A DNA stretch of 64,000 bases from Anaerolineae bacterium (GTDB lineage: Bacteria; Chloroflexota; Anaerolineae; S140-20). The notes below the pieces were generated by a model. The model was not told where the DNA came from, did not search any database, and was given only the letters and a program-made list of their open reading frames with translations. Position numbers and translations under genes: made by a program. The stretch lies in the NCBI GenBank assembly GCA_027021705.1, contig JALUTT010000048.1:83654-147653 (forward strand). The letters run 5' to 3'. This document shows positions 1 through 64,000 of this stretch, in pieces (the stretch's first letter is position 1; each line of letters begins with the position of its first letter).

Positions 1-3000
1 GCCTGAGCACGGCCCTGGATCGGGATGAACTCTTCCGTATCTTGAGTCAGGAACTGGGCCGCATCCTTCCTTTCCACCAGCTCCACATCGCCCTCTACGA
101 CCCTCAGCGGGATTCCGAGCACTGCCGGCTGATCCCTCTAGGGAAGGAAGCCTTCCACGCGGTGCAGACCTTCCCCGTCGAGGATAGCCTGATGGGAGAG
201 GTGTTGCAGAGCGGTCGTCCTCTGTTGTTGAAAGACCTCGCCCTCTCGTCGGAAGAGATGGGGTCGAACCACCAAGACCGCCGCTATCTCCTCCAGACGG
301 GCGTTCGCTCGGCGATCTTCGTCCCCCTGGGAACCCATGGGCGCCAACTAGGGGTGCTGAGCGTGGGCCATGCAGAGGCCGGCTTCTACACCCAGGATGA
401 CCTGGCCCTCTTCCAGCAGGTTGCTGCTCAGGTGGCCGTTGCCCACGAGAACGCCCGCCTCTTCCACGAGACGCGGCGTCGGGCCCGTCAGTTGCAGGAC
501 CTCTACGATGCCGGGCTTGCCCTCTCCTCCATCGCCTCGCTGGAGGAGGTGATGGAGCGGGTTGCTCAAGCGGCTCAGAAGCTGACCCAGGCCAGCCTGA
601 CCACGGTCTTCGTCTACGATGAGGACCTGGGTCGCTATCGTCGGGCCGCCGCGGCCGACGCGCCGGAGCGGCTGGCCTCCTCGCCGGTCATCTACCCCCG
701 TCGGGGAGGCTTCACCGACAAGATCGCCCGCAGCGGTCGCCCCCTCGTCGTCCCCGATGTCGAGGCCGATCCCGACGTGAACCCGGGTGCTCTGGAGTCG
801 GGGATGCACTCCCTGGTGGGAATTCCGATGCAGATGATGGGACAGGAGGCCATCGGGGTCATCTTCTGTGCCCATACCGAGAAGCATTACTTCACCGAGG
901 AGCACGTGGAGACCCTCTCCTTCCTGGCCGTCCAGGCGGCGATCGCGCTGCAGAACGCCCGATCCTTCGCCCAAGTGGAACGCCGGCGGCTGCAACTGGA
1001 GACCGCGGCCGAGGTCGCCCGGGTGACCACCGCCGTTCTGGACCTGGACGAGCTGCTGGAGCGGACGATCAGCCTGCTCCAAGAGCGGTTTGGCCTCTAC
1101 TATGCGGGCATCTTCCTGCTGGACGAGACGGGGTCGTGGGCGGTGTTGCGGGCCGGAACCGGAGAGGCTGGTCGTCGGATGGTGGAGCGTGGACACCGGC
1201 TGCAGGTAGGCGGCAATTCGATGATCGGCTGGTGCACGGCCCATGGAGAGCCCCGCGTGGCCCTGGACGTGAGCAAGGAACGGGTGCGCTTCATCAACCC
1301 GCTGTTGCCCGACACCCGCTCGGAGATGGCCCTGCCCCTCATCAGCCGGGGGCGGGTGATCGGCGCGATGACCATCCAGTCCGATCAGACCGAGGCCTTC
1401 TCCCGGGCCGACGTCGCCACCATCCAACTGATGGCCGACCAGTTGGCCAACGCCATCGAGAACGTCCGGCTCTTCCAGGAGACCCAGACCAGCCTGGTGG
1501 AGACCGAGGCCCTCTATCGGGCCAGCCGGCGGGTGGGGGAGGCCCAGTCCATCGAAAGCGTCCTAGAAGGTGCGGCAGAGTTGGCCGAGGTTCTGATCCC
1601 GGAGGCCGGCAGCATCTCCATCAGCCTGATTACCCGCTGGGACGAGGCCGGAGAGCCGACGGCTGCCGACATTCACGTCCTCTCCCTGGGCACGGGCCAG
1701 CGGATCCCGCTGCCGACCCTCACCGATTTTCCCATCACCGATCGGGAGACGGCGAGGATGGTCCTGGGCGAGCCCGAAGCAGTCGTCATCTACGCCGATG
1801 CCGACGATCCCACCTGTTCTATGCCCGAGGAGGTGCGGGAGGTGATGCACAACAGCGGCACCCGGGGAATGGTCACGCTGGGCCTGCTCGCCCGAGGCCG
1901 CTCCTTGGGATTCCTCTCCTTCAGCAGTTCGGCGCCACTCACCGAGTTCCCGGAACGTCACGTCCGGCGTCTCCGCACCCTGGCCGACCAGATCGCGGTG
2001 ACCCTGGACAACCTGCAGCTCTTCCGGCAGACTACGGAGGCGCTGGAAGAGACCCAGACCTACTATGACATCAGCCGGCAACTGCTGGAGGCCCAGACGG
2101 TGGAAGAGGTGCTGGCGGCTGCGCTGGCCTTTCTGCAGGAGCCGGATGTGGACAGTGCCAGCATCTTCCTGGTGGGTGGACCGCCGGAGGCCCTATGGCT
2201 GGAGCGGGTTGCGGTCAAGGGCATTCGGGAGAGGACCGAAGCCCCGCTGGGCGATCGGATCCCGATGGACCTGTATGGACTAGATCGCCTGCTCGCTCCC
2301 GGTCGTACGGTTGTGGTCGAGGATGTGGCCCGCGATACCCGGATTACGGAGCCGCTGCGGGAGATGTTGACAGAGTTGGGAAAGCGGGCCGTCGTCTTCG
2401 TGCCGATGCAGACGGGGCAGCAGCTGGTAGGGACTTTGCTGGTTGCCCAAAACTATCCCTACCGCTTCTCCAAACGTCAGATCCGGCTCTACGAGGTTGT
2501 GGCGGCCCAGACATCGGTAGCCTTGGAGAACCGGCGCCTGCTGGAGGAGACCCGACGGCGGGCCGTCCAGTTGGAGGCAGCGGCCAAGGTGGGGCGTTCG
2601 GCCACCTCCATCCTGGAGCGCGAGCAACTGCTGCCGGCCGTCGTCGAGTTGATCCGCGACCACTTCGGCTACTACCACGCTCAGATCTTCCTGATAGACG
2701 AGACGGGGCGGTGGGCGGAACTCCAGGCCAGCACCGGTGAGATCGGCAGGATATTGCTGGAGCGAGGACATGCTCTGGAGGTGGGCAGCGACTCGGTGAT
2801 CGGCTGGGTGACCCGTTATGGGCAGCCCCGCGTCGCCCGCGTGGGCGAGGACCGGGTTCACTTCCGCAACGAACTCCTGCCTGATACCCGGGCCGAGTTG
2901 GCCATCCCTCTCATCCTGGGAGGCCGCGTCATCGGAGCCTTGGATGTGCAGAGCACCGACCCCGAAGCTTTCGGCGAGGACGAGGTCGCGGTGCTTCAAC

Positions 3001-4589
3001 TCGTGGCGGACCAGATCACCATCGCCATCGAGAACGCTCGCCTCTACGACGAGCAGAAGCGGGTGGCCGAGAAGCTGCGCGAGGTGGATCGGCTGAAGTC
3101 TCAGTTCCTGGCCAATATGTCCCACGAGTTGCGGACACCGCTGAACTCCATCATCGGCTTCTCGCGGGTGATCCTCAAGGGCATTGATGGTCCCCTCACC
3201 GACCTGCAGCGGCAAGACCTGGAAGCGATTCACAACAGTGGTCAACACCTGCTAGGGTTGATCAACGACATCCTGGACCTCTCCAAGATCGAGGCAGGTC
3301 GGATGGAGCTGGTCTTCGAGGAGGTCAACCTCTACGACATCATCGAAGGCGTGATGGCGACGGCCAAGGCGCTGGTCAAGGACAAGTCCATCGAGCTGCG
3401 CAAGGAAGTTGCCGAGGACCTGCCGACCATTATCGCCGACGGCAAGCGGATCCGTCAGGTGATGCTCAACCTGCTCTCCAATGCGGCCAAGTTCACCGAA
3501 GAGGGATACATCTGCTTGCGAGCCCAGGCCGACGACCGCTACGTGACCATCAGCATCGAGGACACCGGGATCGGTATCCCGCCGGAGAAGCACGAGGAGA
3601 TCTTCCAGGAGTTTACCCAGGTGGATGCCTCTACGACACGCCGTTACGCGGGAACGGGCCTGGGGCTGCCCATCAGCCGCCACTTCGTCGAGATGCACGG
3701 CGGGCGGATCTGGGTGGAGAGCGAACTGGGGAAGGGTTCGACCTTCTACTTCACGCTGCCCATCCGTGGACCCAAGCAGGAGGAGGAGCCTTCTGAGGGC
3801 GAGGGTGTGGCCGTAGAGGTGGGGAAGAAGCTGATCCTGGTGGTAGATGACGACGAGAGCGTCATCACCCTCTACAAGCGCTATCTGGACAAGCGTGATT
3901 ACCAGGTCGTTGGCCTGACAGAGAGTCAACAGGCACTCCAGTGGGCGATGAACCTGAAGCCCTATGCCATCATCCTGGACATCCTAATGCCGCGCAAGGA
4001 TGGCTGGAGTGTAATCCAGGAATTGAAGTCCACGCCGGAGACCCGGGACATTCCCGTGATCATCTGCAGCATCGTGGGTGATACCGGTCGGGGCTTCAGC
4101 TTGGGGGCTGCTGACTACTTGGTCAAGCCGATTATGGAAGACGAACTGCTCAATGCGCTGTCCCGGCTAGACGGACAAGCCCAAGAGAAAGTCCTGATCA
4201 TTGACGACAACCCTGACGACATCCAGTTGCTGCGCCGCATCCTGGAGGAGGGGCAGGGGTGCATGGTGCTGGAGGCCAGCAACGGTGCTGACGGCATCGC
4301 CCTGATCCAGGCCGAGCGTCCTAATCTGGTCATCTTGGACTTGATGATGCCGGAGGTGGATGGCTTCGCCGTGTTGGAGGCGGTTAAGGCCAATCCCTCT
4401 ACTCGGGATATCCCTATCATCGTGGTGACGGCGAAGGACCTCTCCGAAGAGGATCGCCAACGGCTTGCAGGACGCACCATCTCTCTGTTGCAGAAAGGGA
4501 TCTTTCAGCAGGAGGAGCTGCTCGAGGATGTGGCTGAGGCTTTGGCCCGGTTGACGGCTAACCAATCCCGGTCCCAAGAGCAGGCGTAG
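1..4589 (+). CDS. Multi-GAF hybrid sensor histidine kinase (about 6 GAF + HisKA + HATPase_c + 2 REC), 5'-partial
   Basis: Frame is open back to nt 3. Repeated GAF ends (QVAVAHENARL, QLANAIENVRL, QITIAIENARL), H-box FLANMSHELRTPL, N-box NLLSNAAKFT, G-box GTGLGL, and two receivers (LVVDDD..ILDILMP; IIDDN..ILDLMMP). Confidence 0.95.
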   Translation, partial: LSTALDRDELFRILSQELGRILPFHQLHIALYDPQRDSEHCRLIPLGKEAFHAVQTFPVEDSLMGEVLQSGRPLLLKDLALSSEEMGSNHQDRRYLLQTGVRSAIFVPLGTHGRQLGVLSVGHAEAGFYTQDDLALFQQVAAQVAVAHENARLFHETRRRARQLQDLYDAGLALSSIASLEEVMERVAQAAQKLTQASLTTVFVYDEDLGRYRRAAAADAPERLASSPVIYPRRGGFTDKIARSGRPLVVPDVEADPDVNPGALESGMHSLVGIPMQMMGQEAIGVIFCAHTEKHYFTEEHVETLSFLAVQAAIALQNARSFAQVERRRLQLETAAEVARVTTAVLDLDELLERTISLLQERFGLYYAGIFLLDETGSWAVLRAGTGEAGRRMVERGHRLQVGGNSMIGWCTAHGEPRVALDVSKERVRFINPLLPDTRSEMALPLISRGRVIGAMTIQSDQTEAFSRADVATIQLMADQLANAIENVRLFQETQTSLVETEALYRASRRVGEAQSIESVLEGAAELAEVLIPEAGSISISLITRWDEAGEPTAADIHVLSLGTGQRIPLPTLTDFPITDRETARMVLGEPEAVVIYADADDPTCSMPEEVREVMHNSGTRGMVTLGLLARGRSLGFLSFSSSAPLTEFPERHVRRLRTLADQIAVTLDNLQLFRQTTEALEETQTYYDISRQLLEAQTVEEVLAAALAFLQEPDVDSASIFLVGGPPEALWLERVAVKGIRERTEAPLGDRIPMDLYGLDRLLAPGRTVVVEDVARDTRITEPLREMLTELGKRAVVFVPMQTGQQLVGTLLVAQNYPYRFSKRQIRLYEVVAAQTSVALENRRLLEETRRRAVQLEAAAKVGRSATSILEREQLLPAVVELIRDHFGYYHAQIFLIDETGRWAELQASTGEIGRILLERGHALEVGSDSVIGWVTRYGQPRVARVGEDRVHFRNELLPDTRAELAIPLILGGRVIGALDVQSTDPEAFGEDEVAVLQLVADQITIAIENARLYDEQKRVAEKLREVDRLKSQFLANMSHELRTPLNSIIGFSRVILKGIDGPLTDLQRQDLEAIHNSGQHLLGLINDILDLSKIEAGRMELVFEEVNLYDIIEGVMATAKALVKDKSIELRKEVAEDLPTIIADGKRIRQVMLNLLSNAAKFTEEGYICLRAQADDRYVTISIEDTGIGIPPEKHEEIFQEFTQVDASTTRRYAGTGLGLPISRHFVEMHGGRIWVESELGKGSTFYFTLPIRGPKQEEEPSEGEGVAVEVGKKLILVVDDDESVITLYKRYLDKRDYQVVGLTESQQALQWAMNLKPYAIILDILMPRKDGWSVIQELKSTPETRDIPVIICSIVGDTGRGFSLGAADYLVKPIMEDELLNALSRLDGQAQEKVLIIDDNPDDIQLLRRILEEGQGCMVLEASNGADGIALIQAERPNLVILDLMMPEVDGFAVLEAVKANPSTRDIPIIVVTAKDLSEEDRQRLAGRTISLLQKGIFQQEELLEDVAEALARLTANQSRSQEQA

Positions 4590-4591
4590 GT

Positions 4592-4647
4592 CCCCGCCGA
4601 GGTGGGAAAGGATAGCATCGTTGTGCTTCCACCCCGCCGAGGTGGGA
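4592..4647. repeat. 16-bp direct repeat CCCCGCCGAGGTGGGA x2 (40-bp period), each a small hairpin
   Basis: Identical copies at 4592-4607 and 4632-4647 in the kinase/ThrC intergenic region. Confidence 0.8.
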
Positions 4648-4709
4648 TCTACCGGCAACTGGACCTTATCCCCCAAAAGTGCGCGCGGAAGGAAGGAGTC
4701 AAAGAAGCC

Positions 4710-6374
4710 ATGGGCAAGAATCACTTTTGGCTGAAGTGCCCGCAATGCGGCCATCGTTTCCTCTACAAAGGGCTCGTAACAGCCTGCCCTCGTTGCAGCC
4801 ACGCCTGGCTGGACGTCGAGTACGATTACGACGCTCTGGCCCCCCGTCTGCGCCAACTGTTGGAGAGCCGCCCCTTTACCAGCATGTGGCGGTATCGGGA
4901 ACTGCTCCCGGTGCTCCACGACGAGAACATCGTGACGATGGGGGAAGGCGGAACACCGCTGCTCCACAGCCAGCATCTGGGAATGATGCTAGGGCATCCC
5001 TACATCTACGTGAAGGACGAACGGCAGGGACCGACGGGCTCCTTTAAGGATCGTCAGGCTTCCCTGGCTATCTCCCTTATGAAGGAGAACGGGATCACAG
5101 AGGGTGTATTGGCTTCGACGGGCAATGTTGCCATCTCCTACTCCGCCTACTCAGCCCTGGCCGGCATCAAGCTCTGGGCCTTTGTCACCAGCACGGTGCC
5201 GGCCGACAAGATGCGCGAGGTTGCCCTCTATGGCACGGAGGTGATCAAGGTTACGGCGACCTACGATCAGACCAAGGAAGTGGCGGCCCGCTTTGCTCAG
5301 CACAAAGGGCTCTACCTGGATCGAGGCATCCGCGCTTTTGCCAGCCGACAAAGTATGAAGACCATCGCCTACGAGATCGCTGAGCAGTTGGGCTGGCGGG
5401 CCCCCGACTGGTACATCCAGGCCGTCAGCGGGGGCCTCGGCCCTGTCGGCGTCTGGCAGGGCTTCGAGGAACTCTACCGGATGGGGCTGATCCCCAACCT
5501 GCCCAAGCTGGCCAGCATCCAGGTGACCGGCTGCGCCCCGATGGTCCATTCCTTCCGCAAGGGGCTGGCCGAGGTGGAGCCCGTGCTCAACCCGCAGACC
5601 CTCATCGCTACGGTGGCGACGGGTAATCCAGGACCGGCCTATCCCTTCCTGCGGCGCGTCGTGCTGGAGCACGGAGGGGCCTTCGAAGAGGTCACCGACG
5701 AAGAAGCGTTCCGGGCGATGCGGGTGATGGCCCGAATGGAAGGGCTTTCTATGGAACCGGCTGCCGCTATGGCTTTCGCCGGTCTCTTCAAGCTGATCCA
5801 GAAGGGGATCATCCGTAAGGATGAGATCGTCGTCGTCAACTGCTCGGGTCACACCTTTCCCGTGGAGAAGCACCTGCTGGACGAGGAGTGGGTCCACAGC
5901 CTGGAACTGCCCTCGGAAATGGTCGCCGAGCCAGGGCCGGCTGTTCTAAAGGAAGAGGGGCTTCTGGCCTCGCTGGAACGGCTGGACGACCGGGTGCGGA
6001 GTGTGGCCATCATTGACGATGAGCCCGATGCCGTCCGCCTGCTGCGGCGGATCATCCAGGCCAAAGGCGGCTACCAGATCTACGAAGCCTATGATGGTCG
6101 CCAGGGCCTCCAGCTCATCCGCGAGAAGCGGCCTGACCTGGTGCTGCTGGACCTGATGATGCCGGGGATGGACGGCTTTGCCGTCCTGACGGCGATGAAG
6201 GAGGACCCTCAGATCGCGACCATCCCGGTGATCGTCATCACGGCCAAGGACCTGACCACTCAGGAACGGCGTTGGTTAAGCGGGAAGGTGGAGTCCCTGC
6301 TGCAGAAAGGATCCTACATGGACCTGGATGCCCTGGATGCGCTGGTTGGCGAGCTCTCGACGGCGGTAGGCTGA
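4710..6374 (+). CDS. thrC: Threonine synthase-like PLP-dependent enzyme fused to a C-terminal receiver (REC) domain
   Basis: ATG 4710 after AAGGAG. N-terminal CPQC..CPRC ribbon, PLP lysine motif PTGSFKDR, ASTGN, VSGGLG, MEPAAA. C-terminal REC: IIDDEPD..LLDLMMP..ITAK. Confidence 0.85.
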   Translation: MGKNHFWLKCPQCGHRFLYKGLVTACPRCSHAWLDVEYDYDALAPRLRQLLESRPFTSMWRYRELLPVLHDENIVTMGEGGTPLLHSQHLGMMLGHPYIYVKDERQGPTGSFKDRQASLAISLMKENGITEGVLASTGNVAISYSAYSALAGIKLWAFVTSTVPADKMREVALYGTEVIKVTATYDQTKEVAARFAQHKGLYLDRGIRAFASRQSMKTIAYEIAEQLGWRAPDWYIQAVSGGLGPVGVWQGFEELYRMGLIPNLPKLASIQVTGCAPMVHSFRKGLAEVEPVLNPQTLIATVATGNPGPAYPFLRRVVLEHGGAFEEVTDEEAFRAMRVMARMEGLSMEPAAAMAFAGLFKLIQKGIIRKDEIVVVNCSGHTFPVEKHLLDEEWVHSLELPSEMVAEPGPAVLKEEGLLASLERLDDRVRSVAIIDDEPDAVRLLRRIIQAKGGYQIYEAYDGRQGLQLIREKRPDLVLLDLMMPGMDGFAVLTAMKEDPQIATIPVIVITAKDLTTQERRWLSGKVESLLQKGSYMDLDALDALVGELSTAVG

Positions 6375-6400
6375 GCCCGGAGAGACGGCACGGTAGAACG

Positions 6401-6476
6401 CGGGGTAGTGGCTCATCTCCATCGGACAGTCAGCGGGGTTGGTTCCCCCGGCCGATGGGATGGGCCGACTACCCCG
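6401..6476. terminator. Long stem-loop after thrC-REC (possible terminator or insulator)
   Basis: CGGGGTAGT-GGC-TCATCTCCATCGG pairs with CCGATGGGATGGGCC-G-ACTACCCCG, followed by TTGTTCTT. Confidence 0.55.
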
Positions 6477-6487
6477 TTGTTCTTGCC

Positions 6488-6516
6488 TTGACACTCCTCG
6501 CTTCTTCCCTTACAAT
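6488..6516 (+). promoter_or_regulatory. Sigma70-type promoter of the R-M operon
   Basis: TTGACA (6488-6493), N17, TACAAT (6511-6516); RBS AGGAGG before GTG 6568. Confidence 0.8.
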
Positions 6517-6567
6517 TCCATCGGCTGCAGGGAGCCCTTCCAGGGCCGATGAAGCAGGAGGTTCCTA

Positions 6568-7920
6568 GTGTCTACCGTGATTCAACGGTTTGCGGAACAA
6601 TCAGCTACCCAGGGTGCAACCCAAGCCCGTGAGGCGCTTGAGGCACGTTATCTCCCCTACTTTGAGGAACGGCTACGCTTGCGTCAGTTGGTTACCTATG
6701 TGCCCAATAAAACTGCGCCCATTCATCGGTGGTTCCAGTACAAAGAGGGTTTCTCTTTCCGGCTTGTCGAGCTCTTTCTACGCGAGTTCAAGGCGGACCC
6801 GGACCGCTATCGGGTCTTTGATCCCTTCGTCGGTTGCGGCACAACCCCTTTGGTTGCCAAGCAGATGGGCTTCGGAGCGTGGGGTATTGACATCCTGCCG
6901 GTAGCCGTTTTCGTCGCCCGGGTGAAGCTCCGTGGCTCAGAGATGTACGATCTGTCCCGCTTGCGATCGGAGATCGAGCGGCTGTTGTCCACGCCTTTCC
7001 ATCCCCCTGCTCTCTCTGCCCCCCAAGACATACAGATTATCCGGTTAGCCTACGACCCTGCGATCCTTGAAGAGATTCTCTTTTTCAAGGAGGAAATCCT
7101 GCGGGTTGAAGATGAGACGCTCCGGGAGTTCCTGCTGCTGGGGCTTATGAGCATTCTTGAGAAGGTGAGTTACACCAGCAAAGATGGTCAGTATCTGCGA
7201 CTACGGCGGGATAAGGAGATACCCGCCGTGCGGGATGTCCTGCGCTCTCAGTTGGAGATGATGTACGATGATCTGGCCGGCCGACCAGCGCAATTGGAAT
7301 TCCCCGGCTTTAGGGTGGGAAGGGCTGACGGTCGTGGTGGTAAACGATGTTACGTCGCTCAAGCGGATGCTCGCTCCTTTGCCGATGCATTTGACGACTA
7401 TGCCGACATCATTATCACCTCTCCGCCCTACCTCAATCGCTACGATTACAGCCGCATCTACAGCTTGGAGTTGTGCTTACAGTTTGTCAATGAGTTTGAG
7501 GAATTAAAGCGGGTGCGTCATAGCCTTTTGCGATCCCACATTGAGTCCCGCAAACCGCCGACCGACGATGTCCATCACCCGGCTTTGGTGGAGATACTGG
7601 ACAACTTGGCAGGACAGGACCTGAACAACCCGCGTATCCCGGTGATGATCAAAGGGTACTTTGAAGATATGAACCAGGTACTGGGGCAACTGGCTCAGGT
7701 ATGCCGCTCGGGGGCACGGGTGGCGTTGGTCGTCGCCAATGCTCGGTTCCACGGCGAGCTCATCCCCGTTGACCTCTTGCTCTCTGATTTGGCGAGGGAG
7801 AACGGATTTGAGGTCGAGCGCGTCATCATCACACGCTACAAGGGCAACTCCAGCCAGCAGATGGGACGTTTCGGTCGCGTGGCAGTGCGAGAGAGCATCC
7901 TCATTTGGAGGCGAGCTTAG
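6568..7920 (+). CDS. DNA amino-methyltransferase (probably N4-cytosine), type II R-M
   Basis: HRWFQYKEGFS, motif I DPFVGCGTT, motif IV TSPPY. Confidence 0.9.
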   Translation: MSTVIQRFAEQSATQGATQAREALEARYLPYFEERLRLRQLVTYVPNKTAPIHRWFQYKEGFSFRLVELFLREFKADPDRYRVFDPFVGCGTTPLVAKQMGFGAWGIDILPVAVFVARVKLRGSEMYDLSRLRSEIERLLSTPFHPPALSAPQDIQIIRLAYDPAILEEILFFKEEILRVEDETLREFLLLGLMSILEKVSYTSKDGQYLRLRRDKEIPAVRDVLRSQLEMMYDDLAGRPAQLEFPGFRVGRADGRGGKRCYVAQADARSFADAFDDYADIIITSPPYLNRYDYSRIYSLELCLQFVNEFEELKRVRHSLLRSHIESRKPPTDDVHHPALVEILDNLAGQDLNNPRIPVMIKGYFEDMNQVLGQLAQVCRSGARVALVVANARFHGELIPVDLLLSDLARENGFEVERVIITRYKGNSSQQMGRFGRVAVRESILIWRRA

Positions 7921-7923
7921 ACG

Positions 7924-9165
7924 ATGGCTCGACGTCGCCACAGGAAGCGGATTGCTGAGCAGCAAACCGGCTATCTGGCAGAGCAACCGCTGCCATCCTT
8001 TGCCAGTACCCCCGACGAGATCCAGCGTGCGGTAGAGCGCAACTCCATCAAGCGTGGCCTTTTCTTCATCCAAAACCTGGTGAGCCTGAATTTCTCCGCC
8101 CTCATCCGGCGCGTTGAGCAGCTCGCCCGGGAGTACGATAAAGAGGAATGGGCCGAGAAGGCGTCTTGGCTCTGGATTGAGACCGATGCCCTGAAGGCAC
8201 TGGACGCCTGTCAGCCCCCTGTGCCCTACCCCTGCTACTTCTGCACGCCTGATATCCTGATCCAGCATCCAGAGCTCGTGATGTACTATCGCAACGTGGC
8301 GATGGTCTCGCGAAAGGTGATGAACGACATGGGGCTGAGCACTAGCATGTATGAGGCTGGTCAGGTGCCACCCCCAGACGTCGCGCTCGATCTGGCCCGG
8401 CATTTCAACCGCATGATCAGTGCCCTGGTGGTCACCAACCCCGTGACGCCTCGGCGTCACCTGGAGATGGCCTACGCCAATCTGGGCGCAAGCTTCGATG
8501 GTTCCTGGCGCAACGAGGTAGGCAGACTGGCCTATGTTGAGGTCATCACGCCTCTGCTGCTCCACCTGCACAGTCTGGGCCATCTGCACAGCGTGGTCTA
8601 CACCCTCAAGGGGCCGGTCTTCGCGTCCGGCGGTGAGACTCTCCATTCCCGTGCGTCTCAAGAGTTGATCGTGGACGAGCAGACCGATCTGGAGGTAGCG
8701 CTGAGGCATCTGGAGGAGCAGCGGGTGGTATACCGGGAGGTCCGGCTGCGGAACGGGAACCGCCTTCTCCTAAATCGCCAAATCACCTGGTACGGTGCCG
8801 ATGGCGAAGCCTACCGGATCGGCCCCGATTTGCTCTCGTCGGGCGACGGGGCAGACATCTTGTGGGGAGGCGAATTGAAGGGCGGAGCTGACCCCGCCGG
8901 CTCGGATGAGCACTGGAAGACCGCGACGCGAACTTTCGAGCGGATCCTGTTGGCCTGCGAACGCACAGGTCGTCCAAAGCCACCTCTTTCATTCATTGCG
9001 ACCATTCTGGTCGAGCGGGTGGCACGCGAGGCTGCCGACTGGTTGAAAGAGGGTAAGTTGGTCTCGGTGTACAACCTCACACAAATCGCCGAGGATCCTG
9101 CCAAACAGCAGCAGTTCCTGAATGACCTCACCACGTTCCTTGGCTATCCGGCCCCCGCCGGATAG
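7924..9165 (+). CDS. Type II restriction endonuclease, BsoBI/AvaI-like catalytic motif with XcyI-like N-terminal region
   Basis: GPDLL..GELKGGADPAGSDEHWKTA matches my recollection of the BsoBI E-x-K..H motif; starts 3 nt after the MTase stop. Confidence 0.8.
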   Translation: MARRRHRKRIAEQQTGYLAEQPLPSFASTPDEIQRAVERNSIKRGLFFIQNLVSLNFSALIRRVEQLAREYDKEEWAEKASWLWIETDALKALDACQPPVPYPCYFCTPDILIQHPELVMYYRNVAMVSRKVMNDMGLSTSMYEAGQVPPPDVALDLARHFNRMISALVVTNPVTPRRHLEMAYANLGASFDGSWRNEVGRLAYVEVITPLLLHLHSLGHLHSVVYTLKGPVFASGGETLHSRASQELIVDEQTDLEVALRHLEEQRVVYREVRLRNGNRLLLNRQITWYGADGEAYRIGPDLLSSGDGADILWGGELKGGADPAGSDEHWKTATRTFERILLACERTGRPKPPLSFIATILVERVAREAADWLKEGKLVSVYNLTQIAEDPAKQQQFLNDLTTFLGYPAPAG

Positions 9166-9196
9166 CCCTGTATCGGCTGACATCGTTTGCCAGGAG

Positions 9197-9317
9197 GTAA
9201 CTGTTCACCCTCCCGCAGGTTAGGCGCGTTTCCGACGCGAAACCGTGCTCAAATAGCCCATCGGGGCCGAAATCGCCCTCGACCGGTGACCTGCGGGAGG
9301 GCAGGCTGAATGGATAC
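9197..9317 (-). mobile_element. MITE family A copy 1 (GTA..TAC ends, 8-bp TSD)
   Basis: Reverse complement of the copies at 41711, 45021 and 57737. Flanks GCCAGGAG (9189-9196) and GCTAGGAG (9318-9325). Confidence 0.85.
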
Positions 9318-9330
9318 GCTAGGAGGTCCT

Positions 9331-11097
9331 ATGCACCGCATCCATCGCCACCTTTTTATCCTGCTGGTTGTCCCGTTTCTCCTCGCCGCCTGCGCCCGGC
9401 CCACCCCCGAGACCCGGGTGGAAGTCGTCAAAGAAACGGTGATCGTTACCCGCGTGGTGCGGGAGACCGTTGAGGTAACCCGGCGGGTGGATGTCACCAC
9501 GACGCCGCTCCCGGCCCCTTCTAAGGTCACCCTGGACCTGAACTTCGGGGCCGACGTGACCACGCTGGACCCCCAAACGGCCGAGGACCCCGATTCCATT
9601 GACGTGATCGAGAACCTCTTCGTGGGGCTGACCCGCTACAACCCAGAGACGGGCAGGGTGGAGCCGGCCCTGGCCGACAGTTGGGACATCTCCGACGACG
9701 GCCTTACCTGGACCTTCCGTCTGCGGGACGATGTGACCTGGGTGCGCTACAATCCGGTGGACGATGCCGTCGAGCAGATCCGCCCTGTGGTCGCCGCTGA
9801 CTTCTTGAACGGCCTGCGTCGCCTCTGTCACCCGACCAATACCTCCTACTACGCCGGCGTGGTTGCTCCCTTCATCAAGGGTTGTCAGTCGCTGCGCGAT
9901 AAGGCCCCGGCGGAGTTCCGGGAGGAAGATTGGGACCTGCTGGGCGTGGAGGCCCCTGAGGACAACCTCCTGGTCATCGAACTGGAAGTCCCCTTCTCCC
10001 CCTTCCTCTCGGTGCTGACGATGTGGCCCCTGCGCCCCATCCCCCAGGAGGTGATAGACCGCTTTGGCGAGCGCTGGATTGAGCCGGGCGTCATCCTGAC
10101 CAACGGCCCCTTCCTGCTCCGCCAGTGGGTGCACGGGACCCGGATGACGCTGGAGCGCAACCCCTTCTGGCCGGCCGACTGGCCGGGCAACGTGGAGGTG
10201 GTTCAGATCTACTTCCACGATCCGGTCACGGCGGCTGCTTGGTGGCAGGAGGGCCGGCTGGACCTCCTGGCAACGGATCAGGTGGGAACGCCTGATCTGG
10301 TGGCGACGCCGACGGCTTTCTTCTTCGCCTTTGCCTACGACAAGGAACCCTTCGACAACGTCGGAGTCCGGCGGGCCTTCTCGGCCGCGCTGGACCGGGA
10401 GGCGCTGGTCCGGGAGGCTCTGAAGGGAGCCGGTCTGCCCATGCGCCACCTCACTCCCCCCGGGCTCTTCGGTGCTCCCCCCCGCGACGAGGTAGGCGTG
10501 GGCTTCGACCCCCAGTTGGCCCGCAAGGCGCTGGAGGAGGCCGGCTACCCCGACTGCCAGGAATTCCCCCAGGTCACCCTCGCGGTGCTGAAGGACTCTC
10601 CCTCCTGGGCAGCGGCCGTGGAGTTCGCCATCGCCCGCTGGCAAGAGGTGCTGGGCTGCCCTGCCGACCGGTTCCAGGTCGTGTCCCAGGACTGGGACAC
10701 CCTGTTGACCATGGTCTCACCCGACGCGGAGACCGAGGCCCGTCCCCACCTGTGGACCTACGGCTGGGAGGCCGACTACCCCGACGCCAACAACTGGCTG
10801 GGCGACCTGCTCTGGTGCGAGGTGCCGGTCAACCAGCTCAAGCGGCCCTGTGAGGAGACGGACGACCTGATCGTCCAGGCGCGGGTGGAGCGAGACCCGG
10901 ACAAGCGGCTGGAGCTCTATCGGCAGATCGAGGAGCAGTTCTTCGGACCCGAGGGGGAGTTCCCCATCATCCCCCTCTGGGTGGGCGTCCAACCGGTGGC
11001 CCGGCAGTCCTGGCTGACCTACTCCCCGGCCGTCTTCGGTGGGGAGCGGTACGACCTCTACCGGCTGGACTGGAAGGCCAAGCTGGCGGGGCCTTAG
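9331..11097 (+). CDS. Peptide ABC transporter substrate-binding lipoprotein (OppA/family 5)
   Basis: AGGAGG RBS, lipobox LLAAC, TLDPQ..ENLFVGL..PALADSW, NGPF, WEADYPD. No permeases adjacent. Confidence 0.9.
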   Translation: MHRIHRHLFILLVVPFLLAACARPTPETRVEVVKETVIVTRVVRETVEVTRRVDVTTTPLPAPSKVTLDLNFGADVTTLDPQTAEDPDSIDVIENLFVGLTRYNPETGRVEPALADSWDISDDGLTWTFRLRDDVTWVRYNPVDDAVEQIRPVVAADFLNGLRRLCHPTNTSYYAGVVAPFIKGCQSLRDKAPAEFREEDWDLLGVEAPEDNLLVIELEVPFSPFLSVLTMWPLRPIPQEVIDRFGERWIEPGVILTNGPFLLRQWVHGTRMTLERNPFWPADWPGNVEVVQIYFHDPVTAAAWWQEGRLDLLATDQVGTPDLVATPTAFFFAFAYDKEPFDNVGVRRAFSAALDREALVREALKGAGLPMRHLTPPGLFGAPPRDEVGVGFDPQLARKALEEAGYPDCQEFPQVTLAVLKDSPSWAAAVEFAIARWQEVLGCPADRFQVVSQDWDTLLTMVSPDAETEARPHLWTYGWEADYPDANNWLGDLLWCEVPVNQLKRPCEETDDLIVQARVERDPDKRLELYRQIEEQFFGPEGEFPIIPLWVGVQPVARQSWLTYSPAVFGGERYDLYRLDWKAKLAGP

Positions 11098-11115
11098 TGC
11101 ATAGGGAAGGAGGAT

Positions 11116-11727
11116 ATGGGCAGGCGTAGACGTCCTCCCATTCCGGTGACGCTGGTCTTACCAGCCGAGCCGCCGACCCAGGAGGAGATTGATGCCATCT
11201 TGATGGCCGCCGACGCCATCGTTGGCCAGGCAGGCCGGAGCGGACTGGTGCTCATCCTCAACGGGTCACGTAGCAAGAAGGTGCGGGAATGGGAGTGGGA
11301 TAAGCTGCCGGACTACGGGGTGCTCAAACACCTGACGGCTGAGCAGATCGCCCGCAAGGTGGATTGGTGCATCCACCACCGCTGGCTCCGGCTGGAACAC
11401 AATCCCAACGGCATCCCCTTGCTCTACCACTCGGCGAAGGGGTGGGAACAGGTCAAACGTCTCTGGGTGAAGCGACTGCTGGGGTGGTTTGGGGCCTGGC
11501 AGGAGGCCGGTCAGCCCAAAAAGGTCTGGCCTCGCCTAGAGACCATCCACCGGGAGATCAAGCTGATGCTCCTGGCCGCTATCCGGGATCAAGAACGGCA
11601 CGATCTCGTTCCCGTCCTTCGGGCCTGGTTTCCCCACGAGGTGCGGGCGGTGCGCAAGGCGATCAACCGGACCCTGCAGGACTTGGGGTATCAGCCCCTT
11701 CTCCATCCCCGTTCGAAGCGGCGGTAA
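11116..11727 (+). CDS. RQC-domain (RQC-minor-like) DNA-binding protein
   Basis: AILMAAD..GRSGLVLILNGS..YGVLKHLT..KVDWCI..WLRLEH..PLL..KGWE pattern of standalone RQC winged-helix proteins. Confidence 0.65.
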   Translation: MGRRRRPPIPVTLVLPAEPPTQEEIDAILMAADAIVGQAGRSGLVLILNGSRSKKVREWEWDKLPDYGVLKHLTAEQIARKVDWCIHHRWLRLEHNPNGIPLLYHSAKGWEQVKRLWVKRLLGWFGAWQEAGQPKKVWPRLETIHREIKLMLLAAIRDQERHDLVPVLRAWFPHEVRAVRKAINRTLQDLGYQPLLHPRSKRR

Positions 11728-13156
11728 CGGCGATGGCCTCGCGGTAGACGGCGACGATCTCGGCGGTCTTGTGGGCCCAGGTCTGGTCGGCCACGGCGTC
11801 GGCGATGCGCCGGCGCTCGGCCATGGTGACCGGTCGGTGGAGCATCCGCAGGACCGCCTCGGCCAGTTCCCGACTGAAGGGCTCCTCGTCCTGGGGCAAG
11901 GGCTTCCCCCTCGCGTCCACGGCAATAGGGCGCACCAGCTCGGCCAGGCCGGCGGCCCGCAGCTCCGCCGGCACGAAGGTCGGCGGCCCGCCTCGGTCCG
12001 TGGCGATCACCCGCAGCCCTGAGGCCAGCGCTTCGATGAGCACCAGCCCGAAGGGCTCCTCCACCGAGGGCAGGACGAAGAGGTCGGCCACGTTCATCAG
12101 CCGGCTCACATCCTCGTAGCGGGCCTTGCCCGGCAGCAGCACCTCCCCTTCCAGCCCCAGCCTGTGCACCAGCGCCTCCAGCCGCGCCCGTGCCTCCGGC
12201 GGTCCCTCCCCCACGATCAGCGTCGCCACCGGTTCGGGGAAGGCCCGGTGGTAGTGGGCCGCCGCCCGGATGAGGTAGGGCAGCCCCTTGTAGTCGGCGA
12301 ACTTGCTGACGCAGAGGACGATCCGGGCCTTGGGATTGGGCAGCCGGATGCGGTAGTGGGCGAAGAGCGCAGCCCGGTCCACGGACTGCAGGCGGAAGAG
12401 GCGGTGGTTGTAACCGTTTCCGATGACCCGGACCCGGCTCGCCTCCACGCCGAAAGCCTGGACCGCCTGCTCGCCCGTGCGCGGGGAGATGGGCATCACC
12501 CGCTCGACCGACTGGACGCCGGGGCGGACCAGGGGGCCGAAGCGGGGGGCGTCCAGGAGCAGCTTGTAGGCCGTGCCGTGGACCGTCGTCACAATGGGCA
12601 GCCAGGGGGCGGCCAGACGGGCGATGGGGTTGAGGAGCCAGAGGTGGTTGACGTGGATGAGGTCGGGCCGGAAGTCCAGCGCCAGCCGGCGAATCTTGCC
12701 GTAGAAGGCCCGCAAGTAGGTGTTGAGCTGGGCCTCGGTCAGGTCCCGGAAGGGGCGGGAGGGGTAGGGCATCTGGAGGGACATCCCCGAGATGGGGAAG
12801 GGAACGTCGCCCTGGGGGTTCGCCTCGTCCTCGCTGAAGAGGAGGGTGTGGACGTGGTCATCGGGGAGGCCGCCGACCTCGTCGCCCCGGATGGGGTGGT
12901 AGGCCCCCGCCAGGACGGTCACCTGGTGGCCGGCCCGTTGCAGTTCCCCGACCACCTCGCGCAGGTAAACGCCGCTGCCCGTCTGGCCGGGCCGTTGGGA
13001 GAGGAGCATCAACACCCGCAGGGGGGCCTCGGGTGTCAGCCGGGCGACGCGGTCCTGCCAGAGGCGGGCTGCCCGGCGGACCACCGGATCGTCAGCAGCC
13101 CGCTGCCAAGCGGTGGTAAACGCTTTCAGGTCCTCGGTGGTGATGGAAGAGGCCAT
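11663..13156 (-). CDS. Glycosyltransferase family 4
   Basis: SQRPGQTGSG, KGL, ADLFVLPS-EEPFGLVLIEALASG (EX7E). Start placed at ATG 13156, just after the upstream gene. Confidence 0.9.
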   Translation of the reverse strand: MASSITTEDLKAFTTAWQRAADDPVVRRAARLWQDRVARLTPEAPLRVLMLLSQRPGQTGSGVYLREVVGELQRAGHQVTVLAGAYHPIRGDEVGGLPDDHVHTLLFSEDEANPQGDVPFPISGMSLQMPYPSRPFRDLTEAQLNTYLRAFYGKIRRLALDFRPDLIHVNHLWLLNPIARLAAPWLPIVTTVHGTAYKLLLDAPRFGPLVRPGVQSVERVMPISPRTGEQAVQAFGVEASRVRVIGNGYNHRLFRLQSVDRAALFAHYRIRLPNPKARIVLCVSKFADYKGLPYLIRAAAHYHRAFPEPVATLIVGEGPPEARARLEALVHRLGLEGEVLLPGKARYEDVSRLMNVADLFVLPSVEEPFGLVLIEALASGLRVIATDRGGPPTFVPAELRAAGLAELVRPIAVDARGKPLPQDEEPFSRELAEAVLRMLHRPVTMAERRRIADAVADQTWAHKTAEIVAVYREAIAVTAASNGDGEGADTPSPAGSG

Positions 13157-13170
13157 AGGGATGCCCACGA

Positions 13171-16100
13171 CTACCGCCGACGGCTGCGGCCCATCGAGCT
13201 CCGCCGCGATGATCCCCCGCTGCTGCTCCGACGGCGGGAAGCGCCACCGCTGCTGCGCCGTCGGGAGGAGCCACCTCCCCACGAGGACCCGCCACCTCCG
13301 AAACCGGAGCCCCAGCCAAATCCTCCTGAGGACCGTCGCCTCTCCCTTCGCTGCTTCCGCTCCCGCTCCGCTTGGGTCCGCTCGATGCGCTGACGGGCCT
13401 GGCGCTCGGCGGCCAGAGCGTAGCGTTTCGCATCGTTGGCTTGGTCTCGTATCCGCGTCAGCATTTCGCGGGAGACGGGGGTCTTGGGCAAGACCGGCAG
13501 GATGGAGCGAGCCCGCCGCAGCGATCCGACACCCGCCCGACCGGCATCGGGGTGGTTGACGACCCGCTCCGCGCTGCGGATCGCCCGCTGGGCTGAGCGG
13601 ACGGCGGTCCTGGCCGCTTGAAGGAGCCGGTCGTAGGCTTTGCGATCCACGTTGAGGCGCTGCTCGGCCTGGGCTGCCTGCTTCTCAACCGTCTCGTAGG
13701 CGGCGACGGCGGCCTGCAGCGCCTCTGCCAGCGCTTGGTCCTCCAGCCCTGCCAAGGCGGCCCGGGCCTTTTGGGCTTGGGAGAGGCCACGCTGCACCTG
13801 CCGAACCAGCTTGTTGAGCTCCGGCGTCTGGACCACCGCCGGCAGCGCTTCCGCTTCGGCCAGGCAGTCCTTTGCCCGCTTCCCTACCTGTTTGACCTTC
13901 GCTTCCAGTTTCTCCTGGAGTTCGTTGATCGCCTGGACCTGTTCCACGGCGGCAGCGTAGGCGGCCGTCGCCTGTTGTCGGGCTGCCATCTGGGCGTCCA
14001 CCGCAGCGATGAACTCGCGGGCTTTCGCCAGCCGCCGCGCTTCCTCCAGCTGACGGCGGGCCTGGGCGATCTGTTGGTCCACCGCCGGCCCGATCTTGAC
14101 GTCCTCCCGGTCCCGGAAGGCGATGGCCTTCTCCACCTCGGCCTCGGTGAGGCGAAGGGCCTCCTGGATGGTACGTTCGGCCGTCTGCACCTCCTCCAGA
14201 CGCTGTACGAGGGCTTGGAGCTGCCGTTCCGTCCGCGCCAGGTCGGCCTTCGCCTGGGTCAGTTCCGCTTCGGCCTCGGTGAGCTTCTGCTCCTCCAGGC
14301 TGTTGAGGCGGGCGATCTGCCGGAGCCGGCCCTCGCGCAGCTCCTGGAGGGTCTGGGTGGCCTGTTCCAGCCCTGCGGCGACGTCGGCCCAGTTGCCTTC
14401 GGGATAGCTTTGGAGGGCCTGCCAGGCGGGGAGCACCGTCTCCTGGCGGTACTGCTCCAGACGGGCCACTTCTTTCTGGAGTTGGTCGAGGGCGGCCTGG
14501 TTCTGCTGGTGCAGCGCCTGCCAGGCTTGGGCATCGGCCAGGGCCTGCTGGCTGTCGGCCTCCAGTTCTTCGATCCAAGAGGCGGCGGCCTGGTAATTGC
14601 CCGCCTCGATCTCCCGGATGATGGCTTGCAGGTCCGCCTCGACCTCCTCGAGCATCTTGGCCAGGTTGGGGGGGCGGTATCCCTGGGTGGTGATGGCTTC
14701 GATCTGGGGCTGCCGGCGGTTGTGGGCTTCGACGGCTGCGACGAAGGCCCTGACCGTCTCCAGGTCTCGCCGGACGGCGTCGGCCTGCCGGATGGTGCGC
14801 AGGAAGCGCCCGGCCTGCAGGTCGGCCTTCGCCTGGGTCAGGCGTCGGTCAAGAGCCGCGAAGACCTTCCGCCGGCTCATCACGAAAGGGGAGGGCACCT
14901 CCTCTTCGGCGGCCTGGCGCTGGGCTTTGGCCTCGGCGAGCCGCTCCGGGGCCTCCTGCTGAGCGGCCTGGAGGCGGGCGATCTGGCCCTTGACGTAGTC
15001 AATGTAGCCCAGGATCCCCTCGGCGTCGGTCTTGGAGGGGTCCACCACCATCAGTTCGACCTTGAGGGGGGTGCCGACCATCTCCCGCCGCAGGTCGTCC
15101 AACTGCTTGGCCAATTGCACGTCGTCCGGCTCCCGCTCCAGCACCAGCAGGGGGTCGAGGAGGGCGCGGAGTTCGTCGTCGGTGAGGTTGCGGATCTCCT
15201 CCCGGCTGCCGACGAGGGTGAGGTAGAGCATCTCCCAGTCTCGCACCTGCGTCTCCAGGGAGCGCCCCTCTTGCAAGGTCGGGTCAATCAGCTTCTGGCG
15301 CAGGTCGAAGGCGTCGCTCAGGGCTTCCTGGCTGCGCCGCAGGGCCTCCCGGACATCGGCGCGGAGCTCCTCTTCGTGCTCGCCCCCGTAGGCGCTGAAG
15401 AGCTGGTAGAGCATCGTCTCCTCGGGCCTCTCCCCTTGTAGCACCTGGTTGCAGGCGTTCAGCAGGTTCGAGGTGCGGGACCGCAGGACCTCCAGGTGGC
15501 GCCGGAGGGCTCGGCGGCGCTGGAACTGCTGCCAGGCGGGGCGGATGACCCGGGGGGTGAGCAGGTAGCCGCCGGCACCCAGGACGCCGAGGCCCAGGAG
15601 GCCGAGGAGCAGCTTGCCCAGTGGAGTAGGGGATGGGGCGGGAGAGGGAACCGGCGACGGAACGGGGGAGGGGACGGGGGAGGGCTGAGCCACCGTTGCC
15701 GGCCGGTAGATCTCGAAGGCGGTGGTCAGTGCCTGGACGAAAGCGCCAGTGGGGTCACCGGCGGCGATGGCGTTGCGCATCTGCCCCTTGACGCGGGCCA
15801 CGGCGGCATCGGTGTCCAGGGGGGAGCCGAAGAGCCGCTCGCCGAAGGTCACGCTGTAGGCCCAGCTCCGGTCGGCGGCGGTGCTGGCCTCGAAAGCGAT
15901 GCCGTTCCGGTCGAAGCTGTCGGGCTGGTTCAGGTCGCGCAGGCCGGCCTCGGCCTCGGCCTGATCCAGGAAGGCGAACCAATCCTCCTCGCTCTCCGGG
16001 CGGTAGTCGGTCAGGAGGATGAAGACGCGGAAGCCTTCATCGGCCCAGGGACGGGCGGCCTGGCAGATCGCCTCGACGTCCACCGGCCGGTCCGTCTCCA

Positions 16101-16221
16101 GGCGGAGGTCGGCGTAGGGGCAGGTGGGCTGGGCCTGGACGCGGGCGGCCGCACCTGCCACGACGACGGCGACCAGCAGCAGGACCAGGGCCTTCCAGCC
16201 CCGTGGAGTTCGTTGGATCAC
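13171..16221 (-). CDS. Membrane-anchored long coiled-coil protein (signal peptide, TPM-like extracellular domain, TM helix, cytoplasmic coiled coil, G/S/R-rich tail)
   Basis: Hydrophobic N-terminus ending ARVQA, PSPV linker, TM LLLGLLGLGVLGAGGY, about 700 aa of A/E/Q/R helix, tail GGGGSSRRRSS. GTG overlaps the upstream TGA. Confidence 0.75.
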   Translation of the reverse strand: MIQRTPRGWKALVLLLVAVVVAGAAARVQAQPTCPYADLRLETDRPVDVEAICQAARPWADEGFRVFILLTDYRPESEEDWFAFLDQAEAEAGLRDLNQPDSFDRNGIAFEASTAADRSWAYSVTFGERLFGSPLDTDAAVARVKGQMRNAIAAGDPTGAFVQALTTAFEIYRPATVAQPSPVPSPVPSPVPSPAPSPTPLGKLLLGLLGLGVLGAGGYLLTPRVIRPAWQQFQRRRALRRHLEVLRSRTSNLLNACNQVLQGERPEETMLYQLFSAYGGEHEEELRADVREALRRSQEALSDAFDLRQKLIDPTLQEGRSLETQVRDWEMLYLTLVGSREEIRNLTDDELRALLDPLLVLEREPDDVQLAKQLDDLRREMVGTPLKVELMVVDPSKTDAEGILGYIDYVKGQIARLQAAQQEAPERLAEAKAQRQAAEEEVPSPFVMSRRKVFAALDRRLTQAKADLQAGRFLRTIRQADAVRRDLETVRAFVAAVEAHNRRQPQIEAITTQGYRPPNLAKMLEEVEADLQAIIREIEAGNYQAAASWIEELEADSQQALADAQAWQALHQQNQAALDQLQKEVARLEQYRQETVLPAWQALQSYPEGNWADVAAGLEQATQTLQELREGRLRQIARLNSLEEQKLTEAEAELTQAKADLARTERQLQALVQRLEEVQTAERTIQEALRLTEAEVEKAIAFRDREDVKIGPAVDQQIAQARRQLEEARRLAKAREFIAAVDAQMAARQQATAAYAAAVEQVQAINELQEKLEAKVKQVGKRAKDCLAEAEALPAVVQTPELNKLVRQVQRGLSQAQKARAALAGLEDQALAEALQAAVAAYETVEKQAAQAEQRLNVDRKAYDRLLQAARTAVRSAQRAIRSAERVVNHPDAGRAGVGSLRRARSILPVLPKTPVSREMLTRIRDQANDAKRYALAAERQARQRIERTQAERERKQRRERRRSSGGFGWGSGFGGGGSSWGGGSSRRRSSGGASRRRSSSGGSSRRSSMGRSRRR

Positions 16222-16631
16222 GCTTTCCCCCTTTCTTGGTCCGGCAGCTTGCTCCACAACTTGTGTCGAATGAAGGTAAGGAATTCTCGGATGGCTTCTT
16301 CAGCGTTGTCACTTATATGGCTCTCCACAACGTTGTCTTCACGGCCGTCATGGAAGTGTTTGGGAAATGTTGCTATGTGGCGCCATCGGTGGTGGGGCGC
16401 GTTGTCATGGCGATAACAGTCGTTTGCCGGGGTCAAGCGACGCTCCCAGTGATAAGAATAGCGCCCTGTAACGGAGATAAAGATATCGAGGAAAGAGCCT
16501 TCCACTATCTCAAGACGCAACTTGACGGGATCGCCCGTAGGCAGTGTCATAATCTGAGCATTGACCACAATGTCTGCGAACTCACTCAGGGCGATGGCTC
16601 TCAGAGTTCTGTAGGTCTCGGAGATAGGCAT
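16218..16631 (-). CDS. DUF6516 (TumE-like) toxin-antitoxin-associated protein
   Basis: YSYHW..RHDNAPHH..TFPKHFH signature. Confidence 0.75.
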   Translation of the reverse strand: MPISETYRTLRAIALSEFADIVVNAQIMTLPTGDPVKLRLEIVEGSFLDIFISVTGRYSYHWERRLTPANDCYRHDNAPHHRWRHIATFPKHFHDGREDNVVESHISDNAEEAIREFLTFIRHKLWSKLPDQERGKA

Positions 16632-16902
16632 CCAGCTCCTCCAAGCGGGCTGTCAGGTTCTCGACGACGATAAGGTCCTCCCAGGCGGGGTGCTCCGTCA
16701 CCATCCCTTGGGCGATTTTGGCTTCCAAATCTGTAGCCGATTCTGCGCCATATCGAGCTAGGATGCCCAGACGTATCTGGAGGATCTGTCGCTTCTTTTC
16801 CCGCAGGAAGCTGATCAGTGCTTGGCGGAACAGATCGTCTTCGTCGAGCCCTAGCGATGTGGCGATTTTCGTGATCGTAGTAGGGGCAGAGGTAGATGCC
16901 AT
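16582..16902 (-). CDS. Small partner (putative antitoxin) of the DUF6516 protein
   Basis: GAGGTG RBS; ARYG..LEAKI..EHPAWED pattern; overlaps the DUF6516 gene. Confidence 0.65.
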   Translation of the reverse strand: MASTSAPTTITKIATSLGLDEDDLFRQALISFLREKKRQILQIRLGILARYGAESATDLEAKIAQGMVTEHPAWEDLIVVENLTARLEELDAYLRDLQNSESHRPE

Positions 16903-17112
16903 CGTCACTTCACCTCGACAAAGCTAGACCTTCACGGACTGCTGTCAACGGATTAGGAGAGCGGATTGAACGGAGAGAAGTGATCCCATAGGAGACGGTC
17001 TGGCCGATAAGTACCGATGCTCTCTCAAACGGATTTTGACAGGCCACCTACGGAGTCGTCGTCTTCCATCCGCTCAAGCGGATTCTATGGGAGACGACCC
17101 AACCCACTCTAG

Positions 17113-18591
<1,479 letters not shown>

Positions 18592-18654
18592 CGACCGCCG
18601 GTGGCCGGTGGCCGACCGCCGAACAGAGGGGGCACCGAGGGCTGAGGGTCGAGG

Positions 18655-18778
18655 GGCAGGGGACAAGGGCCAAGGGACCAAGGGACCACCCGACCACCTG
18701 ACCAAGGACCAAGGAACCACGCGACCAAGGGACCACTCGACCACCTGACCAAGCGACCACTCGACTACTTGACCACCA
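18655..18778. repeat. Degenerate 8-mer tandem array (GACCAAGG / GACCACYY)
   Basis: About 14 units between eno and degV. Confidence 0.85.
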
Positions 18779-18793
18779 GAGAGGGGGGGAATC

Positions 18794-19642
18794 GTGATCA
18801 AGATCGTGACCGATGCCGATGCCAGCCTCCCAGAAGCGGAGATGGACCGCTACGACATCACGACCATTCCGCTCTGGGTGCACTTCGGTGAGGAGACCTA
18901 CCGGGAGGGCATAGACCTCACGGCCGATGAGTTCTACGCCCGGCTCACGGCGTCGAAGGCGCTGCCGACTACCTCCCAGCCCTCGGCGGGGCAGTTCGTC
19001 GAGATCTACCGGCCTCTTCTGGAAGCCGGCCACGAGATCGTCTCCATCCACCTGTCCGGCGACCTCAGCGGCACCTGCCTCTCCGCTCATCAAGCCATCG
19101 AGATGCTGGGAGGCGATGTGCCCATCAGTGTCGTGGACTCACGCACCGTCTCCGTGGCCGAGGCGCTGCTGGTGCGGCAGGCGGCCCTCTGGGCCGAGGC
19201 CGGCCGGGATCGGAAGACCATCGCTGCCGATCTGGAGCGGGTCACGGACCGGGTGACCGTCTTCTTCACCGTCGAGACCCTGGAGTACCTGGCCAAAGGG
19301 GGGCGCATTGGCAAAGCCGCCGCGCTGATGGGCACCGTCCTCCGGGTGCAGCCGATCCTGTCCATCCAGGGAGGAATCATCGTCCCGGTCGAGCGCCCCC
19401 GCACCCGCCGACGGGCGGTCGCCCGTCTCCGGGAGTTGGTCCTGGAGCGGACGGGGGAGAACCAGGAGGTCTGGATGGGGATCGCCCACGCCCGCTGTCT
19501 GGACGAAGCGGAAGCGCTGGCCCAGTTCTTCCGCGAGACCCTATCGCCGGCCTTTCTCTTCATCCACGAGCTAGGGCCGGGGATCGGCACCCACGGGGGG
19601 CCGGGGACGCTGGGGGTAGCTCTTTACCACCCGGCGGAGTGA
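18794..19642 (+). CDS. DegV family fatty-acid-binding protein
   Basis: IKIVTD, TTSQPS, LSGT, VDS, YLAKGGRIG, THGGPG. Confidence 0.95.
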   Translation: MIKIVTDADASLPEAEMDRYDITTIPLWVHFGEETYREGIDLTADEFYARLTASKALPTTSQPSAGQFVEIYRPLLEAGHEIVSIHLSGDLSGTCLSAHQAIEMLGGDVPISVVDSRTVSVAEALLVRQAALWAEAGRDRKTIAADLERVTDRVTVFFTVETLEYLAKGGRIGKAAALMGTVLRVQPILSIQGGIIVPVERPRTRRRAVARLRELVLERTGENQEVWMGIAHARCLDEAEALAQFFRETLSPAFLFIHELGPGIGTHGGPGTLGVALYHPAE

Positions 19643-19670
19643 GCTGGACGACCAGGGAGCATCGTCTCAA

Positions 19671-19698
19671 GAGGCCGTCCTGGCGCCAGGACGGCCTC
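19671..19698. terminator. Perfect 28-bp palindrome after degV (terminator-like)
   Basis: GAGGCCGTCCTGGC|GCCAGGACGGCCTC. Confidence 0.6.
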
Positions 19699-19837
19699 CG
19701 CGTGTTTATGAAATTCTTATCTCTCCTCGACCGATGTTTATCCCTTTTTTGCCCGGAGGCGGTATGATAGAGGCAGGTCCTTTCTCCAGGCGCGCTTGTG
19801 AGCCGCCCCCTGGAATAGAGCAAAAGGAGGGAGAAGA

Positions 19838-21160
19838 ATGAAACGAGTCCGGCTTGCTCTCATCACGCTGGTCCTGGCGGCTTTGCTGGTCACTGCCTGC
19901 GGTGGTGGGGCTGCTGCGCCCACCAAGGCTCCGGAGCCGACCAAGCCTGCGGCCGAGCAGCCCACCAAGGCCCCTGCCGCCGAGACCAAGACCATCGTCC
20001 TGGGCTTCACCGCCTCCCAGACGGGCAAGTACACGAAGGAGTCTAAGGAGCAGGTTCAGGGCTTGCAGCTCTGGCTAGAGGAGGTGAATGCCGCCGGAGG
20101 CATCGAGCTGCCCGATGGGACGAAGGTCAAGATCGAGATCGTCTCCTACGATGACGAGAGCACCAAGGAGCGCGTGCAGCAGCTTTACACCAAGCTCATC
20201 ACCGAGGACAAGGCCGATCTCCTCATCAGCCCCTACTCCAGTGGCCTGACCGATGCTTCGGCCGTCATCGCGGAGCAGTACGAGAAGATCATGATCACCA
20301 CGGGCGCTGCCTCCGACGCCACCTACGAGAAGGGGTATCAGCACATCTTCCAGGTCTACACACCGGCCAGCCGCTACCTGACCGGTGCGCTGGATGCCCT
20401 CAAGAAGTGGGACCCTAACGCCAAGAAGGTGGCCATTGTCTACGAGAAGACGAAGTTCGCCACCGCCGTGGCGACGGCGGCCAAGGAGTATGCGGAGGCC
20501 CAGGGCTTCGAGGTCGTTCTCTTCGAGGGCTACGAGAAGGACACGACGGACTTCGGCCCTTTCATCAACAAGATTGAGGCGGCCAAGCCCGACGCCATCA
20601 TCGGCGGTGGTCACTTCCAGGATGGCTCCACCTTCGCCAAGCAGCTCTATGAGAAGAAGACCGCCGTCAAGATGGTCGCGGTGCTGGTGGCTCCCGCCGT
20701 GCCAGAGTTCGCCGACCTGGGCGACGCGGCGGTGGGCATCGTCGGTCCCAGCCAGTGGGAGTCCCTGGCCAAGTACTCGCCGGAGGCGGCCAAGGCGGCC
20801 GGCCTGGAGTGGTATGGCCCCACCATTGACGACTTCGTCAGCGCCTACAAGGGCAAGTACGGCTATGAGCCCGGCTACCACGCCGCTGGTGGCTACGCGG
20901 CCGGCCTGGTGCTCCAGAAGGCCATCGAGGACGCCGGCTCCCTCGACACGGCCGCCATCAAGAGCGCCCTGGAGAAGATGGACGTGATGATCTTCTTCGG
21001 CCGCATCAAGTTCGACACCGGGGATGCCCACGGCAAGCAGTTGGGCCACGACATGGTCTACCTCCAGTGGCAGAAGGACGCTAGCGGCAACCTGGTGCGC
21101 CAGATCGTCTGGCCGGAGGCGGCCAAGACCGCTGAACCCATCTATCCGTTGGAGCGCTAA
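19838..21160 (+). CDS. livK: Branched-chain amino acid-type ABC transporter substrate-binding lipoprotein
   Basis: Lipobox LVTAC, YDDES, SPYSSG, periplasmic-binding type I pattern; heads the liv operon. Confidence 0.9.
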   Translation: MKRVRLALITLVLAALLVTACGGGAAAPTKAPEPTKPAAEQPTKAPAAETKTIVLGFTASQTGKYTKESKEQVQGLQLWLEEVNAAGGIELPDGTKVKIEIVSYDDESTKERVQQLYTKLITEDKADLLISPYSSGLTDASAVIAEQYEKIMITTGAASDATYEKGYQHIFQVYTPASRYLTGALDALKKWDPNAKKVAIVYEKTKFATAVATAAKEYAEAQGFEVVLFEGYEKDTTDFGPFINKIEAAKPDAIIGGGHFQDGSTFAKQLYEKKTAVKMVAVLVAPAVPEFADLGDAAVGIVGPSQWESLAKYSPEAAKAAGLEWYGPTIDDFVSAYKGKYGYEPGYHAAGGYAAGLVLQKAIEDAGSLDTAAIKSALEKMDVMIFFGRIKFDTGDAHGKQLGHDMVYLQWQKDASGNLVRQIVWPEAAKTAEPIYPLER

Positions 21161-21171
21161 CCCAACCCCAA

Positions 21172-21205
21172 GGGCGGACCCCGACCGGTGTGCCGGGGTC
21201 CGCCC
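21172..21205. terminator. GC-rich hairpin between the SBP and permease genes
   Basis: GGGCGGACCCC..GGGGTCCGCCC stem. Confidence 0.55.
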
Positions 21206-21293
21206 CTATCCCTTTGGTCTCTCGAAAAGACGGAGTCCCTGACCGCTTCCGTGAGTTCCCACAACGCTTTCCGCTCCCACTGAGGAGGTTCCT

Positions 21294-22157
21294 ATGCCCC
21301 CACCGGACGTGATCCTCGCCTCGGTTCTCGACGGTCTGCTGCTTGGCTTCGTCTACGGGCTGGCGGCGATGGGGCTCACCCTCATCTGGGGGGTGATGGA
21401 GGTGATCAACCTGGCCCACGGGCCGGTGATCACGCTGGGGATGTTTGGCCTCTTCTTCCTCTTCCAGGAGCTAGGGCTGCATCCTTACCTGGCCCTGCCG
21501 TTGGTCGTGGTGGGCGGCCTGTTGCTGGGGCTGCTCATCTACGGCGTCGCCGTTCATCGGGTCTTGGACGCCCCCCATCTCTCCACGCTGCTGGCTACCT
21601 TCTCCGTCAATATGATGATCATCGGGCTGGGTACGGCGGCCTTCACGACGACGCCCCGCAACGTGGACTTCAGCCTGGGCGCAGTGGAGATCGGCCCCTT
21701 GCGGCTGCTGGGGACGCGGGTGGTGGCAGCTCTGGCTGCTGTTCTCTTCACCCTTGCCCTCTACGCCTTCCTCTACCGCACCCGGACTGGGAAGATGGTG
21801 CGGGCCGTGGCCAACAACCGGGCGGCGGCTGAGCTGATGGGCATTCCCTCTACCCGCATCCTTGCCCTGAGCTTCGGCATCGGCACGCTGCTGGCGACCG
21901 GAGCCGGGGGGCTCATCGCTACTCTCTTCCCTTTCAACATCTTCACCGGTGGCGTCTACGAACTGAAGAGCTTCGTCATCTGTGTCCTGGGCGGGCTGGG
22001 GAATCCCACCGGAGCCCTGTTGGGCGGCATCATCCTGGGCTTTATCGAGGGGTTCATCCCCCCCTTCCTGCCCGTCGGCTGGACGCCGGTGATCGAATTC
22101 GTCCTCTTCGTCGTCATCCTGCTGATCCGTCCCAGTGGCCTTCTAGGAGCACGCTGA
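21294..22157 (+). CDS. livH: Branched-chain amino acid ABC permease
   Basis: GLTLIWGVMEVINLAHG, GKMVRAVA, LGGLG. Confidence 0.92.
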   Translation: MPPPDVILASVLDGLLLGFVYGLAAMGLTLIWGVMEVINLAHGPVITLGMFGLFFLFQELGLHPYLALPLVVVGGLLLGLLIYGVAVHRVLDAPHLSTLLATFSVNMMIIGLGTAAFTTTPRNVDFSLGAVEIGPLRLLGTRVVAALAAVLFTLALYAFLYRTRTGKMVRAVANNRAAAELMGIPSTRILALSFGIGTLLATGAGGLIATLFPFNIFTGGVYELKSFVICVLGGLGNPTGALLGGIILGFIEGFIPPFLPVGWTPVIEFVLFVVILLIRPSGLLGAR

Positions 22158-22158
22158 G

Positions 22159-23127
22159 ATGAAGCGATTGAAGGCACCTGCCCTCTGGATTATTCTGGCT
22201 GCCGTCGCCGTGGCGGGCATCTGGCCGCTCCTCAACCGCTCGGCGACGCTGCGCGAGGACATGTTCCTCATCCTGATGTTCGTCACCCTGGCCTCCAGCC
22301 TCAACATCCTGCTGGGCTACACCGGCTACGTCAACTTCGGCCACATCGTCTTCTTCGGACTGGGGGGCTACATCGGTTTCTACCTCATCTCCCAGCAAGG
22401 GTGGCACCTGATCCCAGCGGCGTTGGCCGCGGCTCTGGTCACGACGTTGCTGGCCGCGCTGGTGGGCGGGGCGGTGTTACGGCTGCGGGGTGCCTACTTC
22501 GCACTAGCCACCCTTGGAATCAACGAAGCCACCCGTGCTTTCGTCACCAACTTCAAGCCCTTTGGCGAGGCCACCGGTCTTTCGCTCCACTTCTCCCGCT
22601 ACCAGGAGTACGGGGGGCCGGCCAGTGCTCTCTGGTTCACCTACGCCCTGCTGGTCATCGTCACCCTCGTCACCCTGCTGGTCAGCTATCTGGTGAAAAC
22701 CTCAAAGTTTGGCCTGGGGCTGATGGCCATCCGGGAGGACGAGGATGCGGCGATGGTCCTGGGCATCCACGCTCCTAGGGCGAAGACCATCGCCTTCGCG
22801 CTCTCGGCCTTCTTCCCCGCCATCGTCGGGACTCTCTTCTTCTTCAAGAACGGCAACATCGAGCCGGGCGACGCCTTCCGGTTGCACATGTCCATCGAGG
22901 GGATCGTGATGATTATGCTAGGCGGCTTCGGCACGGTGACCGGCCCGGTGATCGGCTCGGCCGTCTACGAACGGCTACGGGGCTACTTGCTGACCACCCC
23001 CCTCTTCAAGGACCTGCAACTCTTCTTCGCCGGGATGCTGCTTCTGATCATCATCCTCTTCGTCCCCAGCGGGTTCATCGGGTGGCTGCGGGAGCGCTCC
23101 GCCCGCCTGCGGGAGGTGCTGCAATGA
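22159..23127 (+). CDS. livM: Branched-chain amino acid ABC permease
   Basis: NILLGYTGYVNFGH, LRLRGAYFA, AIREDEDAA. Confidence 0.92.
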   Translation: MKRLKAPALWIILAAVAVAGIWPLLNRSATLREDMFLILMFVTLASSLNILLGYTGYVNFGHIVFFGLGGYIGFYLISQQGWHLIPAALAAALVTTLLAALVGGAVLRLRGAYFALATLGINEATRAFVTNFKPFGEATGLSLHFSRYQEYGGPASALWFTYALLVIVTLVTLLVSYLVKTSKFGLGLMAIREDEDAAMVLGIHAPRAKTIAFALSAFFPAIVGTLFFFKNGNIEPGDAFRLHMSIEGIVMIMLGGFGTVTGPVIGSAVYERLRGYLLTTPLFKDLQLFFAGMLLLIIILFVPSGFIGWLRERSARLREVLQ

Positions 23128-23918
23128 CCGACCAAGTGATCCTGCAGATCGAAGAGGTGACCAAGCGCTTCGGCGGGCTGGTGGCCGTCAACCAGGTCTC
23201 TTTCGAGATCCGGCAAGGAGAGATTCTGGGACTGATCGGCCCCAACGGGGCTGGGAAGACAACCCTCTTCAACGTTATCAACGGCGTCTATGCGCCTGAC
23301 GAGGGGCGGGTCATCTTCCGAGGTGAGGTGATCAGCGGCCTGCCCTCCTACGAGGTGGCGCGGAAGGGGATCGCCCGGGCCCACCAGGTAGTGCGTCCCC
23401 TCAACGAGCTGACGGTCCTGGAGAACGTGGTGGTCGGAGCGGCCTACGGACGGCGCAACCTCCCGCTGGGTGAGGCGGCCCGGGTGGCCGACGAGGTGCT
23501 GGAATTCGTGGGGCTGGCCCCTAAGCGCCATCTGTTGGCCGGCAAGCTGAACGTAGCAGAGAAGAAGCGGTTGGAGATGGCCCGGGCCCTGGCCGCCCAG
23601 CCTTACCTGATCTTGCTGGACGAGGTGCTGGCCGGCCTGAACCCTGGGGAGGTCGCCGCAATGCTCGACGTCGTGCGCCAGATCCGCGAACGGGGGATCA
23701 CCATCCTGATGATCGAGCACCTGATGCACGCGGTGATGAATGTCTCCGACCGCATCGTCGTCCTCGACTACGGGAGCAAGATCGCTATGGGCACGCCTCA
23801 AGAGGTAGCCAACGATCCCAAGGTCATCGAAGCTTACCTGGGCGATCCCAAGATGGCTCAGCACCTGCTAGAGGAGCAGGGAGAAAACGAGGAGGGAGGC
23901 GCTGATGGTCATTCTTGA
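23124..23918 (+). CDS. livG: Branched-chain amino acid ABC ATPase
   Basis: FGGLVAV, GPNGAGKTT, LLDEVLAG, EAYLG; ATGA overlap with livM. Confidence 0.93.
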   Translation: MTDQVILQIEEVTKRFGGLVAVNQVSFEIRQGEILGLIGPNGAGKTTLFNVINGVYAPDEGRVIFRGEVISGLPSYEVARKGIARAHQVVRPLNELTVLENVVVGAAYGRRNLPLGEAARVADEVLEFVGLAPKRHLLAGKLNVAEKKRLEMARALAAQPYLILLDEVLAGLNPGEVAAMLDVVRQIRERGITILMIEHLMHAVMNVSDRIVVLDYGSKIAMGTPQEVANDPKVIEAYLGDPKMAQHLLEEQGENEEGGADGHS

Positions 23919-24615
23919 GGTCGAGAACCTGGCTTCCGGCTATGGGGAAGTGCAGATCCTGTGGGGGGTCTCCCTGCAGCTGCAGCCGGGACAGCTCACC
24001 ACGCTGGTAGGCTCCAACGGTGCGGGGAAGACGACGCTGCTGCGGACGGTGATGCGCCTGATCAGGCCCTGGGGGGGGCGGGTCCTCTTCGACGGGCGAG
24101 ATGTCACCAACCTGCCTCCCCACGCTAAGGCGGAGATGGGGCTGGTCCTGATCCCGGAGGGCCGGCAGCTCTTCACCGAGATGACGGTGGAAGAGAACTT
24201 GGAGATGGGGGCGATCCCCTCGCGGGCCCGGATTCACTTTCAGCGTAACCTGGAGTGGGTCTACGAACTCTTCCCTCGCCTCAAGGAGCGGCGGACCCAG
24301 AAGGCCGGTACCCTCTCCGGCGGTGAGCAGCAGATGCTGGCCATCGCCCGAGGACTTATGGCCGACCCGGTGGTGCTGATGCTCGACGAACCCTCCTTGG
24401 GATTGGCCCCTCTCCTGGTGATCAACCTCTTTGACGTGATCCGTCGCCTTAAGGAGGAAGGGCTGACGATGCTCCTGGTAGAGCAGAACGTCCACCTGGC
24501 GCTGGCGATAAGCGACTATGCCTACGTTCTCAGCGAGGGCCGGATCGAGATCGAGGGGGAGGCAGCCACGGTGCGCCAGATGGACCAGGTACGCCGGGCC
24601 TACCTGGGTCTGTGA
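23905..24615 (+). CDS. livF: Branched-chain amino acid ABC ATPase
   Basis: GSNGAGKTT, LSGGEQQMLAI, LDEPSLGL, VEQN. Confidence 0.95.
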   Translation: MVILEVENLASGYGEVQILWGVSLQLQPGQLTTLVGSNGAGKTTLLRTVMRLIRPWGGRVLFDGRDVTNLPPHAKAEMGLVLIPEGRQLFTEMTVEENLEMGAIPSRARIHFQRNLEWVYELFPRLKERRTQKAGTLSGGEQQMLAIARGLMADPVVLMLDEPSLGLAPLLVINLFDVIRRLKEEGLTMLLVEQNVHLALAISDYAYVLSEGRIEIEGEAATVRQMDQVRRAYLGL

Positions 24616-24630
24616 GGCTCTACCTGAGGG

Positions 24631-24783
24631 CAGGGCTTTTCAGCGCTCTAACCCTTTGGGGGAACCCTCCCGCAGGTCCTCCCCACGGTCTGAAGTGCGT
24701 CATGGGCCGCCTCTGGCAAGCTATGGCGATGCCGGGCACCGCGGGACCTGCGGGAGGGTAACGTTTGACATTGAAAAGCCCTA
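24631..24783. mobile_element. MITE family B (CAGGG-type ends, 9-bp TSD) containing a 96-bp inner inverted-repeat unit
   Basis: TIR CAGGGCTTTTCA / TGAAAAGCCCTA; TSD ACCTGAGGG at 24622-24630 and 24784-24792; inner arms 24664-24679 and 24744-24759. Confidence 0.8.
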
Positions 24784-24839
24784 ACCTGAGGGATAGGAGG
24801 GTTGCAGATCAGCGTGGGCGACCGCTCGGTCGTCCACGT

Positions 24840-25526
24840 TTATGCTTCAAACTGGTAGCCGATCCCCTGCTCTGTCCAGATGTGGCGGTGGGACTCGTCT
24901 TCCTCCAGCTTGCGACGCAGCCGGCCGATGTAGACCCGCAAGTACTCAATCGCATCTTCGTACTCCGGCCCCCATACCTCCCGCAGCAGCCAGCGGTGGG
25001 GCAGCACCCGGCCCGGATGGCGCACCAGGGCCAGCAGCAGGTTGAACTCCGTTGGCGTCAGGTCCAGCCGCTCCCCCCGGTGGAAGGCCAGGTGCTGCTC
25101 TGGGTCTACCTCCACGTCACCCACCCGAATGGTCCCCATCCCCGGCGGGCTCTCCACCCACCGCGTCCGTCGCAGGACGGCGCGCACCCGGGCGATCAGT
25201 TCCCCCACGCTGAAAGGCTTGGTCAGGTAGTCATCGGCCCCCTGTTCCAAGACCGTGATCTTGTCCCCTTCTTCATCCAGTGCCGTGAGCACGATGATGG
25301 GGATGGTGGAGCGGCGGCGCACACGCCGTAGTACCTCGAAACCATCCATCCGGGGCATCAGCAGGTCCAGGACGATGAGATCGAGGGGCTCCGTCTCGAA
25401 GAGCCGGAGAGCCTCCAGACCATCGGCGGCCTCCAGGACCCGATAGCCCCGGGCGACCAGGTTGCGGCGCATAAAGTGGCGCAGCGTCTGCTCATCGTCC
25501 ACGACCAGCACCGTCGCTTGTTGCAT
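24840..25526 (-). CDS. OmpR/KdpE-like response regulator (no adjacent kinase)
   Basis: VLVVDDE, LDLLMP, GADDYLTKPF, LTPTEF, LRVYIGRLRRKLE, GIGY. Confidence 0.92.
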   Translation of the reverse strand: MQQATVLVVDDEQTLRHFMRRNLVARGYRVLEAADGLEALRLFETEPLDLIVLDLLMPRMDGFEVLRRVRRRSTIPIIVLTALDEEGDKITVLEQGADDYLTKPFSVGELIARVRAVLRRTRWVESPPGMGTIRVGDVEVDPEQHLAFHRGERLDLTPTEFNLLLALVRHPGRVLPHRWLLREVWGPEYEDAIEYLRVYIGRLRRKLEEDESHRHIWTEQGIGYQFEA

Positions 25527-25532
25527 CGCCTT

Positions 25533-25561
25533 TTGTCCTCCCGGTAGAGCTATGCTATAAT
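25533..25561 (+). promoter_or_regulatory. Sigma70 promoter upstream of ssnA
   Basis: TTGTCC, N17 (ending TGc), TATAAT. Confidence 0.7.
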
Positions 25562-25570
25562 CCAGGGGCT

Positions 25571-25664
25571 CTCCCGCAGGTCCTCCCCACGGCCTGAAGC
25601 GCGTCATAGGCAGCCTCTGATAAGCTATGGCCGTCGCCGGGCACCGCGGGACCTGCGGGAGGGT
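25571..25664. repeat. Second copy of the family B inner unit (REPIN-like), without recognisable outer TIRs
   Basis: CTCCCGCAGGTCCTCCCCACGG..GGCACCGCGGGACCTGCGGGAGGGT, similar to 24664-24759. Confidence 0.85.
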
Positions 25665-25837
25665 TGGGGCCTATAGGATACCCCATTCATCCCGTCTTGT
25701 CCAGTTCGCCCTTGGCCGCTGGGTCACGGGTCCGGCGGGGAGGGGTCTCGCTGGTGGGGGGCGAGCCTGGGACCCGCCTGGCCTATGAGGCCGGTTCGCC
25801 CCCGGTTGCCAGGACAGCATATCACGGAGGGGAGACG

Positions 25838-27184
25838 ATGCTTATCACCCACGGCAGGCTGATCACCTTTGGGGAGACGAACGAGATCATCGAGGACGGC
25901 GCTCTCTACATCGAGGGAGACCGGATCGCCGACATTGGCCCTACGCGGGCGTTGAAAGCCCGCTATCCCGAGGCCGAGGAGCTGAACGCCGACGGTCAGT
26001 TGGTGATGCCCGGCCTTATCTGTGCCCACACCCATTTCTACGGGGCCTTCGCCCGGGGGATGGCCCTTGTTGGCGAGCCTCCTCGCACCTTCCCGGAGAT
26101 CCTGGGCCGGCTCTGGTGGCCTCTGGACCGCTCGTTGCGGGACCTGGATGTCCGCTACAGCACCCTCGTCTGCTTGGCCGACGCCATTCGCCACGGCACG
26201 ACGACGTTGATAGACCACCACGCCAGCCCCTACGCCGTCCACGGGGCGTTGGATCAGATCGCCGACGCCGTGGAGGAGGCCGGGGTGCGGGCTTGCCTCT
26301 GCTACGAGGTGAGCGACCGGGATGGGCCGGATCGGGCCCAGGAGGGCATTGACGAGAACGTCCGCTTCATCCGGCGGGTGCAGCAGGGGGAGGCGTCGCC
26401 GCTGCTGGCGGCCACCTTTGGGCTGCACGCTTCCCTCACCCTCTCCGACGAGACGCTGGCCGAGTGCGCAGCGGCCGGCGCCGAGTTGGGCGTCGGCTTC
26501 CACATCCACGTGGCCGAGGACCTAGCCGACCAGGAGGACAGCCTGCGCAAGAGCGGCAAACGGGTTGTCGAGCGCCTCCAGGCGGCGGGCATCCTGGGGC
26601 CTCAGACCGTCGCCGCCCACGCCGTCCACGTGGACGCATGGGAGATGGCGATCCTGCGGGAGACGGGCACCTGGGTCAGCCACCAGCCCCGCTCCAATAT
26701 GAACAACGGGGTGGGGGTGGCCGACGTGCCCACGATGCTGCGCGGTGGGGTTCGCGTCGTGCTGGGCAACGATGGCTTCTCCAACAATATGTTCACGGAG
26801 ATGAAGACGGCCTACCTGGTGCACAAGCTGCACCGGCGTGACCCCCGGGTGATGCCGGCCGATCAGGTGCTGGAGGTGGCGGTGGCGAACAACGCCCGGT
26901 TGGCCCGGCTCTTCTGGCCGGCTGCCCCTCTGGGAGAGCTCTCCGTTGGGGCCTACGCCGACGTCATCTTCGTGGACTACCATCCTTACACGCCCCTGAC
27001 GCCGGGAAACCTTCCCTGGCACATCATCTTCGGCGTGGATGGCTCCCACGTGACGACGACCATCGTCGGAGGACAGGTGTTGATGCGGGATCGGGAGCTG
27101 TTGACCCTGGACGAGGCGGCCATCGCTGCCCGGGCGCGGGAACTGGCCCCGGCAGTCTGGGAGCGGTATCGGCAGCAGTTCTGA
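25838..27184 (+). CDS. ssnA: Putative aminohydrolase SsnA (amidohydrolase superfamily)
   Basis: PGLICAHTHFY, DHHAS, GLHAS, HIHVAE, PRSNMNNGVG, GNDG. Confidence 0.88.
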   Translation: MLITHGRLITFGETNEIIEDGALYIEGDRIADIGPTRALKARYPEAEELNADGQLVMPGLICAHTHFYGAFARGMALVGEPPRTFPEILGRLWWPLDRSLRDLDVRYSTLVCLADAIRHGTTTLIDHHASPYAVHGALDQIADAVEEAGVRACLCYEVSDRDGPDRAQEGIDENVRFIRRVQQGEASPLLAATFGLHASLTLSDETLAECAAAGAELGVGFHIHVAEDLADQEDSLRKSGKRVVERLQAAGILGPQTVAAHAVHVDAWEMAILRETGTWVSHQPRSNMNNGVGVADVPTMLRGGVRVVLGNDGFSNNMFTEMKTAYLVHKLHRRDPRVMPADQVLEVAVANNARLARLFWPAAPLGELSVGAYADVIFVDYHPYTPLTPGNLPWHIIFGVDGSHVTTTIVGGQVLMRDRELLTLDEAAIAARARELAPAVWERYRQQF

Positions 27185-27219
27185 CGGCTAGGTGGGCCGG
27201 CCTAGGAGGATTGGCCCGT

Positions 27220-27248
27220 TTGTCCCAGGCTCCCTTGTGAGGTATAAT
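27220..27248 (+). promoter_or_regulatory. Sigma70 promoter
   Basis: TTGTCC, N17, TATAAT upstream of the 27319 gene. Confidence 0.7.
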
Positions 27249-27318
27249 CCGGGAACGGAAAGGTCGCCGCTCTGAGAAAGGGGGCGGCAACGCTCGTAGC
27301 GCGATTGAGGAGTTACCA

Positions 27319-28635
27319 ATGCCTCTGGAAACCATCCCTCTACCGCCTTCGTTGAAGGAGCGTCTAGGGGAAGAGGTCGCTCAGGAGTTGGCTCAATGGC
27401 TGACCGCGATGTGGGAGGCGCAGAGTGAGCGGCGGTGGCGCTCCTTGGAGGAAGGCCAGGATCAGTTGAAAGCTGCCTTGGTCGCTCTCGCAGAGGCTCA
27501 GCGCCGGACCGAAGCCGGATTACAGCGATTAGAGGTGGCTGTTGAGCAGCTGGCGGAGGCGCAGCACCGGACGGAAGGGCGGCTGGACCGGCTGGGGCAG
27601 GTTGTTGCTGAGCTGGCGGAGGCCCAACGCCGGACCGAGGCGCGGCTGGAGGAGCTGGCCAAAGCCCAGCAGCGGACGGAAGCGCGGCTGGACCGGCTGG
27701 AGCAGGTAGTCGCTGAGCTGGCCGAGGCCCAACGCCGGACGGAAGGGCGGCTGGACCGGCTGGAGCAGGTAGTCGCTGAGTTGGCAGAGGCCCAGCGCCG
27801 GACCGAGGCGCGGTTGGAGGAGCTGGCCAAAGCCCAGCAGCGGACGGAAGGGCGGCTGGACCGGCTGGAGCAGGTAGTCGCTGAGCTGGCCGAGGCCCAA
27901 CGCCGGACGGAAGGGCGGCTGGACCGGCTGGAGCAGGTAGTTGCTGAGTTGGCAGAGGCCCAGCGCCGGACCGAGGCGCGGCTGGAGGAGCTGGCCAAAG
28001 CCCAGCAGCGGACGGAAGCGCGGCTGGACCGGCTGGAGGACGCTCTTGAGCGGCTGGCGGAGGCTCAGCAGCGGACGGAAGAGGAGATCCAGAAGCTGGC
28101 CGGAGTCCAGAGCGATATGCAGGCCACCATAGCAGCGATCAAAGGGAGCTTGCTGGAAATGGTCTACCGCGAGCGGGCGGGAACCTATCTTGGCCCCTTC
28201 CTCCGGCGTGTCCAGGTCTTCGCTCCATACAAGCTCGAGGACGAGGTAGGGCCGCATCTCACCTGGGAGGAGTTCCGCGAGTTCCTGCGGCTCGACTGGG
28301 TGGTGAAGGGACGACCCCGGTGGGTGAAAGAAGCCCCCTGGGTCTGGTTGGCGATGGAAGTCTCCGCCGTGGTGGACCGCCACGATGTGGAGCGGGCGTT
28401 GAAGCGGGTCGCCCTCCTGCGGAAAGCCGGGCTGCTGGCGATGCCGGCCGTCGCCGGAGAGGAGGCGACGAAAGGGGCCGTGGACATGGCCGAGGACGAA
28501 GGGGTGGTCGTGGTTGTGGACGGCTGGGCTCGCTTCTGGGAAAAGGCCTGGGAGCAGGCTCAAAAGGAAGCGTCGAAGTCCGCGAAGGAGCGGGCCGACG
28601 GAGGGGATGTCGGGCCGGAAGGCGCAGACGGTTGA
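27319..28635 (+). CDS. Heptad-repeat (AEAQRRTE) coiled-coil protein with C-terminal PD-(D/E)xK-like domain
   Basis: 14- and 21-aa repeat units; C-terminal LDWVVKG..AMEVS..DVERA resembles a degenerate restriction-endonuclease fold. Confidence 0.75.
   Translation: MPLETIPLPPSLKERLGEEVAQELAQWLTAMWEAQSERRWRSLEEGQDQLKAALVALAEAQRRTEAGLQRLEVAVEQLAEAQHRTEGRLDRLGQVVAELAEAQRRTEARLEELAKAQQRTEARLDRLEQVVAELAEAQRRTEGRLDRLEQVVAELAEAQRRTEARLEELAKAQQRTEGRLDRLEQVVAELAEAQRRTEGRLDRLEQVVAELAEAQRRTEARLEELAKAQQRTEARLDRLEDALERLAEAQQRTEEEIQKLAGVQSDMQATIAAIKGSLLEMVYRERAGTYLGPFLRRVQVFAPYKLEDEVGPHLTWEEFREFLRLDWVVKGRPRWVKEAPWVWLAMEVSAVVDRHDVERALKRVALLRKAGLLAMPAVAGEEATKGAVDMAEDEGVVVVVDGWARFWEKAWEQAQKEASKSAKERADGGDVGPEGADG
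27550..28080 (+). repeat. Intragenic tandem repeats (42/63-bp units, 168-bp higher-order period)
   Basis: AEAQRRTEARLEEL, AKAQQRTExRLDRLEQVVAEL and AEAQRRTEGRLDRLEQVVAEL repeated with near-identical DNA. Confidence 0.9.
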
Positions 28636-28759
28636 GCGTCCTGGCGTGGCCGATCCCGCTTCTGGGGGATAAGAGGCTGCCCCCGGCGGTGCAAGGGCTG
28701 TCGGCACCACCGGGGGCGTTTGCTCCAGCTATTTCTCCAACGTCAACCAGGGAGGAACC

Positions 28760-29476
28760 GTGACACCGAACCGAAGCCATCCACTACAGCACTCCGACGG
28801 ACGTCGTTACACCATCGCCGTCCTGGGGGGGACGGGCAAGGAAGGGCCGGGGCTGGCCCTGCGTTGGGCAAAGGCCGGCTACCCTGTCATCGTCGGCTCC
28901 CGCCAGCAGGCGAAGGCGGAACGGGTGGCCGCTGCGCTGAACGAGCGGCTGGACACCGGCTCCCCTTCCAATGGACAGCCGGTGCGGGGGATGGTGAACG
29001 CCGAGGCCGCCCGCCAGGCCGACGTCGTGGTCCTGACGGTGCCCTACGCGGCTCACCGCCCCCTGCTGGAGAGCCTGCGCGGTCTCCTGCAGGGCAAGGT
29101 CGTCGTGGACGTCACCGTTCCCCTCCGCCCCCCTCAGGTGGACCGTGTGCACCTGCCCGAGGGGGGCAGCGCCACCGCCGAGGCTCAAGCTATCCTGGGC
29201 GACGGCGTGCGGGTGGTGGCTGCTTTCCAGAACATCAGTGCGGCTCATCTGAAGGACCCAGACCATCCCATTGACTGTGACGTGCTGGTCTGCGGGGATG
29301 ACGACGAGGCCCGGCAGATCGCCATCGCCCTGGCCGAGGCCGCAGGGATGCGCGGCCTCGACGCCGGCCCCCTCGCCAATGCCGTAGCCATCGAGAGCTT
29401 GACACCGGTGCTCATCTACATCAACAAACGGTACAAGGTCCGAGGGGCAGGCATCCGCATCACAGGAATCGGGTGA
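28760..29476 (+). CDS. npdG: NADPH-dependent F420 reductase
   Basis: IAVLGGTGKEG, IVGSR, VVAAFQNISA, AGPLANA..ESLTP..INKRYK. Confidence 0.93.
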   Translation: MTPNRSHPLQHSDGRRYTIAVLGGTGKEGPGLALRWAKAGYPVIVGSRQQAKAERVAAALNERLDTGSPSNGQPVRGMVNAEAARQADVVVLTVPYAAHRPLLESLRGLLQGKVVVDVTVPLRPPQVDRVHLPEGGSATAEAQAILGDGVRVVAAFQNISAAHLKDPDHPIDCDVLVCGDDDEARQIAIALAEAAGMRGLDAGPLANAVAIESLTPVLIYINKRYKVRGAGIRITGIG

Positions 29477-29491
29477 CAGGGCAGCCGGGCT

Positions 29492-30298
29492 ATGGGGCGG
29501 AAGAGGGAGAGCAAGGGCTGGGAAGGGGATGGGGGGAGGTCGGTGACGCTGACTGCTGTCCCCGGTATCCCCCTCATCCGACCGGGCGATGACCTGGCCG
29601 CCATCATCCTGGAGCGGATGGCGGCGGCCGGCCTAGCCTTCCAGCCGGGCGACATCCTCGTCGTCTGCCAGAAGGTGATCTCCAAGGCGGAGGGCCGGTT
29701 GGTCCGCCTGGCCGAGGTCATCCCCTCGCCAGAGGCGCTGGCCCTGGCGGCCAGAGCCCGCAAGGACCCCCGCCTGGTGGAACTGATCCTACAGGAGTCG
29801 CGGGCTGTGCTGCGAGTGCGGCCCGGGCTGATCATCGTTGAGCACCGGCTGGGCTGGGTCTGTGCCAACGCCGGGATTGACCGCTCCAACGTAGCGGAAC
29901 CGGAGGACGACGGCTGGGTCCTGCTGCTGCCGGAGGACCCAGACCGGTCCGCCCAGACGCTGCGCCGGCGTCTCCACGAGGCGACGGGCATCCCGGTGGC
30001 GGTCATCGTCAACGACACCCACGGCCGCCCCTTCCGCCTGGGGGCCGTGGGGGTGGCCATCGGGGTGGCCGGCCTGGCCCCCGTGGCCGACCTGCGGGGG
30101 CAGCCGGACCTCTTTGGGCGGGCCTTGCAGACGACGACGGTGGGGCTGGCCGACGAGGTGGCCTCGGCTGCCTCGATGGTGATGGGGCAGGCGGACGAGG
30201 GCCGTCCCGTCGTCCTGGTGCGGGGGCTGACCTACCCGCCGGGCGAGGGGGCTGCCCGGGACCTTCAGCGCTCCTCGGAGAAGGACCTGTTCCGATAG
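29492..30298 (+). CDS. cofE: Coenzyme F420-0:L-glutamate ligase
   Basis: QKVISKAEGR, CANAGIDRSN, LPEDPD, DTHGRPFR, ADEVAS. Confidence 0.93.
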   Translation: MGRKRESKGWEGDGGRSVTLTAVPGIPLIRPGDDLAAIILERMAAAGLAFQPGDILVVCQKVISKAEGRLVRLAEVIPSPEALALAARARKDPRLVELILQESRAVLRVRPGLIIVEHRLGWVCANAGIDRSNVAEPEDDGWVLLLPEDPDRSAQTLRRRLHEATGIPVAVIVNDTHGRPFRLGAVGVAIGVAGLAPVADLRGQPDLFGRALQTTTVGLADEVASAASMVMGQADEGRPVVLVRGLTYPPGEGAARDLQRSSEKDLFR

Positions 30299-30313
30299 GA
30301 GGCCGGACGGACG

Positions 30314-31180
30314 GTGCGGCATCGGGATGACTGGCAGGCGGTGGTGGTCGGCCTGGCACCGGCGGGCCTCATCGGGTTAACCTTCATCGTCCTTCCCGTC
30401 GCCTTTTCCCTCTACCTGACCCTCTGGGATTGGCCTCTCATCGGGCCGGGACGGCGCTTCATCGGACTGGCCAACTTCGTCCGCCTGCTCCGCGATCCCC
30501 ACTTCTGGCAGGCGTTCCGGGTGACGGTCCTCTACGTCCTGGGCAGCGTTCCTATGGAGACGGCCCTGGCCCTCCTGCTGGCCCTCCTGCTCCGCCGCCC
30601 GTCGCCCCGGCGAGCCCTCTATCGGATGGCGCTCTTCCTGCCCGTTGTCCTCTCCTCGGTCGTCGTGGCCCTCTTCTGGAAGTGGGCCTATCAGCCTCAG
30701 ATCGGGCCGATCAACCGGCTCCTGCGCCTGCTGGGGTTGCCCGGGCCGGGCTGGTTGGCCGATCCCCACTGGGCCTTGCCGGCCCTCGTCCTGATCCACC
30801 TTTGGCGTTTCGCCGGCTACCACGCTGTGCTCTTCATCGCCGGCCTGCGGACCATCCCCTCGGTCTACTATGAGGTGGCCCTGCTGGACGGCGCAGGACG
30901 CTGGGCCTGTTTCCGCCACGTCACTTGGCCCCTCCTCTGGCCCACGACGGCCTTGGTGCTCATCACCGGCACCATCTTCGCCTTTCAGCTTTTCGGCCCC
31001 GTCTACGTCCTCACCGGTGGCGGGCCGGTGCGCAGCACGACGACGCTGGCCTTCTACCTCTACGAGCGGGCCTTTGGCTTTCGGGAGATGGGCTACGGGG
31101 CGGCCATCGGCTGGGCCCTCTTCCTGGTCCTCTTCCCCTTGGTTGCCCTGCAGTTTCGCGTGAGGCGTGAGCCAGTGTAG
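30314..31180 (+). CDS. Carbohydrate ABC transporter permease (MalF/UgpA-like)
   Basis: FIGLANF, AGLRTIP..YYEVALLDGA (EAA motif), LTGGGP. Confidence 0.9.
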   Translation: MRHRDDWQAVVVGLAPAGLIGLTFIVLPVAFSLYLTLWDWPLIGPGRRFIGLANFVRLLRDPHFWQAFRVTVLYVLGSVPMETALALLLALLLRRPSPRRALYRMALFLPVVLSSVVVALFWKWAYQPQIGPINRLLRLLGLPGPGWLADPHWALPALVLIHLWRFAGYHAVLFIAGLRTIPSVYYEVALLDGAGRWACFRHVTWPLLWPTTALVLITGTIFAFQLFGPVYVLTGGGPVRSTTTLAFYLYERAFGFREMGYGAAIGWALFLVLFPLVALQFRVRREPV

Positions 31181-31189
31181 GGGGTAGGT

Positions 31190-32026
31190 GTGATGGAACA
31201 ACCTCCGAACTCCAACCGTCTGCCCTCAGGACCTGACCGCCGGGGCCTCACAGGCTACGGCGTCGGTTTTGGGGAGTTGGTGCTGGTCGTTGCAGCAGGG
31301 ATCGCGCTGGCTCCGCTGGGGTGGGCTTTGGCGTTGGCCGTCAGCGCTGGCCCTTCTCCCTGGAGCGCTTTCTTCCGGGCCCTGGCCGCCGCGCCGCTGG
31401 CCCGCTACCTGCTCAACAGCCTGCTGGTATCCGGCGTCACGGCGCTGGGGCAGGTGGCGGTGGCGACGCCGGCCGCCTACGTCTTCGCCCGGCTCCGCTT
31501 TCCTGGCCGCGATGGGCTCTTTGCCCTCTACCTGGGCACGCTCATCATCCCCCATCACGTGACGCTGCTGCCCGCCTTCCTGTTGATGCGCTGGCTGGGC
31601 TGGCTGGACCACTACCAAGCCCTCGTCGTGCCGGCCCTGGCTCACCCTTTCGCCCTCTTCGTCCTGCGACAGTTCTTCCTCAGCGTGCCCCCAGAGCTGG
31701 AGGATGCGGCGCGGATGGATGGCTGCTCCCGCTGGATGGTCCTCCTCCGGGTGCTCTTGCCCCTCTCCCGGCCGGCTCTGGTCACGGTGGGGCTTTTCAG
31801 TTTCCTCTGGTCCTGGAACAGCTTTCTCTGGCCCCTCGTTGTGCTGCAGACACCGACCCGCTACACCTTGCCTGTCGGGCTGGCGATGCTCCAGAGCGAG
31901 GTGGGCACCGACTGGCCGGTGCTGATGGCCGCAGCCCTCATCGCCGCCACGCCGGTCTTGCTCCTCTTCCTGTTCGCCCAGCGTTCCCTGGTGCACAGCA
32001 TCACCTTCGCCGAAGGGTCTACGTAG
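31190..32026 (+). CDS. Carbohydrate ABC transporter permease (MalG/UgpE-like)
   Basis: LRQFFLSVPPELEDAARMDG, WNSFLWP, TLPVGL. Confidence 0.9.
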   Translation: MMEQPPNSNRLPSGPDRRGLTGYGVGFGELVLVVAAGIALAPLGWALALAVSAGPSPWSAFFRALAAAPLARYLLNSLLVSGVTALGQVAVATPAAYVFARLRFPGRDGLFALYLGTLIIPHHVTLLPAFLLMRWLGWLDHYQALVVPALAHPFALFVLRQFFLSVPPELEDAARMDGCSRWMVLLRVLLPLSRPALVTVGLFSFLWSWNSFLWPLVVLQTPTRYTLPVGLAMLQSEVGTDWPVLMAAALIAATPVLLLFLFAQRSLVHSITFAEGST

Positions 32027-32132
32027 CGCGGAGACGACCGGCATAGGTGGTCAGGTTTCTGGGAGAGCGGTATAATGGGCTCTGGCTTAAGCGCTTTACT
32101 TCACAAGAATATGCGATTAGGAGGGTGCGAAA

Positions 32133-34295
32133 GTGGGCGTTGAAAAGAGTGCACTTCACCCCTTTCAAGCGGCTTCAGCACGCCTGGTGGAGTGGCTAAA
32201 CCGTCATCCGCTCCCGGAACCCGCGATAATCATCCTGACGTCCGTCGTTGTCGGCGTGGGTGCTGGCTTCGGGGCCGTGGTCTTCCGCTGGCTCATTGCC
32301 ACCATCAAGCGGCTGGCCTTTGAGGGTGTTGGGGAGATGGTCGGTTTTCCTGCCCCTCCGGCCCTGATCCTCATCCCGGCAGCCGGCGGGTTGCTCTTCG
32401 GTCCCCTCATCTACTTCTTCGCCCGCGAGGCCAAAGGGCACGGCGTCCCAGAGGTGATGGAAGCGGTGGCCCTGCGGGGTGGGCGGATTCGCCCCCGCGT
32501 GGCTGTGGTCAAGTCCCTGGCCTCATCGCTCTGCATCGGCACCGGGGGCTCTGTGGGACGCGAGGGACCCATCGTCCAGATCGGGTCCGCCCTGGGCTCG
32601 ACGGTAGGGCAACTTCTGGACCTCTCCGACGATCGGATCCGCAGCTTGGTCGCCTGTGGTGCGGCTGGGGGCATCGCCGCTACCTTCAACGCCCCCATCG
32701 CCGGCGCCCTCTTCGCCCTAGAGATCATTTTGGGACAGTTTCAGGCTACCTACTTCGGCGCAGTCGTCATCTCGGCCGTGACCTCCGACGTGATCGCCCA
32801 ACTCTTCCTGGGCGAGGAGCGCGCCTTTCTGGTGCCTCCCTACTCCTTGGTCAGCCCTTGGGAGTTGCTCCTGTACGCCCTGTTGGGGGTTCTGGCAGCT
32901 TTCGTTGCCGTGGGCTTCTCTCGGCTCCTCTACGTAGCCGAGGACCTTTTCGACGCCTGGCACTTCCCTGAGTACTTGAAGCCGGTGATCGGTGGAGCGC
33001 TCCTGGGGCTCTTGGGCCTTTTGGCCCCCCGCCTCGGCGGAGGCTTTCCCCGCATCTTCGGTGTCGGCTACGACTCCATCAGTGATGCCCTCTTCGGTCG
33101 GTTGGCTATGACGACAGCCCTCTTGCTGCTGGTGCTGAAGCTCCTGGCCACCTCTCTGACCTTGGGCTCTGGAGGTTCCGGCGGTGTCTTCGCCCCTTCG
33201 CTCTTCATGGGGGCTATGCTGGGTCAGACCTTTGGCACGGTGGTCCATCGCCTGTTCCCCCAGGTCACAGCACCGCCGGGGGGGTACGCACTGGTGGGGA
33301 TGGCTTCCGTCTTCGCCGGGGCAGCCCACGCGCCGATCACTGCCATCATCATCCTCTTCGAGATGACGGGGGACTACAACATCATCCTCCCCTTGATGTT
33401 CGGCACGGTCGTGAGCACCTTGATCAGCCGCGGCCTCAGCTACGAGTCCATCTACACGCTGAAGTTGGTCCGGCGGGGAGTGCACCTGCGCCAGGGACAG
33501 GATATTGACGTGATGCAGGCGGTGACGGTGGGCGAGGCGATGAGCACCCAGGTGGACACGGTGCCGCCCGACATGAGCCTCCAAGAGTTGGCCCGGGCTT
33601 TCACCGAGACCCATCACCACGGCTTCCCGGTGACCGATGAGGAGGGGAATCTGCTGGGGATCGTCAGCATCCGGGACCTGGAGGAGGCTATGGCTCGGGG
33701 GCCGATAGACGGGCTGACGGTGGCCGACATCGCCACGATGGACAACCTGGTCGTGGCCTACCCCCACGAGCCGATGTGGGTGGCGCTGCGCCGCCTGGGA
33801 AGCCGGGACCTGAGCCGCCTGCCGGTGCTGGAGGCGGAAGGATCGCGCAAGCTGGTGGGGGTCGTCCGCCGCAGCGACATCATCCGGGCCTACAACGCCG
33901 CCATCCTGGCGCGAGCGCAGCAGCAACATCGGGTGGAGCAGTTGCGCTTGGGCCGGCTGGATGGGGTCCGCTTTATGGAATTCGACGTGGCGCCGGGAGC
34001 GCCGGTGGCGGGCAAGGCGCTGCGCGACCTGAAGCTGCCGGAGAACTGCCTGGTCGTCTCGGTGCGCCGGGGGCGCAAGCTCTACGTCGCCCAGGCCCAT
34101 ACGGTGCTGCTGCCGGGGGACCACGTGACGATCTTCGCGCCCGACGAGTGTTCCCCGGAGTTGGCCCGCCTCTTGACCGGCCGGCCTGGCCTCTCCCTCT
34201 CGGAGTCGGAGGAGGAAAAGGAGGCGGTGTTGGAGGAGGCCCCTGAAGGGGAGCGGGAATCGGCAAGAGAACCCTCGGGCGAGGTGGGAACGTAG
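32133..34295 (+). CDS. ClC family chloride channel/antiporter with CBS pair and TrkA_C domain
   Basis: GHGVPE, GREGP, GGVFAP, CBS (HHGFPV; SRLPV), TrkA_C (GKALRDLKLP..LLPGD); TATAAT at 32071. Confidence 0.92.
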   Translation: MGVEKSALHPFQAASARLVEWLNRHPLPEPAIIILTSVVVGVGAGFGAVVFRWLIATIKRLAFEGVGEMVGFPAPPALILIPAAGGLLFGPLIYFFAREAKGHGVPEVMEAVALRGGRIRPRVAVVKSLASSLCIGTGGSVGREGPIVQIGSALGSTVGQLLDLSDDRIRSLVACGAAGGIAATFNAPIAGALFALEIILGQFQATYFGAVVISAVTSDVIAQLFLGEERAFLVPPYSLVSPWELLLYALLGVLAAFVAVGFSRLLYVAEDLFDAWHFPEYLKPVIGGALLGLLGLLAPRLGGGFPRIFGVGYDSISDALFGRLAMTTALLLLVLKLLATSLTLGSGGSGGVFAPSLFMGAMLGQTFGTVVHRLFPQVTAPPGGYALVGMASVFAGAAHAPITAIIILFEMTGDYNIILPLMFGTVVSTLISRGLSYESIYTLKLVRRGVHLRQGQDIDVMQAVTVGEAMSTQVDTVPPDMSLQELARAFTETHHHGFPVTDEEGNLLGIVSIRDLEEAMARGPIDGLTVADIATMDNLVVAYPHEPMWVALRRLGSRDLSRLPVLEAEGSRKLVGVVRRSDIIRAYNAAILARAQQQHRVEQLRLGRLDGVRFMEFDVAPGAPVAGKALRDLKLPENCLVVSVRRGRKLYVAQAHTVLLPGDHVTIFAPDECSPELARLLTGRPGLSLSESEEEKEAVLEEAPEGERESAREPSGEVGT

Positions 34296-34597
34296 GAGGC
34301 CCTTGCAGGGCCGAATGTAGCCGAACGGAGGAGGCCCTTGGAGGGCCGAACTGGGCCGACCCGGGGTGGGGTGGGGGCGTAGGAGGCCCTTGAAGGGCCG
34401 GCTCGGGGTGGGGTGGGGACGTAGGAGGCCCTTGCAGGGCCGACGTAGCCGAACGGAGGAGGCCCTTGGAAGGCCGGCTCGGGGTGGGGTGGGGACGTAG
34501 GAGGCCCTTGCCGGGCCGAACGTAGCCGAACGTAGGAGGCCCTTGGAAGGCCGGCTCGGGGTGGGATGGGGACGTAGGTGGCCCTTGCAGGGCCGAC
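34291..34597 (+). repeat. Cluster of 8 co-oriented GTAG-type REP-like hairpins interleaved with G-run spacers
   Basis: CG(T/G)AGGAGGCCCTTGNNGGGCCG units at about 34291, 34326, 34378, 34420, 34454, 34496, 34531, 34573; spacers AACGTAGCCGAA-like or GCTCGGGGTGGGGTGGGG. Confidence 0.9.
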
Positions 34598-34747
34598 CTT
34601 GCCGAGCCGAGTGTAAAAGGGATCGGGTGGCGGGGGTGGGGACGGGCATTGAGAGGGGGGAAAACCCATCCCCACTGCCCGCCGCGTGGGAAAGACGGCC
34701 CTGGCCGCCGAGCCATCCTCTGGTCGGTTGGCCGGGGCCGCGCTTTG

Positions 34748-36337
34748 CTAGCCTGAGCCGGAGGCACTGCTCCCCGCCGTGACCTGGAAGATGACGGCGT
34801 CGTCGTCGCGGTAGACCTCGACCAAATTGGGGTCCTCAGCCGCCTTCTCTAGGAAGGCTTTGTGGGCCAGGTCGGTGAAGACGTAGTGGGCCCCGAAGCG
34901 CTCGCTGATGACCTGGGAGGGGCGCTCCACTCGGCCCTGGGTGATCTCCACCCAGAGATCGTAGAGCTCCGCATCGTAGCGCTGCATGTAGGTCGGATCC
35001 AGGCCCACGATGTAGGTGTTGTGGGTGTTGTAGAAGAAGAGGCGGGGGAAATCATCCCAGTCGGTCTGGAAGACGCGGCTGCCGGCCGGTGTGTGGGCCT
35101 GAAGCCAGGCGGCGGCCTCAGCATAGCGCTCGTAGGGTTTGGAGCGTTGCAAGCTCTCCCGAGAGGCTTGCAGGTTGGAGGGCAGCGTTAGCAGCAGGAT
35201 CGCCCCCATCAAGCCGATGGAGATTCGGTGGCGCCAGCGGTGGCCCTGTGCCTCCCACCGTCGGATGAGAGGGCTCCAGGCGAGGGCAGCAAAGGCCAGG
35301 GCAAAAGCGGGGAAGTACTCCACGAAGCGCCGGGATTTGAAGAGCATAAAGCCAAAGAGCAGGGTGAGCAGCAGGCCCGTCGCCGTTGGGGCGTCCATAC
35401 GCCGGTCGTGGAGGCCCAGGGCGAGGATGCCGGACAGAAAGGCGATCAGGGCCAGCCCGGAGTTCTCCAACAACTGGGTGGTCTTGTAGGGATACCACTC
35501 GCTGCCCACACCGGGGGCTGTCGGGTTGAGCACCTTGGGGCCGAGATGATGGTAGATGAAGAGGAGGTTGTTGGGGAAGTAGGGATGGATGAGCAGGCCC
35601 AGCGCCACTCCCAGGCCGACGTAGGCCAGGGGCCGCCATTCCAGTTGTCCGTCGGACAGCCAGCGGGCGACCCCATAGGCCCCTGCCACCAGCAGGATCA
35701 TAGGAAAGCCGTTGTAGAGCCACACGTAGAAGAAGGCCAAGGGGACCAACCGGCGGTGTCGGCCCGTGAGAAGCCAGTGCCACGCCACTATCAGCGCGGC
35801 CAGGGAGAGGGACTGCGCCCGGGGCATGCTCATCCGGTAGATGAACGCCTCGGAGACCACCAGCAGGCCGGCCGTCCACAGGGCGGCGTAGGGGACGCGC
35901 TGCCTTCGCAGCAGCCACCAGAAGCTCAGGAAAGCCACGGCGGGGAAGAGGACGCTGGCCATCTTAGCCCCCAACCGCAGGTCGCCGAAGGTGAAGGGGA
36001 TGAGAAGGACGTGGAAGAGGAAGTGGTGATCCACAAAGCGGTCGGCGTTCAGCACGGTGAGCGCGAGCCAGTCAAAAGGTAGTCGCCACCCCTCTGTGCG
36101 CATCAGGTAGGCCATCTTGATGTGGTAGTAACCATCGTTGCCCACCAAGTTGGGCGTGGCGAATTGGACAGCAGTTAGAAAGAGGACCAAGGCGCTGAAA
36201 AGGGCTGTCCCTGTCAGCAGAGGGTATTGGTCAGGGTGTGACACACGCAGCCCAAGGGTCGTTGACGGTGCTCGTTGGCCTCCCTCGGCGAAGACCGTCG
36301 GCCTCGGTGTGGAGGCAGCGTACTTCCTGCTTCTCAT
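34748..36337 (-). CDS. Polytopic membrane protein, GT-C glycosyltransferase-like
   Basis: TM1 followed by DGYYHIK loop, about 11 TM helices, C-terminal soluble domain (AAAWL..TP..VF..WDD). Confidence 0.6.
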   Translation of the reverse strand: MRSRKYAASTPRPTVFAEGGQRAPSTTLGLRVSHPDQYPLLTGTALFSALVLFLTAVQFATPNLVGNDGYYHIKMAYLMRTEGWRLPFDWLALTVLNADRFVDHHFLFHVLLIPFTFGDLRLGAKMASVLFPAVAFLSFWWLLRRQRVPYAALWTAGLLVVSEAFIYRMSMPRAQSLSLAALIVAWHWLLTGRHRRLVPLAFFYVWLYNGFPMILLVAGAYGVARWLSDGQLEWRPLAYVGLGVALGLLIHPYFPNNLLFIYHHLGPKVLNPTAPGVGSEWYPYKTTQLLENSGLALIAFLSGILALGLHDRRMDAPTATGLLLTLLFGFMLFKSRRFVEYFPAFALAFAALAWSPLIRRWEAQGHRWRHRISIGLMGAILLLTLPSNLQASRESLQRSKPYERYAEAAAWLQAHTPAGSRVFQTDWDDFPRLFFYNTHNTYIVGLDPTYMQRYDAELYDLWVEITQGRVERPSQVISERFGAHYVFTDLAHKAFLEKAAEDPNLVEVYRDDDAVIFQVTAGSSASGSG

Positions 36338-36436
36338 CTCCTTCCCTTCCGAGCCCGTGGAGCGGCTGGGTTGGCTGACCGTGTGGCCCCTACCCGGCGG
36401 TGGGGGGAAGGTCTAGACTCTTCCTGGACGGCGGCC

Positions 36437-37930
36437 CTATGGGACACTGTTCTCATTCTCGTTGTCGTTCTCGTTCCCGTTGCCATTCTCGTTTCCGTTC
36501 TCGTTGTCGTTGTCATCGGAGGGCGTCGGGGTAGGCGTGTAGGTGTAGGTTGGGGTGGGTGTCGGCGTTGGCGTCGGCGTGTAGGTGTAGGTTGGAGAGG
36601 GCGTCGGCGTCGGTTCTGGGCTCGCCGTGTAGGTTGGTGTCGGGGTGTAGGTGGGCGTTGGCGTGGGCGTCGGCGTGTGGACGGACTCCGACGTCTCCGT
36701 GGGCTCCGGTGTCTCCGACGGTTCCGGCGTCTCCGTCTCCCCGGGCCTGGGCGTATGGGTGGGTTCCGGAGTTTCCGTGGTCTCGGGGGTCTCCGACGGT
36801 TCTGGCGTCTCCGTCTCCTCGGGCCTAGGTGTATGGGTGGGTTCCGGAGTTTCCGTGGTCTCTGTGGGCTCCGGCGTCTCCGTCGGCTTCCCTTCCGGCG
36901 TCTGTTCCATCTCCGGGGTCTCCGTAGGCTCCCCCTCGGCCAGGGTCTCAGGCGTGGGCGTCGCCGTCAGGGTGAGCGTGGGTTGCCCCGTGGGCGAGGG
37001 CGTCGGCGTCACCGAAGGGGTGGCCGTCGGCGTCCCCGTCGGCGAGGGGGTGGCCGGTGAAGGGGATGGGGTCTCGGCGGCCGGCGGAAGGGTCTCCGGC
37101 GGCGAGGTCGTTGGCATCACCGTCTGCGTCGGTGTGGGCGAGCCCGTCGGCTTCGATGGTGTGGCTTCCTCGCCGGGCGTGGCCGTCGGTGTCTCGGTGG
37201 GCGGGATCGGAGGTGGCTCGACCTGCAACTGAAGGGCCAGCAGCCGGCCTGGCCCCTCGATCCGGGCACGGACCTTCACCCGTGCGCCCACGACGGGCTC
37301 CCCCTCCACCTCTGTCTCCGCGCCCACCTGGACCGACAGCCCGCTGACCGTCCAGGTGCTCGCCCCGAGCGCTTCGATCTCCCCTTCAAACCGGACGACG
37401 ACAGGCCGTCCGGTGGGGAGCAGCGCTTCCACCTCCTTCCGCCGTTCCTGGGCGAAGCGGGCCAAGAGCTGGGCGCGGGCGGCCGGGCTGAAGGCCAGGA
37501 AGAGCTGCACTTCCTCGCTGGCCCGCTTGACCGGGTAGAGGGGGTCGCCGGGTAGGCTCTCGGAGGCCAGGACGACGCTCAGGCTGCTGCCGATCACGAC
37601 AACGACCAAAAGCATCGCCACGGCGGTCCGCCAGGCCGGCGCCGGGGAGAGGAGCCCCCCCAGGAGCCGACCGATGCGCTCCAGCAGGGTGGGGGGTGGA
37701 GCCGCTTGCTTCTTCGCCGCCAGCGCGGCCAGCATCCGCTCCCGTCCGGCTTGGACCGCTTCCGGTCGGGCCTGGGGACGGGGCAGGGCGCGGATCTCGG
37801 CCATCAAGGTGAGATACGGGCGGAGGGCGTCGGCCTGCTCGGGGTAGCGGGCCAGACATTCCTCGACACTCGCCCCGGCGCGAAGCTGGAGGAGGCATTC
37901 TTCCAAGAGGGTTTCGATGTCACGGCTCAT
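36437..37930 (-). CDS. Putative anti-sigma factor (DUF5667 + DUF5666, Pro/Thr-rich stalk)
   Basis: SLPGDPLYPVKRASE (DUF5667), one TM, W-V-G..V...T (DUF5666), PT/ETPEP repeats, N/E/D tail; overlaps the sigma factor stop. Confidence 0.8.
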   Translation of the reverse strand: MSRDIETLLEECLLQLRAGASVEECLARYPEQADALRPYLTLMAEIRALPRPQARPEAVQAGRERMLAALAAKKQAAPPPTLLERIGRLLGGLLSPAPAWRTAVAMLLVVVVIGSSLSVVLASESLPGDPLYPVKRASEEVQLFLAFSPAARAQLLARFAQERRKEVEALLPTGRPVVVRFEGEIEALGASTWTVSGLSVQVGAETEVEGEPVVGARVKVRARIEGPGRLLALQLQVEPPPIPPTETPTATPGEEATPSKPTGSPTPTQTVMPTTSPPETLPPAAETPSPSPATPSPTGTPTATPSVTPTPSPTGQPTLTLTATPTPETLAEGEPTETPEMEQTPEGKPTETPEPTETTETPEPTHTPRPEETETPEPSETPETTETPEPTHTPRPGETETPEPSETPEPTETSESVHTPTPTPTPTYTPTPTYTASPEPTPTPSPTYTYTPTPTPTPTPTYTYTPTPTPSDDNDNENGNENGNGNENDNENENSVP

Positions 37931-38480
37931 AGCACTTCTCTTTGTTCAGGGCGCGGCGGAGGGCGGCCAATGCTCGGTGTTGCAGCGCTTTGACAGCGCC
38001 TTCGGTCTTGGCCAGGATGGCGGCGACCTCGGCGTTGCTTCGGTCCTCGACGAACTTCAGCAGGATCACTTGACGCTGATCCTCGGTCAGGTGACGCAGG
38101 GCCTTCGCCAGACATTCCCGGGTGAGCGTCCGCTCGGCCACCTGGGCCGGCTGGCTCTCGTCGTCTTCGGCGACCAGGCGCTCCTCCAGCGGCAGTGACG
38201 GAGCCCGCTCCAGACGGCGGTGGCGGTCTATGATCAGGTTCCGGGCGATGGTGTAGAGCCAGGAGAGGAGAGGCCGATCCTGGACCTGGAAGGTGTGGAT
38301 CTTCTCCACCAGACGCACGAAGACGTCGGCCGTCAGGTCCTCGGCGGCTTCAGCATCTCCTACCCGGTAGAAGATGTAGGTATAGATGGTGGGCTGGTAG
38401 CGCTCATAGAGCTCGGCGAAGGCCTCTGGGTCCCCTTGCTGAGCCCGCCGCACCAACCGGGCTTCGCGTTCCGAGATCAC
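37920..38480 (-). CDS. ECF RNA polymerase sigma factor
   Basis: GDPEAFAELY, AEDLTADVF, SWLYTIARN, EVAAIL..GAVKALQHRAL. Confidence 0.93.
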   Translation of the reverse strand: MISEREARLVRRAQQGDPEAFAELYERYQPTIYTYIFYRVGDAEAAEDLTADVFVRLVEKIHTFQVQDRPLLSWLYTIARNLIIDRHRRLERAPSLPLEERLVAEDDESQPAQVAERTLTRECLAKALRHLTEDQRQVILLKFVEDRSNAEVAAILAKTEGAVKALQHRALAALRRALNKEKCYEP

Positions 38481-38610
38481 CGCTCGTCCCCCCTCACCCT
38501 GTCTAACGTCGAAGGGGTGTGGAAGATACGGGGAACCTGTGGTACAATCCGGCAACGATCAGGGATTTTCAACGCTTTCCTTTCCAGGATTGAAGCGGTT
38601 GAGGCGTTCT

Positions 38611-39144
38611 ATGGATTGGCAGGTCTTGGGCAATGCGTTGCTCATCTTCGTGCTGAGGGTTACCGATGTCTCGATAGCGACCGTTCGGACGATCCTCATC
38701 ATCCGGGGGAAGCGAGGCGCTTCGGCAGCCCTGGGCTTCGTCCAGGCGACCATCTTCGTCCTGGCGGTCGGACGGGCGGTCCAGGACATCGGCAATCTGT
38801 GGAATGTGCTGGGATACGCCGGCGGGTTCGCCGTGGGCACGCTGGTTGGGATGTGGATTGAAGAGAAGCTGGCCCTGGGCTACGTCCACGTGCGGGTCTT
38901 CGCCCGAAAGCGGGGCCGGGAACTGGCCTCCTTGCTGCGGGACGCCGGCTACGGCGTCACCGAAACCCTCTCCGAAGGGCTGGAGGGGTACGTGGACACC
39001 ATAGACATCCTGGTCCAGCGCAAGGTGCTGCCCCAGCTCTTGGCCCAGATCCGGGAGCACAACCCGGCGGCGATGGTCACGGTCGAGGAGACGCGCTCTG
39101 TCTACCGGGGGTACATGCCCCGCCTCGGGCGCAACGGGGGGTAG
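38611..39144 (+). CDS. DUF2179/DUF5698 (UPF0316-like) membrane protein
   Basis: LRVTDVSIATVR, YAGGFAVG..EEKLALG; TGGTACAAT at 38540-38548. Confidence 0.85.
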   Translation: MDWQVLGNALLIFVLRVTDVSIATVRTILIIRGKRGASAALGFVQATIFVLAVGRAVQDIGNLWNVLGYAGGFAVGTLVGMWIEEKLALGYVHVRVFARKRGRELASLLRDAGYGVTETLSEGLEGYVDTIDILVQRKVLPQLLAQIREHNPAAMVTVEETRSVYRGYMPRLGRNGG

Positions 39145-39156
39145 CCCCGCGACCCC

Positions 39157-39939
39157 TCACCCCTTCAACCAGGCCGTCAGCGCTGCCAGGTCCTCCAGCA
39201 CCAGGTCGGGCCGAACGGGGCTGGTCTCCAGGTCCTCGCGGCGGGCGACGCCGGAGAGCAGCAGGATGGTGAAGAGGCCCATTCGCTGCCCGCCCAGGAT
39301 GTCCGTCTCCAGCCGGTCGCCCACCATCGCCGTCTCCTCCGGCGAAGCGCCCAGCCGGGCCAGCGCCTCCTCGAAGAGGGGGGTCTCCGGCTTGCCGATG
39401 ATGATGGGCCGGGTGTCCGTCGCCGTCTCCAGGGCGGCCAGGATCGCCCCGTTGCCGGGCAGGAGCCCCCGCTCGCCGGGCCAGGTGCGGTCGGGGTTGG
39501 TGCCGATGAAGGCGGCCCCGGCCCGGATGAGGAGGGTCGCCTGGGCCAGCTTCTCGAAGGTCAGCCCCCGGTCCCAGCCGACGACGACGTAGCGGGCGCC
39601 GTCGGCGCTCAGGACGAAGCCGGCCTCCGTCAGCGCCCGGCGCAGCCCCTCCTCGCCGATGATGTAGACGGGGGTGCCGGGAGGGGCCTGACGTCGCAGA
39701 AAGCTGGCCGTCGCCTGGGCCGAGGTGAGCACCGTTTCAGGAGGCACGTGGACGCCGAAGCGGGCCAGTTGGTCTACGTACTGCTCCGGGGTCTTGCTGG
39801 CGTTGTTGGTTGCCATGATGTAGCGGATGCCCCGCTCGTGCAGCAGGGCGAAGAAGTCCACCAGCCCTGGGGCCGGCTCCTCGCCTCGCCAGAGCACACC
39901 GTCCATATCCAGGATCAACGCTCGTATCCGATTCTTCAC
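39157..39939 (-). CDS. HAD-IIA hydrolase (NagD-like)
   Basis: LDMDGVL, TNN, TNPD, GKP, VGDRLETDI. Confidence 0.93.
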   Translation of the reverse strand: MKNRIRALILDMDGVLWRGEEPAPGLVDFFALLHERGIRYIMATNNASKTPEQYVDQLARFGVHVPPETVLTSAQATASFLRRQAPPGTPVYIIGEEGLRRALTEAGFVLSADGARYVVVGWDRGLTFEKLAQATLLIRAGAAFIGTNPDRTWPGERGLLPGNGAILAALETATDTRPIIIGKPETPLFEEALARLGASPEETAMVGDRLETDILGGQRMGLFTILLLSGVARREDLETSPVRPDLVLEDLAALTAWLKG

Positions 39940-40577
39940 GGCTGGCTCCTCGTGGTCGGTTGTGGGGGGTGCATTGCCTGTTGCCACGCGGCCCACTCCT
40001 CCGGCGTGTCGAAGTCGGCCAGCAGGAGGGGCGAGTCCACCTCGACCAGGGCGACCTGGTCGGCATAGCGCTGGAGAAGCCCCCGTCCTCCCCGGTCGCC
40101 CTGGACCCGACCCAGTTCGTCGAAGAGGGGGCGGGCGAAGAGGACAGGGGTGCCACGCCGGCCCCGGTAGGCCGGAGCGACGATGAGAGCATCACCCTGC
40201 CGGAAGCGGGCGATCAGCCGGTCCAGCAGCGCGGCGGTGAGGCCGGGCTGGTCGGCCTGGAGGAAGAGGGCGGCGTCGGCCTCCGGGGGCAGGGCGGCGA
40301 GGCCGGCGCGGACGGAGGTGCTGAGCCCCTGGGGCCAGTGGGGGTTGTGGACGATCTGGAGGGGGCGGTCGCCGAGGGCCTCGCGCATCGCCGGGAGGCG
40401 GCTGCCCAGCACGACGATGACGGGGCGGGCCTGGGAGGCCAGGGTCACGTCGGCGATGTGGGCCAGCAGGGGCTTGCCCTGCCAGGCCAGCAGTTGTTTG
40501 GGCCGGCCGAAGCGGCGGGAAGCGCCGGCGGCCAGGATGACGGCGGCGACCTGGGGGAGGTCGTTTCGCGTAGTCAC
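39936..40577 (-). CDS. mocA: Molybdenum cofactor cytidylyltransferase-like nucleotidyltransferase
   Basis: ILAAGASRRFG-PKQLL, GLSTS, ADQP, GDRGGR, DFDTPEE; GTGA coupling to yqeC. Confidence 0.85.
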   Translation of the reverse strand: MTTRNDLPQVAAVILAAGASRRFGRPKQLLAWQGKPLLAHIADVTLASQARPVIVVLGSRLPAMREALGDRPLQIVHNPHWPQGLSTSVRAGLAALPPEADAALFLQADQPGLTAALLDRLIARFRQGDALIVAPAYRGRRGTPVLFARPLFDELGRVQGDRGGRGLLQRYADQVALVEVDSPLLLADFDTPEEWAAWQQAMHPPQPTTRSQP

Positions 40578-41407
40578 AATCCTCGCCTCCACACTTGAAG
40601 GACCGGGTGCTCCCGCCCCAGGGCGACCCGAACCACCCGCTCGATGGGGCCGCTCTCCAGAAGCGCTTGGGCGATGGTGCCCGCCGCCTCCTCGACAGGG
40701 AGAGGACCGCCGTCGCCCCCGGCCTGCTCCTGGGTGAGCAGCACCGCGACCCGCTGGTGCTCCCGGACCCCCTTCAGCCCCCCGGCCGGATGGGCCAACA
40801 GCCGGGCCACCCGTTCCGGCGTCATCGGCACGCCCACCGGTTCCCCCAGCAGCGATGCCGCCACCTCGGCCCGGTGGACCCATTGGGCCTCCAGGGGCCG
40901 GCCCACCACCTCCAGCGAGGCGACCAGGACGACCCGCCCGGCGCTGGCGGGGATGACCGGCTCGTGGGGGGCCGGGGCTTTCAGCCCCTTCCGGCGGGCC
41001 CCATCGGCCTCGACCAGCAGCGTCACGCCGGGCAGCGCCTGGGCCAGCCGGTCCACCAGGGCAGGGGGGAAGCCCGTCAGCTTGATGGGGCGCACCGGCA
41101 CCCTTTCCTCGTCGTGCAGCAGGCCGGGCGGGAGGGGTTCCGCTCGGCGGCGGTGGGCGGCGACCACCCGGCGGGCCTGGGCCAGCAGGCCGGGGAGCCG
41201 TTCCAGGGGATCGCCCCGCTCTCCCGTCAGCAGGAGGGCCAGGCCGGGCTCCAACCGGGGCTCCAGGATTTGCGTCGTCGTCGTGAAGAGGACGGGGGCC
41301 AGGCCGCTCAGTTCGGCCATCAGTCGCCAGGCGGCCGTCGTCTTGCCGCCGGCCCCGACGAAGGCGACCCGGTCCCCCGGGTGAACCTGCAAGGCTTCTG
41401 CCAGCAT
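40574..41407 (-). CDS. yqeC: Selenium-dependent hydroxylase accessory protein YqeC
   Basis: VGAGGKTT, TTTT, LVEADGA..LKAP..HEPVIP, VHR; minus-strand TGcTATAAT at 41439-41447. Confidence 0.88.
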   Translation of the reverse strand: MLAEALQVHPGDRVAFVGAGGKTTAAWRLMAELSGLAPVLFTTTTQILEPRLEPGLALLLTGERGDPLERLPGLLAQARRVVAAHRRRAEPLPPGLLHDEERVPVRPIKLTGFPPALVDRLAQALPGVTLLVEADGARRKGLKAPAPHEPVIPASAGRVVLVASLEVVGRPLEAQWVHRAEVAASLLGEPVGVPMTPERVARLLAHPAGGLKGVREHQRVAVLLTQEQAGGDGGPLPVEEAAGTIAQALLESGPIERVVRVALGREHPVLQVWRRGL

Positions 41408-41479
41408 CGTCGGCCCTTTCTCGGTATCTCGCCTCCCGATTATAGCACACGACCAGGGGAGAGACCAGGCTTTCTTGAC

Positions 41480-41634
41480 TGGTGATTACCCACGAGTGAG
41501 CGAGAGAGTGGTCCGTAGCGGGCCGTCCACGAATTTCTCACAAATGCACGAATGAGGCGGTCCTTAATTCGTGTATTCGTGCCCCATTCGTGGACGGCTG
41601 GTCTCCCTATCTCCAAAGATATGGGTAATCACCG
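41480..41634. mobile_element. MITE family C (CGGTGATTACCCA TIR, 10-bp TSD)
   Basis: GGTGATTACCCA 41481-41492 / TGGGTAATCACC 41622-41633; TSD CTTTCTTGAC 41470-41479 and 41635-41644; inner IR GCCGTCCACGAAT. Confidence 0.85.
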
Positions 41635-41639
41635 CTTTC

Positions 41640-41667
41640 TTGACACCCTTTTGCCCTGCGGTACAAT
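41640..41667 (+). promoter_or_regulatory. Sigma70 promoter of the AAA/TOPRIM operon
   Basis: TTGACA, N16, TACAAT. Confidence 0.7.
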
Positions 41668-41710
41668 AGGGGCGGCCGGCGACCAGGCCCGTCAGCACGG
41701 GAGAGAGCAC

Positions 41711-41820
41711 GTAACCCTCCCGCAGGTCACCGGTCGAGGGCGCTTTCAGCCCCGATGGGCTACTTGAAGCACGATTTCGCGTCGGAAACGCGCCTAACCT
41801 GCGGGAGGGTGAACCGTTAC
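41711..41820 (+). mobile_element. MITE family A copy 2 (left end shortened)
   Basis: Flanks GAGAGCAC / GATAGCAC; same core as the other A copies. Confidence 0.85.
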
Positions 41821-41840
41821 GATAGCACAAGGATTCCCCA

Positions 41841-43022
41841 ATGCTTAAGCGAATCGAGCTGAAGAACTGGCGTAGCGTTCGGGAGCAGGGGCTGAAGTTG
41901 GGTCCGGTCAACCTCCTGATCGGCCCCAACGCTGCCGGGAAGTCCAACGTTGTGGACGCCTTGCGTCTGTTGGCCGAGGCCATCCGGTCTGATCTGGAGA
42001 CGGCGGTCACCCGTCGGGGAGGGCTGGAGAGCGTTCGATTTCGGGGCGCGTCGGAGGGCGAGGAGGTCACGATCTCCATTGACTACTTCGTGCCCGATCC
42101 CAGCGCTCCCCACAGCCGGTCGGACATGCGTTACAGCCTCACCATTGCCCAGGAACCGGAGAGCGGACGTCCTGCTGTGGCCCGAGAGGAACTGCGCGTC
42201 AAGGTGCGCCGGAACGAACCCGGTACACAGCGGTTGTGGTTTCGCTCCCAATGGGGGAAAGGGCGTGCCCTGCGGGATGTGAAGACGGATCAGCGCGAAG
42301 CCTTTGACACCGGCGACCCCGGCATCCTTGCCCTCAAAGCCCTGGGGTTCTTGGCGACGTTTCCCCGCATTCGTGCCCTGCGGGAGTTCATCGAAGGGTG
42401 GCAGTTCCTGAGCGTGGACCTGGGGGCGATCCGTCAGCCCCGGCGGGATGAGCGGGCTACGCGCTTGGATGGCAAGGCGGCCAATCTGGCCAACGTCCTA
42501 CGCACGATGCGTAGCTTCAACGCCTCCGGTCTGGAACGCATTCTGGACAACTTACGTTACCTTTTGACCCACGTTTCCGATGTGGTCACCGACGTAGAGC
42601 ACGGTCGGGTGCTCCTCTACCTCGTTGAGCAGCCCTTTGGCTCTTCCTTCGATGTGCAAGTCATCTCCGATGGCACCCTCCGTCTCCTGGCCCTCTTGAC
42701 GGCCCTGGAGACGATGCCTGAGCACGGCCTGCTCTGCGTGGAGGAGCCGGAGCATGGCCTGCACCCGCTGGTCTTTGGCCCCCTGCTGGACATCGTGCGG
42801 GAGTACTGTCCTACCGACGGCAGCCGACAGGTCCTGCTGACCACCCACAGCCCCGATCTGGTGGATGCTGCCCGGCCGGAGGAGGTCATCGTGGTGGAGC
42901 GGAACGAGGAGGGGGCCTCGGAGTTCGAACACCTCTCGGCCCGGCGGCTCCGCAGGTGGCTCCAGGACTTCCGCCTGGGTGAGCTCTGGCGGATGCGGCA
43001 GATCGGGGGGGTGCCCCGATGA
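41841..43022 (+). CDS. AAA_21/AbiEii-like ABC-type ATPase
   Basis: IELKNWRS, GPNAAGKSN, ISDGT, VEEPEHGLHP, TTHSP. Confidence 0.9.
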   Translation: MLKRIELKNWRSVREQGLKLGPVNLLIGPNAAGKSNVVDALRLLAEAIRSDLETAVTRRGGLESVRFRGASEGEEVTISIDYFVPDPSAPHSRSDMRYSLTIAQEPESGRPAVAREELRVKVRRNEPGTQRLWFRSQWGKGRALRDVKTDQREAFDTGDPGILALKALGFLATFPRIRALREFIEGWQFLSVDLGAIRQPRRDERATRLDGKAANLANVLRTMRSFNASGLERILDNLRYLLTHVSDVVTDVEHGRVLLYLVEQPFGSSFDVQVISDGTLRLLALLTALETMPEHGLLCVEEPEHGLHPLVFGPLLDIVREYCPTDGSRQVLLTTHSPDLVDAARPEEVIVVERNEEGASEFEHLSARRLRRWLQDFRLGELWRMRQIGGVPR

Positions 43023-43597
43023 GCAGGCCATCCCCGTGGACGGTGGTGCTGATCGTAGAGGACGACTCCGATGGCCATACGTTGAAGGCTTTGGTCGAAC
43101 GGCTGGGCCTCGCCATCCGCCTGGATTGGCTCCCGGCTAACGGCATCGGGAACATCAAGCGACGGGGAGGTCTTTTGATCGCGCTGGCCCGGGACCGCAT
43201 ACGCGATGGGCGTGGATGTGTGGCCGTTCTCCTGGACCGGGATGGTAAGGATGTGACCCGGTCGGAGCCCCATCGTACCATTCGCAGGCTTTGCAGGCAG
43301 GAAAAGGTTCCCCTGCTCCTGGCTGTTGAGGCCCTGGAAGCTTGGCTGCTGGCCGATGCTGGCTGTGCAGGGTGGTTGGGCATAACCTCGCCATCTAACG
43401 CCGATAGCGTGGCCCATCCCAAGAAGCAAGTTGAGCGGGCCTATCGCCGACGAACGGGCCGTTCCTATAACCGCCGGGCTCGGCGCATCTTGGCTGAGAA
43501 GGCCGATGGTTCAGCACCTGAGCGCAGTCCATCGTTACGACAGGCATTGGCGCACCTAAGCGATTCCCCTTGTGGTGAGATCAGCCTGGCGCGATAG
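43019..43597 (+). CDS. DUF4276/RloB-like TOPRIM-fold protein
   Basis: IVEDDSD, LLDRD, EALEAWLLAD, HPK, SPS; ATGA-coupled to the ATPase. Confidence 0.7.
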   Translation: MSRPSPWTVVLIVEDDSDGHTLKALVERLGLAIRLDWLPANGIGNIKRRGGLLIALARDRIRDGRGCVAVLLDRDGKDVTRSEPHRTIRRLCRQEKVPLLLAVEALEAWLLADAGCAGWLGITSPSNADSVAHPKKQVERAYRRRTGRSYNRRARRILAEKADGSAPERSPSLRQALAHLSDSPCGEISLAR

Positions 43598-43612
43598 TCA
43601 AGGAGGTAGCCG

Positions 43613-45010
43613 ATGGAGCCTGACCGTACCCACGTTGAATCCCCGCCCCCGGCCCTGCTTATCCGCCGGGGCACGCTGGTGACCGCCGAGGGGCTTCTCC
43701 AGGCCGATCTGCTGATCCAGGGGGAGCGCATCGCCGCCGTCGGCACGGACCTGAGCGCCCCACCCGGCGCCCGCGTCGTGGATGCCGAAGGCCACTACCT
43801 GCTCCCCGGCATCATTGACGCCCATACCCACATCCAACTGGACACCGGCATCTACCAGACCCCCGATGACTGGCTCATCGGCACCCGGGCCGCCGCCTGC
43901 GGTGGCGTCACGACGGTGATAGACTTCGCCACCCAGTTCCGAGGCCAGACGCTGCGCCAGGCCGTGGAAGCGCGGCTGGCGGAGATCGGCCGGCGGGCGG
44001 TGGTGGACTACGCCCTCCACGTGATGGTGACCGACCTGCCGCCGGGCCGGGTCGAAGAACTGGGCGACCTGGTGGAGATGGGCACGCCCAGCATCAAGCT
44101 CTACACCACCTACCGGCCCAACTACTACGCCGATGACGCAACCCTCCTCTATCTCCTCCGGGCCGCCGCCGAGCGGGGCATCCTCACCCTCGTCCACTGC
44201 GAGAACGACGCCCTGGTGACGGCGGCCACCCAAGCCCTCGTCGAGACGGGACGGACGGGATGGGCCTACCACGGACGGTCCCGCCCCGCCCTGGCCGAGC
44301 AGGAGGCGACGGCCCGGGTGCTCTTCCTGGCCGAGGCGGCCGGCGCCCCCGTCTACATCGTCCACAACTCGACGGCCCGCACCGTCGCCCTCGTCGCCGA
44401 GGCCCGTGAGGAGGGCCAGATCGTCTTCTCCGAGACCTGCCCCCAGTACTTGCTGCTGGACAACCGTCGCTACGAAGGGCCGGAGCCCTGGCGCTACATC
44501 CTCCAGCCCCCCCTCCGCGACCCCGACGAGCCGGAGCGGCTCTGGACGATGGTCGAGGCGGGGATGGTGGACGTGATCGCCACCGACCACTGCGACTACA
44601 CCCGAGACCAGAAGCTGGCCGCCGACAACTTCACCCGCACGCCGGGAGGACTGCCGGGGGTGGAGACGCTGTTGCCGTTGATGGCGACCTACGGCGTGGC
44701 GGAGGGGCGCATCGGCTGGCCCGACCTGGTGCGGATGCTGAGCACCAATCCGGCCCGCATCTACGGCCTCTGGCCGCGCAAGGGGGCGCTCCTGCCCGGC
44801 TCCGACGCCGACGTGGTGATCTACGACCCGGAGCCGGAGACCACCATCCGGGCCGAGGCGCTGCACTACCTGGCCGGCTACACCCCCTACGAAGGGATGC
44901 GGGTCCAGGGGCGGGTCAGGATGACCGTCGTCCGGGGGCAGATCGTCTACGAGGAGGGGCGCTTCGTGGGGCGCGAAGGGTGGGGGCAGTTCGTAGCCCG
45001 GCAGCTTTGA
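43613..45010 (+). CDS. hydA: Dihydropyrimidinase / D-hydantoinase
   Basis: PGIIDAHTH, GGVTT, SIKLY, HCEN, ETCPQYL, PPLR, ATDHC. Confidence 0.88.
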   Translation: MEPDRTHVESPPPALLIRRGTLVTAEGLLQADLLIQGERIAAVGTDLSAPPGARVVDAEGHYLLPGIIDAHTHIQLDTGIYQTPDDWLIGTRAAACGGVTTVIDFATQFRGQTLRQAVEARLAEIGRRAVVDYALHVMVTDLPPGRVEELGDLVEMGTPSIKLYTTYRPNYYADDATLLYLLRAAAERGILTLVHCENDALVTAATQALVETGRTGWAYHGRSRPALAEQEATARVLFLAEAAGAPVYIVHNSTARTVALVAEAREEGQIVFSETCPQYLLLDNRRYEGPEPWRYILQPPLRDPDEPERLWTMVEAGMVDVIATDHCDYTRDQKLAADNFTRTPGGLPGVETLLPLMATYGVAEGRIGWPDLVRMLSTNPARIYGLWPRKGALLPGSDADVVIYDPEPETTIRAEALHYLAGYTPYEGMRVQGRVRMTVVRGQIVYEEGRFVGREGWGQFVARQL

Positions 45011-45020
45011 GCGCTCACCG

Positions 45021-45142
45021 GTATCTATTCAGCCTACCCTCCCGCAGGTCACCGGTCGAGGGCGCTTTCAGCCCCGATAGGCTATTGGAAGCACGGTTTC
45101 GCGTCGGAAACGCGCCTAACCTGCGGGAGGGTGAACCGTTAC
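45021..45142 (+). mobile_element. MITE family A copy 3
   Basis: Perfect 8-bp TSD GCTCACCG at 45013-45020 and 45143-45150. Confidence 0.9.
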
Positions 45143-45144
45143 GC

Positions 45145-45400
45145 TCACCGGTGACCGGCCTCTCGCAGGCGTTCGTGGACCCAAGTGGCCGTGGCGGCGT
45201 CCAGCGGGGGATCGGGCTCGCCCTTGTAGTCCACCCTCAGATCGTACCGGGCCTCGTCGTAGACCCGGGCCAGCAGCGCTCCCAGGGCCAAGACGGGCTC
45301 CTCCTCGCCGGGGCGGAGCGGGATGGGGATCTCGGGGATGGGTTCATCCAGATTGAAGGGGTAGAGCTGGGCTTGGGGCTGTTCCCATCCCCGGCTGACG
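45145..45400 (-). pseudogene. C-terminal remnant of a DUF4058-like gene
   Basis: LYPFNLDEPIPEIPIPL..VYDEARYDLRVDY..PDPPL; no N-terminal half; upstream is a GGACTGC tandem array. Confidence 0.6.
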
Positions 45401-45452
45401 AGGACTAAGGACTGCGGACTGCGGACTGCGGACTTCAACAAGGAGGTATCCG

Positions 45453-47165
45453 ATGGACCTATCCCATCTTCTCACCGTCGCCCGGGGGGATGCACCGGCC
45501 GATCTGGTGCTCCGCAACGGGCGCGTGGTCAACGTCTTCACCGGCGAGATCGTTGAAGCCGACGTCGCCATCGCCGGCGACACCATCGTCGGGCTGGGGG
45601 CCGGCTATGAGGGCCGCGAGACGATGGACCTGCAGGGTCGCTACCTCTGCCCCGGCCTCATTGACGCCCACGTCCACATCGAGAGCAGCATGGTCACGCC
45701 CCCCCAGTTCGCCCGCGCCGTCGTCCCCCGGGGCACCACCAGCGTCGTCTGCGATCCCCACGAGATCGCCAATGTGGCCGGGCTCGCCGGCATCCGCTAC
45801 ATGCTGGACGCCTCCGAAGGGTTGCCCCTCACCGTCTTCGTCAACGCCTCCTCCTGCGTGCCCGCCACGCCGATGGGCACCGCCGGGGCCACCCTGACGG
45901 CCGAGGACTTGGTGACGCTCCACGACCACCCCCGCGTCCCCGGCCTGGCCGAGATGATGAACTTCCCCGGCACGGTGATGGGCTTCCCCGACGTCCTGGC
46001 CAAGATCGAGGCCTACCGGGACAAGGTGGTGGACGGCCACAGCCCCGGCCTCAGTGGGAAGCAACTCAACGCCTACGTCGCCGCCGGCATCGGCTCCGAC
46101 CACGAGTGCATCACCGCCGAGGAGGCGCGGGAGAAGCTGCGGCTGGGGATGCGCATCTTCCTGCGGGAGGCGACGGGGGCCAAGAACCTGCGTGACCTGC
46201 TGCCCGTCGTCACGCCGGCCAACAGCCGCCGCTGCGCCCTCTGCACCGACGACCGCCACCCCCACGACCTGCTGGAGGAGGGCCACCTGGACCACCTGAT
46301 CCGTCTGGCCGTCGCCGAAGGGCTGGACCCGGTGACGGCCATCCAGATGGCGACCCTCAACGTGGCCGAATGGTTCCGGCTCTGGGACCGGGGGGCCATT
46401 GCGCCGGGGAAGCGGGCGGACCTGGTGGTGGTCTCCGACCTGCGGGACTTCCGGGCAGAGCTGGTCTTCAGTGGCGGTCGGTTGGTCGCCCGAGAGGGGG
46501 AACCGGTGGGCGACTGGCCCATCCCTCGGCCCGACGAGAGCGCCGTCCGTGACACCGTGCACCTCCAGATGTCCCACGTCCGTCTGGAGATCCCGGCCCA
46601 GGGGGAGCGGGTGCGGGTCATCGGTGTCGTGCCCGACCAGATCGTGACCCGCCACCTGGTGGAGCCGGTGGCCCGGCGGGATGGGCTGGCGGTGGCCGAC
46701 CCGGAGCGGGACCTGCTGAAGATGGCGGTCATCGAGCGCCACCGGGGGACGGGCAACGTCGGCCTGGGCTTCATTCGGGGGCTGGGGCTGAAGCGGGGGG
46801 CCATCGCCGGGACGGTGGCCCACGACCACCACAACGTCGTCGTGGCCGGCGCCGACGACGAGAGCATGCGCACGGCGGTGCGGGCGGTGGCCGAGATGGG
46901 GGGTGGGCTGGCGGCGGCCTACGGCGAGACGGTCCTGGCTCGGCTGCCCCTGCCCATCGGCGGGCTGATGTCCGACCGGCCCATCGAGGAGGTGCGCCGG
47001 CAGATGGACGCGCTGCTGGCGGCGACCCGCGAGTTAGGCTCTCCCTTGCACGACCCCTTTATGGTGCTCAGCTTTATGGCGCTGGAGGTGATCCCGTCGC
47101 TGAAGCTGACCGACCAGGGGCTGGTGGACGTGGAGGCTTTTGACTTCGTGGACCTCTTCGCATAG
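45453..47165 (+). CDS. ade: Adenine deaminase
   Basis: DAHVHIESS, DPHEIANV, EMMNFPG, DGH, SDHE, TDD, AHDHHN. Confidence 0.95.
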   Translation: MDLSHLLTVARGDAPADLVLRNGRVVNVFTGEIVEADVAIAGDTIVGLGAGYEGRETMDLQGRYLCPGLIDAHVHIESSMVTPPQFARAVVPRGTTSVVCDPHEIANVAGLAGIRYMLDASEGLPLTVFVNASSCVPATPMGTAGATLTAEDLVTLHDHPRVPGLAEMMNFPGTVMGFPDVLAKIEAYRDKVVDGHSPGLSGKQLNAYVAAGIGSDHECITAEEAREKLRLGMRIFLREATGAKNLRDLLPVVTPANSRRCALCTDDRHPHDLLEEGHLDHLIRLAVAEGLDPVTAIQMATLNVAEWFRLWDRGAIAPGKRADLVVVSDLRDFRAELVFSGGRLVAREGEPVGDWPIPRPDESAVRDTVHLQMSHVRLEIPAQGERVRVIGVVPDQIVTRHLVEPVARRDGLAVADPERDLLKMAVIERHRGTGNVGLGFIRGLGLKRGAIAGTVAHDHHNVVVAGADDESMRTAVRAVAEMGGGLAAAYGETVLARLPLPIGGLMSDRPIEEVRRQMDALLAATRELGSPLHDPFMVLSFMALEVIPSLKLTDQGLVDVEAFDFVDLFA

Positions 47166-48753
47166 CCCTGTAGAGAGTGACGTCCCCTTCGGACCACACC
47201 GCCGTCAGCCCCAGCGCCTCCACCGGCAGGTCGCGGCTCCCCATCCGCGCGCGCTCTCGGGGGCCGACGAGGAGGTAGTCCACATCGTAGCTCCTCAGCA
47301 GGGCCTGGCGGGAGGCCAGCGTCGCCGTCGGTGCGAAGAAGGCGGCCACCTTCTCCTTCATCGCCTCTGCCCGAACCGTCTCGAAGGGATGGCCGTAGAG
47401 GACGCGCTGGCCGGACCAAGCGGGGATGAAGAGCCCCGTCTCCGGCGCGGCCAGGACGAGGGTAGCCCGGAGGGGATGGTCGGCCAGCCGGTCGAGGGCG
47501 GCCCGCTCTCCCCGGGTTAGGAAGAGGAGGTCGCTGCGGGAGAGGCCGCCGATGAGGGAGAGCAGGAGCAGGAAGGCGGTCCCGGGCAGTGTGGCGGCGG
47601 CCAGCCCCCGGGCCAGGCGGGGGCGCCCCTGCGTCACCATCGCCTGCAGCCCCGCCTCGGCCAGGAGCGCCAGGGGGATGTGGAGCCCCAGGACCAGCCG
47701 CCGTTGGAGGGGGAAGGGGGCGTAGAGGAGCGGGGCCGTCACGCCCACCCAGGCCAGGAGGAGGAGGTCGCCGTCGCTGCGGCGGCGGGCTGCCCGGACC
47801 GCGCCCAGGAGCGCCGGGGGCAGCAGGAGGCCGTACCCCACCAGGTAGGCCCAGACGGGCGGGGAAGGCGTGAGGTTCTGGGCGTTCCATCCGGCCAGCG
47901 CCGGGTTGGTCCGCACCACCCAGGCGTCGTAGAGGAGGATCGGTGCGGCGGCGAAGCCGGCCAGGAAGAGCGGCCCTACCTCGGCCCGGAGCGTCGGCCA
48001 GGCGAGGCGGCCCTGTTGTCGGTTTTGCAGCCCTCGCAGCCCTCGCAACCCGAGGAAGGCTCCCAGGATCAGGAAGAGGGCCGGGACGGCGAAGGGCTGG
48101 ATGAGGGCCAGGGCAACTGTAGCTCCCATCAGGAGGGGGGTCCGGCTCCGGGATGGGATCAGGCCCGTCCCCCAGCCGGCGATCAGGAGCATCAGCGCCA
48201 TCGCCAGGGGGAAGTGGGGGTTGGCAAAGAGGGCGTAGAAGGTGTTGGCCTCCGGCATCCAGAGGTCCACCGGCCAGCGTTCGGCCTCCACGTTTCCCAG
48301 CAGGGGGAGCGTCAGCCAGCCCAGGCCGGAGGAGAGGGCGACGAGGAAGAAGGCCCGCCGGCGGCGGTCCATCGCCGGGATGGGGAGCACTCGGGCGGCG
48401 AAGCGGTCGGCGACCAAGAGCAGGAAGAAGCCGTTGACCGCCCGGGCCAGGTGGTAGAGGGCGGTGAGGGAGAGGCCGGTCCAGCGGGCCAGGTGGCCCA
48501 GGAAGAGGTAGTACAGGAAGAGGAAGGCGCCGGGGTGGTCGGTGGCCGTGTAGGGCAGGTGGAACTGCCAGCTTCCGGCGTAGCCCTGGCGCATCTTGGC
48601 CAGGTAGGAGTTGCCGTCCAGCGGGTTGCTCAGCAGCCCGGTGAAGGTCAGGTTGCCGGGGGTGGTGGCGGCGACGATGAGGTAGGGCAGCGAGGCCAGG
48701 AGCACAACGCCGGCCGCCGCTCCCCAGGGCCAAGGTAGAGATTTTCGTGTCAT
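47074..48753 (-). CDS. Polytopic membrane protein, GT-C glycosyltransferase-like
   Basis: TM1 followed by NPLDGNSYLAKMRQG loop, many TM helices, C-terminal YGHPFET..GPRE domain; 3' end overlaps ade. Confidence 0.6.
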   Translation of the reverse strand: MTRKSLPWPWGAAAGVVLLASLPYLIVAATTPGNLTFTGLLSNPLDGNSYLAKMRQGYAGSWQFHLPYTATDHPGAFLFLYYLFLGHLARWTGLSLTALYHLARAVNGFFLLLVADRFAARVLPIPAMDRRRRAFFLVALSSGLGWLTLPLLGNVEAERWPVDLWMPEANTFYALFANPHFPLAMALMLLIAGWGTGLIPSRSRTPLLMGATVALALIQPFAVPALFLILGAFLGLRGLRGLQNRQQGRLAWPTLRAEVGPLFLAGFAAAPILLYDAWVVRTNPALAGWNAQNLTPSPPVWAYLVGYGLLLPPALLGAVRAARRRSDGDLLLLAWVGVTAPLLYAPFPLQRRLVLGLHIPLALLAEAGLQAMVTQGRPRLARGLAAATLPGTAFLLLLSLIGGLSRSDLLFLTRGERAALDRLADHPLRATLVLAAPETGLFIPAWSGQRVLYGHPFETVRAEAMKEKVAAFFAPTATLASRQALLRSYDVDYLLVGPRERARMGSRDLPVEALGLTAVWSEGDVTLYRAMRRGPRSQKPPRPPAPGRSASATGSPPAP

Positions 48754-48894
48754 TGCTCTCTCGTCAACGAATTGGGGGAACGGGTAGCTGCCTCTCCCCC
48801 GAAAATATGATACACTACCTCTCGGCAGTTGTAAAGCCCTCTTCCTCTTCTCGCCGGGTCCGCGATCCGGCGGGCCGGGGAAGCGCCGCAATGC

Positions 48895-48950
48895 ACCCGT
48901 CGCCTTGTCGCCTTGTTGCCCCGTCAACTCATTGCCTCACTGCCTTGTTG
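48895..48950. repeat. Degenerate 8-mer tandem array (TYGCCYYR)
   Basis: TCGCCTTG TCGCCTTG TTGCCCCG..TTGCCTCA CTGCCTTG; same family at 57628-57680. Confidence 0.65.
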
Positions 48951-48988
48951 ACCCATAGGTTCGTTGATCCACCAACCGGAGGCTCCCG

Positions 48989-49750
48989 ATGCGCGACACG
49001 ACCTTCTTCGAGCAGGTCACCCAGGTCGAGACCCCCTGGCGCGACCAGACGATCCGGCTGCCCATCTTCTACTACGACGTCACCACCGTCGCCGCCGCCT
49101 TCCTGACCCCGTTGGCCCCGGTGCGGGCCCTGCTCCCCTCCCCTCGACTCCAACCGCTGCGGGCCACCCCCTGGCACACGGTGACCATCATCACCGCCTT
49201 CGAGTACCGCGACAGCGACATCGGCCCCTACAACGAAGTCGCCATCGCCTTCCCCATCACCCTGGACCGGCCGGCCCCGATCCTCACCGGCCTCCTGCGG
49301 GCAATGGCGGCGGGGCCGCTGGCCTACGTCCACCACCTGCCGGTGACGACGGAGATCGCCTACCACGCCGGCGTGGACTTCTACAACTACCCCAAGTTCG
49401 TCGCCCAGATCACCTTCCGGCGGGAGGGGGAGTGGCTGCACTGCCACCTGGCCGAGGGAGAGCGTTCCATCCTCACCCTGACGGTGCGCCAGCTTCCCAC
49501 GCGCCCCTTCGACCGCTGGCGCTTCCACGGCATCACCTTCCGCGAGGAGCGCATCCTGCGCAGTGAGGTCATCGTCAACGTGCGCCGGCAGGCCATCTCC
49601 CGCAACCCGGCCCACGTTCGCCTGGCACTGGGCGACCACCCCATCGCCCAGGAGCTGCGGGACCTGGGCCTGGGGCGGGCCGTCCACGTCCAGTACATCC
49701 CCCAGAACCAGGCCATTCTGACGCCGGTGCTGGAGAGCTATGGGGCGTGA
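48989..49750 (+). CDS. Acetoacetate decarboxylase-like (ADC superfamily) protein
   Basis: LPIFYYD, FEYRDSDIGPYNE, HLPVT, G...YNYPKF (Schiff-base Lys position). Confidence 0.8.
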   Translation: MRDTTFFEQVTQVETPWRDQTIRLPIFYYDVTTVAAAFLTPLAPVRALLPSPRLQPLRATPWHTVTIITAFEYRDSDIGPYNEVAIAFPITLDRPAPILTGLLRAMAAGPLAYVHHLPVTTEIAYHAGVDFYNYPKFVAQITFRREGEWLHCHLAEGERSILTLTVRQLPTRPFDRWRFHGITFREERILRSEVIVNVRRQAISRNPAHVRLALGDHPIAQELRDLGLGRAVHVQYIPQNQAILTPVLESYGA

Positions 49751-49871
49751 AGCGTGAGGCGTGAGGCGTGAAACGTGGGGCGTGAGGCGTGAAACGTGAG
49801 GCGTGAAACGTGAGGCGTGAAGCGTGAAGCGTGAGGCGTGAAGCGTGAAACGTGAGGCGTGAAACGTGAAG
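49746..49871. repeat. Heptamer tandem array (CGTGARR) x18
   Basis: Exact 7-nt period, starting at the ADC stop codon. Confidence 0.95.
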
Positions 49872-49892
49872 GGTAAGGAGTAGGGGAGTTCG

Positions 49893-51314
49893 ATGCGCGA
49901 ACCGTCGTTGTTGGAGGCTTATCCGGCTTTAGAGTTGATCCGGCGTTCCCACCCCCGCTTCGTTGAGCGGTTGGCCCGGGTCCAGGAGGACGCCCGCGAC
50001 TTCGCCCGGCGCTACGTGGCCCCCATCGCCCTGGAGGTGGACGCCCGCGTCGCCCGCGAGCCCACCTACTTCCCCTGGGAGATCGTCCATCGGGGGGCCG
50101 AGCGGGGCTACCTCACCTTCAACCTGCCCCGGATGGTCGGCGGAGGCGGCCAGACGACGCTGGCGACGTCCATCCTGATGGAAGAGCTCTGCGCCCAGTG
50201 CGCCGGCATCGCCAACATCTTCGGTGCCCACGCCCTGGGGCTGGCCCCCCTGCTGGTGGGCGGCTACGATATGCAGAAGTACTACCGCTTCCTCCAGGAA
50301 ACGGTCCGGGGCGAACGGGAGGGGCAGCCGGTCCTCTGGGCCTTCGCCATCACCGAACCCGGCGCCGGCTCCGACATCGAGGACGCCGATGAGGTGAACC
50401 GGATCGAGGGGATCACCCACGCCCGGCGGGTCGCAGGGGGCTACCGGCTCAACGGGCGCAAGGTCTTCATCTCCAACGGCAGCGTGGCCCGGTACGTCAC
50501 CGTCTACGCCGCCCTGGACCGGGCCGACCCCCGCCGGACGATGGTCGGCCTGGTGGTGCCCAGCGATGCCCCCGGCTTCACCGTGGCCCGCGTCGAGCAC
50601 AAGATGGGCCAGCGGGCCTGTCCGGCGGCCGAACTGGTCTTCGAGGACCTCTTCGTGCCGGAGGAGTACCGGATGGGGGCCGAGGGGGCGGGGATGGCCC
50701 AGTTGGAGGCGGTGCTGAGCGCCTCGCGGGGGCCGGTGGGGGCCATCGCCACCGGCATCGCCCGGGGGGCGCTGGAGCGGGCCTGGGCCTACGCCGCCGA
50801 CAAGGTGGTGGACGGCCACCGGCTCATCGAGGAGCAGTGGGTCCAGATCGCCCTGGCCGAGATGGCCACCCAGGTCCACGCCGCCCGCCAGGCCTACTTC
50901 GCCGCCACGCTGCTGGTGGACTTGACCAACCCGATCCTCTCCCGTGCCATCGTCGGGCGGACCGACGTGGGCGGCTTGGTGGAGCGGCTGATCGGGGCCG
51001 TCGTGGACCTGGGGCTGGTGCGGGCGCTGACGACGCAGCCGGCCGTCAGCAGCGCCATCACCGCCTACCTGACGGAGCGGGAGACGCCGGCGGTCCGGCG
51101 CTCTCGCGCCTTGCGCTCGGCTCTGGCCTCGGCGGCCAAGGTGCTGGGCAGCGATGCAGCGATGGCCGTCACCGCCCGCGCCCTGGAGATCGCCGGGGCC
51201 GACGGCACCCGCCGCGAGCTGGGGCTGGAGAAGCAGTTCCGGGATGCCAAGCTGACCCAAATCTACGAGGGGACCAACCAGATCAACCGGCTGAACCTCT
51301 TCAAGCGGCTGTAG
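49893..51314 (+). CDS. Acyl-CoA/acyl-ACP dehydrogenase (catalytic-type subunit, with insertion)
   Basis: FAITEPGAGSD, LNGRKVFISNG, KMGQR, RDAKLTQIYEGTNQ. Confidence 0.9.
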   Translation: MREPSLLEAYPALELIRRSHPRFVERLARVQEDARDFARRYVAPIALEVDARVAREPTYFPWEIVHRGAERGYLTFNLPRMVGGGGQTTLATSILMEELCAQCAGIANIFGAHALGLAPLLVGGYDMQKYYRFLQETVRGEREGQPVLWAFAITEPGAGSDIEDADEVNRIEGITHARRVAGGYRLNGRKVFISNGSVARYVTVYAALDRADPRRTMVGLVVPSDAPGFTVARVEHKMGQRACPAAELVFEDLFVPEEYRMGAEGAGMAQLEAVLSASRGPVGAIATGIARGALERAWAYAADKVVDGHRLIEEQWVQIALAEMATQVHAARQAYFAATLLVDLTNPILSRAIVGRTDVGGLVERLIGAVVDLGLVRALTTQPAVSSAITAYLTERETPAVRRSRALRSALASAAKVLGSDAAMAVTARALEIAGADGTRRELGLEKQFRDAKLTQIYEGTNQINRLNLFKRL

Positions 51315-51324
51315 GGGAGAAACG

Positions 51325-52410
51325 ATGACCGAATTGACCGCAATCCAGACAGCCGTGCGCACCTTTGCCCAGCGGAGCGTCCGGCCGGCCCTGGAGACCT
51401 ACGACCGGCAGCCTGACTCCGGCTTCCCTTGGAGCATCGTGCAGCAGGGGGAGGCGATGGGGCTCACGCTGATGACGGTGCCGGAGGCCTGGGGTGGGGC
51501 AGGGATGGACCTGGTCGCCGCCGGCGTGGCCCTGGAGGAGGTCGCGGCGGTCTGTCCCGGCTTCGCTACCCTCTTCGCCGCGTCCTTGTGGGGGATCGCG
51601 CCGCTGGTGCTGGCGGCCGACGAGGTCCGGGGCCGGCGGCTGCTGGAGACCTCGCCTGCCGAGGGGGCTGCCACCCGGCTGGCCGCCCTCGTCGCGCCGG
51701 AGATGGGGCGGACGCCGACGGTGCGGGCCGTCCCCCAGGACAACGGCTACCGGCTGGATGGGGAAGCCCCCTTCGTCTTCAACGCCGGCGTGGCCGGCCT
51801 CTACACCCTCTTCGCCGAGGCCGGCGAGGGGATGATCTGCGCCGCCCTGCCGGCCGGAAGCCCCGGCCTGCACGTCAGCAGCCCCATCGCCAAGCTGGGG
51901 CTCCAAGTGGCCCCGGCCGGCGACCTGACCTTCGAGGGCGTGTGGGTGCCGGAGGAGAACCTCCTGGCCCGGTCCGGCGACGCGGAGGCGCTCCTGCGCC
52001 GGGTCGAGGCCTGGCGTCAGGGGCTGATCGGCGCGGTGGCCGTGGGCATCCTCCGGGCAGCGTTGCGGGAGGCGACGGCCTACGCCCAACAGCGTCGCCA
52101 GGGCGGGAAGCTCATCATCCACCACCACGCCGTCGCCACCCTCCTGGCCGAGATGCGGATGGGGCTGGAGGCCGCCCGGGCCGTCGTCCGTCAGGCGCTG
52201 GGCGAGCCCGAAGACCCCGATCGGGCGCTCCTGGCCCGCCTCCACGCCACCGAAGCAGCTTGCGCGGCCACCACCGACGCCGTCCAGGTCTTCGGCGGCT
52301 ACGGCTACATGGCCGACTACCCCGTCGAGAAGCTGATGTGCGATGCTCGCCAACTCGCCCTCATCGGCGGGAGCAACAGCCGGCTGCGTCTGCTGACCGT
52401 CGCGGCCTAG
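51325..52410 (+). CDS. Acyl-CoA dehydrogenase-like protein (degenerate, probably non-catalytic partner)
   Basis: KLGL, RRQGGK and QVFGGYGY are kept; the TEP motif is absent and YEGT is replaced by IGGS. Confidence 0.8.
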   Translation: MTELTAIQTAVRTFAQRSVRPALETYDRQPDSGFPWSIVQQGEAMGLTLMTVPEAWGGAGMDLVAAGVALEEVAAVCPGFATLFAASLWGIAPLVLAADEVRGRRLLETSPAEGAATRLAALVAPEMGRTPTVRAVPQDNGYRLDGEAPFVFNAGVAGLYTLFAEAGEGMICAALPAGSPGLHVSSPIAKLGLQVAPAGDLTFEGVWVPEENLLARSGDAEALLRRVEAWRQGLIGAVAVGILRAALREATAYAQQRRQGGKLIIHHHAVATLLAEMRMGLEAARAVVRQALGEPEDPDRALLARLHATEAACAATTDAVQVFGGYGYMADYPVEKLMCDARQLALIGGSNSRLRLLTVAA

Positions 52411-52574
52411 CGGCTAGCGGCCTGGCGGCCTAGCGGCTAGCGGCCTAGCGGCCTAGCGGCTAGCGGCCTGGCGGCCTAGCGGCTAGCGGCCTGGCGGCCT
52501 AGCGATTAGCGGCTTAGCGGCGGACTGAGGACTGAGGACTGAGGACCACCTGACCACCCGACCACTCGACCATC
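52402..52574. repeat. Composite short tandem array: (GCGGC[C]TA/G)n + (GGACTGA)3 + (GACCACYY)4
   Basis: Starts at the ACAD2 stop codon; 7/8-nt units. Confidence 0.9.
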
Positions 52575-52580
52575 CCCGTT

Positions 52581-52635
52581 TCTAACACGCTTTTAACCCC
52601 CACGCAACCTGGGTTTAACGATTCCCTGTTAGACT
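52581..52635 (+). promoter_or_regulatory. Activator-dependent promoter: four 11-bp-period (T)AAC boxes + extended -10
   Basis: AAC ends at 52586, 52597, 52608 and 52619; TGtTAGACT at 52627-52635. Confidence 0.65.
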
Positions 52636-52736
52636 GTCGGACGGTAGGGGGGCCCTTTCGCCCTTCCTCTTGGCGTTGTGTGGGTGCGGGCGAAGGGAAA
52701 AGCCGGTAAAGGTATCCGACATCAGGAGGGGTAGAG

Positions 52737-52991
52737 ATGACCATTGAGGAGCAGATTCGTCGTTACCTGGCCGAGAACTTCCTCTTCTCCGACAACGGCT
52801 TCCAGTTCGACGATGAAGCATCCTTCCTGGAAGAAGGGATCGTGGACTCCACCGGGGTGCTGGAGCTGATCCTCTTCGCCGAAGAGACCTTTGGCATCCA
52901 GGTGGAGGATGACGAGGTCGTCCCGGAGAACTTTGACTCGGTGCGCAGTCTGGCGGACTACATCCGACGCAAGATGGGGCAGCCGGCGTAG
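52737..52991 (+). CDS. Acyl carrier protein
   Basis: Acidic 84 aa, GIVDSTG phosphopantetheine Ser, ENFDS. Confidence 0.93.
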   Translation: MTIEEQIRRYLAENFLFSDNGFQFDDEASFLEEGIVDSTGVLELILFAEETFGIQVEDDEVVPENFDSVRSLADYIRRKMGQPA

Positions 52992-53017
52992 CCCCCTTGT
53001 AGAGCCTGGAGCGGCCC

Positions 53018-54553
53018 ATGTTGCTCGTACAGGATTTCCTTCAGGAGAGTGCCCAACGGACGCCGGACAAGGTGGCGCTGATCTGCGACGGTCAGCGCCT
53101 GACCTATGCCCAGGTGGATGCGATGGCCGATCGGTTGGCCAACGCCCTGCGAGACCACGGGGTGCAGCGGGGCGACCGGGTGGTGATCTTCCTGCCCAAC
53201 AGCGTCGAGGCGGCCGTTTCCATTTTCGCCGTGCTCAAGGCCGGCGCCGTCTTCGTCGTCATCAACGCCACGACCAAGCCCCAGAAGCTGGCCTACATCC
53301 TCAACAACAGCCGGGCGACGGCGCTGATCACCTGGGACCGCCGGGCCGACGTCGCCGCCCAGATGAAGGCCCAGGTCCCTTCCCTCAAGTTCGCCGTCCT
53401 GACCGGAAAGAAGGCGGGAGAGCGGGCTGCCCTGCGGGAGGATTTCCTCGCCTTCGACGAGATCCAGGCCCACTACCCGGCCACCCGCCCGCCCCGGCTC
53501 TGCATTGACCAGGACCTGGCCTGCCTCATCTACACCTCCGGCAGCACCGGCGAGCCCAAGGGGGTGATGTCGGCCCACAGCAACGTCGTCGCAGCGGCTT
53601 CGTCCATCATCCAGTACCTCCAGAACGTCCCCGAGGACATCATCATCAACGTGCTGCCCCTCAGTTTCGACTACGGCCTCTACCAACTCCTGATGGCCTT
53701 TAAGTTCGGTGGCACGCTGGTGCTAGAGCGCTCCTTCGCCTACCCGGCCCAGATCCTCCGCCGGATGGAGGAGGAGCGGGTGACCGGCTTCCCCGGCGTT
53801 CCCACCATCTTCGCCATCTTGTTGCAGATGGACCTCAGCCCCTACGACCTCTCCAGCCTGCGCTACATGACCAACACGGCGGCCGCGCTGCCCCCCAGCC
53901 ACATCCAGCAACTGCGGGAGAAGTTCCCCTGGGTGACCCTCTACTCGATGTACGGCCTGACCGAGTGCAAGCGGGTCTCCTACCTGCCGCCGGAGGAGCT
54001 GGACCGCCGGCCCGCCTCCGTGGGCATCCCCATCCCCAACAGCGAGGTCTGGATCGTGGACGAGGAGGGGAACCGGCTGGGACCGCGCCAGATCGGCGAG
54101 TTGGTCGTCCGGGGAGCCCACGTGATGCGGGGCTACTGGGAGGCCCCCGAGGCCACGGCCGAGCGCTACCGTCCCGGCCCCCTGCCCGGCGAGCGGGTCC
54201 TCTACACCGGTGACCTCTTCTGGATGGACGAGGATGGGTTCCTCTACTTCGTCGGGCGCAAGGACGACATCATCAAGAGTCGGGGCGAAAAGGTCGCGCC
54301 CAAGGAGATCGAAAACGTCCTCTACGAGATCCCCGGCGTCGTCGAGGCCGCCGTCATCGGCGTTCCCGATCCCATCTTGGGGGAGGCGATCAAAGCCTTC
54401 GTCGTCCTCGACGGCGTGACGCTCACCGAGAGAGATATTCTGCGCCACTGCCGGGCCCGCCTGGAGGACTTTATGGTGCCCCAGTACGTGGAGATTCGCG
54501 ACAGCCTGCCCAAGACCGCCAGTGGGAAGATCAAGAAGACCGCGCTGAGGTAG
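53018..54553 (+). CDS. Adenylate-forming enzyme (acyl-CoA/ACP ligase)
   Basis: YTSGSTGEPKG, PLSFDYG, YGLTE, TGD, GRKDD, LPKTASGK. Confidence 0.93.
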   Translation: MLLVQDFLQESAQRTPDKVALICDGQRLTYAQVDAMADRLANALRDHGVQRGDRVVIFLPNSVEAAVSIFAVLKAGAVFVVINATTKPQKLAYILNNSRATALITWDRRADVAAQMKAQVPSLKFAVLTGKKAGERAALREDFLAFDEIQAHYPATRPPRLCIDQDLACLIYTSGSTGEPKGVMSAHSNVVAAASSIIQYLQNVPEDIIINVLPLSFDYGLYQLLMAFKFGGTLVLERSFAYPAQILRRMEEERVTGFPGVPTIFAILLQMDLSPYDLSSLRYMTNTAAALPPSHIQQLREKFPWVTLYSMYGLTECKRVSYLPPEELDRRPASVGIPIPNSEVWIVDEEGNRLGPRQIGELVVRGAHVMRGYWEAPEATAERYRPGPLPGERVLYTGDLFWMDEDGFLYFVGRKDDIIKSRGEKVAPKEIENVLYEIPGVVEAAVIGVPDPILGEAIKAFVVLDGVTLTERDILRHCRARLEDFMVPQYVEIRDSLPKTASGKIKKTALR

Positions 54554-54560
54554 GGGACCT

Positions 54561-56591
54561 ATGTGTGGCATCGTCGGCACCCTCAACCTGACCAAGGCCC
54601 ATCCCATCCAAGAGAGCACCCTGCGTCAGATGCTGGGGATGATCCGCCACCGGGGGCCGGATCAGTTCGGCCTCTACCTGGACGACCTGGTGGGGCTGGG
54701 GAACGCCCGCCTGAGCATCATTGACCTGGGCGGCGGGCAACAGCCCATCGGCAACGAGGCGGAGACCCTCTGGATCGTCTTCAACGGGGAGATCTTCAAC
54801 TACGTGGAACTGCGCCCAACGCTGGAGGCGCGGGGCCACCGTTTCGCCACCGACACCGATACCGAGGTCATCGTCCACCTCTACGAGGAGTACGGCACCG
54901 ACTGCGTCCAGTACCTCAACGGTCAGTTCGCCTTCGCCCTCTGGGACAGCGAGACGGAAACGCTCTTCCTGGCCCGTGACCGGCTGGGCATCCGCCCCCT
55001 CTACTACACCGTTCAGGATGGGGCCTTGATCTTCGCCTCGGAGATCAAGGCGCTCCTGGCCGATCCCCGGGTGCCGGCCGCGTTGGACCCGGTGACGCTG
55101 GACCAGATCTTCACCTTCTGGAGCCCTCTTTCCCCCCGCACCGCCTTTCAGGGGATCTTGACGCTGCCGCCGGGCCACACGCTGGTTGCCCGGCGGGGCC
55201 GGCTCTTCCTGGAGCGCTACTGGCGGCTCGACTTCCCCGAGGCAGGCCAAGAGCCCCGTCGCCCCGTCGAGGAGTATGCCGACGAGCTGCGCACCCTGCT
55301 CATTGACGCCACCCGCATCCGGCTGCGGGCCGACGTGCCGGTGGGGGCCTACCTGAGCGGTGGGCTGGACTCCTCGACGATCACCGCCCTGATCCGCCGC
55401 TACACGGGCAACGACCTGGAGACCTTCTCCATCGCCTTCACCGACGAGAACTACGACGAGAGCGGCTTCCAGCGGGAGATGGCCCGCTTCCTGGGCACCC
55501 GTCACCACCAGATCACCTGCACCCACGACGACATCGGGGAGGTCTTCCCCCAGGTGATCTGGCACACCGAGGTGCCCATTATGCGCACCTCGCCGGCTCC
55601 CCTCTTCCTCCTCTCCCGGCTGGTGCGGGACCACGGCCTGAAGGTCGTCCTCACGGGCGAGGGGGCCGACGAGTTCCTGGCCGGCTACAACATCTTCAAA
55701 GAGGCGAAGATCCGCCGCTTCTGGGCCCGACAACCCGATTCCCCCTGGCGCCCCCTGCTCCTCCATCGGCTCTACCCCTACATCCAGGAGTTGCAGGAGG
55801 GAGGGCGCTACCTGACCGCCTTCTTCGGGCGCCGGCTCACCGACGTGCACGCCGCCGACTATTCCCACGCCATCCGCTGGCACAACACCAGCCGGACGCG
55901 CCGCTTCTTCTCGAGGCAGTTGCGGGCTTCTCTCAACGGCTGGGACGGCCCGCCCACCAGCAAGATCACCCTGGACGAGCGCTTCTTCCGCTGGAGCCCG
56001 CTGGCCCAGGCCCAGTACCTGGAGATCACCATCTTCCTCGCCGAGTACCTGCTCTCCTCCCAAGGGGATCGGGTGGCGATGGCCCATTCCATCGAGGGGC
56101 GCTTCCCCTTCCTCGACTACCGGGTGGTCGAGTTCTGCAACCGGCTGCCGCCCACGCTGAAGCTGCGCGGTCTGCAGGAGAAGTACCTGCTCAAGCGGGC
56201 GATGAAGGACCTCCTGCCGGAACAGGTGTGGCGCCGGCCCAAGCGACCCTACCGGGCCCCCATCCACCGCAGCTTCTTCCCCGGCGGCCGGCCCCTGGAC
56301 TACGTGGAGCACCTGCTCTCCCCTCAGGTGGTGGCGGAGGCGGGCTACTTCAACCCCCGGGCGGTCCAGCAGCTGGTGGCCAAGATTCGGCGCGGAGGGC
56401 CGGTGGGGGAGAGCGATGAGATGGCGCTGGCCGGCATTCTCTCGACCCAACTGGTTCACCAGCTCTTCATCGAAGGGTTCCGGCCGCATCCTCCCCTCAC
56501 TGCCGAGGACGACGTGAAGGTCGTGGCCCGAGGACCCCACGCCCGCCGTGGGGACGTCCTGCAGGTCACCGGCGGTGGGAGACAAGCCTGA
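54561..56591 (+). CDS. asnB: Asparagine synthase (glutamine-hydrolysing)-like amidotransferase
   Basis: MCGI N-terminal Cys, HRGPD, NGEIFN, DTE, LSGGLDSS, GEGADE, RFPFLD. Confidence 0.92.
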   Translation: MCGIVGTLNLTKAHPIQESTLRQMLGMIRHRGPDQFGLYLDDLVGLGNARLSIIDLGGGQQPIGNEAETLWIVFNGEIFNYVELRPTLEARGHRFATDTDTEVIVHLYEEYGTDCVQYLNGQFAFALWDSETETLFLARDRLGIRPLYYTVQDGALIFASEIKALLADPRVPAALDPVTLDQIFTFWSPLSPRTAFQGILTLPPGHTLVARRGRLFLERYWRLDFPEAGQEPRRPVEEYADELRTLLIDATRIRLRADVPVGAYLSGGLDSSTITALIRRYTGNDLETFSIAFTDENYDESGFQREMARFLGTRHHQITCTHDDIGEVFPQVIWHTEVPIMRTSPAPLFLLSRLVRDHGLKVVLTGEGADEFLAGYNIFKEAKIRRFWARQPDSPWRPLLLHRLYPYIQELQEGGRYLTAFFGRRLTDVHAADYSHAIRWHNTSRTRRFFSRQLRASLNGWDGPPTSKITLDERFFRWSPLAQAQYLEITIFLAEYLLSSQGDRVAMAHSIEGRFPFLDYRVVEFCNRLPPTLKLRGLQEKYLLKRAMKDLLPEQVWRRPKRPYRAPIHRSFFPGGRPLDYVEHLLSPQVVAEAGYFNPRAVQQLVAKIRRGGPVGESDEMALAGILSTQLVHQLFIEGFRPHPPLTAEDDVKVVARGPHARRGDVLQVTGGGRQA

Positions 56592-56610
56592 GCAAAGGGA
56601 GCAAGAGACG

Positions 56611-57603
56611 ATGGGGTTTCACCGACACGTTTTGGACCTAGACCCGGCCCAGGAGGTCGAGCGCATCGTGGCCCAACTGCGGCGCGATGTTCTGGAGCGG
56701 CTGCACCGTCGCGGTGGCGTCGTCGGCATCAGCGGCGGCGTGGACTCCTCCGTTGTGCTGGCCCTCGCCGTCCGCGCCCTGGGGGCGGAGCGGGTGGTGG
56801 GCGTGCTGCTCCCGGAGAAGGAGTCCAGCCCGGAGAGCGTCGTCCTGGCCCGCCAGGTGGCCCGCCAGTTCGGCGTAGAGACGGTGGTGGAGGATGTGAC
56901 GGGGCCGCTCATCGGCTTCGGGGCCTACCGCCGACGCGACGAGGCCATCCGCGCCATCTTCCCCGAGTACGACGCCACCTACAAGGTCAAGATCACCCTG
57001 CCGCCGGGCATCCTGGAGCGGGGAACCCTCAACGTCTTCCGTTTGACCATCGTCAGCCCCGAGGGGGAGGAGAAGACCCGCCGGCTGCGCCCTCAGGAAC
57101 TGCGCCAGATCGTCGCGGCGACCAACTTCAAGCAGCGCAGCCGGATGGCGATGCTCTACTACCACGCCGAACTGCGGGACTACGCCGTCATCGGCACGGC
57201 CAACAAGAACGAGCACGATCAGGGCTTCTTCGTCAAGTACGGCGATGGCGGGGCCGACGTGATGCCCATCGTGCACCTCTACAAGACCCAGGTCTACCAA
57301 CTGGCGGAGTACCTGGAGATCCCCGAAGAGATCCGCCATCGTCCCCCCACTTCCGACACCTACAGCGCCCCCAGCACCCAGGAGGAGTTCTTCTTCCGGC
57401 TCCCCTTCGAGGTGATGGACCTGCTCTGGTATGCCCAGGAGCACGGCGTCCCTATCCCAGAGGTGGCCCAGGTGATGGGGCTGACCGAGGAGCAGGTGCA
57501 GCGGGTCTTCGACGATCTCACCCGCAAGCGACGGACGACCGACTACCTGCGGATGCCCATCCTGCGGCTGGACGGGGGGCAGGGCGGCGGGACCGCGGGA
57601 TAG
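56611..57603 (+). CDS. nadE: NH3-dependent NAD+ synthetase-like ATP pyrophosphatase
   Basis: GISGGVDS, NFKQRSRM, GFFVKYGDG, LYKTQVY, RPPT; no glutaminase domain. Confidence 0.85.
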   Translation: MGFHRHVLDLDPAQEVERIVAQLRRDVLERLHRRGGVVGISGGVDSSVVLALAVRALGAERVVGVLLPEKESSPESVVLARQVARQFGVETVVEDVTGPLIGFGAYRRRDEAIRAIFPEYDATYKVKITLPPGILERGTLNVFRLTIVSPEGEEKTRRLRPQELRQIVAATNFKQRSRMAMLYYHAELRDYAVIGTANKNEHDQGFFVKYGDGGADVMPIVHLYKTQVYQLAEYLEIPEEIRHRPPTSDTYSAPSTQEEFFFRLPFEVMDLLWYAQEHGVPIPEVAQVMGLTEEQVQRVFDDLTRKRRTTDYLRMPILRLDGGQGGGTAG

Positions 57604-57695
57604 AGTAGCAGAATAGCCTCTGCATCCCATCGCCTCGTCGCCTCATTGCCTCATCACCCCACTGCCCCATTGCCTCGTTCCCCCCTCACCACGAT

Positions 57696-57723
57696 TTGCC
57701 AGAAGGCGAAAACCGGATATAAT
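57696..57723 (+). promoter_or_regulatory. Sigma70 promoter of the kinase/regulator pair
   Basis: TTGCCA, N16, TATAAT. Confidence 0.65.
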
Positions 57724-57736
57724 CGGTAGTGTCTGG

Positions 57737-57857
57737 GTATCTTACAGCCTACCCTCCCGCAGGTCACCGGTCGAGGGCGGTTTCAGCCCCGATGGGCTAT
57801 TGGAAGCACGGTTTCGCGTCGGAAACGCGCCTAACTTGCGGGAGGGTGAACAGTTAC
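57737..57857 (+). mobile_element. MITE family A copy 4
   Basis: Perfect 8-bp TSD GTGTCTGG at 57729-57736 and 57858-57865. Confidence 0.9.
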
Positions 57858-57899
57858 GTGTCTGGCCCGTTGGCGAAAGCTTGGGGAAGATGCCGGCCT

Positions 57900-59531
57900 A
57901 TGCTGCTGAAAGACCCAACCCATCCCCCCCGCATCCTGGTCGTGGATGACGACCCGGAGATGGTGGATTTGGTCCAGCGGATCCTGGAGGAAGCCCGCTG
58001 TACCATCACACCGGCCTACTCGGGCGAGGAAGCGTGGAAAAAGCTTCTCATCGCGGCCCGGCGTGCCTCCGAGGAGTTCGACCTGGTCGTCCTGGACGTG
58101 ATGATGCCGGGGATGGATGGCTACGAACTCTGCGCCCGCATCAAGGAGCATGAGACGCTGCGCTTCACCCCGGTGCTGATGATGACGGCGTTGGCCTCGG
58201 TGGATGACAAGACGCTGGGGCTGGGGGTGGGGGCCGACGACTACATCACCAAGCCCTTCGACCCCCGGGAACTGCTGGCCCGGGTGGGGGCGATGCTGCG
58301 CATCCGCTTCGTGGAGCAGGAGCTCCGCCGGCGCAACCAGGAACTGGCCGTGCTCAACGAGATCAGCCGGGCGGTCACCTCCAGCCTGGACCTGGAGCAG
58401 ATCCTGGCCCAGACGATGCAGGGCATCCGCAAGATCCTGCCGGTGGAGGCCGGAGCGCTGATGCTCCTCGACGAGGTGACGGGAGAGTTGATCCTCCACA
58501 GGACGCTGGACCCGGGGCAGAACTCCCTGCCCCTCTCGCTGCTGGAGGAAGGACAGCCGCTGGTCGAGCAAGTCGTCCGTGAGGGCCGCCCCCTGGTGGT
58601 GAACGACTTTTCCCTGGAGGAGAGGGTGGTCGAGGGGTGTCCTTGCTCCCTCCTCTGCGTGCCCCTCACGGTGAAGGGACGGGTGATCGGGGTGCTGGAG
58701 CTGGTGAACAAGCGGGAGGGTCCCTTCGACGAGAATGACCAGGCGCTGCTCAGTTCGATGGCCGCCTCCGTAGCGACGGCCATCGAAAACGCCCGGCTCT
58801 ACCAAGAACTGGCCGAGTCCGCCCGCGAGCTGGAGCGCTCTCAGGCTCAATTGATCCAAGCCGAGAAGATGGCTGCGACCGGGCGGTTGGCTGCCTCCAT
58901 TGCTCACGAGATCAACAACCCGCTCCAGGCGATCCACAACAGCCTGCACCTGATTATGCGGCCCAACCTGAGCCCGGAGAAGCGCTACCGCTACCTGATG
59001 ATGGCCCAGGAGGAGGTGGAGCGCCTCATTGACATTGTGCGGCGGATGCTGGAGTTCTACCGTCCCTCGCGGGGGCGCGTCGTTCCTACCGATGTCAACA
59101 AAGTGGTGGAGAACGTGTTGGTGCTGACCAACAAGCGGTTGCAGCACGGGCGGATCCGTGTGCACGCCGACCTGGATCCGAACCTGCCGCGCCTGCCCGC
59201 CGTCCCCGACCAGCTCACCCAGGTCTTCCTGAACATCGTCATCAACGCCATCGAAGCGATGCCGGACGGGGGGGACCTTTGGATCAGGACCTGTTGTTCC
59301 GAGGATGGCGAGTGGGTTCTGACCCACTTCACCGATACCGGTCCGGGCCTCGACGAGACCGCCATCGCCAACATCTTCGAGCCCTTTTACACGACGAAGA
59401 GCACCGGGACGGGGTTGGGACTTTCCATCAGCTACGGCATCATCGAACGGCACGGCGGGCGCATCGAGGTCGAAAGTCGGCCCGGTGAGGGGGCCACCTT
59501 TACGGTGCGCCTGCCGGTGGAAAGGCCATAG
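57900..59531 (+). CDS. Hybrid kinase REC-GAF-HisKA-HATPase (NtrB-type H-box)
   Basis: ILVVDDD..LDVMMP..KPF; GAF; AHEINNPL; NIVINAIEA; DTGPG; GTGLGL. Confidence 0.93.
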   Translation: MLLKDPTHPPRILVVDDDPEMVDLVQRILEEARCTITPAYSGEEAWKKLLIAARRASEEFDLVVLDVMMPGMDGYELCARIKEHETLRFTPVLMMTALASVDDKTLGLGVGADDYITKPFDPRELLARVGAMLRIRFVEQELRRRNQELAVLNEISRAVTSSLDLEQILAQTMQGIRKILPVEAGALMLLDEVTGELILHRTLDPGQNSLPLSLLEEGQPLVEQVVREGRPLVVNDFSLEERVVEGCPCSLLCVPLTVKGRVIGVLELVNKREGPFDENDQALLSSMAASVATAIENARLYQELAESARELERSQAQLIQAEKMAATGRLAASIAHEINNPLQAIHNSLHLIMRPNLSPEKRYRYLMMAQEEVERLIDIVRRMLEFYRPSRGRVVPTDVNKVVENVLVLTNKRLQHGRIRVHADLDPNLPRLPAVPDQLTQVFLNIVINAIEAMPDGGDLWIRTCCSEDGEWVLTHFTDTGPGLDETAIANIFEPFYTTKSTGTGLGLSISYGIIERHGGRIEVESRPGEGATFTVRLPVERP

Positions 59532-59586
59532 CGGTGCTAAGCCGGGCAGCTATGGAAAGCTGTCTTGCTCGGTTCCATGTGCCATC

Positions 59587-59637
59587 GTAGAGCGGGTTCC
59601 CGTACCCGCCACCACAGAGCGGGTTTCTGTATCCGCC
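59587..59637 (+). repeat. REP-like doublet (AGAGCGGGTT..TA(C/T)CCGCC x2, 27-bp period)
   Basis: First copy starts with GTAG; each copy forms a GCGGGT / A(C/T)CCGC hairpin. Confidence 0.65.
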
Positions 59638-59667
59638 TGAGACGGCAACGTTTGTTGGAAGGCGCGT

Positions 59668-60513
59668 ATGGATGAGAGAAGTCGCAGACCTCGGGCAAAG
59701 CCCAGCGGCCAGGCCCACATCCTGGTGGTGGATGACGAACCGGCAGCCCGCCTCTCCTTGGCCGAACTCCTGACGCTAGAAGGGTACGACGTCACCCCAG
59801 CGGCCGGCGGTGAGGAAGTCATTGCCCTGCTCACGGAAGAGAGAGCGCGTTTCGACCTGGCCGTCGTGGACCTGAAGATGCCGGGGATGGATGGCCTGCA
59901 GGTCGTAGAAGCGCTCCGCCAGTATTCCCCCGACACCGTCGTCATCATGCTCACCGCTCACGGGACCTTGGAGACGGCGGTCCAGGCGATGCGCCAGGGG
60001 GCCCACGACTACTTGCTAAAGCCGGCCAACGTGAACGAGATCCTGGCCAGCGTGGCGGCCGGCCTGGAGAAGTACCGGAGGATGCAGCGGCGGCGGGAAC
60101 TTCTATCCTTAATGGAGCGCACCCTCTCCGCCCTGGCAACGGTGGAGCAGGGCCACACCCTGGAAGAAGAGACGGCTCTGGAGATCGCAGCCGAGGCCGA
60201 CCGTTTCCTCCAGAGCCGAGACATCCTGGTGGATCGCCAGAAGCATCTGGTCACCCGGCAAGGAAAACCTGTGGACCTGACGCCCACCGAGTTCGACCTG
60301 CTGGTGACGCTGATGTCCCATCCCGATCAGGTGATGACCCCCCAGGAACTGGTCCAGGCCGTCCAGGGCTATGAGGCCGACGTATGGGAGGCCCGCTCCA
60401 TCATTCGGGTGCACATCCGCCGGCTTCGCCAGAAGCTGGAGCCGGACCCCGCCAACCCCTCCTACATCGTCACCGTGCGGGGTGCCGGCTATATGTTCTC
60501 CTCCAGCTCCTAA
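59668..60513 (+). CDS. OmpR-family response regulator with extended helical linker
   Basis: VVDDE, DLKMP, DYLLKP, LTPTEF, RVHIRRLRQKLE, VRGAGY. Confidence 0.92.
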   Translation: MDERSRRPRAKPSGQAHILVVDDEPAARLSLAELLTLEGYDVTPAAGGEEVIALLTEERARFDLAVVDLKMPGMDGLQVVEALRQYSPDTVVIMLTAHGTLETAVQAMRQGAHDYLLKPANVNEILASVAAGLEKYRRMQRRRELLSLMERTLSALATVEQGHTLEEETALEIAAEADRFLQSRDILVDRQKHLVTRQGKPVDLTPTEFDLLVTLMSHPDQVMTPQELVQAVQGYEADVWEARSIIRVHIRRLRQKLEPDPANPSYIVTVRGAGYMFSSSS

Positions 60514-63500
60514 CGTCGCCAGCGGTAGTCGCGCCGCAGGGCTGCTTTGAAATCCTCGATCACCCCTCGCTTCCCCTCGATCCACCACTGGTCCAGCCGA
60601 GGCCAGCGGTAGAGGAGCAACGCGCGAATCTGCTGATGGTGCGGCGTCTGGTTCCAGCGGTGAACCTCCGCGTATGCCCTCCGTACCCACCCGCTGTTCA
60701 CGTCAGCCCAGGGTTGTACTTGGTCCGTCTCCGTGATGAAGACGGGGACGTGACGCCAACGGCCCGGGATCAGGTCCATAAAGGTCCGATAAGCGTAGAA
60801 GTGGTAGTACTGCCAGGTCAGGGGAGCCTTCTGGAAGGTCTCCCGGCTCGTGATCAGGCCGGGATCTGTGCCGTGGGTGTAAGTGTGTAGGACGATCCCA
60901 TCCAGGGCGACGATGTAGGCCAGCATCTCCCGGAACCAGCGACCACAATCGCTGCCCGGCCCATAGTAAGGGTCTATGGCTCCCGGACAGACGATGGCGT
61001 TGGGCTGGACCGCCTTGATGGCCGTGTAGACCTGGTTGAAGCAGCGGGCGTAGTTCTGGGGGGTGATCTCTCGACCGCCGATGCCGTTCCGATTGCCCGG
61101 CCACTCCCGAGGGTTGTTCATCTCGTTGCCGATGACCCAGATGTGGCAGCCGTGACGGGGATCGTTGGGATCTATGGAACGCTCCACCCAGCGGGCACAG
61201 GTGGCGGCGAAAGCCTCGTACAGAGGGGGGTCAGGGATCGTCCCGCTGCTCTCGTAGCCGAAGTTCAGCCGGGCGATGACGCCGAAGCCGGCTCGGGACC
61301 AGTCGTAGTACTGGGTTCGGTTCCCCCCGGCCCCCCGAGGGTTGGCCCCCACCGCCTCGGTAAAGAGCACCCACCCGGTCTTACCGCTGCCGGCGAAGAG
61401 GCCCCGGTCGTAGGGGTCGTGGATGCCGAAGAGGTAAGGGCTCTCCCCCGGTGGCACCTGGCGGACCGGTTGACGGGTGTCGGGAGGTTGGTCGGCCTGG
61501 ACCAACCAGGCGGCGACGTAGCCCTCCTTCAGGCTGGGCGTGCGCACGCGCAACCACTCTCCCTCTACACCCACTTTGGCGGCAGCCGCCTCCGGGTCCT
61601 CCAGCACGGTGAGCGGGATACCGTCGGCCACTGTCCAGAGGCGACGGCCGACCGTCGAGGGCGCGGCCCGCAGGTTCAACCAGACCGCGCTCCAGACCGT
61701 CTCGATCCGCTCCACCGGCTCGCGGACGACGGGCGGGACGGGTGGTTGGCTGCTCAGGTAGACCTCGTCGCCGATGCCGTAGGCGACCCAACCCTTGCGC
61801 CCTTCAGCGGTGCGCACGTACTGCCAGCGGTAGCCCAGGCTGTCGGGTGGCGTTGGATCGCCGATGGCGGTCAGGCGGGTGCCGGGGAGCAGGACGATCT
61901 GGCCGATCCAGAAAGCATCGTCGGTCGAGGGCTGGCGGCGGAGCTTAAGGCCGGCTGCTGCCGTCACCCAGGCGGTGCGCTCCGGCCCCTCCGGCGGGCG
62001 AGCCCGCACCTTCGTCCGGGGCCGGCGGTCGCTGAGGTAAGCCTCATCCCCCCGACCGTAGGCGACCCAGCCCTCCCGCCCGTCGGGGGCTCGCACCCGT
62101 TGCCACCGGTAGCCCTGGGAGTCCTCGGGGGTGGGAGCGCCTAGGGCGGTCAGCTTCGTCCCCGGCAGGAAGACGATCTCGTCAATCCAGTAGCGGTCGC
62201 TGACGATGGGCTGGCGGCGGAACTTCAGCCCCAGGGGAGCGGTCACCCAGACGGTGCGCTCCGGCTTGGGCCGCTCGACAGGAGGGGCTTCCGGCGGCCT
62301 GTCGCTCAGGTAGACCTCCCGACCGACGCTGTAGGCGACCCAACCCTCCCGTCCATCGGGGGCGCGGACCCGCTGCCAGCGGTAGGTGCGGGCGTCCGCC
62401 GGCGTCGGATCGCCCAGGGCGGTCAACCGGGTGCCGGGCAGGAAGACGGTCTCGTCTATCCAGAAGGCGTCGTGGGTGCTGGGCTGGCTGCGGAACTTCA
62501 GCCCCAGGGGGGCGATGACCCAGACGGGCCGTTCCTGCTCCTCCCGCGCCTCCGGCGGCCTGTCGCTCAAGTAGACCTCGTCGCCGATGCCGTAGGCGAC
62601 CCAGCCCTCCCGTCCGTCGGGGGCGCGGACCCGCTGCCAGCGGTAGGTGCGGGCGTCCGTCGGCGTTGGATCGCCCAGGGCTGTCAACTGCGTGCCCAGC
62701 GTGAAGACGGTGCGATCCACCCAGTAGGCGTCGTCGGTGCTAGGCCGGCTGCGGAACTTCAGCCCTAGGGGAGCGACGACCCAGACGGGCCGTTCCTGGA
62801 CCGGTGTCGGCGTCACCTCGACAGGCCATCGGAAGGCGGCGATGGCCTCCCAGAGCTGGGTGCCGGGCCAGAGGGGGTTATCGGGGTCGTTGCGGGCGTT
62901 CTGCCAGCTCCAGAAGCTGGCGGCCGGCAGATTCATAGCGCGGGCCTTCTGAAGGAAGCGAGTGATCTCGTCAGGTGAGGCGCTCCAATCTCCCTCGCCG
63001 TAGGCGGCACCGATGGGCACGTAGGGAAGATGGGGCCAGCGGCGCTGGTACTCCTCCCACGACGCCTGCAGATTGTGGACCGGGTCTCCCTTCACCCAGT
63101 AGACCTGAGGCATTACCAGGTCGCAGCGGCTTAGGAAGGCCTCCCAGGGGAGGTGGGGATGGCGACTGGGGAAGCGGTGGGAGGCGGCCGCCAGCATCAC
63201 CCCAGGCAGCCCCTCCTGCAATCGCTCCATGTAGACGCGGGCGTCCTCGGCGTCGCCGTAGTAGCGCCAGGCTGTACCGCTCTCCTCGAAATCAATGATC
63301 AGCCCCCCCAATTCCAGGCTCTTTACCCGTTGGATGGCGATCTCTGCCTCCTGGCGGGCAATACGCCGGGAGGGGTTCTGCCGGTCCCGCCCGTAGATGA
63401 ACTGCCATCCCCAGACGGTGAAACCGGCGGCCTTCAGCGCAGCGATGGCGGCGACCGTCATACCCTCGTAGGCTGGCGTGGAAGGATAGCTATAGGGGCC

Positions 63501-63623
63501 ATCGGCGATCTTGATGGCCAGGTGGGCCAGGCCGGCTTCTCGGGCTACTTGGACGATCCGTTCTGCGTCTCCCCCCTCACATTTCTGGACTTCCCAGATG
63601 AAGATCCCTTTTCCCCGCAGCAT
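60510..63623 (-). CDS. Multidomain putative cell-wall/glycan hydrolase: GH25-like barrel + 4 SH3b-like repeats + SH3b + clan-A-like GH domain
   Basis: N-terminal KGIFIW..IKIADG..WGWQF..IIDFE..MPQVYW; repeats GLKFR..RWQRVRAPDGREGWVAY; C-terminal IGNEMN..LHTY..ITET. Confidence 0.75.
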   Translation of the reverse strand: MLRGKGIFIWEVQKCEGGDAERIVQVAREAGLAHLAIKIADGPYSYPSTPAYEGMTVAAIAALKAAGFTVWGWQFIYGRDRQNPSRRIARQEAEIAIQRVKSLELGGLIIDFEESGTAWRYYGDAEDARVYMERLQEGLPGVMLAAASHRFPSRHPHLPWEAFLSRCDLVMPQVYWVKGDPVHNLQASWEEYQRRWPHLPYVPIGAAYGEGDWSASPDEITRFLQKARAMNLPAASFWSWQNARNDPDNPLWPGTQLWEAIAAFRWPVEVTPTPVQERPVWVVAPLGLKFRSRPSTDDAYWVDRTVFTLGTQLTALGDPTPTDARTYRWQRVRAPDGREGWVAYGIGDEVYLSDRPPEAREEQERPVWVIAPLGLKFRSQPSTHDAFWIDETVFLPGTRLTALGDPTPADARTYRWQRVRAPDGREGWVAYSVGREVYLSDRPPEAPPVERPKPERTVWVTAPLGLKFRRQPIVSDRYWIDEIVFLPGTKLTALGAPTPEDSQGYRWQRVRAPDGREGWVAYGRGDEAYLSDRRPRTKVRARPPEGPERTAWVTAAAGLKLRRQPSTDDAFWIGQIVLLPGTRLTAIGDPTPPDSLGYRWQYVRTAEGRKGWVAYGIGDEVYLSSQPPVPPVVREPVERIETVWSAVWLNLRAAPSTVGRRLWTVADGIPLTVLEDPEAAAAKVGVEGEWLRVRTPSLKEGYVAAWLVQADQPPDTRQPVRQVPPGESPYLFGIHDPYDRGLFAGSGKTGWVLFTEAVGANPRGAGGNRTQYYDWSRAGFGVIARLNFGYESSGTIPDPPLYEAFAATCARWVERSIDPNDPRHGCHIWVIGNEMNNPREWPGNRNGIGGREITPQNYARCFNQVYTAIKAVQPNAIVCPGAIDPYYGPGSDCGRWFREMLAYIVALDGIVLHTYTHGTDPGLITSRETFQKAPLTWQYYHFYAYRTFMDLIPGRWRHVPVFITETDQVQPWADVNSGWVRRAYAEVHRWNQTPHHQQIRALLLYRWPRLDQWWIEGKRGVIEDFKAALRRDYRWRR

Positions 63624-63638
63624 AGCACCCTCCCCAAG

Positions 63639-63693
63639 CGAACTGCGAATTGCAAACCACAGACTGCGAATGGCGAATGGCAGGTTGCGATTC
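63639..63693. repeat. Degenerate heptamer array (GCGAAT-like)
   Basis: GCGAACT GCGAATT GCAAACC ACAGACT GCGAATG GCGAATG. Confidence 0.6.
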
Positions 63694-63702
63694 CTCTTCC
63701 CC

Positions 63703-63731
63703 ATTGTATCCTCTCTCGGAGCAGGTGTCAA
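63703..63731 (-). promoter_or_regulatory. Sigma70 promoter of the SH3-repeat hydrolase
   Basis: Minus-strand TTGACA (63726-63731), N17, TACAAT (63703-63708). Confidence 0.8.
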
Positions 63732-63743
63732 TGGGGGTACAGG

Positions 63744-63831
63744 CGGTGATTACCCACAAGTGAGCGAGAGAGTGGTCCGTAGCAGGCCGTCCACGAATTT
63801 CTCACAAATGCACGAATGAGGCGGTCCTTAA
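63744..63831 (+). mobile_element. Left part of MITE family C (second copy), interrupted
   Basis: Near-identical to 41480-41567, then diverges after GGTCCTTAA. Confidence 0.85.
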
Positions 63832-63946
63832 CGCAACTTTTGTGCAAATGGAGCCCAAACCGTTCAAAACAGGCTAGAAACAGAACTTTTACAACTGAGC
63901 AGCCTTGGGGTAAACTCATCGTGATCCCCTAACCAGGAGGTCCACG

Positions 63947-64000
63947 ATGAGTCGATTGCCTACCAAAACCCAGAGTGCTCCAACGGCCACCCTCACCAGC
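63947..64000 (+). CDS. 3'-partial ORF (MSRLPTKTQSAPTATLTS...), possibly a transposase
   Basis: AGGAGG RBS at 63935-63940; only 18 codons visible. Confidence 0.35.
   Translation, partial: MSRLPTKTQSAPTATLTS

Follow-up and report, generated by a model that had tools for sequence, protein, structure and literature searches.

Two-component systems are mostly seen as switches for genes, motility, and second messengers. In CheB, PleD/WspR, and RpfG, a phosphorylatable receiver (REC) domain and an enzyme domain share one chain, and the gene is paired with that of a histidine kinase. The REC domain is N-terminal in these classic enzyme-output response regulators. Threonine synthase (ThrC) is known to be regulated in another way. 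The plant enzyme (PDB 2C2B) is activated by S-adenosylmethionine, a small-molecule effector, through an N-terminal extension, and it is a precedent for the switching of a ThrC-fold dimer by an appended regulatory part.

According to Galperin et al. 2018, REC domains on standard metabolic enzymes put enzyme activity under environmental control (PMC5847659); the text makes no mention of pyridoxal, PALP, or threonine. The part of the literature that was searched for a threonine synthase with a receiver domain contained no study of a PALP-REC fusion.

Here we describe such a fusion in an Anaerolineae bacterium. The window, the whole stretch of DNA analyzed, is 64,000 nucleotides long, and positions refer to it unless another sequence is named. 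The fusion is like CheB, PleD/WspR, and RpfG in its phosphorylatable REC, its single chain, and its paired kinase gene. However, a fold-type II PLP amino-acid enzyme takes the place of their output domains, and the REC is C-terminal. The proposed switch would act through phosphorylation of the fused receiver, unlike the regulation of plant ThrC.

Domain organization of the fusion

The ThrC-like PLP enzyme-REC fusion is encoded at 4710..6374 on the + strand (554 aa; coordinates include the stop codon). The open reading frame as called spans 4602-6374. However, the true start is most likely the ATG at 4710 (M37 of that frame) and not 4602, because the putative ribosome-binding site GGAAGGAG precedes this ATG and homologues align from about residue 40. 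This site lies in a 120-nt spacer (4590..4709, + strand) between the kinase and enzyme genes. The spacer also holds two exact 16-nt direct repeats (4592-4607 and 4632-4647) found nowhere else in the window.

The protein consists, in order, of a zinc ribbon, a fold-type II PLP domain, a linker of about 45 aa, and a complete REC domain. The N-terminal CxxC...CxxC ribbon (4737..4796, + strand) has the pairs C46/C49 and C62/C65 in the numbering of the 4602-6374 frame, and its four cysteines are retained in 58 to 59 of 59 family members. The PLP domain (4932..5843, + strand; Pfam PALP, PF00291, residues 111-414, 4e-64) scores 217 bits against a cut-off of 35. It has the PTGSFKDR motif, and the Schiff-base lysine (codon 5046-5048) is a lysine in 59/59 family members. 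SFKDRQA, ASTGNVAISY, DRGI(R/K)SIAA(R/K)ESMKT, and AVSGG(L/M)GP are the conserved loops of the family. The Gly-rich PLP-phosphate loop, SGGxGP, is conserved among the 59 members, and it and many active-site residues are invariant (59/59).

The linker (5844..6002, + strand) has low model confidence. It terminates in a conserved helix, EEGLLASLERLD, that is similar to the end of the first receiver (REC1) of the kinases, which we assign as helix α5, and to the linker between their two receivers. The enzyme REC (6003..6311, + strand; Response_reg, PF00072, residues 468-570, 4e-22) scores 78.9 bits, with a cut-off of 30.2. Its sites are complete: the D-D pair, the phospho-acceptor D517 (LLDLMMP; codon 6150-6152), the T of VITAK, and the K of LLQKG. 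Across the 59 family members, E/D-D is found in 58, the phospho-Asp in 59, T/S in 59, and the Lys in 58. An earlier note on this DNA had described an enzyme with PTGSFKDR and cysteine pairs that ends in a complete REC with its phospho-Asp and T/K residues, and the Pfam domains and the residues are indeed intact.

The AF2 model of the enzyme (pLDDT 85.3) has two confident domains with a disordered linker between them. Its top PDB matches in Foldseek were threonine synthases (TM 0.85 on target), and the top matches were all fold-type II enzymes. The α4-β5-α5 face of the REC was poorly modeled (pLDDT 41-59), which counts against the main reading that we propose below. A predicted complex of the PLP part (residues 1-385) with the REC part (415-554) scored 0.00, which carries no weight either way.

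The partner kinase and its receivers

Directly upstream is the 3' part of a hybrid histidine kinase gene (3..4589, + strand; 1528 of 2599 aa), with its frame cut by the window start. The gene occupies 10444-18243 of locus L006, and about 3.2 kb of it lies before the window. The whole 2599-aa kinase has 9 to 11 GAF stretches, a HisKA, a HATPase_c, and two RECs. Within the window, the GAF array (3..3095, + strand) has 5 to 6 Pfam GAF stretches, and the last GAF abuts the HisKA (DHp) domain (3096..3299, + strand; H-box SHELRTPLN; 78.9 bits). The HATPase_c catalytic domain (3438..3764, + strand) scores 111.6 bits. Response_reg matches in two stretches with 144 bits, and the protein qualifies as a hybrid histidine kinase. 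The earlier note had placed the enzyme directly downstream of a hybrid kinase with at least six GAF domains, in agreement with 6 GAF stretches in the window and the 9 to 11 of the whole protein.

REC1 of the kinase (3834..4160, + strand) is an ordinary hybrid-kinase receiver and scores 52 bits with a profile of the enzyme REC. REC2 (4179..4541, + strand) is a paralogue of the enzyme REC. It scores 144 bits with that profile and has the DD pair, the phospho-Asp, the T, and the K. The enzyme REC and REC2 are identical at 56 of 104 ungapped positions, where the earlier hand alignment had given about 55 of 104. In BLASTP against the kinase, the enzyme REC matched REC2 at 64/132 positions (E 2e-33) and REC1 at 24/80. 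The second REC of all 11 two-REC kinases scored 100 to 150 bits with the enzyme-REC profile, versus 23 to 57 for REC1 and single RECs, and the tree places the REC2 domains of the kinases as paralogues of the enzyme RECs. This likeness is, on these comparisons, an old family-wide paralogy common to all 11 two-REC kinases. Taking it as a sign of locus-specific pairing does not hold, because the two receivers were no more alike within a locus (identity 0.425) than between loci (0.435); the diagonal value was reached in 4299 of 5000 permutations. Locus-specific co-evolution or gene conversion is therefore rejected.

No HPt was found among the 23 upstream open reading frames (20 kinases) of 21 loci. 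The single HPt of the genome is stand-alone and lies on another contig (C34) beside another kinase, which counts against direct-only transfer. Of the 20 partner kinases, two lack a REC altogether and seven have a single one. In two of these seven, Glu replaces the phospho-Asp, and a relay through those two would therefore be impossible. The earlier note had inferred a phosphorelay; in the multi-step His-Asp-His-Asp sense, this is not supported by these sequences.

Conservation and gene neighborhood

The PALP+REC architecture was present in 120/120 of the best 120 database matches, which came from several sources. A contig scan with the whole protein was dominated by the generic REC motif, and a full-length relative was present in 1 of the 80 loci kept (L007). 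A genome-level search was used for counting instead; in a sample of 301 genomes of the class, about 83 had a match that covered the REC (hand count). In a phylum-wide sample, the fusion occurred in 33 of 301 genomes, 8 of them outside the class. Contigs of another study span both junctions (3800-6164 and 4827-6400).

Because the source genome was assembled from a metagenome and is a draft in 183 contigs, an assembly chimera or a read-through artefact had to be considered. However, the shared architecture, the class-wide count, and the independent contigs, which bridge the PALP-REC junction, argue against this. We therefore reject a chimera and put the chance of any such artefact close to zero.

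Of 21 loci, 20 have a same-strand gene for a GAF-HisKA-HATPase kinase immediately before the enzyme gene; the exception, L131, has no kinase upstream. The loci come from related genomes and are not independent samples. Thus, both the architecture and the neighborhood with GAF kinases, which the earlier note had singled out for checking, recur. Among 20 genome loci, 7 have an EamA exporter gene adjoining that of the enzyme. Among six metagenome loci with downstream DNA, EamA is directly downstream in four and one gene further in one. In the window, a restriction-modification pair lies downstream of the enzyme, where EamA often sits in relatives. The EamA orthologue of this genome is not adjacent to the enzyme and sits on contig C97 among unrelated neighbors. 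The sole model matched by the EamA neighbors was a generic "carboxylate/amino acid/amine transporter," far below its cut-off. The loci of 3 of 20 relatives have an additional downstream REC-HisKA-HATPase protein. The examined loci had no DNA-binding regulators and no biosynthetic partner genes conserved beside the module. A metagenome scan with P0137, of the stand-alone sister group, gave 16 loci. Seven of the eight inspected belonged to the fused family, and the other, L158, encodes a stand-alone PALP of 39% identity whose neighbors were uninformative.

Relationship to threonine and cysteate synthases

The fusion scored below the cut-off of every NCBIfam model. Its best-scoring family model was PRK08197 (NF006050; 262.3 versus 303), and it also fell short of TIGR00260 (163.6 versus 167.1) and another equivalog (181.1 versus 421). 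The check for a separate canonical thrC was positive: besides the fusion, the genome encodes a canonical ThrC (302 bits; cut-off, 167) and a zinc-ribbon ThrC (618 bits; cut-off, 303). The fusion counts as a fourth ThrC-like paralogue. In the tree, the fusion family forms its own clade (support 100/97), outside the canonical ThrC, zinc-ribbon ThrC, and cysteate synthase clades. An AU test rejected sisterhood with PRK08197 (p-AU 0.0075), for a group named after the tree was seen.

The substrate loop is altered as well. The ThrC loop PYRxEG(Q/K)KT, found in the canonical and zinc-ribbon types, is AA(R/K)ESMKT in the fusion family. At the position of its Arg, 49 of the 59 family members have Ala and 7 have Ser. 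We take this Arg to hold the substrate phosphate in Thermus thermophilus ThrC, and K61, T88, N154, S155, R160, and N188 of that enzyme are presumably active-site residues. The enzyme is distinct from the housekeeping threonine synthase, in lineage as well as in its altered substrate loop.

Canonical ThrCs (TIGR00260; PDB 2ZSJ, 1UIM/1V7C, 2D1F, and 6CGQ) have the same fold (Foldseek E of about 1e-27; TM 0.85 on target), with 29 to 32% identity (Foldseek) and phmmer E values of 1.7e-49 to 5.9e-43. The fusion keeps their Schiff-base Lys and ASTGN motif. However, their NSxNPxRxEGQKT and GNAGN loops are replaced, and the fusion differs in having a zinc ribbon and a REC and in its clade. The zinc-ribbon ThrCs (NF006050/PRK08197) share the N-terminal CxxC...CxxC ribbon and PALP, but they keep PYRxEGKKT and TGGGTG, unlike the fusion. 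In another ThrC-like clade, a LeuA allosteric domain occupies the same C-terminal position in all six proteins scanned (P0181 and five others). These enzymes are like the fusion in having a regulatory module at the C terminus of a zinc-ribbon ThrC-like enzyme. However, theirs is an amino-acid-binding allosteric domain and not a REC, they fall on the canonical-ThrC side of the tree, and P0181 passes the ThrC cut-offs.

Cysteate synthases (TIGR03844; Methanosarcinales; PDB 9K3C, CapA2 of Alistipes) share the zinc ribbon and a partly similar substrate loop, and 9K3C matches the fold of the fusion model (E 3.5e-25). The fusion loop is closer to cysteate synthase than to ThrC at three positions, and this part of the cysteate-like idea of the earlier note stands. 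By score and by clade, the fusion is not a cysteate synthase: it scored 119.8 with TIGR03844, against a cut-off of 324.9, and lies outside the cysteate synthase clade (100/100).

Discussion

The analysis establishes the domain architecture, the pairing of the two genes, the conservation of the catalytic and phospho-acceptor sites, the REC paralogy, and the position of the fusion in the tree. We propose that the fusion and its kinase form a conserved two-component module whose response regulator would be a phospho-switched PLP enzyme, phosphorylated directly by the kinase, and we give this reading a probability of about 0.58. Points against it include the one locus with no upstream kinase, the unlinked exporter in this genome, the absence of conserved biosynthetic partner genes, and the relatedness of the loci. 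A REC-bearing enzyme lies just after a sensor kinase in many Anaerolineae, and therefore the signal probably switches an amino-acid reaction directly, through the putative phospho-switch. In this scenario, the GAF domains of the giant kinase would bind a ligand and set HisKA autophosphorylation. The phosphoryl group would then pass directly to the Asp of the C-terminal REC of the enzyme. Direct transfer is favored over a relay because the loci have no HPt and some partner kinases lack a REC or have Glu at the phospho-Asp position. REC2 of the kinase is probably a rival acceptor of this phosphoryl group and would serve as a sink or timer within the kinase. REC phosphorylation would alter the activity of the N-terminal PLP domain, most likely via dimer geometry. 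The reaction is probably a β- or γ-replacement or an elimination, with O-phosphoserine, O-phosphohomoserine, or another activated amino acid as its substrate, and in most relatives the product probably leaves through the adjacent EamA-type transporter.

Other functions have to be weighed against this one. The enzyme might be a genuine but extra ThrC isozyme that makes threonine from O-phosphohomoserine, is conditionally used, and has its flux under two-component control. ThrC models give its best family scores, with TIGR00260 just missed, the nearest solved structures by sequence and fold are ThrCs, and the Schiff-base Lys and ASTGN motif are retained. However, no curated cut-off is reached, 56 of 59 members have Ala or Ser at the loop Arg, the clade is separate with PRK08197 sisterhood rejected, and two bona fide ThrC types are already in the genome; we consider an isozyme unlikely. 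A sub-case of the main reading, which we judge very improbable, is a cysteate-synthase-like β-replacement of O-phosphoserine with sulfite or another nucleophile, giving a sulfonate or an unusual amino acid. The common zinc ribbon and features of the loop (G-[AI]-[RK], Ala for the ThrC Tyr, then a basic residue, and Met for Gln/Lys) point this way, and the fusion grouped with the cysteate synthase clade in a 103-row quick tree (SH-aLRT 97) and weakly in the best careful tree (64/31). Against it stand the score and the clade. Cysteate synthases also have K-E-L after the catalytic Lys, and the motif ASAGNTARAF, where the fusion family has K-D-R-Q and ASTGNVAISY. Moreover, the loop Arg common to ThrC and cysteate synthase is Ala in the fusion, and the loci showed no genes for sulfonolipids or coenzyme M.

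The PLP domain might instead be mainly a ligand sensor, with amino-acid binding altering how the REC gains or loses phosphate. The fusion would then drain phosphate under the control of a metabolite or modulate the kinase allosterically, like DivK-type single-domain receivers. The lack of DNA-binding regulators in the loci would suit such a role, as would the paralogous receivers, which could compete or pair, and the additional downstream REC-HisKA-HATPase protein in some relatives, which suggests branched signaling. However, the invariance of the catalytic Lys, the PLP-phosphate loop, and many other residues of the active site is what a working enzyme would show, and the recurrent third gene is an exporter, which suits a product better than a sensor. 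We find a sensor distinctly improbable.

The phospho-switched enzyme of the main reading can be extended to a "signal in, molecule out" model. Here, the GAF kinase would switch on a dedicated, ThrC-derived enzyme whose product would be a non-proteinogenic amino acid, and EamA would export this product. It might serve filamentous Anaerolineae in signaling between cells, as an antimetabolite, or in the handling of metals or sulfur. As paralogues, REC2 and the enzyme REC could in addition pair through the receiver dimer face, tethering the enzyme to the kinase. This extension is rather unlikely as a whole; if true, it would be a two-component system with chemistry as its only output and no transcription factor.

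A bacterial class thus conserves a system with an amino-acid-type PLP enzyme as response regulator. If phosphorylation gates the enzyme, the family would be a clean model for post-translational receiver control of a fold-type II PLP enzyme and also a route to a new metabolite. It is in addition a natural experiment in the retooling of the threonine synthase scaffold, in which the substrate loop is new and the C-terminal slot holds either a LeuA-type domain or a REC. Sediments, hot springs, sludge, and soil are common habitats of Anaerolineae, and cultured members of the class possess orthologues of the fusion.

A threonine synthase-like enzyme with a C-terminal receiver

Two genes occupy the plus strand of window positions 1 to 6374. 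The first is the 3' part of the partner kinase gene (3 to 4589, +), an open frame that runs off the start of the window. By Pfam, this part encodes five or six GAF domains, HisKA, HATPase_c, and two receiver (REC) domains, REC1 and REC2. When the upstream DNA is added, the whole gene encodes 2599 aa with 9 to 11 GAF stretches. Four further genes precede it on the same strand, encoding a dCache-HAMP-GAF protein (664 to 2934, +, of L006, the source locus with its upstream DNA), a 1603-aa protein with eight GAF domains (L006 5563 to 10374, +), a 521-aa protein, and a 318-aa protein. The first two lack an output domain and, lying on the kinase strand, suggest a multi-sensor operon. The spacer between the kinase and enzyme genes holds an exact 16-nt direct repeat, CCCCGCCGAGGTGGGA (4592 to 4607 and 4632 to 4647). 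The repeat has no other exact copy in the 64-kb window, and two matches at up to two mismatches were reached in 2 of 100 shuffles.

The second gene encodes the fused enzyme. Its open reading frame was listed as 4602 to 6374 (+), with ATG 4710 as the likely start. Because a ribosome-binding site precedes this ATG and the alignments with every homologue begin near residue 40 of the listed frame, the product is most likely 554 aa long. From the N terminus, a CxxC...CxxC zinc ribbon is followed by a PALP domain (4e-64), then by about 45 linker residues and a Response_reg domain (4e-22). The AlphaFold model (59 family members; mean pLDDT, 85.3) predicts two confident domains joined by a disordered linker, and its closest PDB matches are threonine synthases (ThrC). 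Among the 59 family members, the Schiff-base lysine is invariant and each of the four zinc-ribbon cysteines is kept in 58 or 59. In the receiver, the acidic pair is kept in 58, the phospho-acceptor Asp in 59, the Thr/Ser in 59, and the Lys in 58. Both domains therefore look functional across the family.

The fusion is not an assembly chimera, which absence from relatives would have indicated. PF00291 and PF00072 occur together in all 120 best-listed database clusters (62 to 97% identical, 507 to 614 aa), and contigs from another study's runs span positions 3800 to 6164 and 4827 to 6400 and so cross the kinase-enzyme as well as the PALP-REC junction. About 83 of 301 sampled genomes of the same class have a match extending over the REC part (E ≤ 1e-100); this is a hand count of the match table, the automatic tally of 152 genomes also taking in stand-alone ThrC paralogues. 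In the phylum sample, 33 of 301 genomes have the fusion, of which 8, from two families, are outside the class. The fusion described in the earlier note is thus real.

The fused enzyme differs from housekeeping threonine synthase

The source genome has four ThrC-like genes. Among them are a canonical ThrC gene (TIGR00260, 302 bits), a zinc-ribbon ThrC gene (NF006050, 618 bits), and an intermediate gene that scores 296 bits, below the cut-off of 303. The fused enzyme is below every cut-off (262 against 303, 163.6 against 167.1, and, for cysteate synthase, 119.8 against 324.9). In a maximum-likelihood tree (57 rows, 377 columns), the REC-fused proteins formed one clade (100/97), including one 420-aa protein that is maybe a fragment. 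The clade is nested among stand-alone zinc-ribbon enzymes (86/89), with P0137, P0138, and P0141 in its stand-alone sister clade, and is apart from cysteate synthase (100/100), the zinc-ribbon ThrC group PRK08197 (99/96), and a group with canonical ThrC (80/98). Making the fused family sister to PRK08197 cost 28.5 log-likelihood units (p-AU, 0.0075), for a group chosen once the tree was known.

The fused family retains SFK and ASTGN. After the catalytic lysine it has K-D-R-Q, whereas ThrC has K-D/A-R-G, and its PLP-phosphate loop reads AVSGGxGP rather than the VGNAGN of canonical ThrC. The most divergent motif is the substrate loop, DRG-I-(R/K)-S-I-A-A-(R/K)-E-S-M-K-T, which corresponds to NS-x-NPYRxEGQKT in canonical ThrC, ST-L-x-EPYRxEGKKT in zinc-ribbon ThrC, and EGG-A-(R/K)-NVARRDGMxT in cysteate synthase. 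Residues T88, N154, S155, R160, and N188 of Thermus thermophilus ThrC reportedly hold the substrate phosphate, according to a structure paper from 2003. By alignment, the counterparts of all five are replaced in the fused enzyme.

The earlier note had proposed a response regulator rather than a housekeeping ThrC, possibly with a cysteate-like product. The former stands on good comparative evidence, and the separate canonical thrC that was to be looked for is present alongside the zinc-ribbon ThrC. The cysteate-like product is not yet supported in this way. A quick tree of 103 rows did place the fused family with cysteate synthases (SH-aLRT, 97), and the best tree puts it weakly on the cysteate synthase side (64/31), but it lies outside the cysteate synthase clade and far below that model's cut-off.

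A second group of enzymes bears on the role of the receiver. All six scanned ThrC-like proteins of 611 to 622 aa (P0181, P0186, P0195, P0214, P0227, and P0275) carry LeuA_dimer, the allosteric domain of isopropylmalate synthase, at the C-terminal position where the fused family has its REC. They make up a 100/100 clade next to canonical ThrC and may be an amino-acid-feedback-regulated form of threonine synthase; P0181, which alone was scored, is above the ThrC cut-offs. Regulatory modules have thus been attached to this end of the scaffold at least twice, a parallel that favours a regulatory role of the REC in catalysis.

The partner kinase and the two receivers

The 20-kb surroundings of the gene were compared in the source genome and in 20 others from many families. 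A kinase with GAF abutting HisKA-HATPase_c lies directly upstream on the same strand in 20 of these 21 loci, the exception being L131, a locus in a relative. Among the 18 partner kinases with a whole gene, lengths run from 863 to 2599 aa; a contig end cuts the other two. Of the 20, 11 carry two RECs, seven carry a single one, and two lack a REC.

The enzyme REC and the last REC of the kinase, said to be about 55/104 identical by hand alignment, are identical at 56 of 104 gap-free positions. An enzyme-REC profile matched REC2 of all 11 two-REC kinases at full length with 100 to 150 bits, while first or single kinase RECs scored 23 to 57 bits. The REC tree united enzyme RECs with REC2s (SH-aLRT, 89) and set them off from REC1 and single RECs (93); inside the united group the split is by type, not by genome. 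Recent conversion or a locus-specific fit would call for higher identity within loci. Identity is 0.425 within and 0.435 between loci, so the likeness is instead an old, co-inherited duplication. Homology of the two tails begins ahead of the REC: the conserved pre-REC helix of the enzyme, EEGLLASLERLD, corresponds to KPIxEDELLxALxRLD in the kinases, a stretch that takes in the last part of REC1 (helix alpha5, by our own assignment) and the linker. This match suggests that a REC1-REC2 kinase tail was the source of the enzyme tail, whose pre-REC helix would be a vestigial alpha5. REC2 itself retains all phospho-chemistry residues in 10 or 11 of the 11 kinases.

The earlier note envisaged a phosphorelay. 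None of the 20 partner kinases has an HPt domain. The sole HPt match in the source genome is a 106-aa stand-alone protein (1483 to 1803, -, of L150, on contig C34), whose gene directly follows that of a 452-aa GAF-HisKA-HATPase kinase. Two kinases are without a REC, as noted above. Of the seven with a single REC, those of L125 (10654 to 13572, -) and L127 (6067 to 8976, +) carry Glu in place of the phospho-Asp, and that of L126 (10659 to 13703, -) is without an acidic pocket; these three RECs look like pseudo-receivers. With no HPt in the partner kinases, and with kinase RECs missing or degenerate in some of them, GAF-HisKA-HATPase plus the enzyme REC is left as the shared core of the module. 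This fits direct His-to-Asp transfer and speaks against an obligatory relay, in which case of direct transfer REC1 and REC2 would be lineage-specific modulators. A phosphorelay is so far not supported.

Downstream genes

An EamA-type transporter gene lies downstream in 7 of the 20 other loci. In metagenome loci with downstream DNA, it is directly downstream in four of six and one gene further in a fifth. In three loci, a REC-HisKA-HATPase protein is encoded at this place. In the window, the place that EamA has in many relatives is occupied by a methyltransferase-like gene (6568 to 7920, +; weak N6_N4_Mtase match) directly followed by a BsoBI-like restriction endonuclease gene (7924 to 9165, +), a probable type II restriction-modification pair. 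An orthologue of the relatives' EamA (65% identical) is on contig C97 of the source genome, among unrelated genes.

A proposed mechanism

We suggest that the GAF domains of the kinase receive a signal, that the kinase His passes phosphate directly to the enzyme REC Asp, that phosphorylation switches PLP catalysis, and that the product is usually exported afterwards. We give this scheme, each functional step of which is conjectural, a probability of about 0.58. As a whole, it keeps the enzyme as a response regulator from the earlier interpretation and drops, for now, the relay and the cysteate-like product.

Enzymes with a fused receiver form a known class, and Galperin et al. (2018, PMC5847659) note that a REC joined to an ordinary metabolic enzyme lets the environment control its activity. 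Pyridoxal, PALP, and threonine do not occur in the text of that paper, and full-text searches, judged partly on titles and abstract openings, found no paper on a PALP-REC fusion. Within that class, this protein is a response regulator with a retooled PLP enzyme of the ThrC fold as its output and a C-terminal receiver.

Other arrangements in relatives

In one relative (L134 3713 to 13262, -), genes for a TPR-GAF kinase, a 703-aa PALP-REC-REC protein, a PRK08197-type ThrC, and a TPR-PAS-GAF kinase stand in a row. This ThrC, which adjoins the long form of the fused enzyme, has an N-terminal extension of about 115 aa. P0146 (492 aa) has HATPase_c and PALP in one chain and may be a kinase-enzyme fusion or a mis-called gene fragment. 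Another Anaerolineae genome encodes a eukaryote-type topoisomerase IB of 590 aa (L122 12120 to 13892, +) with Topoisom_I_N, Topoisom_I, and Topo_C_assoc domains.

Follow-up and report, generated by a model that had tools for sequence, protein, structure and literature searches.

Does a run of seven co-oriented genes in an Anaerolineae bacterium, centred on an acyl carrier protein (ACP) and facing a divergent membrane-protein gene, encode one biosynthetic pathway, and what would that pathway make? The window analysed here is a stretch of 64,000 nucleotides, and a preliminary description made from its letters had read these genes as a single orphan cluster, in which a quartet known from Sinorhizobium meliloti is extended by an acetoacetate-decarboxylase-like (ADC-like) enzyme, two acyl-CoA dehydrogenase homologues (ACADs) and a GT-C-like membrane protein. 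As listed in Table 1, all eight genes were found in place with the domains assigned to them (Pfam, open reading frame list), and the window's eight ORFs have a coding-type GC3 of 0.82-0.94. A Pfam search of the cluster genes also bore out that neither a ketosynthase nor a condensation domain is encoded among them. The claim of intact motifs held for the AsnB-like enzyme, the ligase, the ACP, the NadE-like enzyme and ACAD1 and failed for ACAD2, because there IGGSN replaces YEGTN and the middle domain falls below the Pfam cut-off (30.5 vs 33.3). The NadE-like gene is present, and its start, given earlier as 56548, was corrected by homologue alignment to a position at which it no longer overlaps asnB.

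Table 1. Genes and tandem repeats of the locus (positions in the window)
Positions	Strand	Feature	Remarks
47074..48927	-	multi-pass membrane protein, possibly ArnT/PMT-like (GT-C)	divergent neighbour
48989..49750	+	divergent acetoacetate-decarboxylase-superfamily protein (ADC-like), 253 aa	Pfam ADC; neighbour
49745..49871		tandem array, 7-bp unit GCGTGAA x18	fills ADC-ACAD1 gap; Tandem Repeats Finder
49893..51314	+	ACAD1, catalytically equipped acyl-CoA/ACP dehydrogenase homologue, 473 aa	neighbour
51325..52410	+	ACAD2, degenerate ACAD partner, 361 aa	starts 10 bp past ACAD1; neighbour
52402..52572		tandem arrays GCGGCCTA x15.6, GGACTGA x3.6, GACCACCC x3.6	ACAD2-ACP gap; Tandem Repeats Finder
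52737..52991	+	ACP, dedicated acyl/aminoacyl carrier, 84 aa	Pfam PP-binding; gene 1 of quartet
53018..54553	+	stand-alone adenylating ligase, 511 aa	Pfam AMP-binding + AMP-binding_C; VinN-type pocket
54561..56591	+	AsnB-like glutamine-dependent amidotransferase, 676 aa	Pfam GATase_7 + Asn_synthase
56611..57603	+	NadE-like PP-loop ATP-pyrophosphatase, 330 aa	Pfam NAD_synthase; PRK00876/NF002048 subfamily

A one-genome-per-species pattern scan returned at least 562 stretches encoding a NadE-like relative, and the best 80 of these, 56-77% identical to the NadE-like protein of the window, were taken as the locus sample. They come from Chloroflexota, Planctomycetota, Calditrichota, Cyanobacteria, Acidobacteriota, Ignavibacteria, Verrucomicrobia, Gemmatimonas and Proteobacteria. 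All three partners lay beside the NadE-like gene at 54 of these best 80 loci, in about ten phyla and in several gene orders; counted singly, AsnB was a neighbour at 65, the ligase at 64 and the ACP at 60 of the 80. The other 26 loci are incomplete and mostly truncated by contig ends: in 23 of them the upstream part of the contig is shorter than 8.7 kb. At one locus two NadE-like copies flank the ACP, and its 12-kb contig carries no AsnB. The quartet is also borne by plasmids and chromids, and it was annotated at all five inspected plasmid loci that had a full-length NadE-like gene. The recurring unit is thus the set ACP-ligase-AsnB-like-NadE-like (52737-57603), a portable module across many phyla.

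The four remaining genes do not travel with it. Relatives of the ADC-like protein, of either ACAD or of the membrane protein were found at none of the best 80 genome loci (of at least 562) and at none of the first three plasmid loci inspected, and with the coverage filter off no ADC or ACAD homologue appeared within 10 kb of the quartet in the same loci. The two closest loci among the matches listed (75-77% NadE identity) share only the four quartet genes with the window and carry different genes upstream of the ACP. The proposed extension, and with it the idea of one conserved cluster of eight genes, finds no counterpart in this sample, in which ADC or ACAD genes never co-occurred with the quartet. 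Within the window, repeat-filled gaps of 142 bp (ADC/ACAD1) and 326 bp (ACAD2/ACP) split the ADC gene, the ACAD pair and the quartet from one another, whereas gaps inside the quartet are only 7-26 bp; an AGGAGG ribosome-binding site stands immediately 5' of the ACP ATG.

It could nevertheless be argued that the seven genes, possibly with the GT-C-like protein, form one pathway to a lineage-specific product, in which the ACADs and the ADC-like enzyme modify the ACP-bound acid, either ahead of its amidation or afterwards. The genes are adjacent and co-oriented, and no clear terminator was seen between them. ACAD homologues act on carrier-bound aminoacyl groups, and the window ACADs match the prolyl-PCP dehydrogenase models PigA and RedW, but with 116-124 bits, far under the cut-offs. 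ACADs also occur in Rahnella and Tritonibacter clusters around related VinN-like ligases, yet these are only generically similar (28-30% identity). Similarly, the amino-acid tailoring enzyme MppR belongs to the ADC superfamily, but the closest plasmid-borne relative of the ADC-like protein, in Nostoc (50% identity), is solitary, and the Agrobacterium relative keeps different partners. With the distribution described above, we consider this arrangement unlikely. The ADC-like protein, the two ACADs, which look like a heteromeric pair, and the GT-C-like protein are probably neighbours here, outside the conserved system.

As to these neighbours themselves, the ADC-like protein scores 64 bits with Pfam ADC (cut-off 29.8) and has a single lysine, K136, that is invariant in 18/18 relatives. 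It had no match at E<=1 among the sequences of solved structures; in a structure comparison its model (pLDDT 89.6) matched ADC, Swit_4259, Sbi00515 and MppR. ACAD1 matches all three acyl-CoA dehydrogenase domains of Pfam and contains YEGTN and TEPGAGSD; the match is split in a way that points to an insertion within its C-terminal domain. ACAD2 is 33% identical to ACAD1 and has TSPAEGAATR for TEPGAGSD. The membrane protein stays under every curated cut-off (DUF6541 21.9 vs 29; YYY domain 24.7 vs 300), and its possible ArnT/PMT-like (GT-C) nature is suggested by 8-9 hydrophobic segments and by language-model leads, namely Atlas neighbours that carry the names ArnT-family or PMT_2. Translation probably begins at M59 (position 48753), and a promoter-like site lies near its gene at 48835-48807 on the minus strand.

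The ligase of the quartet has the motif YTSGSTGEPKG and the final GK. Its best NCBIfam model, TIGR03098, gives 517 bits, under the cut-off of 592, and among solved relatives the LgrA A domain (331 bits) and VinN (274) come before FadD13 (197), placing it nearer to A domains than to fatty-acyl ligases. For the pocket stretch VinN was the first match, in a gapless alignment (FDY / NT / TECKR) in which D-Y of the window ligase corresponds to VinN D230-F231 and T to S299, and TECKR is identical at K330-R331; the likeness consists of five pocket residues, two of which differ conservatively from those of VinN (Y for F and T for S). VinN is a (3-methyl)aspartate-loading enzyme, and according to PMC11253843 its pocket binds the amino group and the carboxylate at the Asp, Lys and Arg positions. 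SlgN1, as the same source describes, binds this substrate the other way round, so the identity of the tethered carboxyl is uncertain. The full code D-Y-Y-T-L-[TC]-K-R-K is present in 42/61 locus ligases, S. meliloti among them, and Arg319 is retained in 60/62 aligned sequences. Other codes, without the amino-binding Asp, occur in 19/61, and the substrate therefore differs among systems. A fatty-acid-type ligase was rejected in view of the VinN-like residues at the specificity positions (D/Y, T, K-R), and the pocket residues lead us to predict that the enzyme loads an aspartate-type amino-dicarboxylate on the ACP. The ACP has its phosphopantetheine serine, S38, within VDSTG, and D37 and S38 are invariant in 20/20 aligned ACPs.

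A lipid pathway has been weighed as well, in which a fatty-acyl-AMP/ACP ligase charges the ACP with a long-chain (di)carboxylic fatty acid and the amidotransferases turn it into a fatty amide or an amino-lipid head group. A 2009 S. meliloti study reportedly found SMb20651 acylated with C12:0/C18:0 in E. coli, which would favour such a fatty-acyl reading. The second-best model of the ACP is the ornithine-lipid ACP NF052616, though at 49 bits vs a cut-off of 130, and Shinella has lipid genes close by, though on the other strand. However, the ligase has Asp, Lys and Arg where VinN binds the amino group and the carboxylate, and the recurrent neighbours of the quartet are glycan genes, not lipid genes. 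According to PMC7232532, SMb20650 brings about the acylation of SMb20651 in E. coli but cannot substitute for FadD, either in growth on oleate or in the removal of free fatty acids. We regard a lipid product as quite improbable.

The two remaining enzymes of the quartet are of the amide-forming kind. The AsnB-like protein has an MCG N-terminus and SGGLDS, with the Cys2 nucleophile and the PP-loop intact; it reaches 468 bits with TIGR03108, under the cut-off of 817, and among solved structures it comes closest to the hydroxyamidotransferase 7ylz and to AsnB of E. coli. The NadE-like protein contains SGGVDS, its model has the NadE fold (TM 0.75 to 2e18, 25% identity), and it carries a conserved insert some 65 residues long. 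Residues 94-171 were skipped in the sequence alignment to solved NadEs, and many residues of the insert, including R108, R109, K127 and R158, are invariant in the family. The NadE-like protein also occurs in fusions. AsnB is the partner in P0127, for example (1026 aa, 16 member sequences), the ligase in P0128, P0131, P0132 and P0135, a condensation domain in P0129 and a GT2 in P0136; errors of gene calling on metagenome contigs may account for some of these. That these two genes are simply the asparagine synthetase and the ammonia-dependent NAD synthetase of the cell, by chance beside an ACP and a ligase, accords with the fold, with the NCBI naming models passed (TIGR01536 533, cut-off 267; NF002048 469, cut-off 313, and TIGR00552 158 bits, also passed, both of which call the last gene NAD(+) synthase) and with the very high conservation of the NadE-like family across phyla, but is very improbable given the 54 of the best 80 loci that hold the quartet together, the fusions to ligase and condensation domain, carriage on plasmids and chromids, the canonical NadE equivalog models missed (NF010587 178 vs 255; NF001979 101 vs 250) and, according to PMC4207669, the possibility of removing the whole S. 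meliloti pSymB once engA and tRNA-Arg have been relocated. The NadE paralogue probably has a role other than, or besides, NAD synthesis, as the preliminary description had suspected; synteny with ACP and ligase across phyla, fusions to pathway partners, the conserved insert and the copy on a removable replicon all point the same way.

Glycan decoration, one of the products that the preliminary description thought possible, fits the neighbourhoods of the quartet in other genomes. Glycan-type families were found at 47 of the best 80 loci (of at least 562). Of the 47 loci that span 15 kb or more, 34 have such families and the typed families are absent from the other 13; no glycan genes adjoin the quartet in the window or at the S. 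meliloti locus. In Roseiflexus-type loci, PIG-L deacetylase, FemAB-like and DegT genes flank the quartet, and at 7 of the best 80 loci a C-T-TE protein adjoins it.

Taken together, we favour, with a probability of roughly 0.55, a cassette whose dedicated ACP receives an aspartate-type acid, which is then amidated in two steps that each consume ATP; this would give an acyl donor, mostly for glycans, and the quartet probably makes a modified aspartate-like group that decorates cell-surface sugars. Acid loading followed by amidation, as first proposed, thus remains the most economical reading of the quartet, stripped of its ADC, ACAD and GT-C extension. A stand-alone A-domain-type ligase of the VinN kind would adenylate the amino-dicarboxylic acid and thioesterify it to the dedicated ACP, and this loading is the best supported of the steps. 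Tethering would most likely occur via the side-chain carboxyl, leaving the amino group and a carboxylate free, and the AsnB-like enzyme, by analogy, could then use glutamine and ATP to convert that free carboxylate to an amide with the substrate still bound to the ACP. We infer the exact chemistry, above all that of the NadE-like enzyme, which would subject this tethered intermediate to a further ATP-dependent PP-loop reaction and would not primarily synthesise NAD; this step could turn the new amide into a nitrile or an amidine, or amidate another carboxyl. The finished acyl group would pass to genome-specific transferases (Acyl_transf_3, FemAB-like, hexapeptide or GNAT) in polysaccharide loci and, in a minority of genomes, to the C-T-TE protein.

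Ligases from Rahnella and R. gallicum plasmids, 39-43% identical, retain the same pocket and have a type III PLP enzyme and a carrier protein as neighbours, the logic of VinN/VinL/VinO. The S. meliloti quartet named in the preliminary description does exist and is 43-58% identical to that of the window; on its pSymB-type replicon the order is asnB-ACP-ligase-nadE, and in the window it is ACP-ligase-AsnB-like-NadE-like.

The DNA of the window is of high GC content, relatives of its genes point to a Chloroflexota bacterium of Anaerolineae type, and the ORFs between 47074 and 57603 have a GC3 of 0.82-0.94. Coordinates, GC3 and Pfam/NCBIfam matches agree that the genes named in the preliminary description are real; the start of the NadE-like gene had to be corrected (table below). 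As had been claimed, Pfam found neither a ketosynthase nor a condensation domain among the genes of 47074-57603. The motifs were also said to be intact, which holds for ACAD1 (YEGTN, TEPGAGSD), the AsnB-like enzyme and the NadE-like protein, but not for ACAD2, where they have degenerated to IGGSN and TSPAEGAATR at the same places. The genes for the carrier protein (ACP), the ligase, the AsnB-like enzyme and the NadE-like protein, hereafter the quartet, are preceded by the ACAD pair and, further upstream, the ADC-like gene, and are followed by a hybrid histidine kinase and a response regulator. No transferase adjoins the quartet in the window. The other genes of the 64 kb form an ordinary chromosomal set, and a second nadE is not among them.

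Genes between 47074 and 57603 of the window
Product	Coordinates	Strand	Remarks
Multi-pass membrane protein	47074-48927	-	
ADC-family protein (ADC-like)	48989-49750	+	Pfam
ACAD1, acyl-CoA-dehydrogenase homologue	49893-51314	+	
ACAD2, acyl-CoA-dehydrogenase homologue	51325-52410	+	
Carrier protein (ACP)	52737-52991	+	84 aa
AMP-binding ligase	53018-54553	+	
AsnB-type glutamine amidotransferase	54561-56591	+	
NadE-type PP-loop protein	56611-57603	+	330 aa; start set from homologues

A one-genome-per-species scan with alignment of the NadE-like protein gave at least 562 confirmed relatives, and the best 80 of these loci were analysed with flanks of up to 10 kb per side. These 80 span Chloroflexota, Planctomycetota, Calditrichota, Cyanobacteria, Acidobacteriota, Ignavibacteria, Verrucomicrobia, Gemmatimonas and Proteobacteria. 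When searched by tblastn with the window proteins, the best 80 of the at least 562 loci contained an AsnB-like homologue in 65 cases, a ligase in 64, an ACP in 60, and all three together in 54. In 23 of the 26 loci without a full set the contig breaks off less than 8.7 kb upstream; a quartet member was missing despite the full 10 kb upstream only in L036, L061 and L073. The quartet is also annotated on plasmids of Mesorhizobium, Nitratireductor, Shinella and Roseateles. In the window its four genes are co-oriented and separated by only 26, 7 and 19 bp.

The preliminary description had extended the quartet by the ADC-like gene, the two ACADs and the GT-C protein, and read the seven co-oriented genes as a single pathway. 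Homologues of the ADC-like protein, ACAD1, ACAD2 and the membrane protein were found in none of the best 80 of the at least 562 genome loci and in none of three plasmid loci, even with the coverage filter off, in a survey that left out the closest relatives, on metagenome contigs (95-98% NadE identity, 97% ADC identity). Among the loci examined, an ACAD or ADC gene thus never stood beside the quartet, which is the outcome that the description itself had named as counting against its proposal. The two loci closest to the window among these 80 (75-77% NadE identity) share only the quartet genes with it, and in ORF clustering every non-quartet gene family occurred in at most 13 loci. The closest plasmid relative of the ADC-like protein (Nostoc, 50% identity) is solitary and the next one has unrelated partners, and a tblastn search of plasmids with ACAD2 returned generic ACADs alone, at no more than 37% identity. 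ACAD1 and ACAD2 are spaced by 10 bp, but two large gaps, of 142 bp between the ADC-like gene and ACAD1 and of 326 bp between ACAD2 and the ACP gene, both packed with 7-8-bp tandem arrays, split the ADC-like gene, the ACAD pair and the quartet. A promoter/terminator scan was uninformative: its two promoter-like sites both lie away from these gaps, and a single weak terminator-like site falls where ACAD1 begins. Rfam detected no riboswitch upstream of the ACP gene in the whole window and seven related loci, a tRNA in L041 being the sole match. On the basis of the synteny across loci, the absent neighbours and the gap spacing, we conclude that the quartet is the conserved unit. Our main reading, to which we give a probability of about 0.55, is that it is a tailoring cassette built on a stand-alone A enzyme and its ACP. 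A seven-gene pathway including the ADC-like protein and the ACAD pair is improbable, and the orphan cluster as first drawn appears to be mostly an accident of adjacency.

Several further features of these loci were observed. Intergenic tandem arrays with units of 7-8 bp lie at 49745-49871, 52402-52572, 45409-45434, 18660-18776, 57628-57670 and 34353-34610, and often start exactly at a stop codon; the units are GCGTGAA (x18), GCGGCCTA (x15.6), GGACTGA, GGACTGC, GACCACCC and GGGACCAA. Short tandemly repeated sequences are known in filamentous cyanobacteria, and the arrays of the window recall them. Two Chloroflexota loci (L008, about 8200-10000, and L010, 7590-8164) have a split quartet, in which asnB and the NadE-like gene are parted by a MazF/PemK-type toxin-antitoxin pair and other small ORFs. 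Proteins of about 430 aa with a DUF362 domain directly adjoin the quartet in several phyla, either after NadE (L028, L051, L053, L082) or between ACP and ligase (L017, L057, L071), and could be a fifth, facultative member. Directly upstream of asnB and in the same orientation, Shinella, Roseateles and Nitratireductor carry a gene for a protein of 360-370 aa, of which a Gemmatimonas locus has a relative at 31-32% identity (coordinates for this group of genes: L087 4106-5215, L088 4140-5216, L003 7113-8225, L072 3431-4528). The protein matches no Pfam family, and the window holds no relative of it.

By HMM, beta-cone fold and a candidate Schiff-base lysine, the ADC-like protein belongs to the acetoacetate decarboxylase superfamily. 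It scored 64 against the Pfam ADC model (cut-off 29.8), and although no solved structure was matched by sequence, its model (pLDDT 89.6) matched acetoacetate decarboxylases, Swit_4259, Sbi00515 and MppR (3bh2, 3c8w, 5upb, 4zbt, 4jmd; probability 1.0). It contains a single lysine, K136 in YPKF, which all of 18 relatives share, and from this motif we infer it to be the counterpart of ADC Lys115. The two ACADs are 33% identical and adjacent, and only ACAD1 keeps the catalytic Glu and the nucleotide-binding motifs; because the motifs of ACAD2 are degenerate the pair looks like an active and an inactive subunit. This pattern of one catalytic and one degenerate member is what we take to define the FadE26/27-type alpha2beta2 pairs. 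As to the GT-C protein, a multi-pass membrane protein with 8-9 hydrophobic segments is indeed present, but the family reading did not reach any curated cut-off (DUF6541, 21.9 against 29; TIGR03662, 24.7 against 300). Its description as ArnT/PMT-like rests on hydrophobicity and on language-model neighbours, since its Atlas feature neighbours bear ArnT-family names and PMT_2 occurs in 26-57% of the members of further clusters. Its translation probably begins at M59 (coordinate 48753).

The ligase was best matched in NCBIfam by TIGR03098 (517.2 bits, cut-off 592.35), and the amino-acid adenylation domain model scored 298 (cut-off 317). Among solved structures the LgrA A domain (331 bits) and VinN (274 bits), a stand-alone A enzyme that loads (3-methyl)aspartate (3WV4/3WVN), came out on top, with fatty-acyl ligases as weaker matches (FadD13, for example, 197 bits). 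When the pocket region was used as the query, VinN was first by a wide margin, in a gap-free alignment that pairs FDYGLYQ of the ligase with WDFGLYK of VinN, TNTAAALP with TNSAAALP, and YGLTECKRVSY with YGQTECKRISI. In VinN, D230 contacts the beta-amino group, F231 and S299 narrow the pocket, and K330/R331 are the key residues in a loop with one residue fewer than its counterpart in alpha-amino-acid A domains (PMC11253843). The window ligase carries D, Y, T, K and R at the corresponding sites and a loop of equal length, and so presents a VinN-type pocket, the exchanges of F for Y and of S for T being conservative. K330 and R331 are presumably the residues that hold the free carboxylate. The nine-position code D-Y-Y-T-L-[TC]-K-R-K was found in 42 of 61 ligases of the loci analysed, S. 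meliloti and Mesorhizobium included, and the arginine was kept in 60 of 62 aligned sequences. The remaining 19 of 61 fall into variant classes without the Asp, and therefore the acid loaded in some systems is probably a related one with no amino group.

Ligases with 39-43% identity on plasmids of Rahnella, R. gallicum and Tritonibacter keep the pocket and adjoin a carrier protein. The VinN-like ligases of Rahnella and R. gallicum also have a type III PLP enzyme as a neighbour, which is the layout of VinN, its ACP VinL and the PLP decarboxylase VinO. Ramos-Vega et al. reportedly observed in 2009 C12/C18 acylation of the S. meliloti ACP in E. coli. The SMb20650 ligase gives acylated SMb20651 ACP in E. 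coli, and is no substitute for FadD (PMC7232532). Judged from its residues, the pocket of the window ligase is of the aspartate type and not of the fatty-acid type; because of the pocket match, the conservation of the code, the sister systems and the FadD result, loading of an aspartate-type amino-dicarboxylate is the predicted activity, with the reported C12/C18 acylation as a caution. A reading of the ACP as the OlsH/I type of ornithine-lipid synthesis was rejected, as it scored 49 against an NCBIfam cut-off of 130 and the GH3-like enzyme on which that pathway depends is missing here. Two of these plasmids carry uncharacterised clusters built on VinN-like ligase/carrier pairs (L089, Rahnella, 3742-14846; L091, Tritonibacter, 485-13412). 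KAS III homologues, additional A enzymes and ACADs are encoded in both, with the type III PLP enzyme in the former and a P450 in the latter, and they look like beta-amino-acid-primed pathways outside actinomycetes.

The AsnB-like enzyme has the Cys2 nucleophile and the SGGLDS loop. Its closest solved structures are the hydroxyamidotransferase 7ylz and E. coli AsnB, and its second-best NCBIfam model is TIGR03108 (468, cut-off 816.9). The NadE-like protein, with the PP-loop SGGVDS, lies above the cut-offs of TIGR00552 (158 against 64) and of NF002048 (469 against 313), the latter placing it in the PRK00876 subfamily, and below those of the canonical ammonia-dependent equivalogs NF010587 (178 against 255) and NF001979 (101 against 250). 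Its alignments to solved NadEs bypass residues 94-171. A conserved insert occupies about residues 94-160, and the insert residues invariant in 18 family members include R108, R109, K127 and R158. The structural model (pLDDT 76) shows the NadE fold with an insert of helices and a three-stranded sheet, and it matched NadE structures with a Foldseek probability of 1.0 and a TM of 0.74-0.77 on the target (2e18, 0.75; 1xng, 3fiu, 3p52) at 19-25% identity.

A search for longer proteins, with domain order verified in 13, revealed NadE-like proteins fused to AsnB (P0125, P0127, P0130), to the ligase (P0128, P0131, P0132, P0135), and to a condensation domain (P0129), a methyltransferase (P0126) or a GT2 (P0136), and canonical glutamine-dependent NadEs had much lower scores in the same search. 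In an Aminicenantes locus (L077, 6064-10220), two divergent NadE-like genes, 50% and 58% identical to that of the window, flank an ACP gene, with a ligase gene next; no AsnB was found on this 12-kb contig. The S. meliloti cassette is carried by pSymB, the whole of which can be removed after relocation of engA and tRNA-Arg (PMC4207669). Taken together, the synteny, the fusions, the Aminicenantes locus and the removable pSymB suggest that the NadE-like protein serves the pathway and probably not the supply of NAD.

Outside the window, the genes that recur near the quartet belong to polysaccharide pathways. Among the best 80 of the at least 562 loci these were Acyl_transf_3 (13 loci), GT4 (11), GT2 (10), GHMP kinase, Wzz/tyrosine kinase, Epimerase and Hexapeptide transferase (9 each), Bac_transf and PMT_2 (8 each), and Wzy, Sulfotransferase and FemAB-like proteins (6 each), with DegT, CapD, a PIG-L deacetylase, a GNAT and PAPS synthase also recurring. 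At least one of 22 glycan-type families was present in the fetched flanks of 47 of these 80 loci; if only loci of 15 kb or more are counted, the figure is 34 of 47. Roseiflexus-type loci have a PIG-L deacetylase and a GNAT before the ACP, and a FemAB-like protein and DegT after NadE, a layout that fits N-acylation of an amino sugar. In seven of the same 80 loci a condensation-carrier-thioesterase protein adjoins the quartet, and in Mesorhizobium an A-TE protein does so. Since glycan loci are found on the one hand and C-T-TE or A-TE neighbours on the other, the cassette seems to provide acceptors of different kinds with one building block.

In the tailoring scheme that we propose, the ligase would load an aspartate-type amino-dicarboxylate onto the ACP with one carboxylate kept free, and this carboxylate would be amidated here, whereas in the sister systems it would be decarboxylated by the PLP enzyme. 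SlgN1 takes the same substrate in reversed orientation (PMC11253843), and the choice of the tethering carboxyl is therefore uncertain. Because tethering through one carboxyl leaves a single free carboxylate, the amide itself is a possible target of the second step, in which the NadE-like enzyme might activate the new amide with ATP and turn it into a nitrile or amidine; alternatively, it might act on another carboxyl. QueC and the PP-loop domains embedded in NRPSs would be precedents for a step of this amide, nitrile or amidine type. The resulting cyano- or amidino-amino-acyl group would be attached to surface polysaccharides in hundreds of species of about ten phyla and, in some lineages, to small NRPS-like products, and in the genome of the window the ACAD pair and the ADC-like protein could rework the same tethered unit further. 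This extended scheme, with a new kind of carrier-dependent PP-loop enzyme feeding such groups to glycans or NRPS-like products, is speculative and we consider it a long shot.

Elsewhere in the window, a 438-aa protein (27319-28635) consists mostly of 168-bp (56-aa) tandem coding repeats with 95% identity (27544-28101) and has weak coiled-coil-type Pfam matches only, and a 1073-aa protein with bacterial SH3 domains (60510-63731, minus strand) contains an internal duplication of 261 bp (62290-62798). The region of lowest GC (0.58), at 6001-9165, includes a BsoBI-type restriction endonuclease homologue (7924-9165) and may be an acquired restriction-modification island. At 41841-43597, the gene of an AAA_21/AAA_15 ATPase (393 aa) shares 4 bp with an ORF of 192 aa for which Pfam has no family, and the two look like a defence-type gene pair. 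Two minus-strand ORFs, of 1028 aa (13171-16257) and 529 aa (34748-36337), have a coding-type GC3 and no Pfam match at E<=1e-5. An F420-dependent NADP oxidoreductase homologue adjoins an F420-0:gamma-glutamyl ligase at 28760-30298, pointing to the use of coenzyme F420 in this Chloroflexota organism.

The quartet has been an orphan operon ever since it was noticed in S. meliloti. Our literature search with the SMb locus tags and gene-name combinations found no functional assignment, and a 2017 paper gave the function of the S. meliloti ACP as open. Newly recognised are the wide distribution of the strongly conserved cassette, with at least 562 matches in one-per-species genomes, its aspartate-type pocket, its usual home in polysaccharide loci, and the probably repurposed NadE fold. 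A specific question, namely which amino-dicarboxylate is loaded, now replaces an unknown lipid or small molecule, and hundreds of annotations as NAD(+) synthase or asparagine synthase are probable mis-namings. If the proposal is true, bacterial glycans would bear an acyl decoration not yet described, and the NadE fold would catalyse a new reaction.

We compared the quartet with named systems. The EPS enzymes of the XrtA/PEP-CTERM system share the polysaccharide context and provide TIGR03098 and TIGR03108, the best ligase model and second-best AsnB model, with full-length matches; however, the ligase and the AsnB-like enzyme are both below the curated cut-offs, and no exosortase A or PEP-CTERM protein was found among the 43 window ORFs scanned. 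To our knowledge, the XrtA set as described in the TIGRFAM text has no NadE-like partner. OxyD is an AsnB homologue that puts a carboxamide on a short acyl block before downstream assembly, as proposed here for the AsnB-like enzyme, but it works on a malonyl unit in a type II PKS without a dedicated ligase or NadE-like partner. In oxytetracycline synthesis this amidotransferase gives the malonamate starter (PMC6164072). SlgZ of streptolydigin, tried as another AsnB-type precedent, was dropped since its source paper terms it asparaginyl-tRNA-synthetase-like.

Canonical NadE has the PP-loop SGGxDS, the GxFxKxGDG motif and the overall fold in common with the NadE-like protein. In contrast to canonical NadE, which has about 250-280 aa and GYFTK, the NadE-like protein has 330 aa, GFFVK and the conserved insert, and with an identity of only 19-25% it keeps the synteny of the quartet and is sometimes fused to partners of the ACP, ligase or AsnB type. 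The AANH-type PP-loop domains of the albicidin and cystobactamid NRPSs convert carrier-bound asparagine to cyanoalanine or isoasparagine. As PP-loop ATP-pyrophosphatases acting on the amide of a carrier-tethered Asp/Asn they are a lead for the proposed NadE-like step, although they are embedded in NRPS modules.

The vicenistatin system, VinN-VinL-VinO, likewise has a stand-alone A enzyme with a gap-free pocket alignment and a stand-alone ACP, and tailors the tethered amino acid at its free carboxylate, as proposed for the quartet. Our prediction, drawn from this pocket alignment, is that the window ligase works like VinN, the overall similarity being modest (274 bits). The Vin system makes beta-amino-acid starter units of macrolactams, whereas the context of the quartet is glycan loci, and in place of a PLP decarboxylase the quartet has two ATP-pyrophosphatase amidotransferases. 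Because decarboxylase and PKS are absent, the quartet is not a Vin-type system.

The closest counterpart is the S. meliloti pSymB operon asnB-SMb20651(ACP)-SMb20650(ligase)-nadE, reportedly described by Ramos-Vega et al. in 2009. The preliminary description had cited such a quartet, and asnB, ACP, ligase and nadE were indeed found on a pSymB-type replicon, where we take them to be the genes tagged SMb20649-52. That operon has no ADC, ACAD or GT-C neighbours, and asnB comes first in it, whereas the ACP comes first in the window. Both have the same four genes, co-oriented and tightly packed, with identities of 53% for AsnB, 43% for the ACP, 58% for the ligase and 49% for NadE (tblastn, at least half of each query), and the pocket code of the two ligases is the same. 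The window quartet is a member of the SMb20649-52-type operon.
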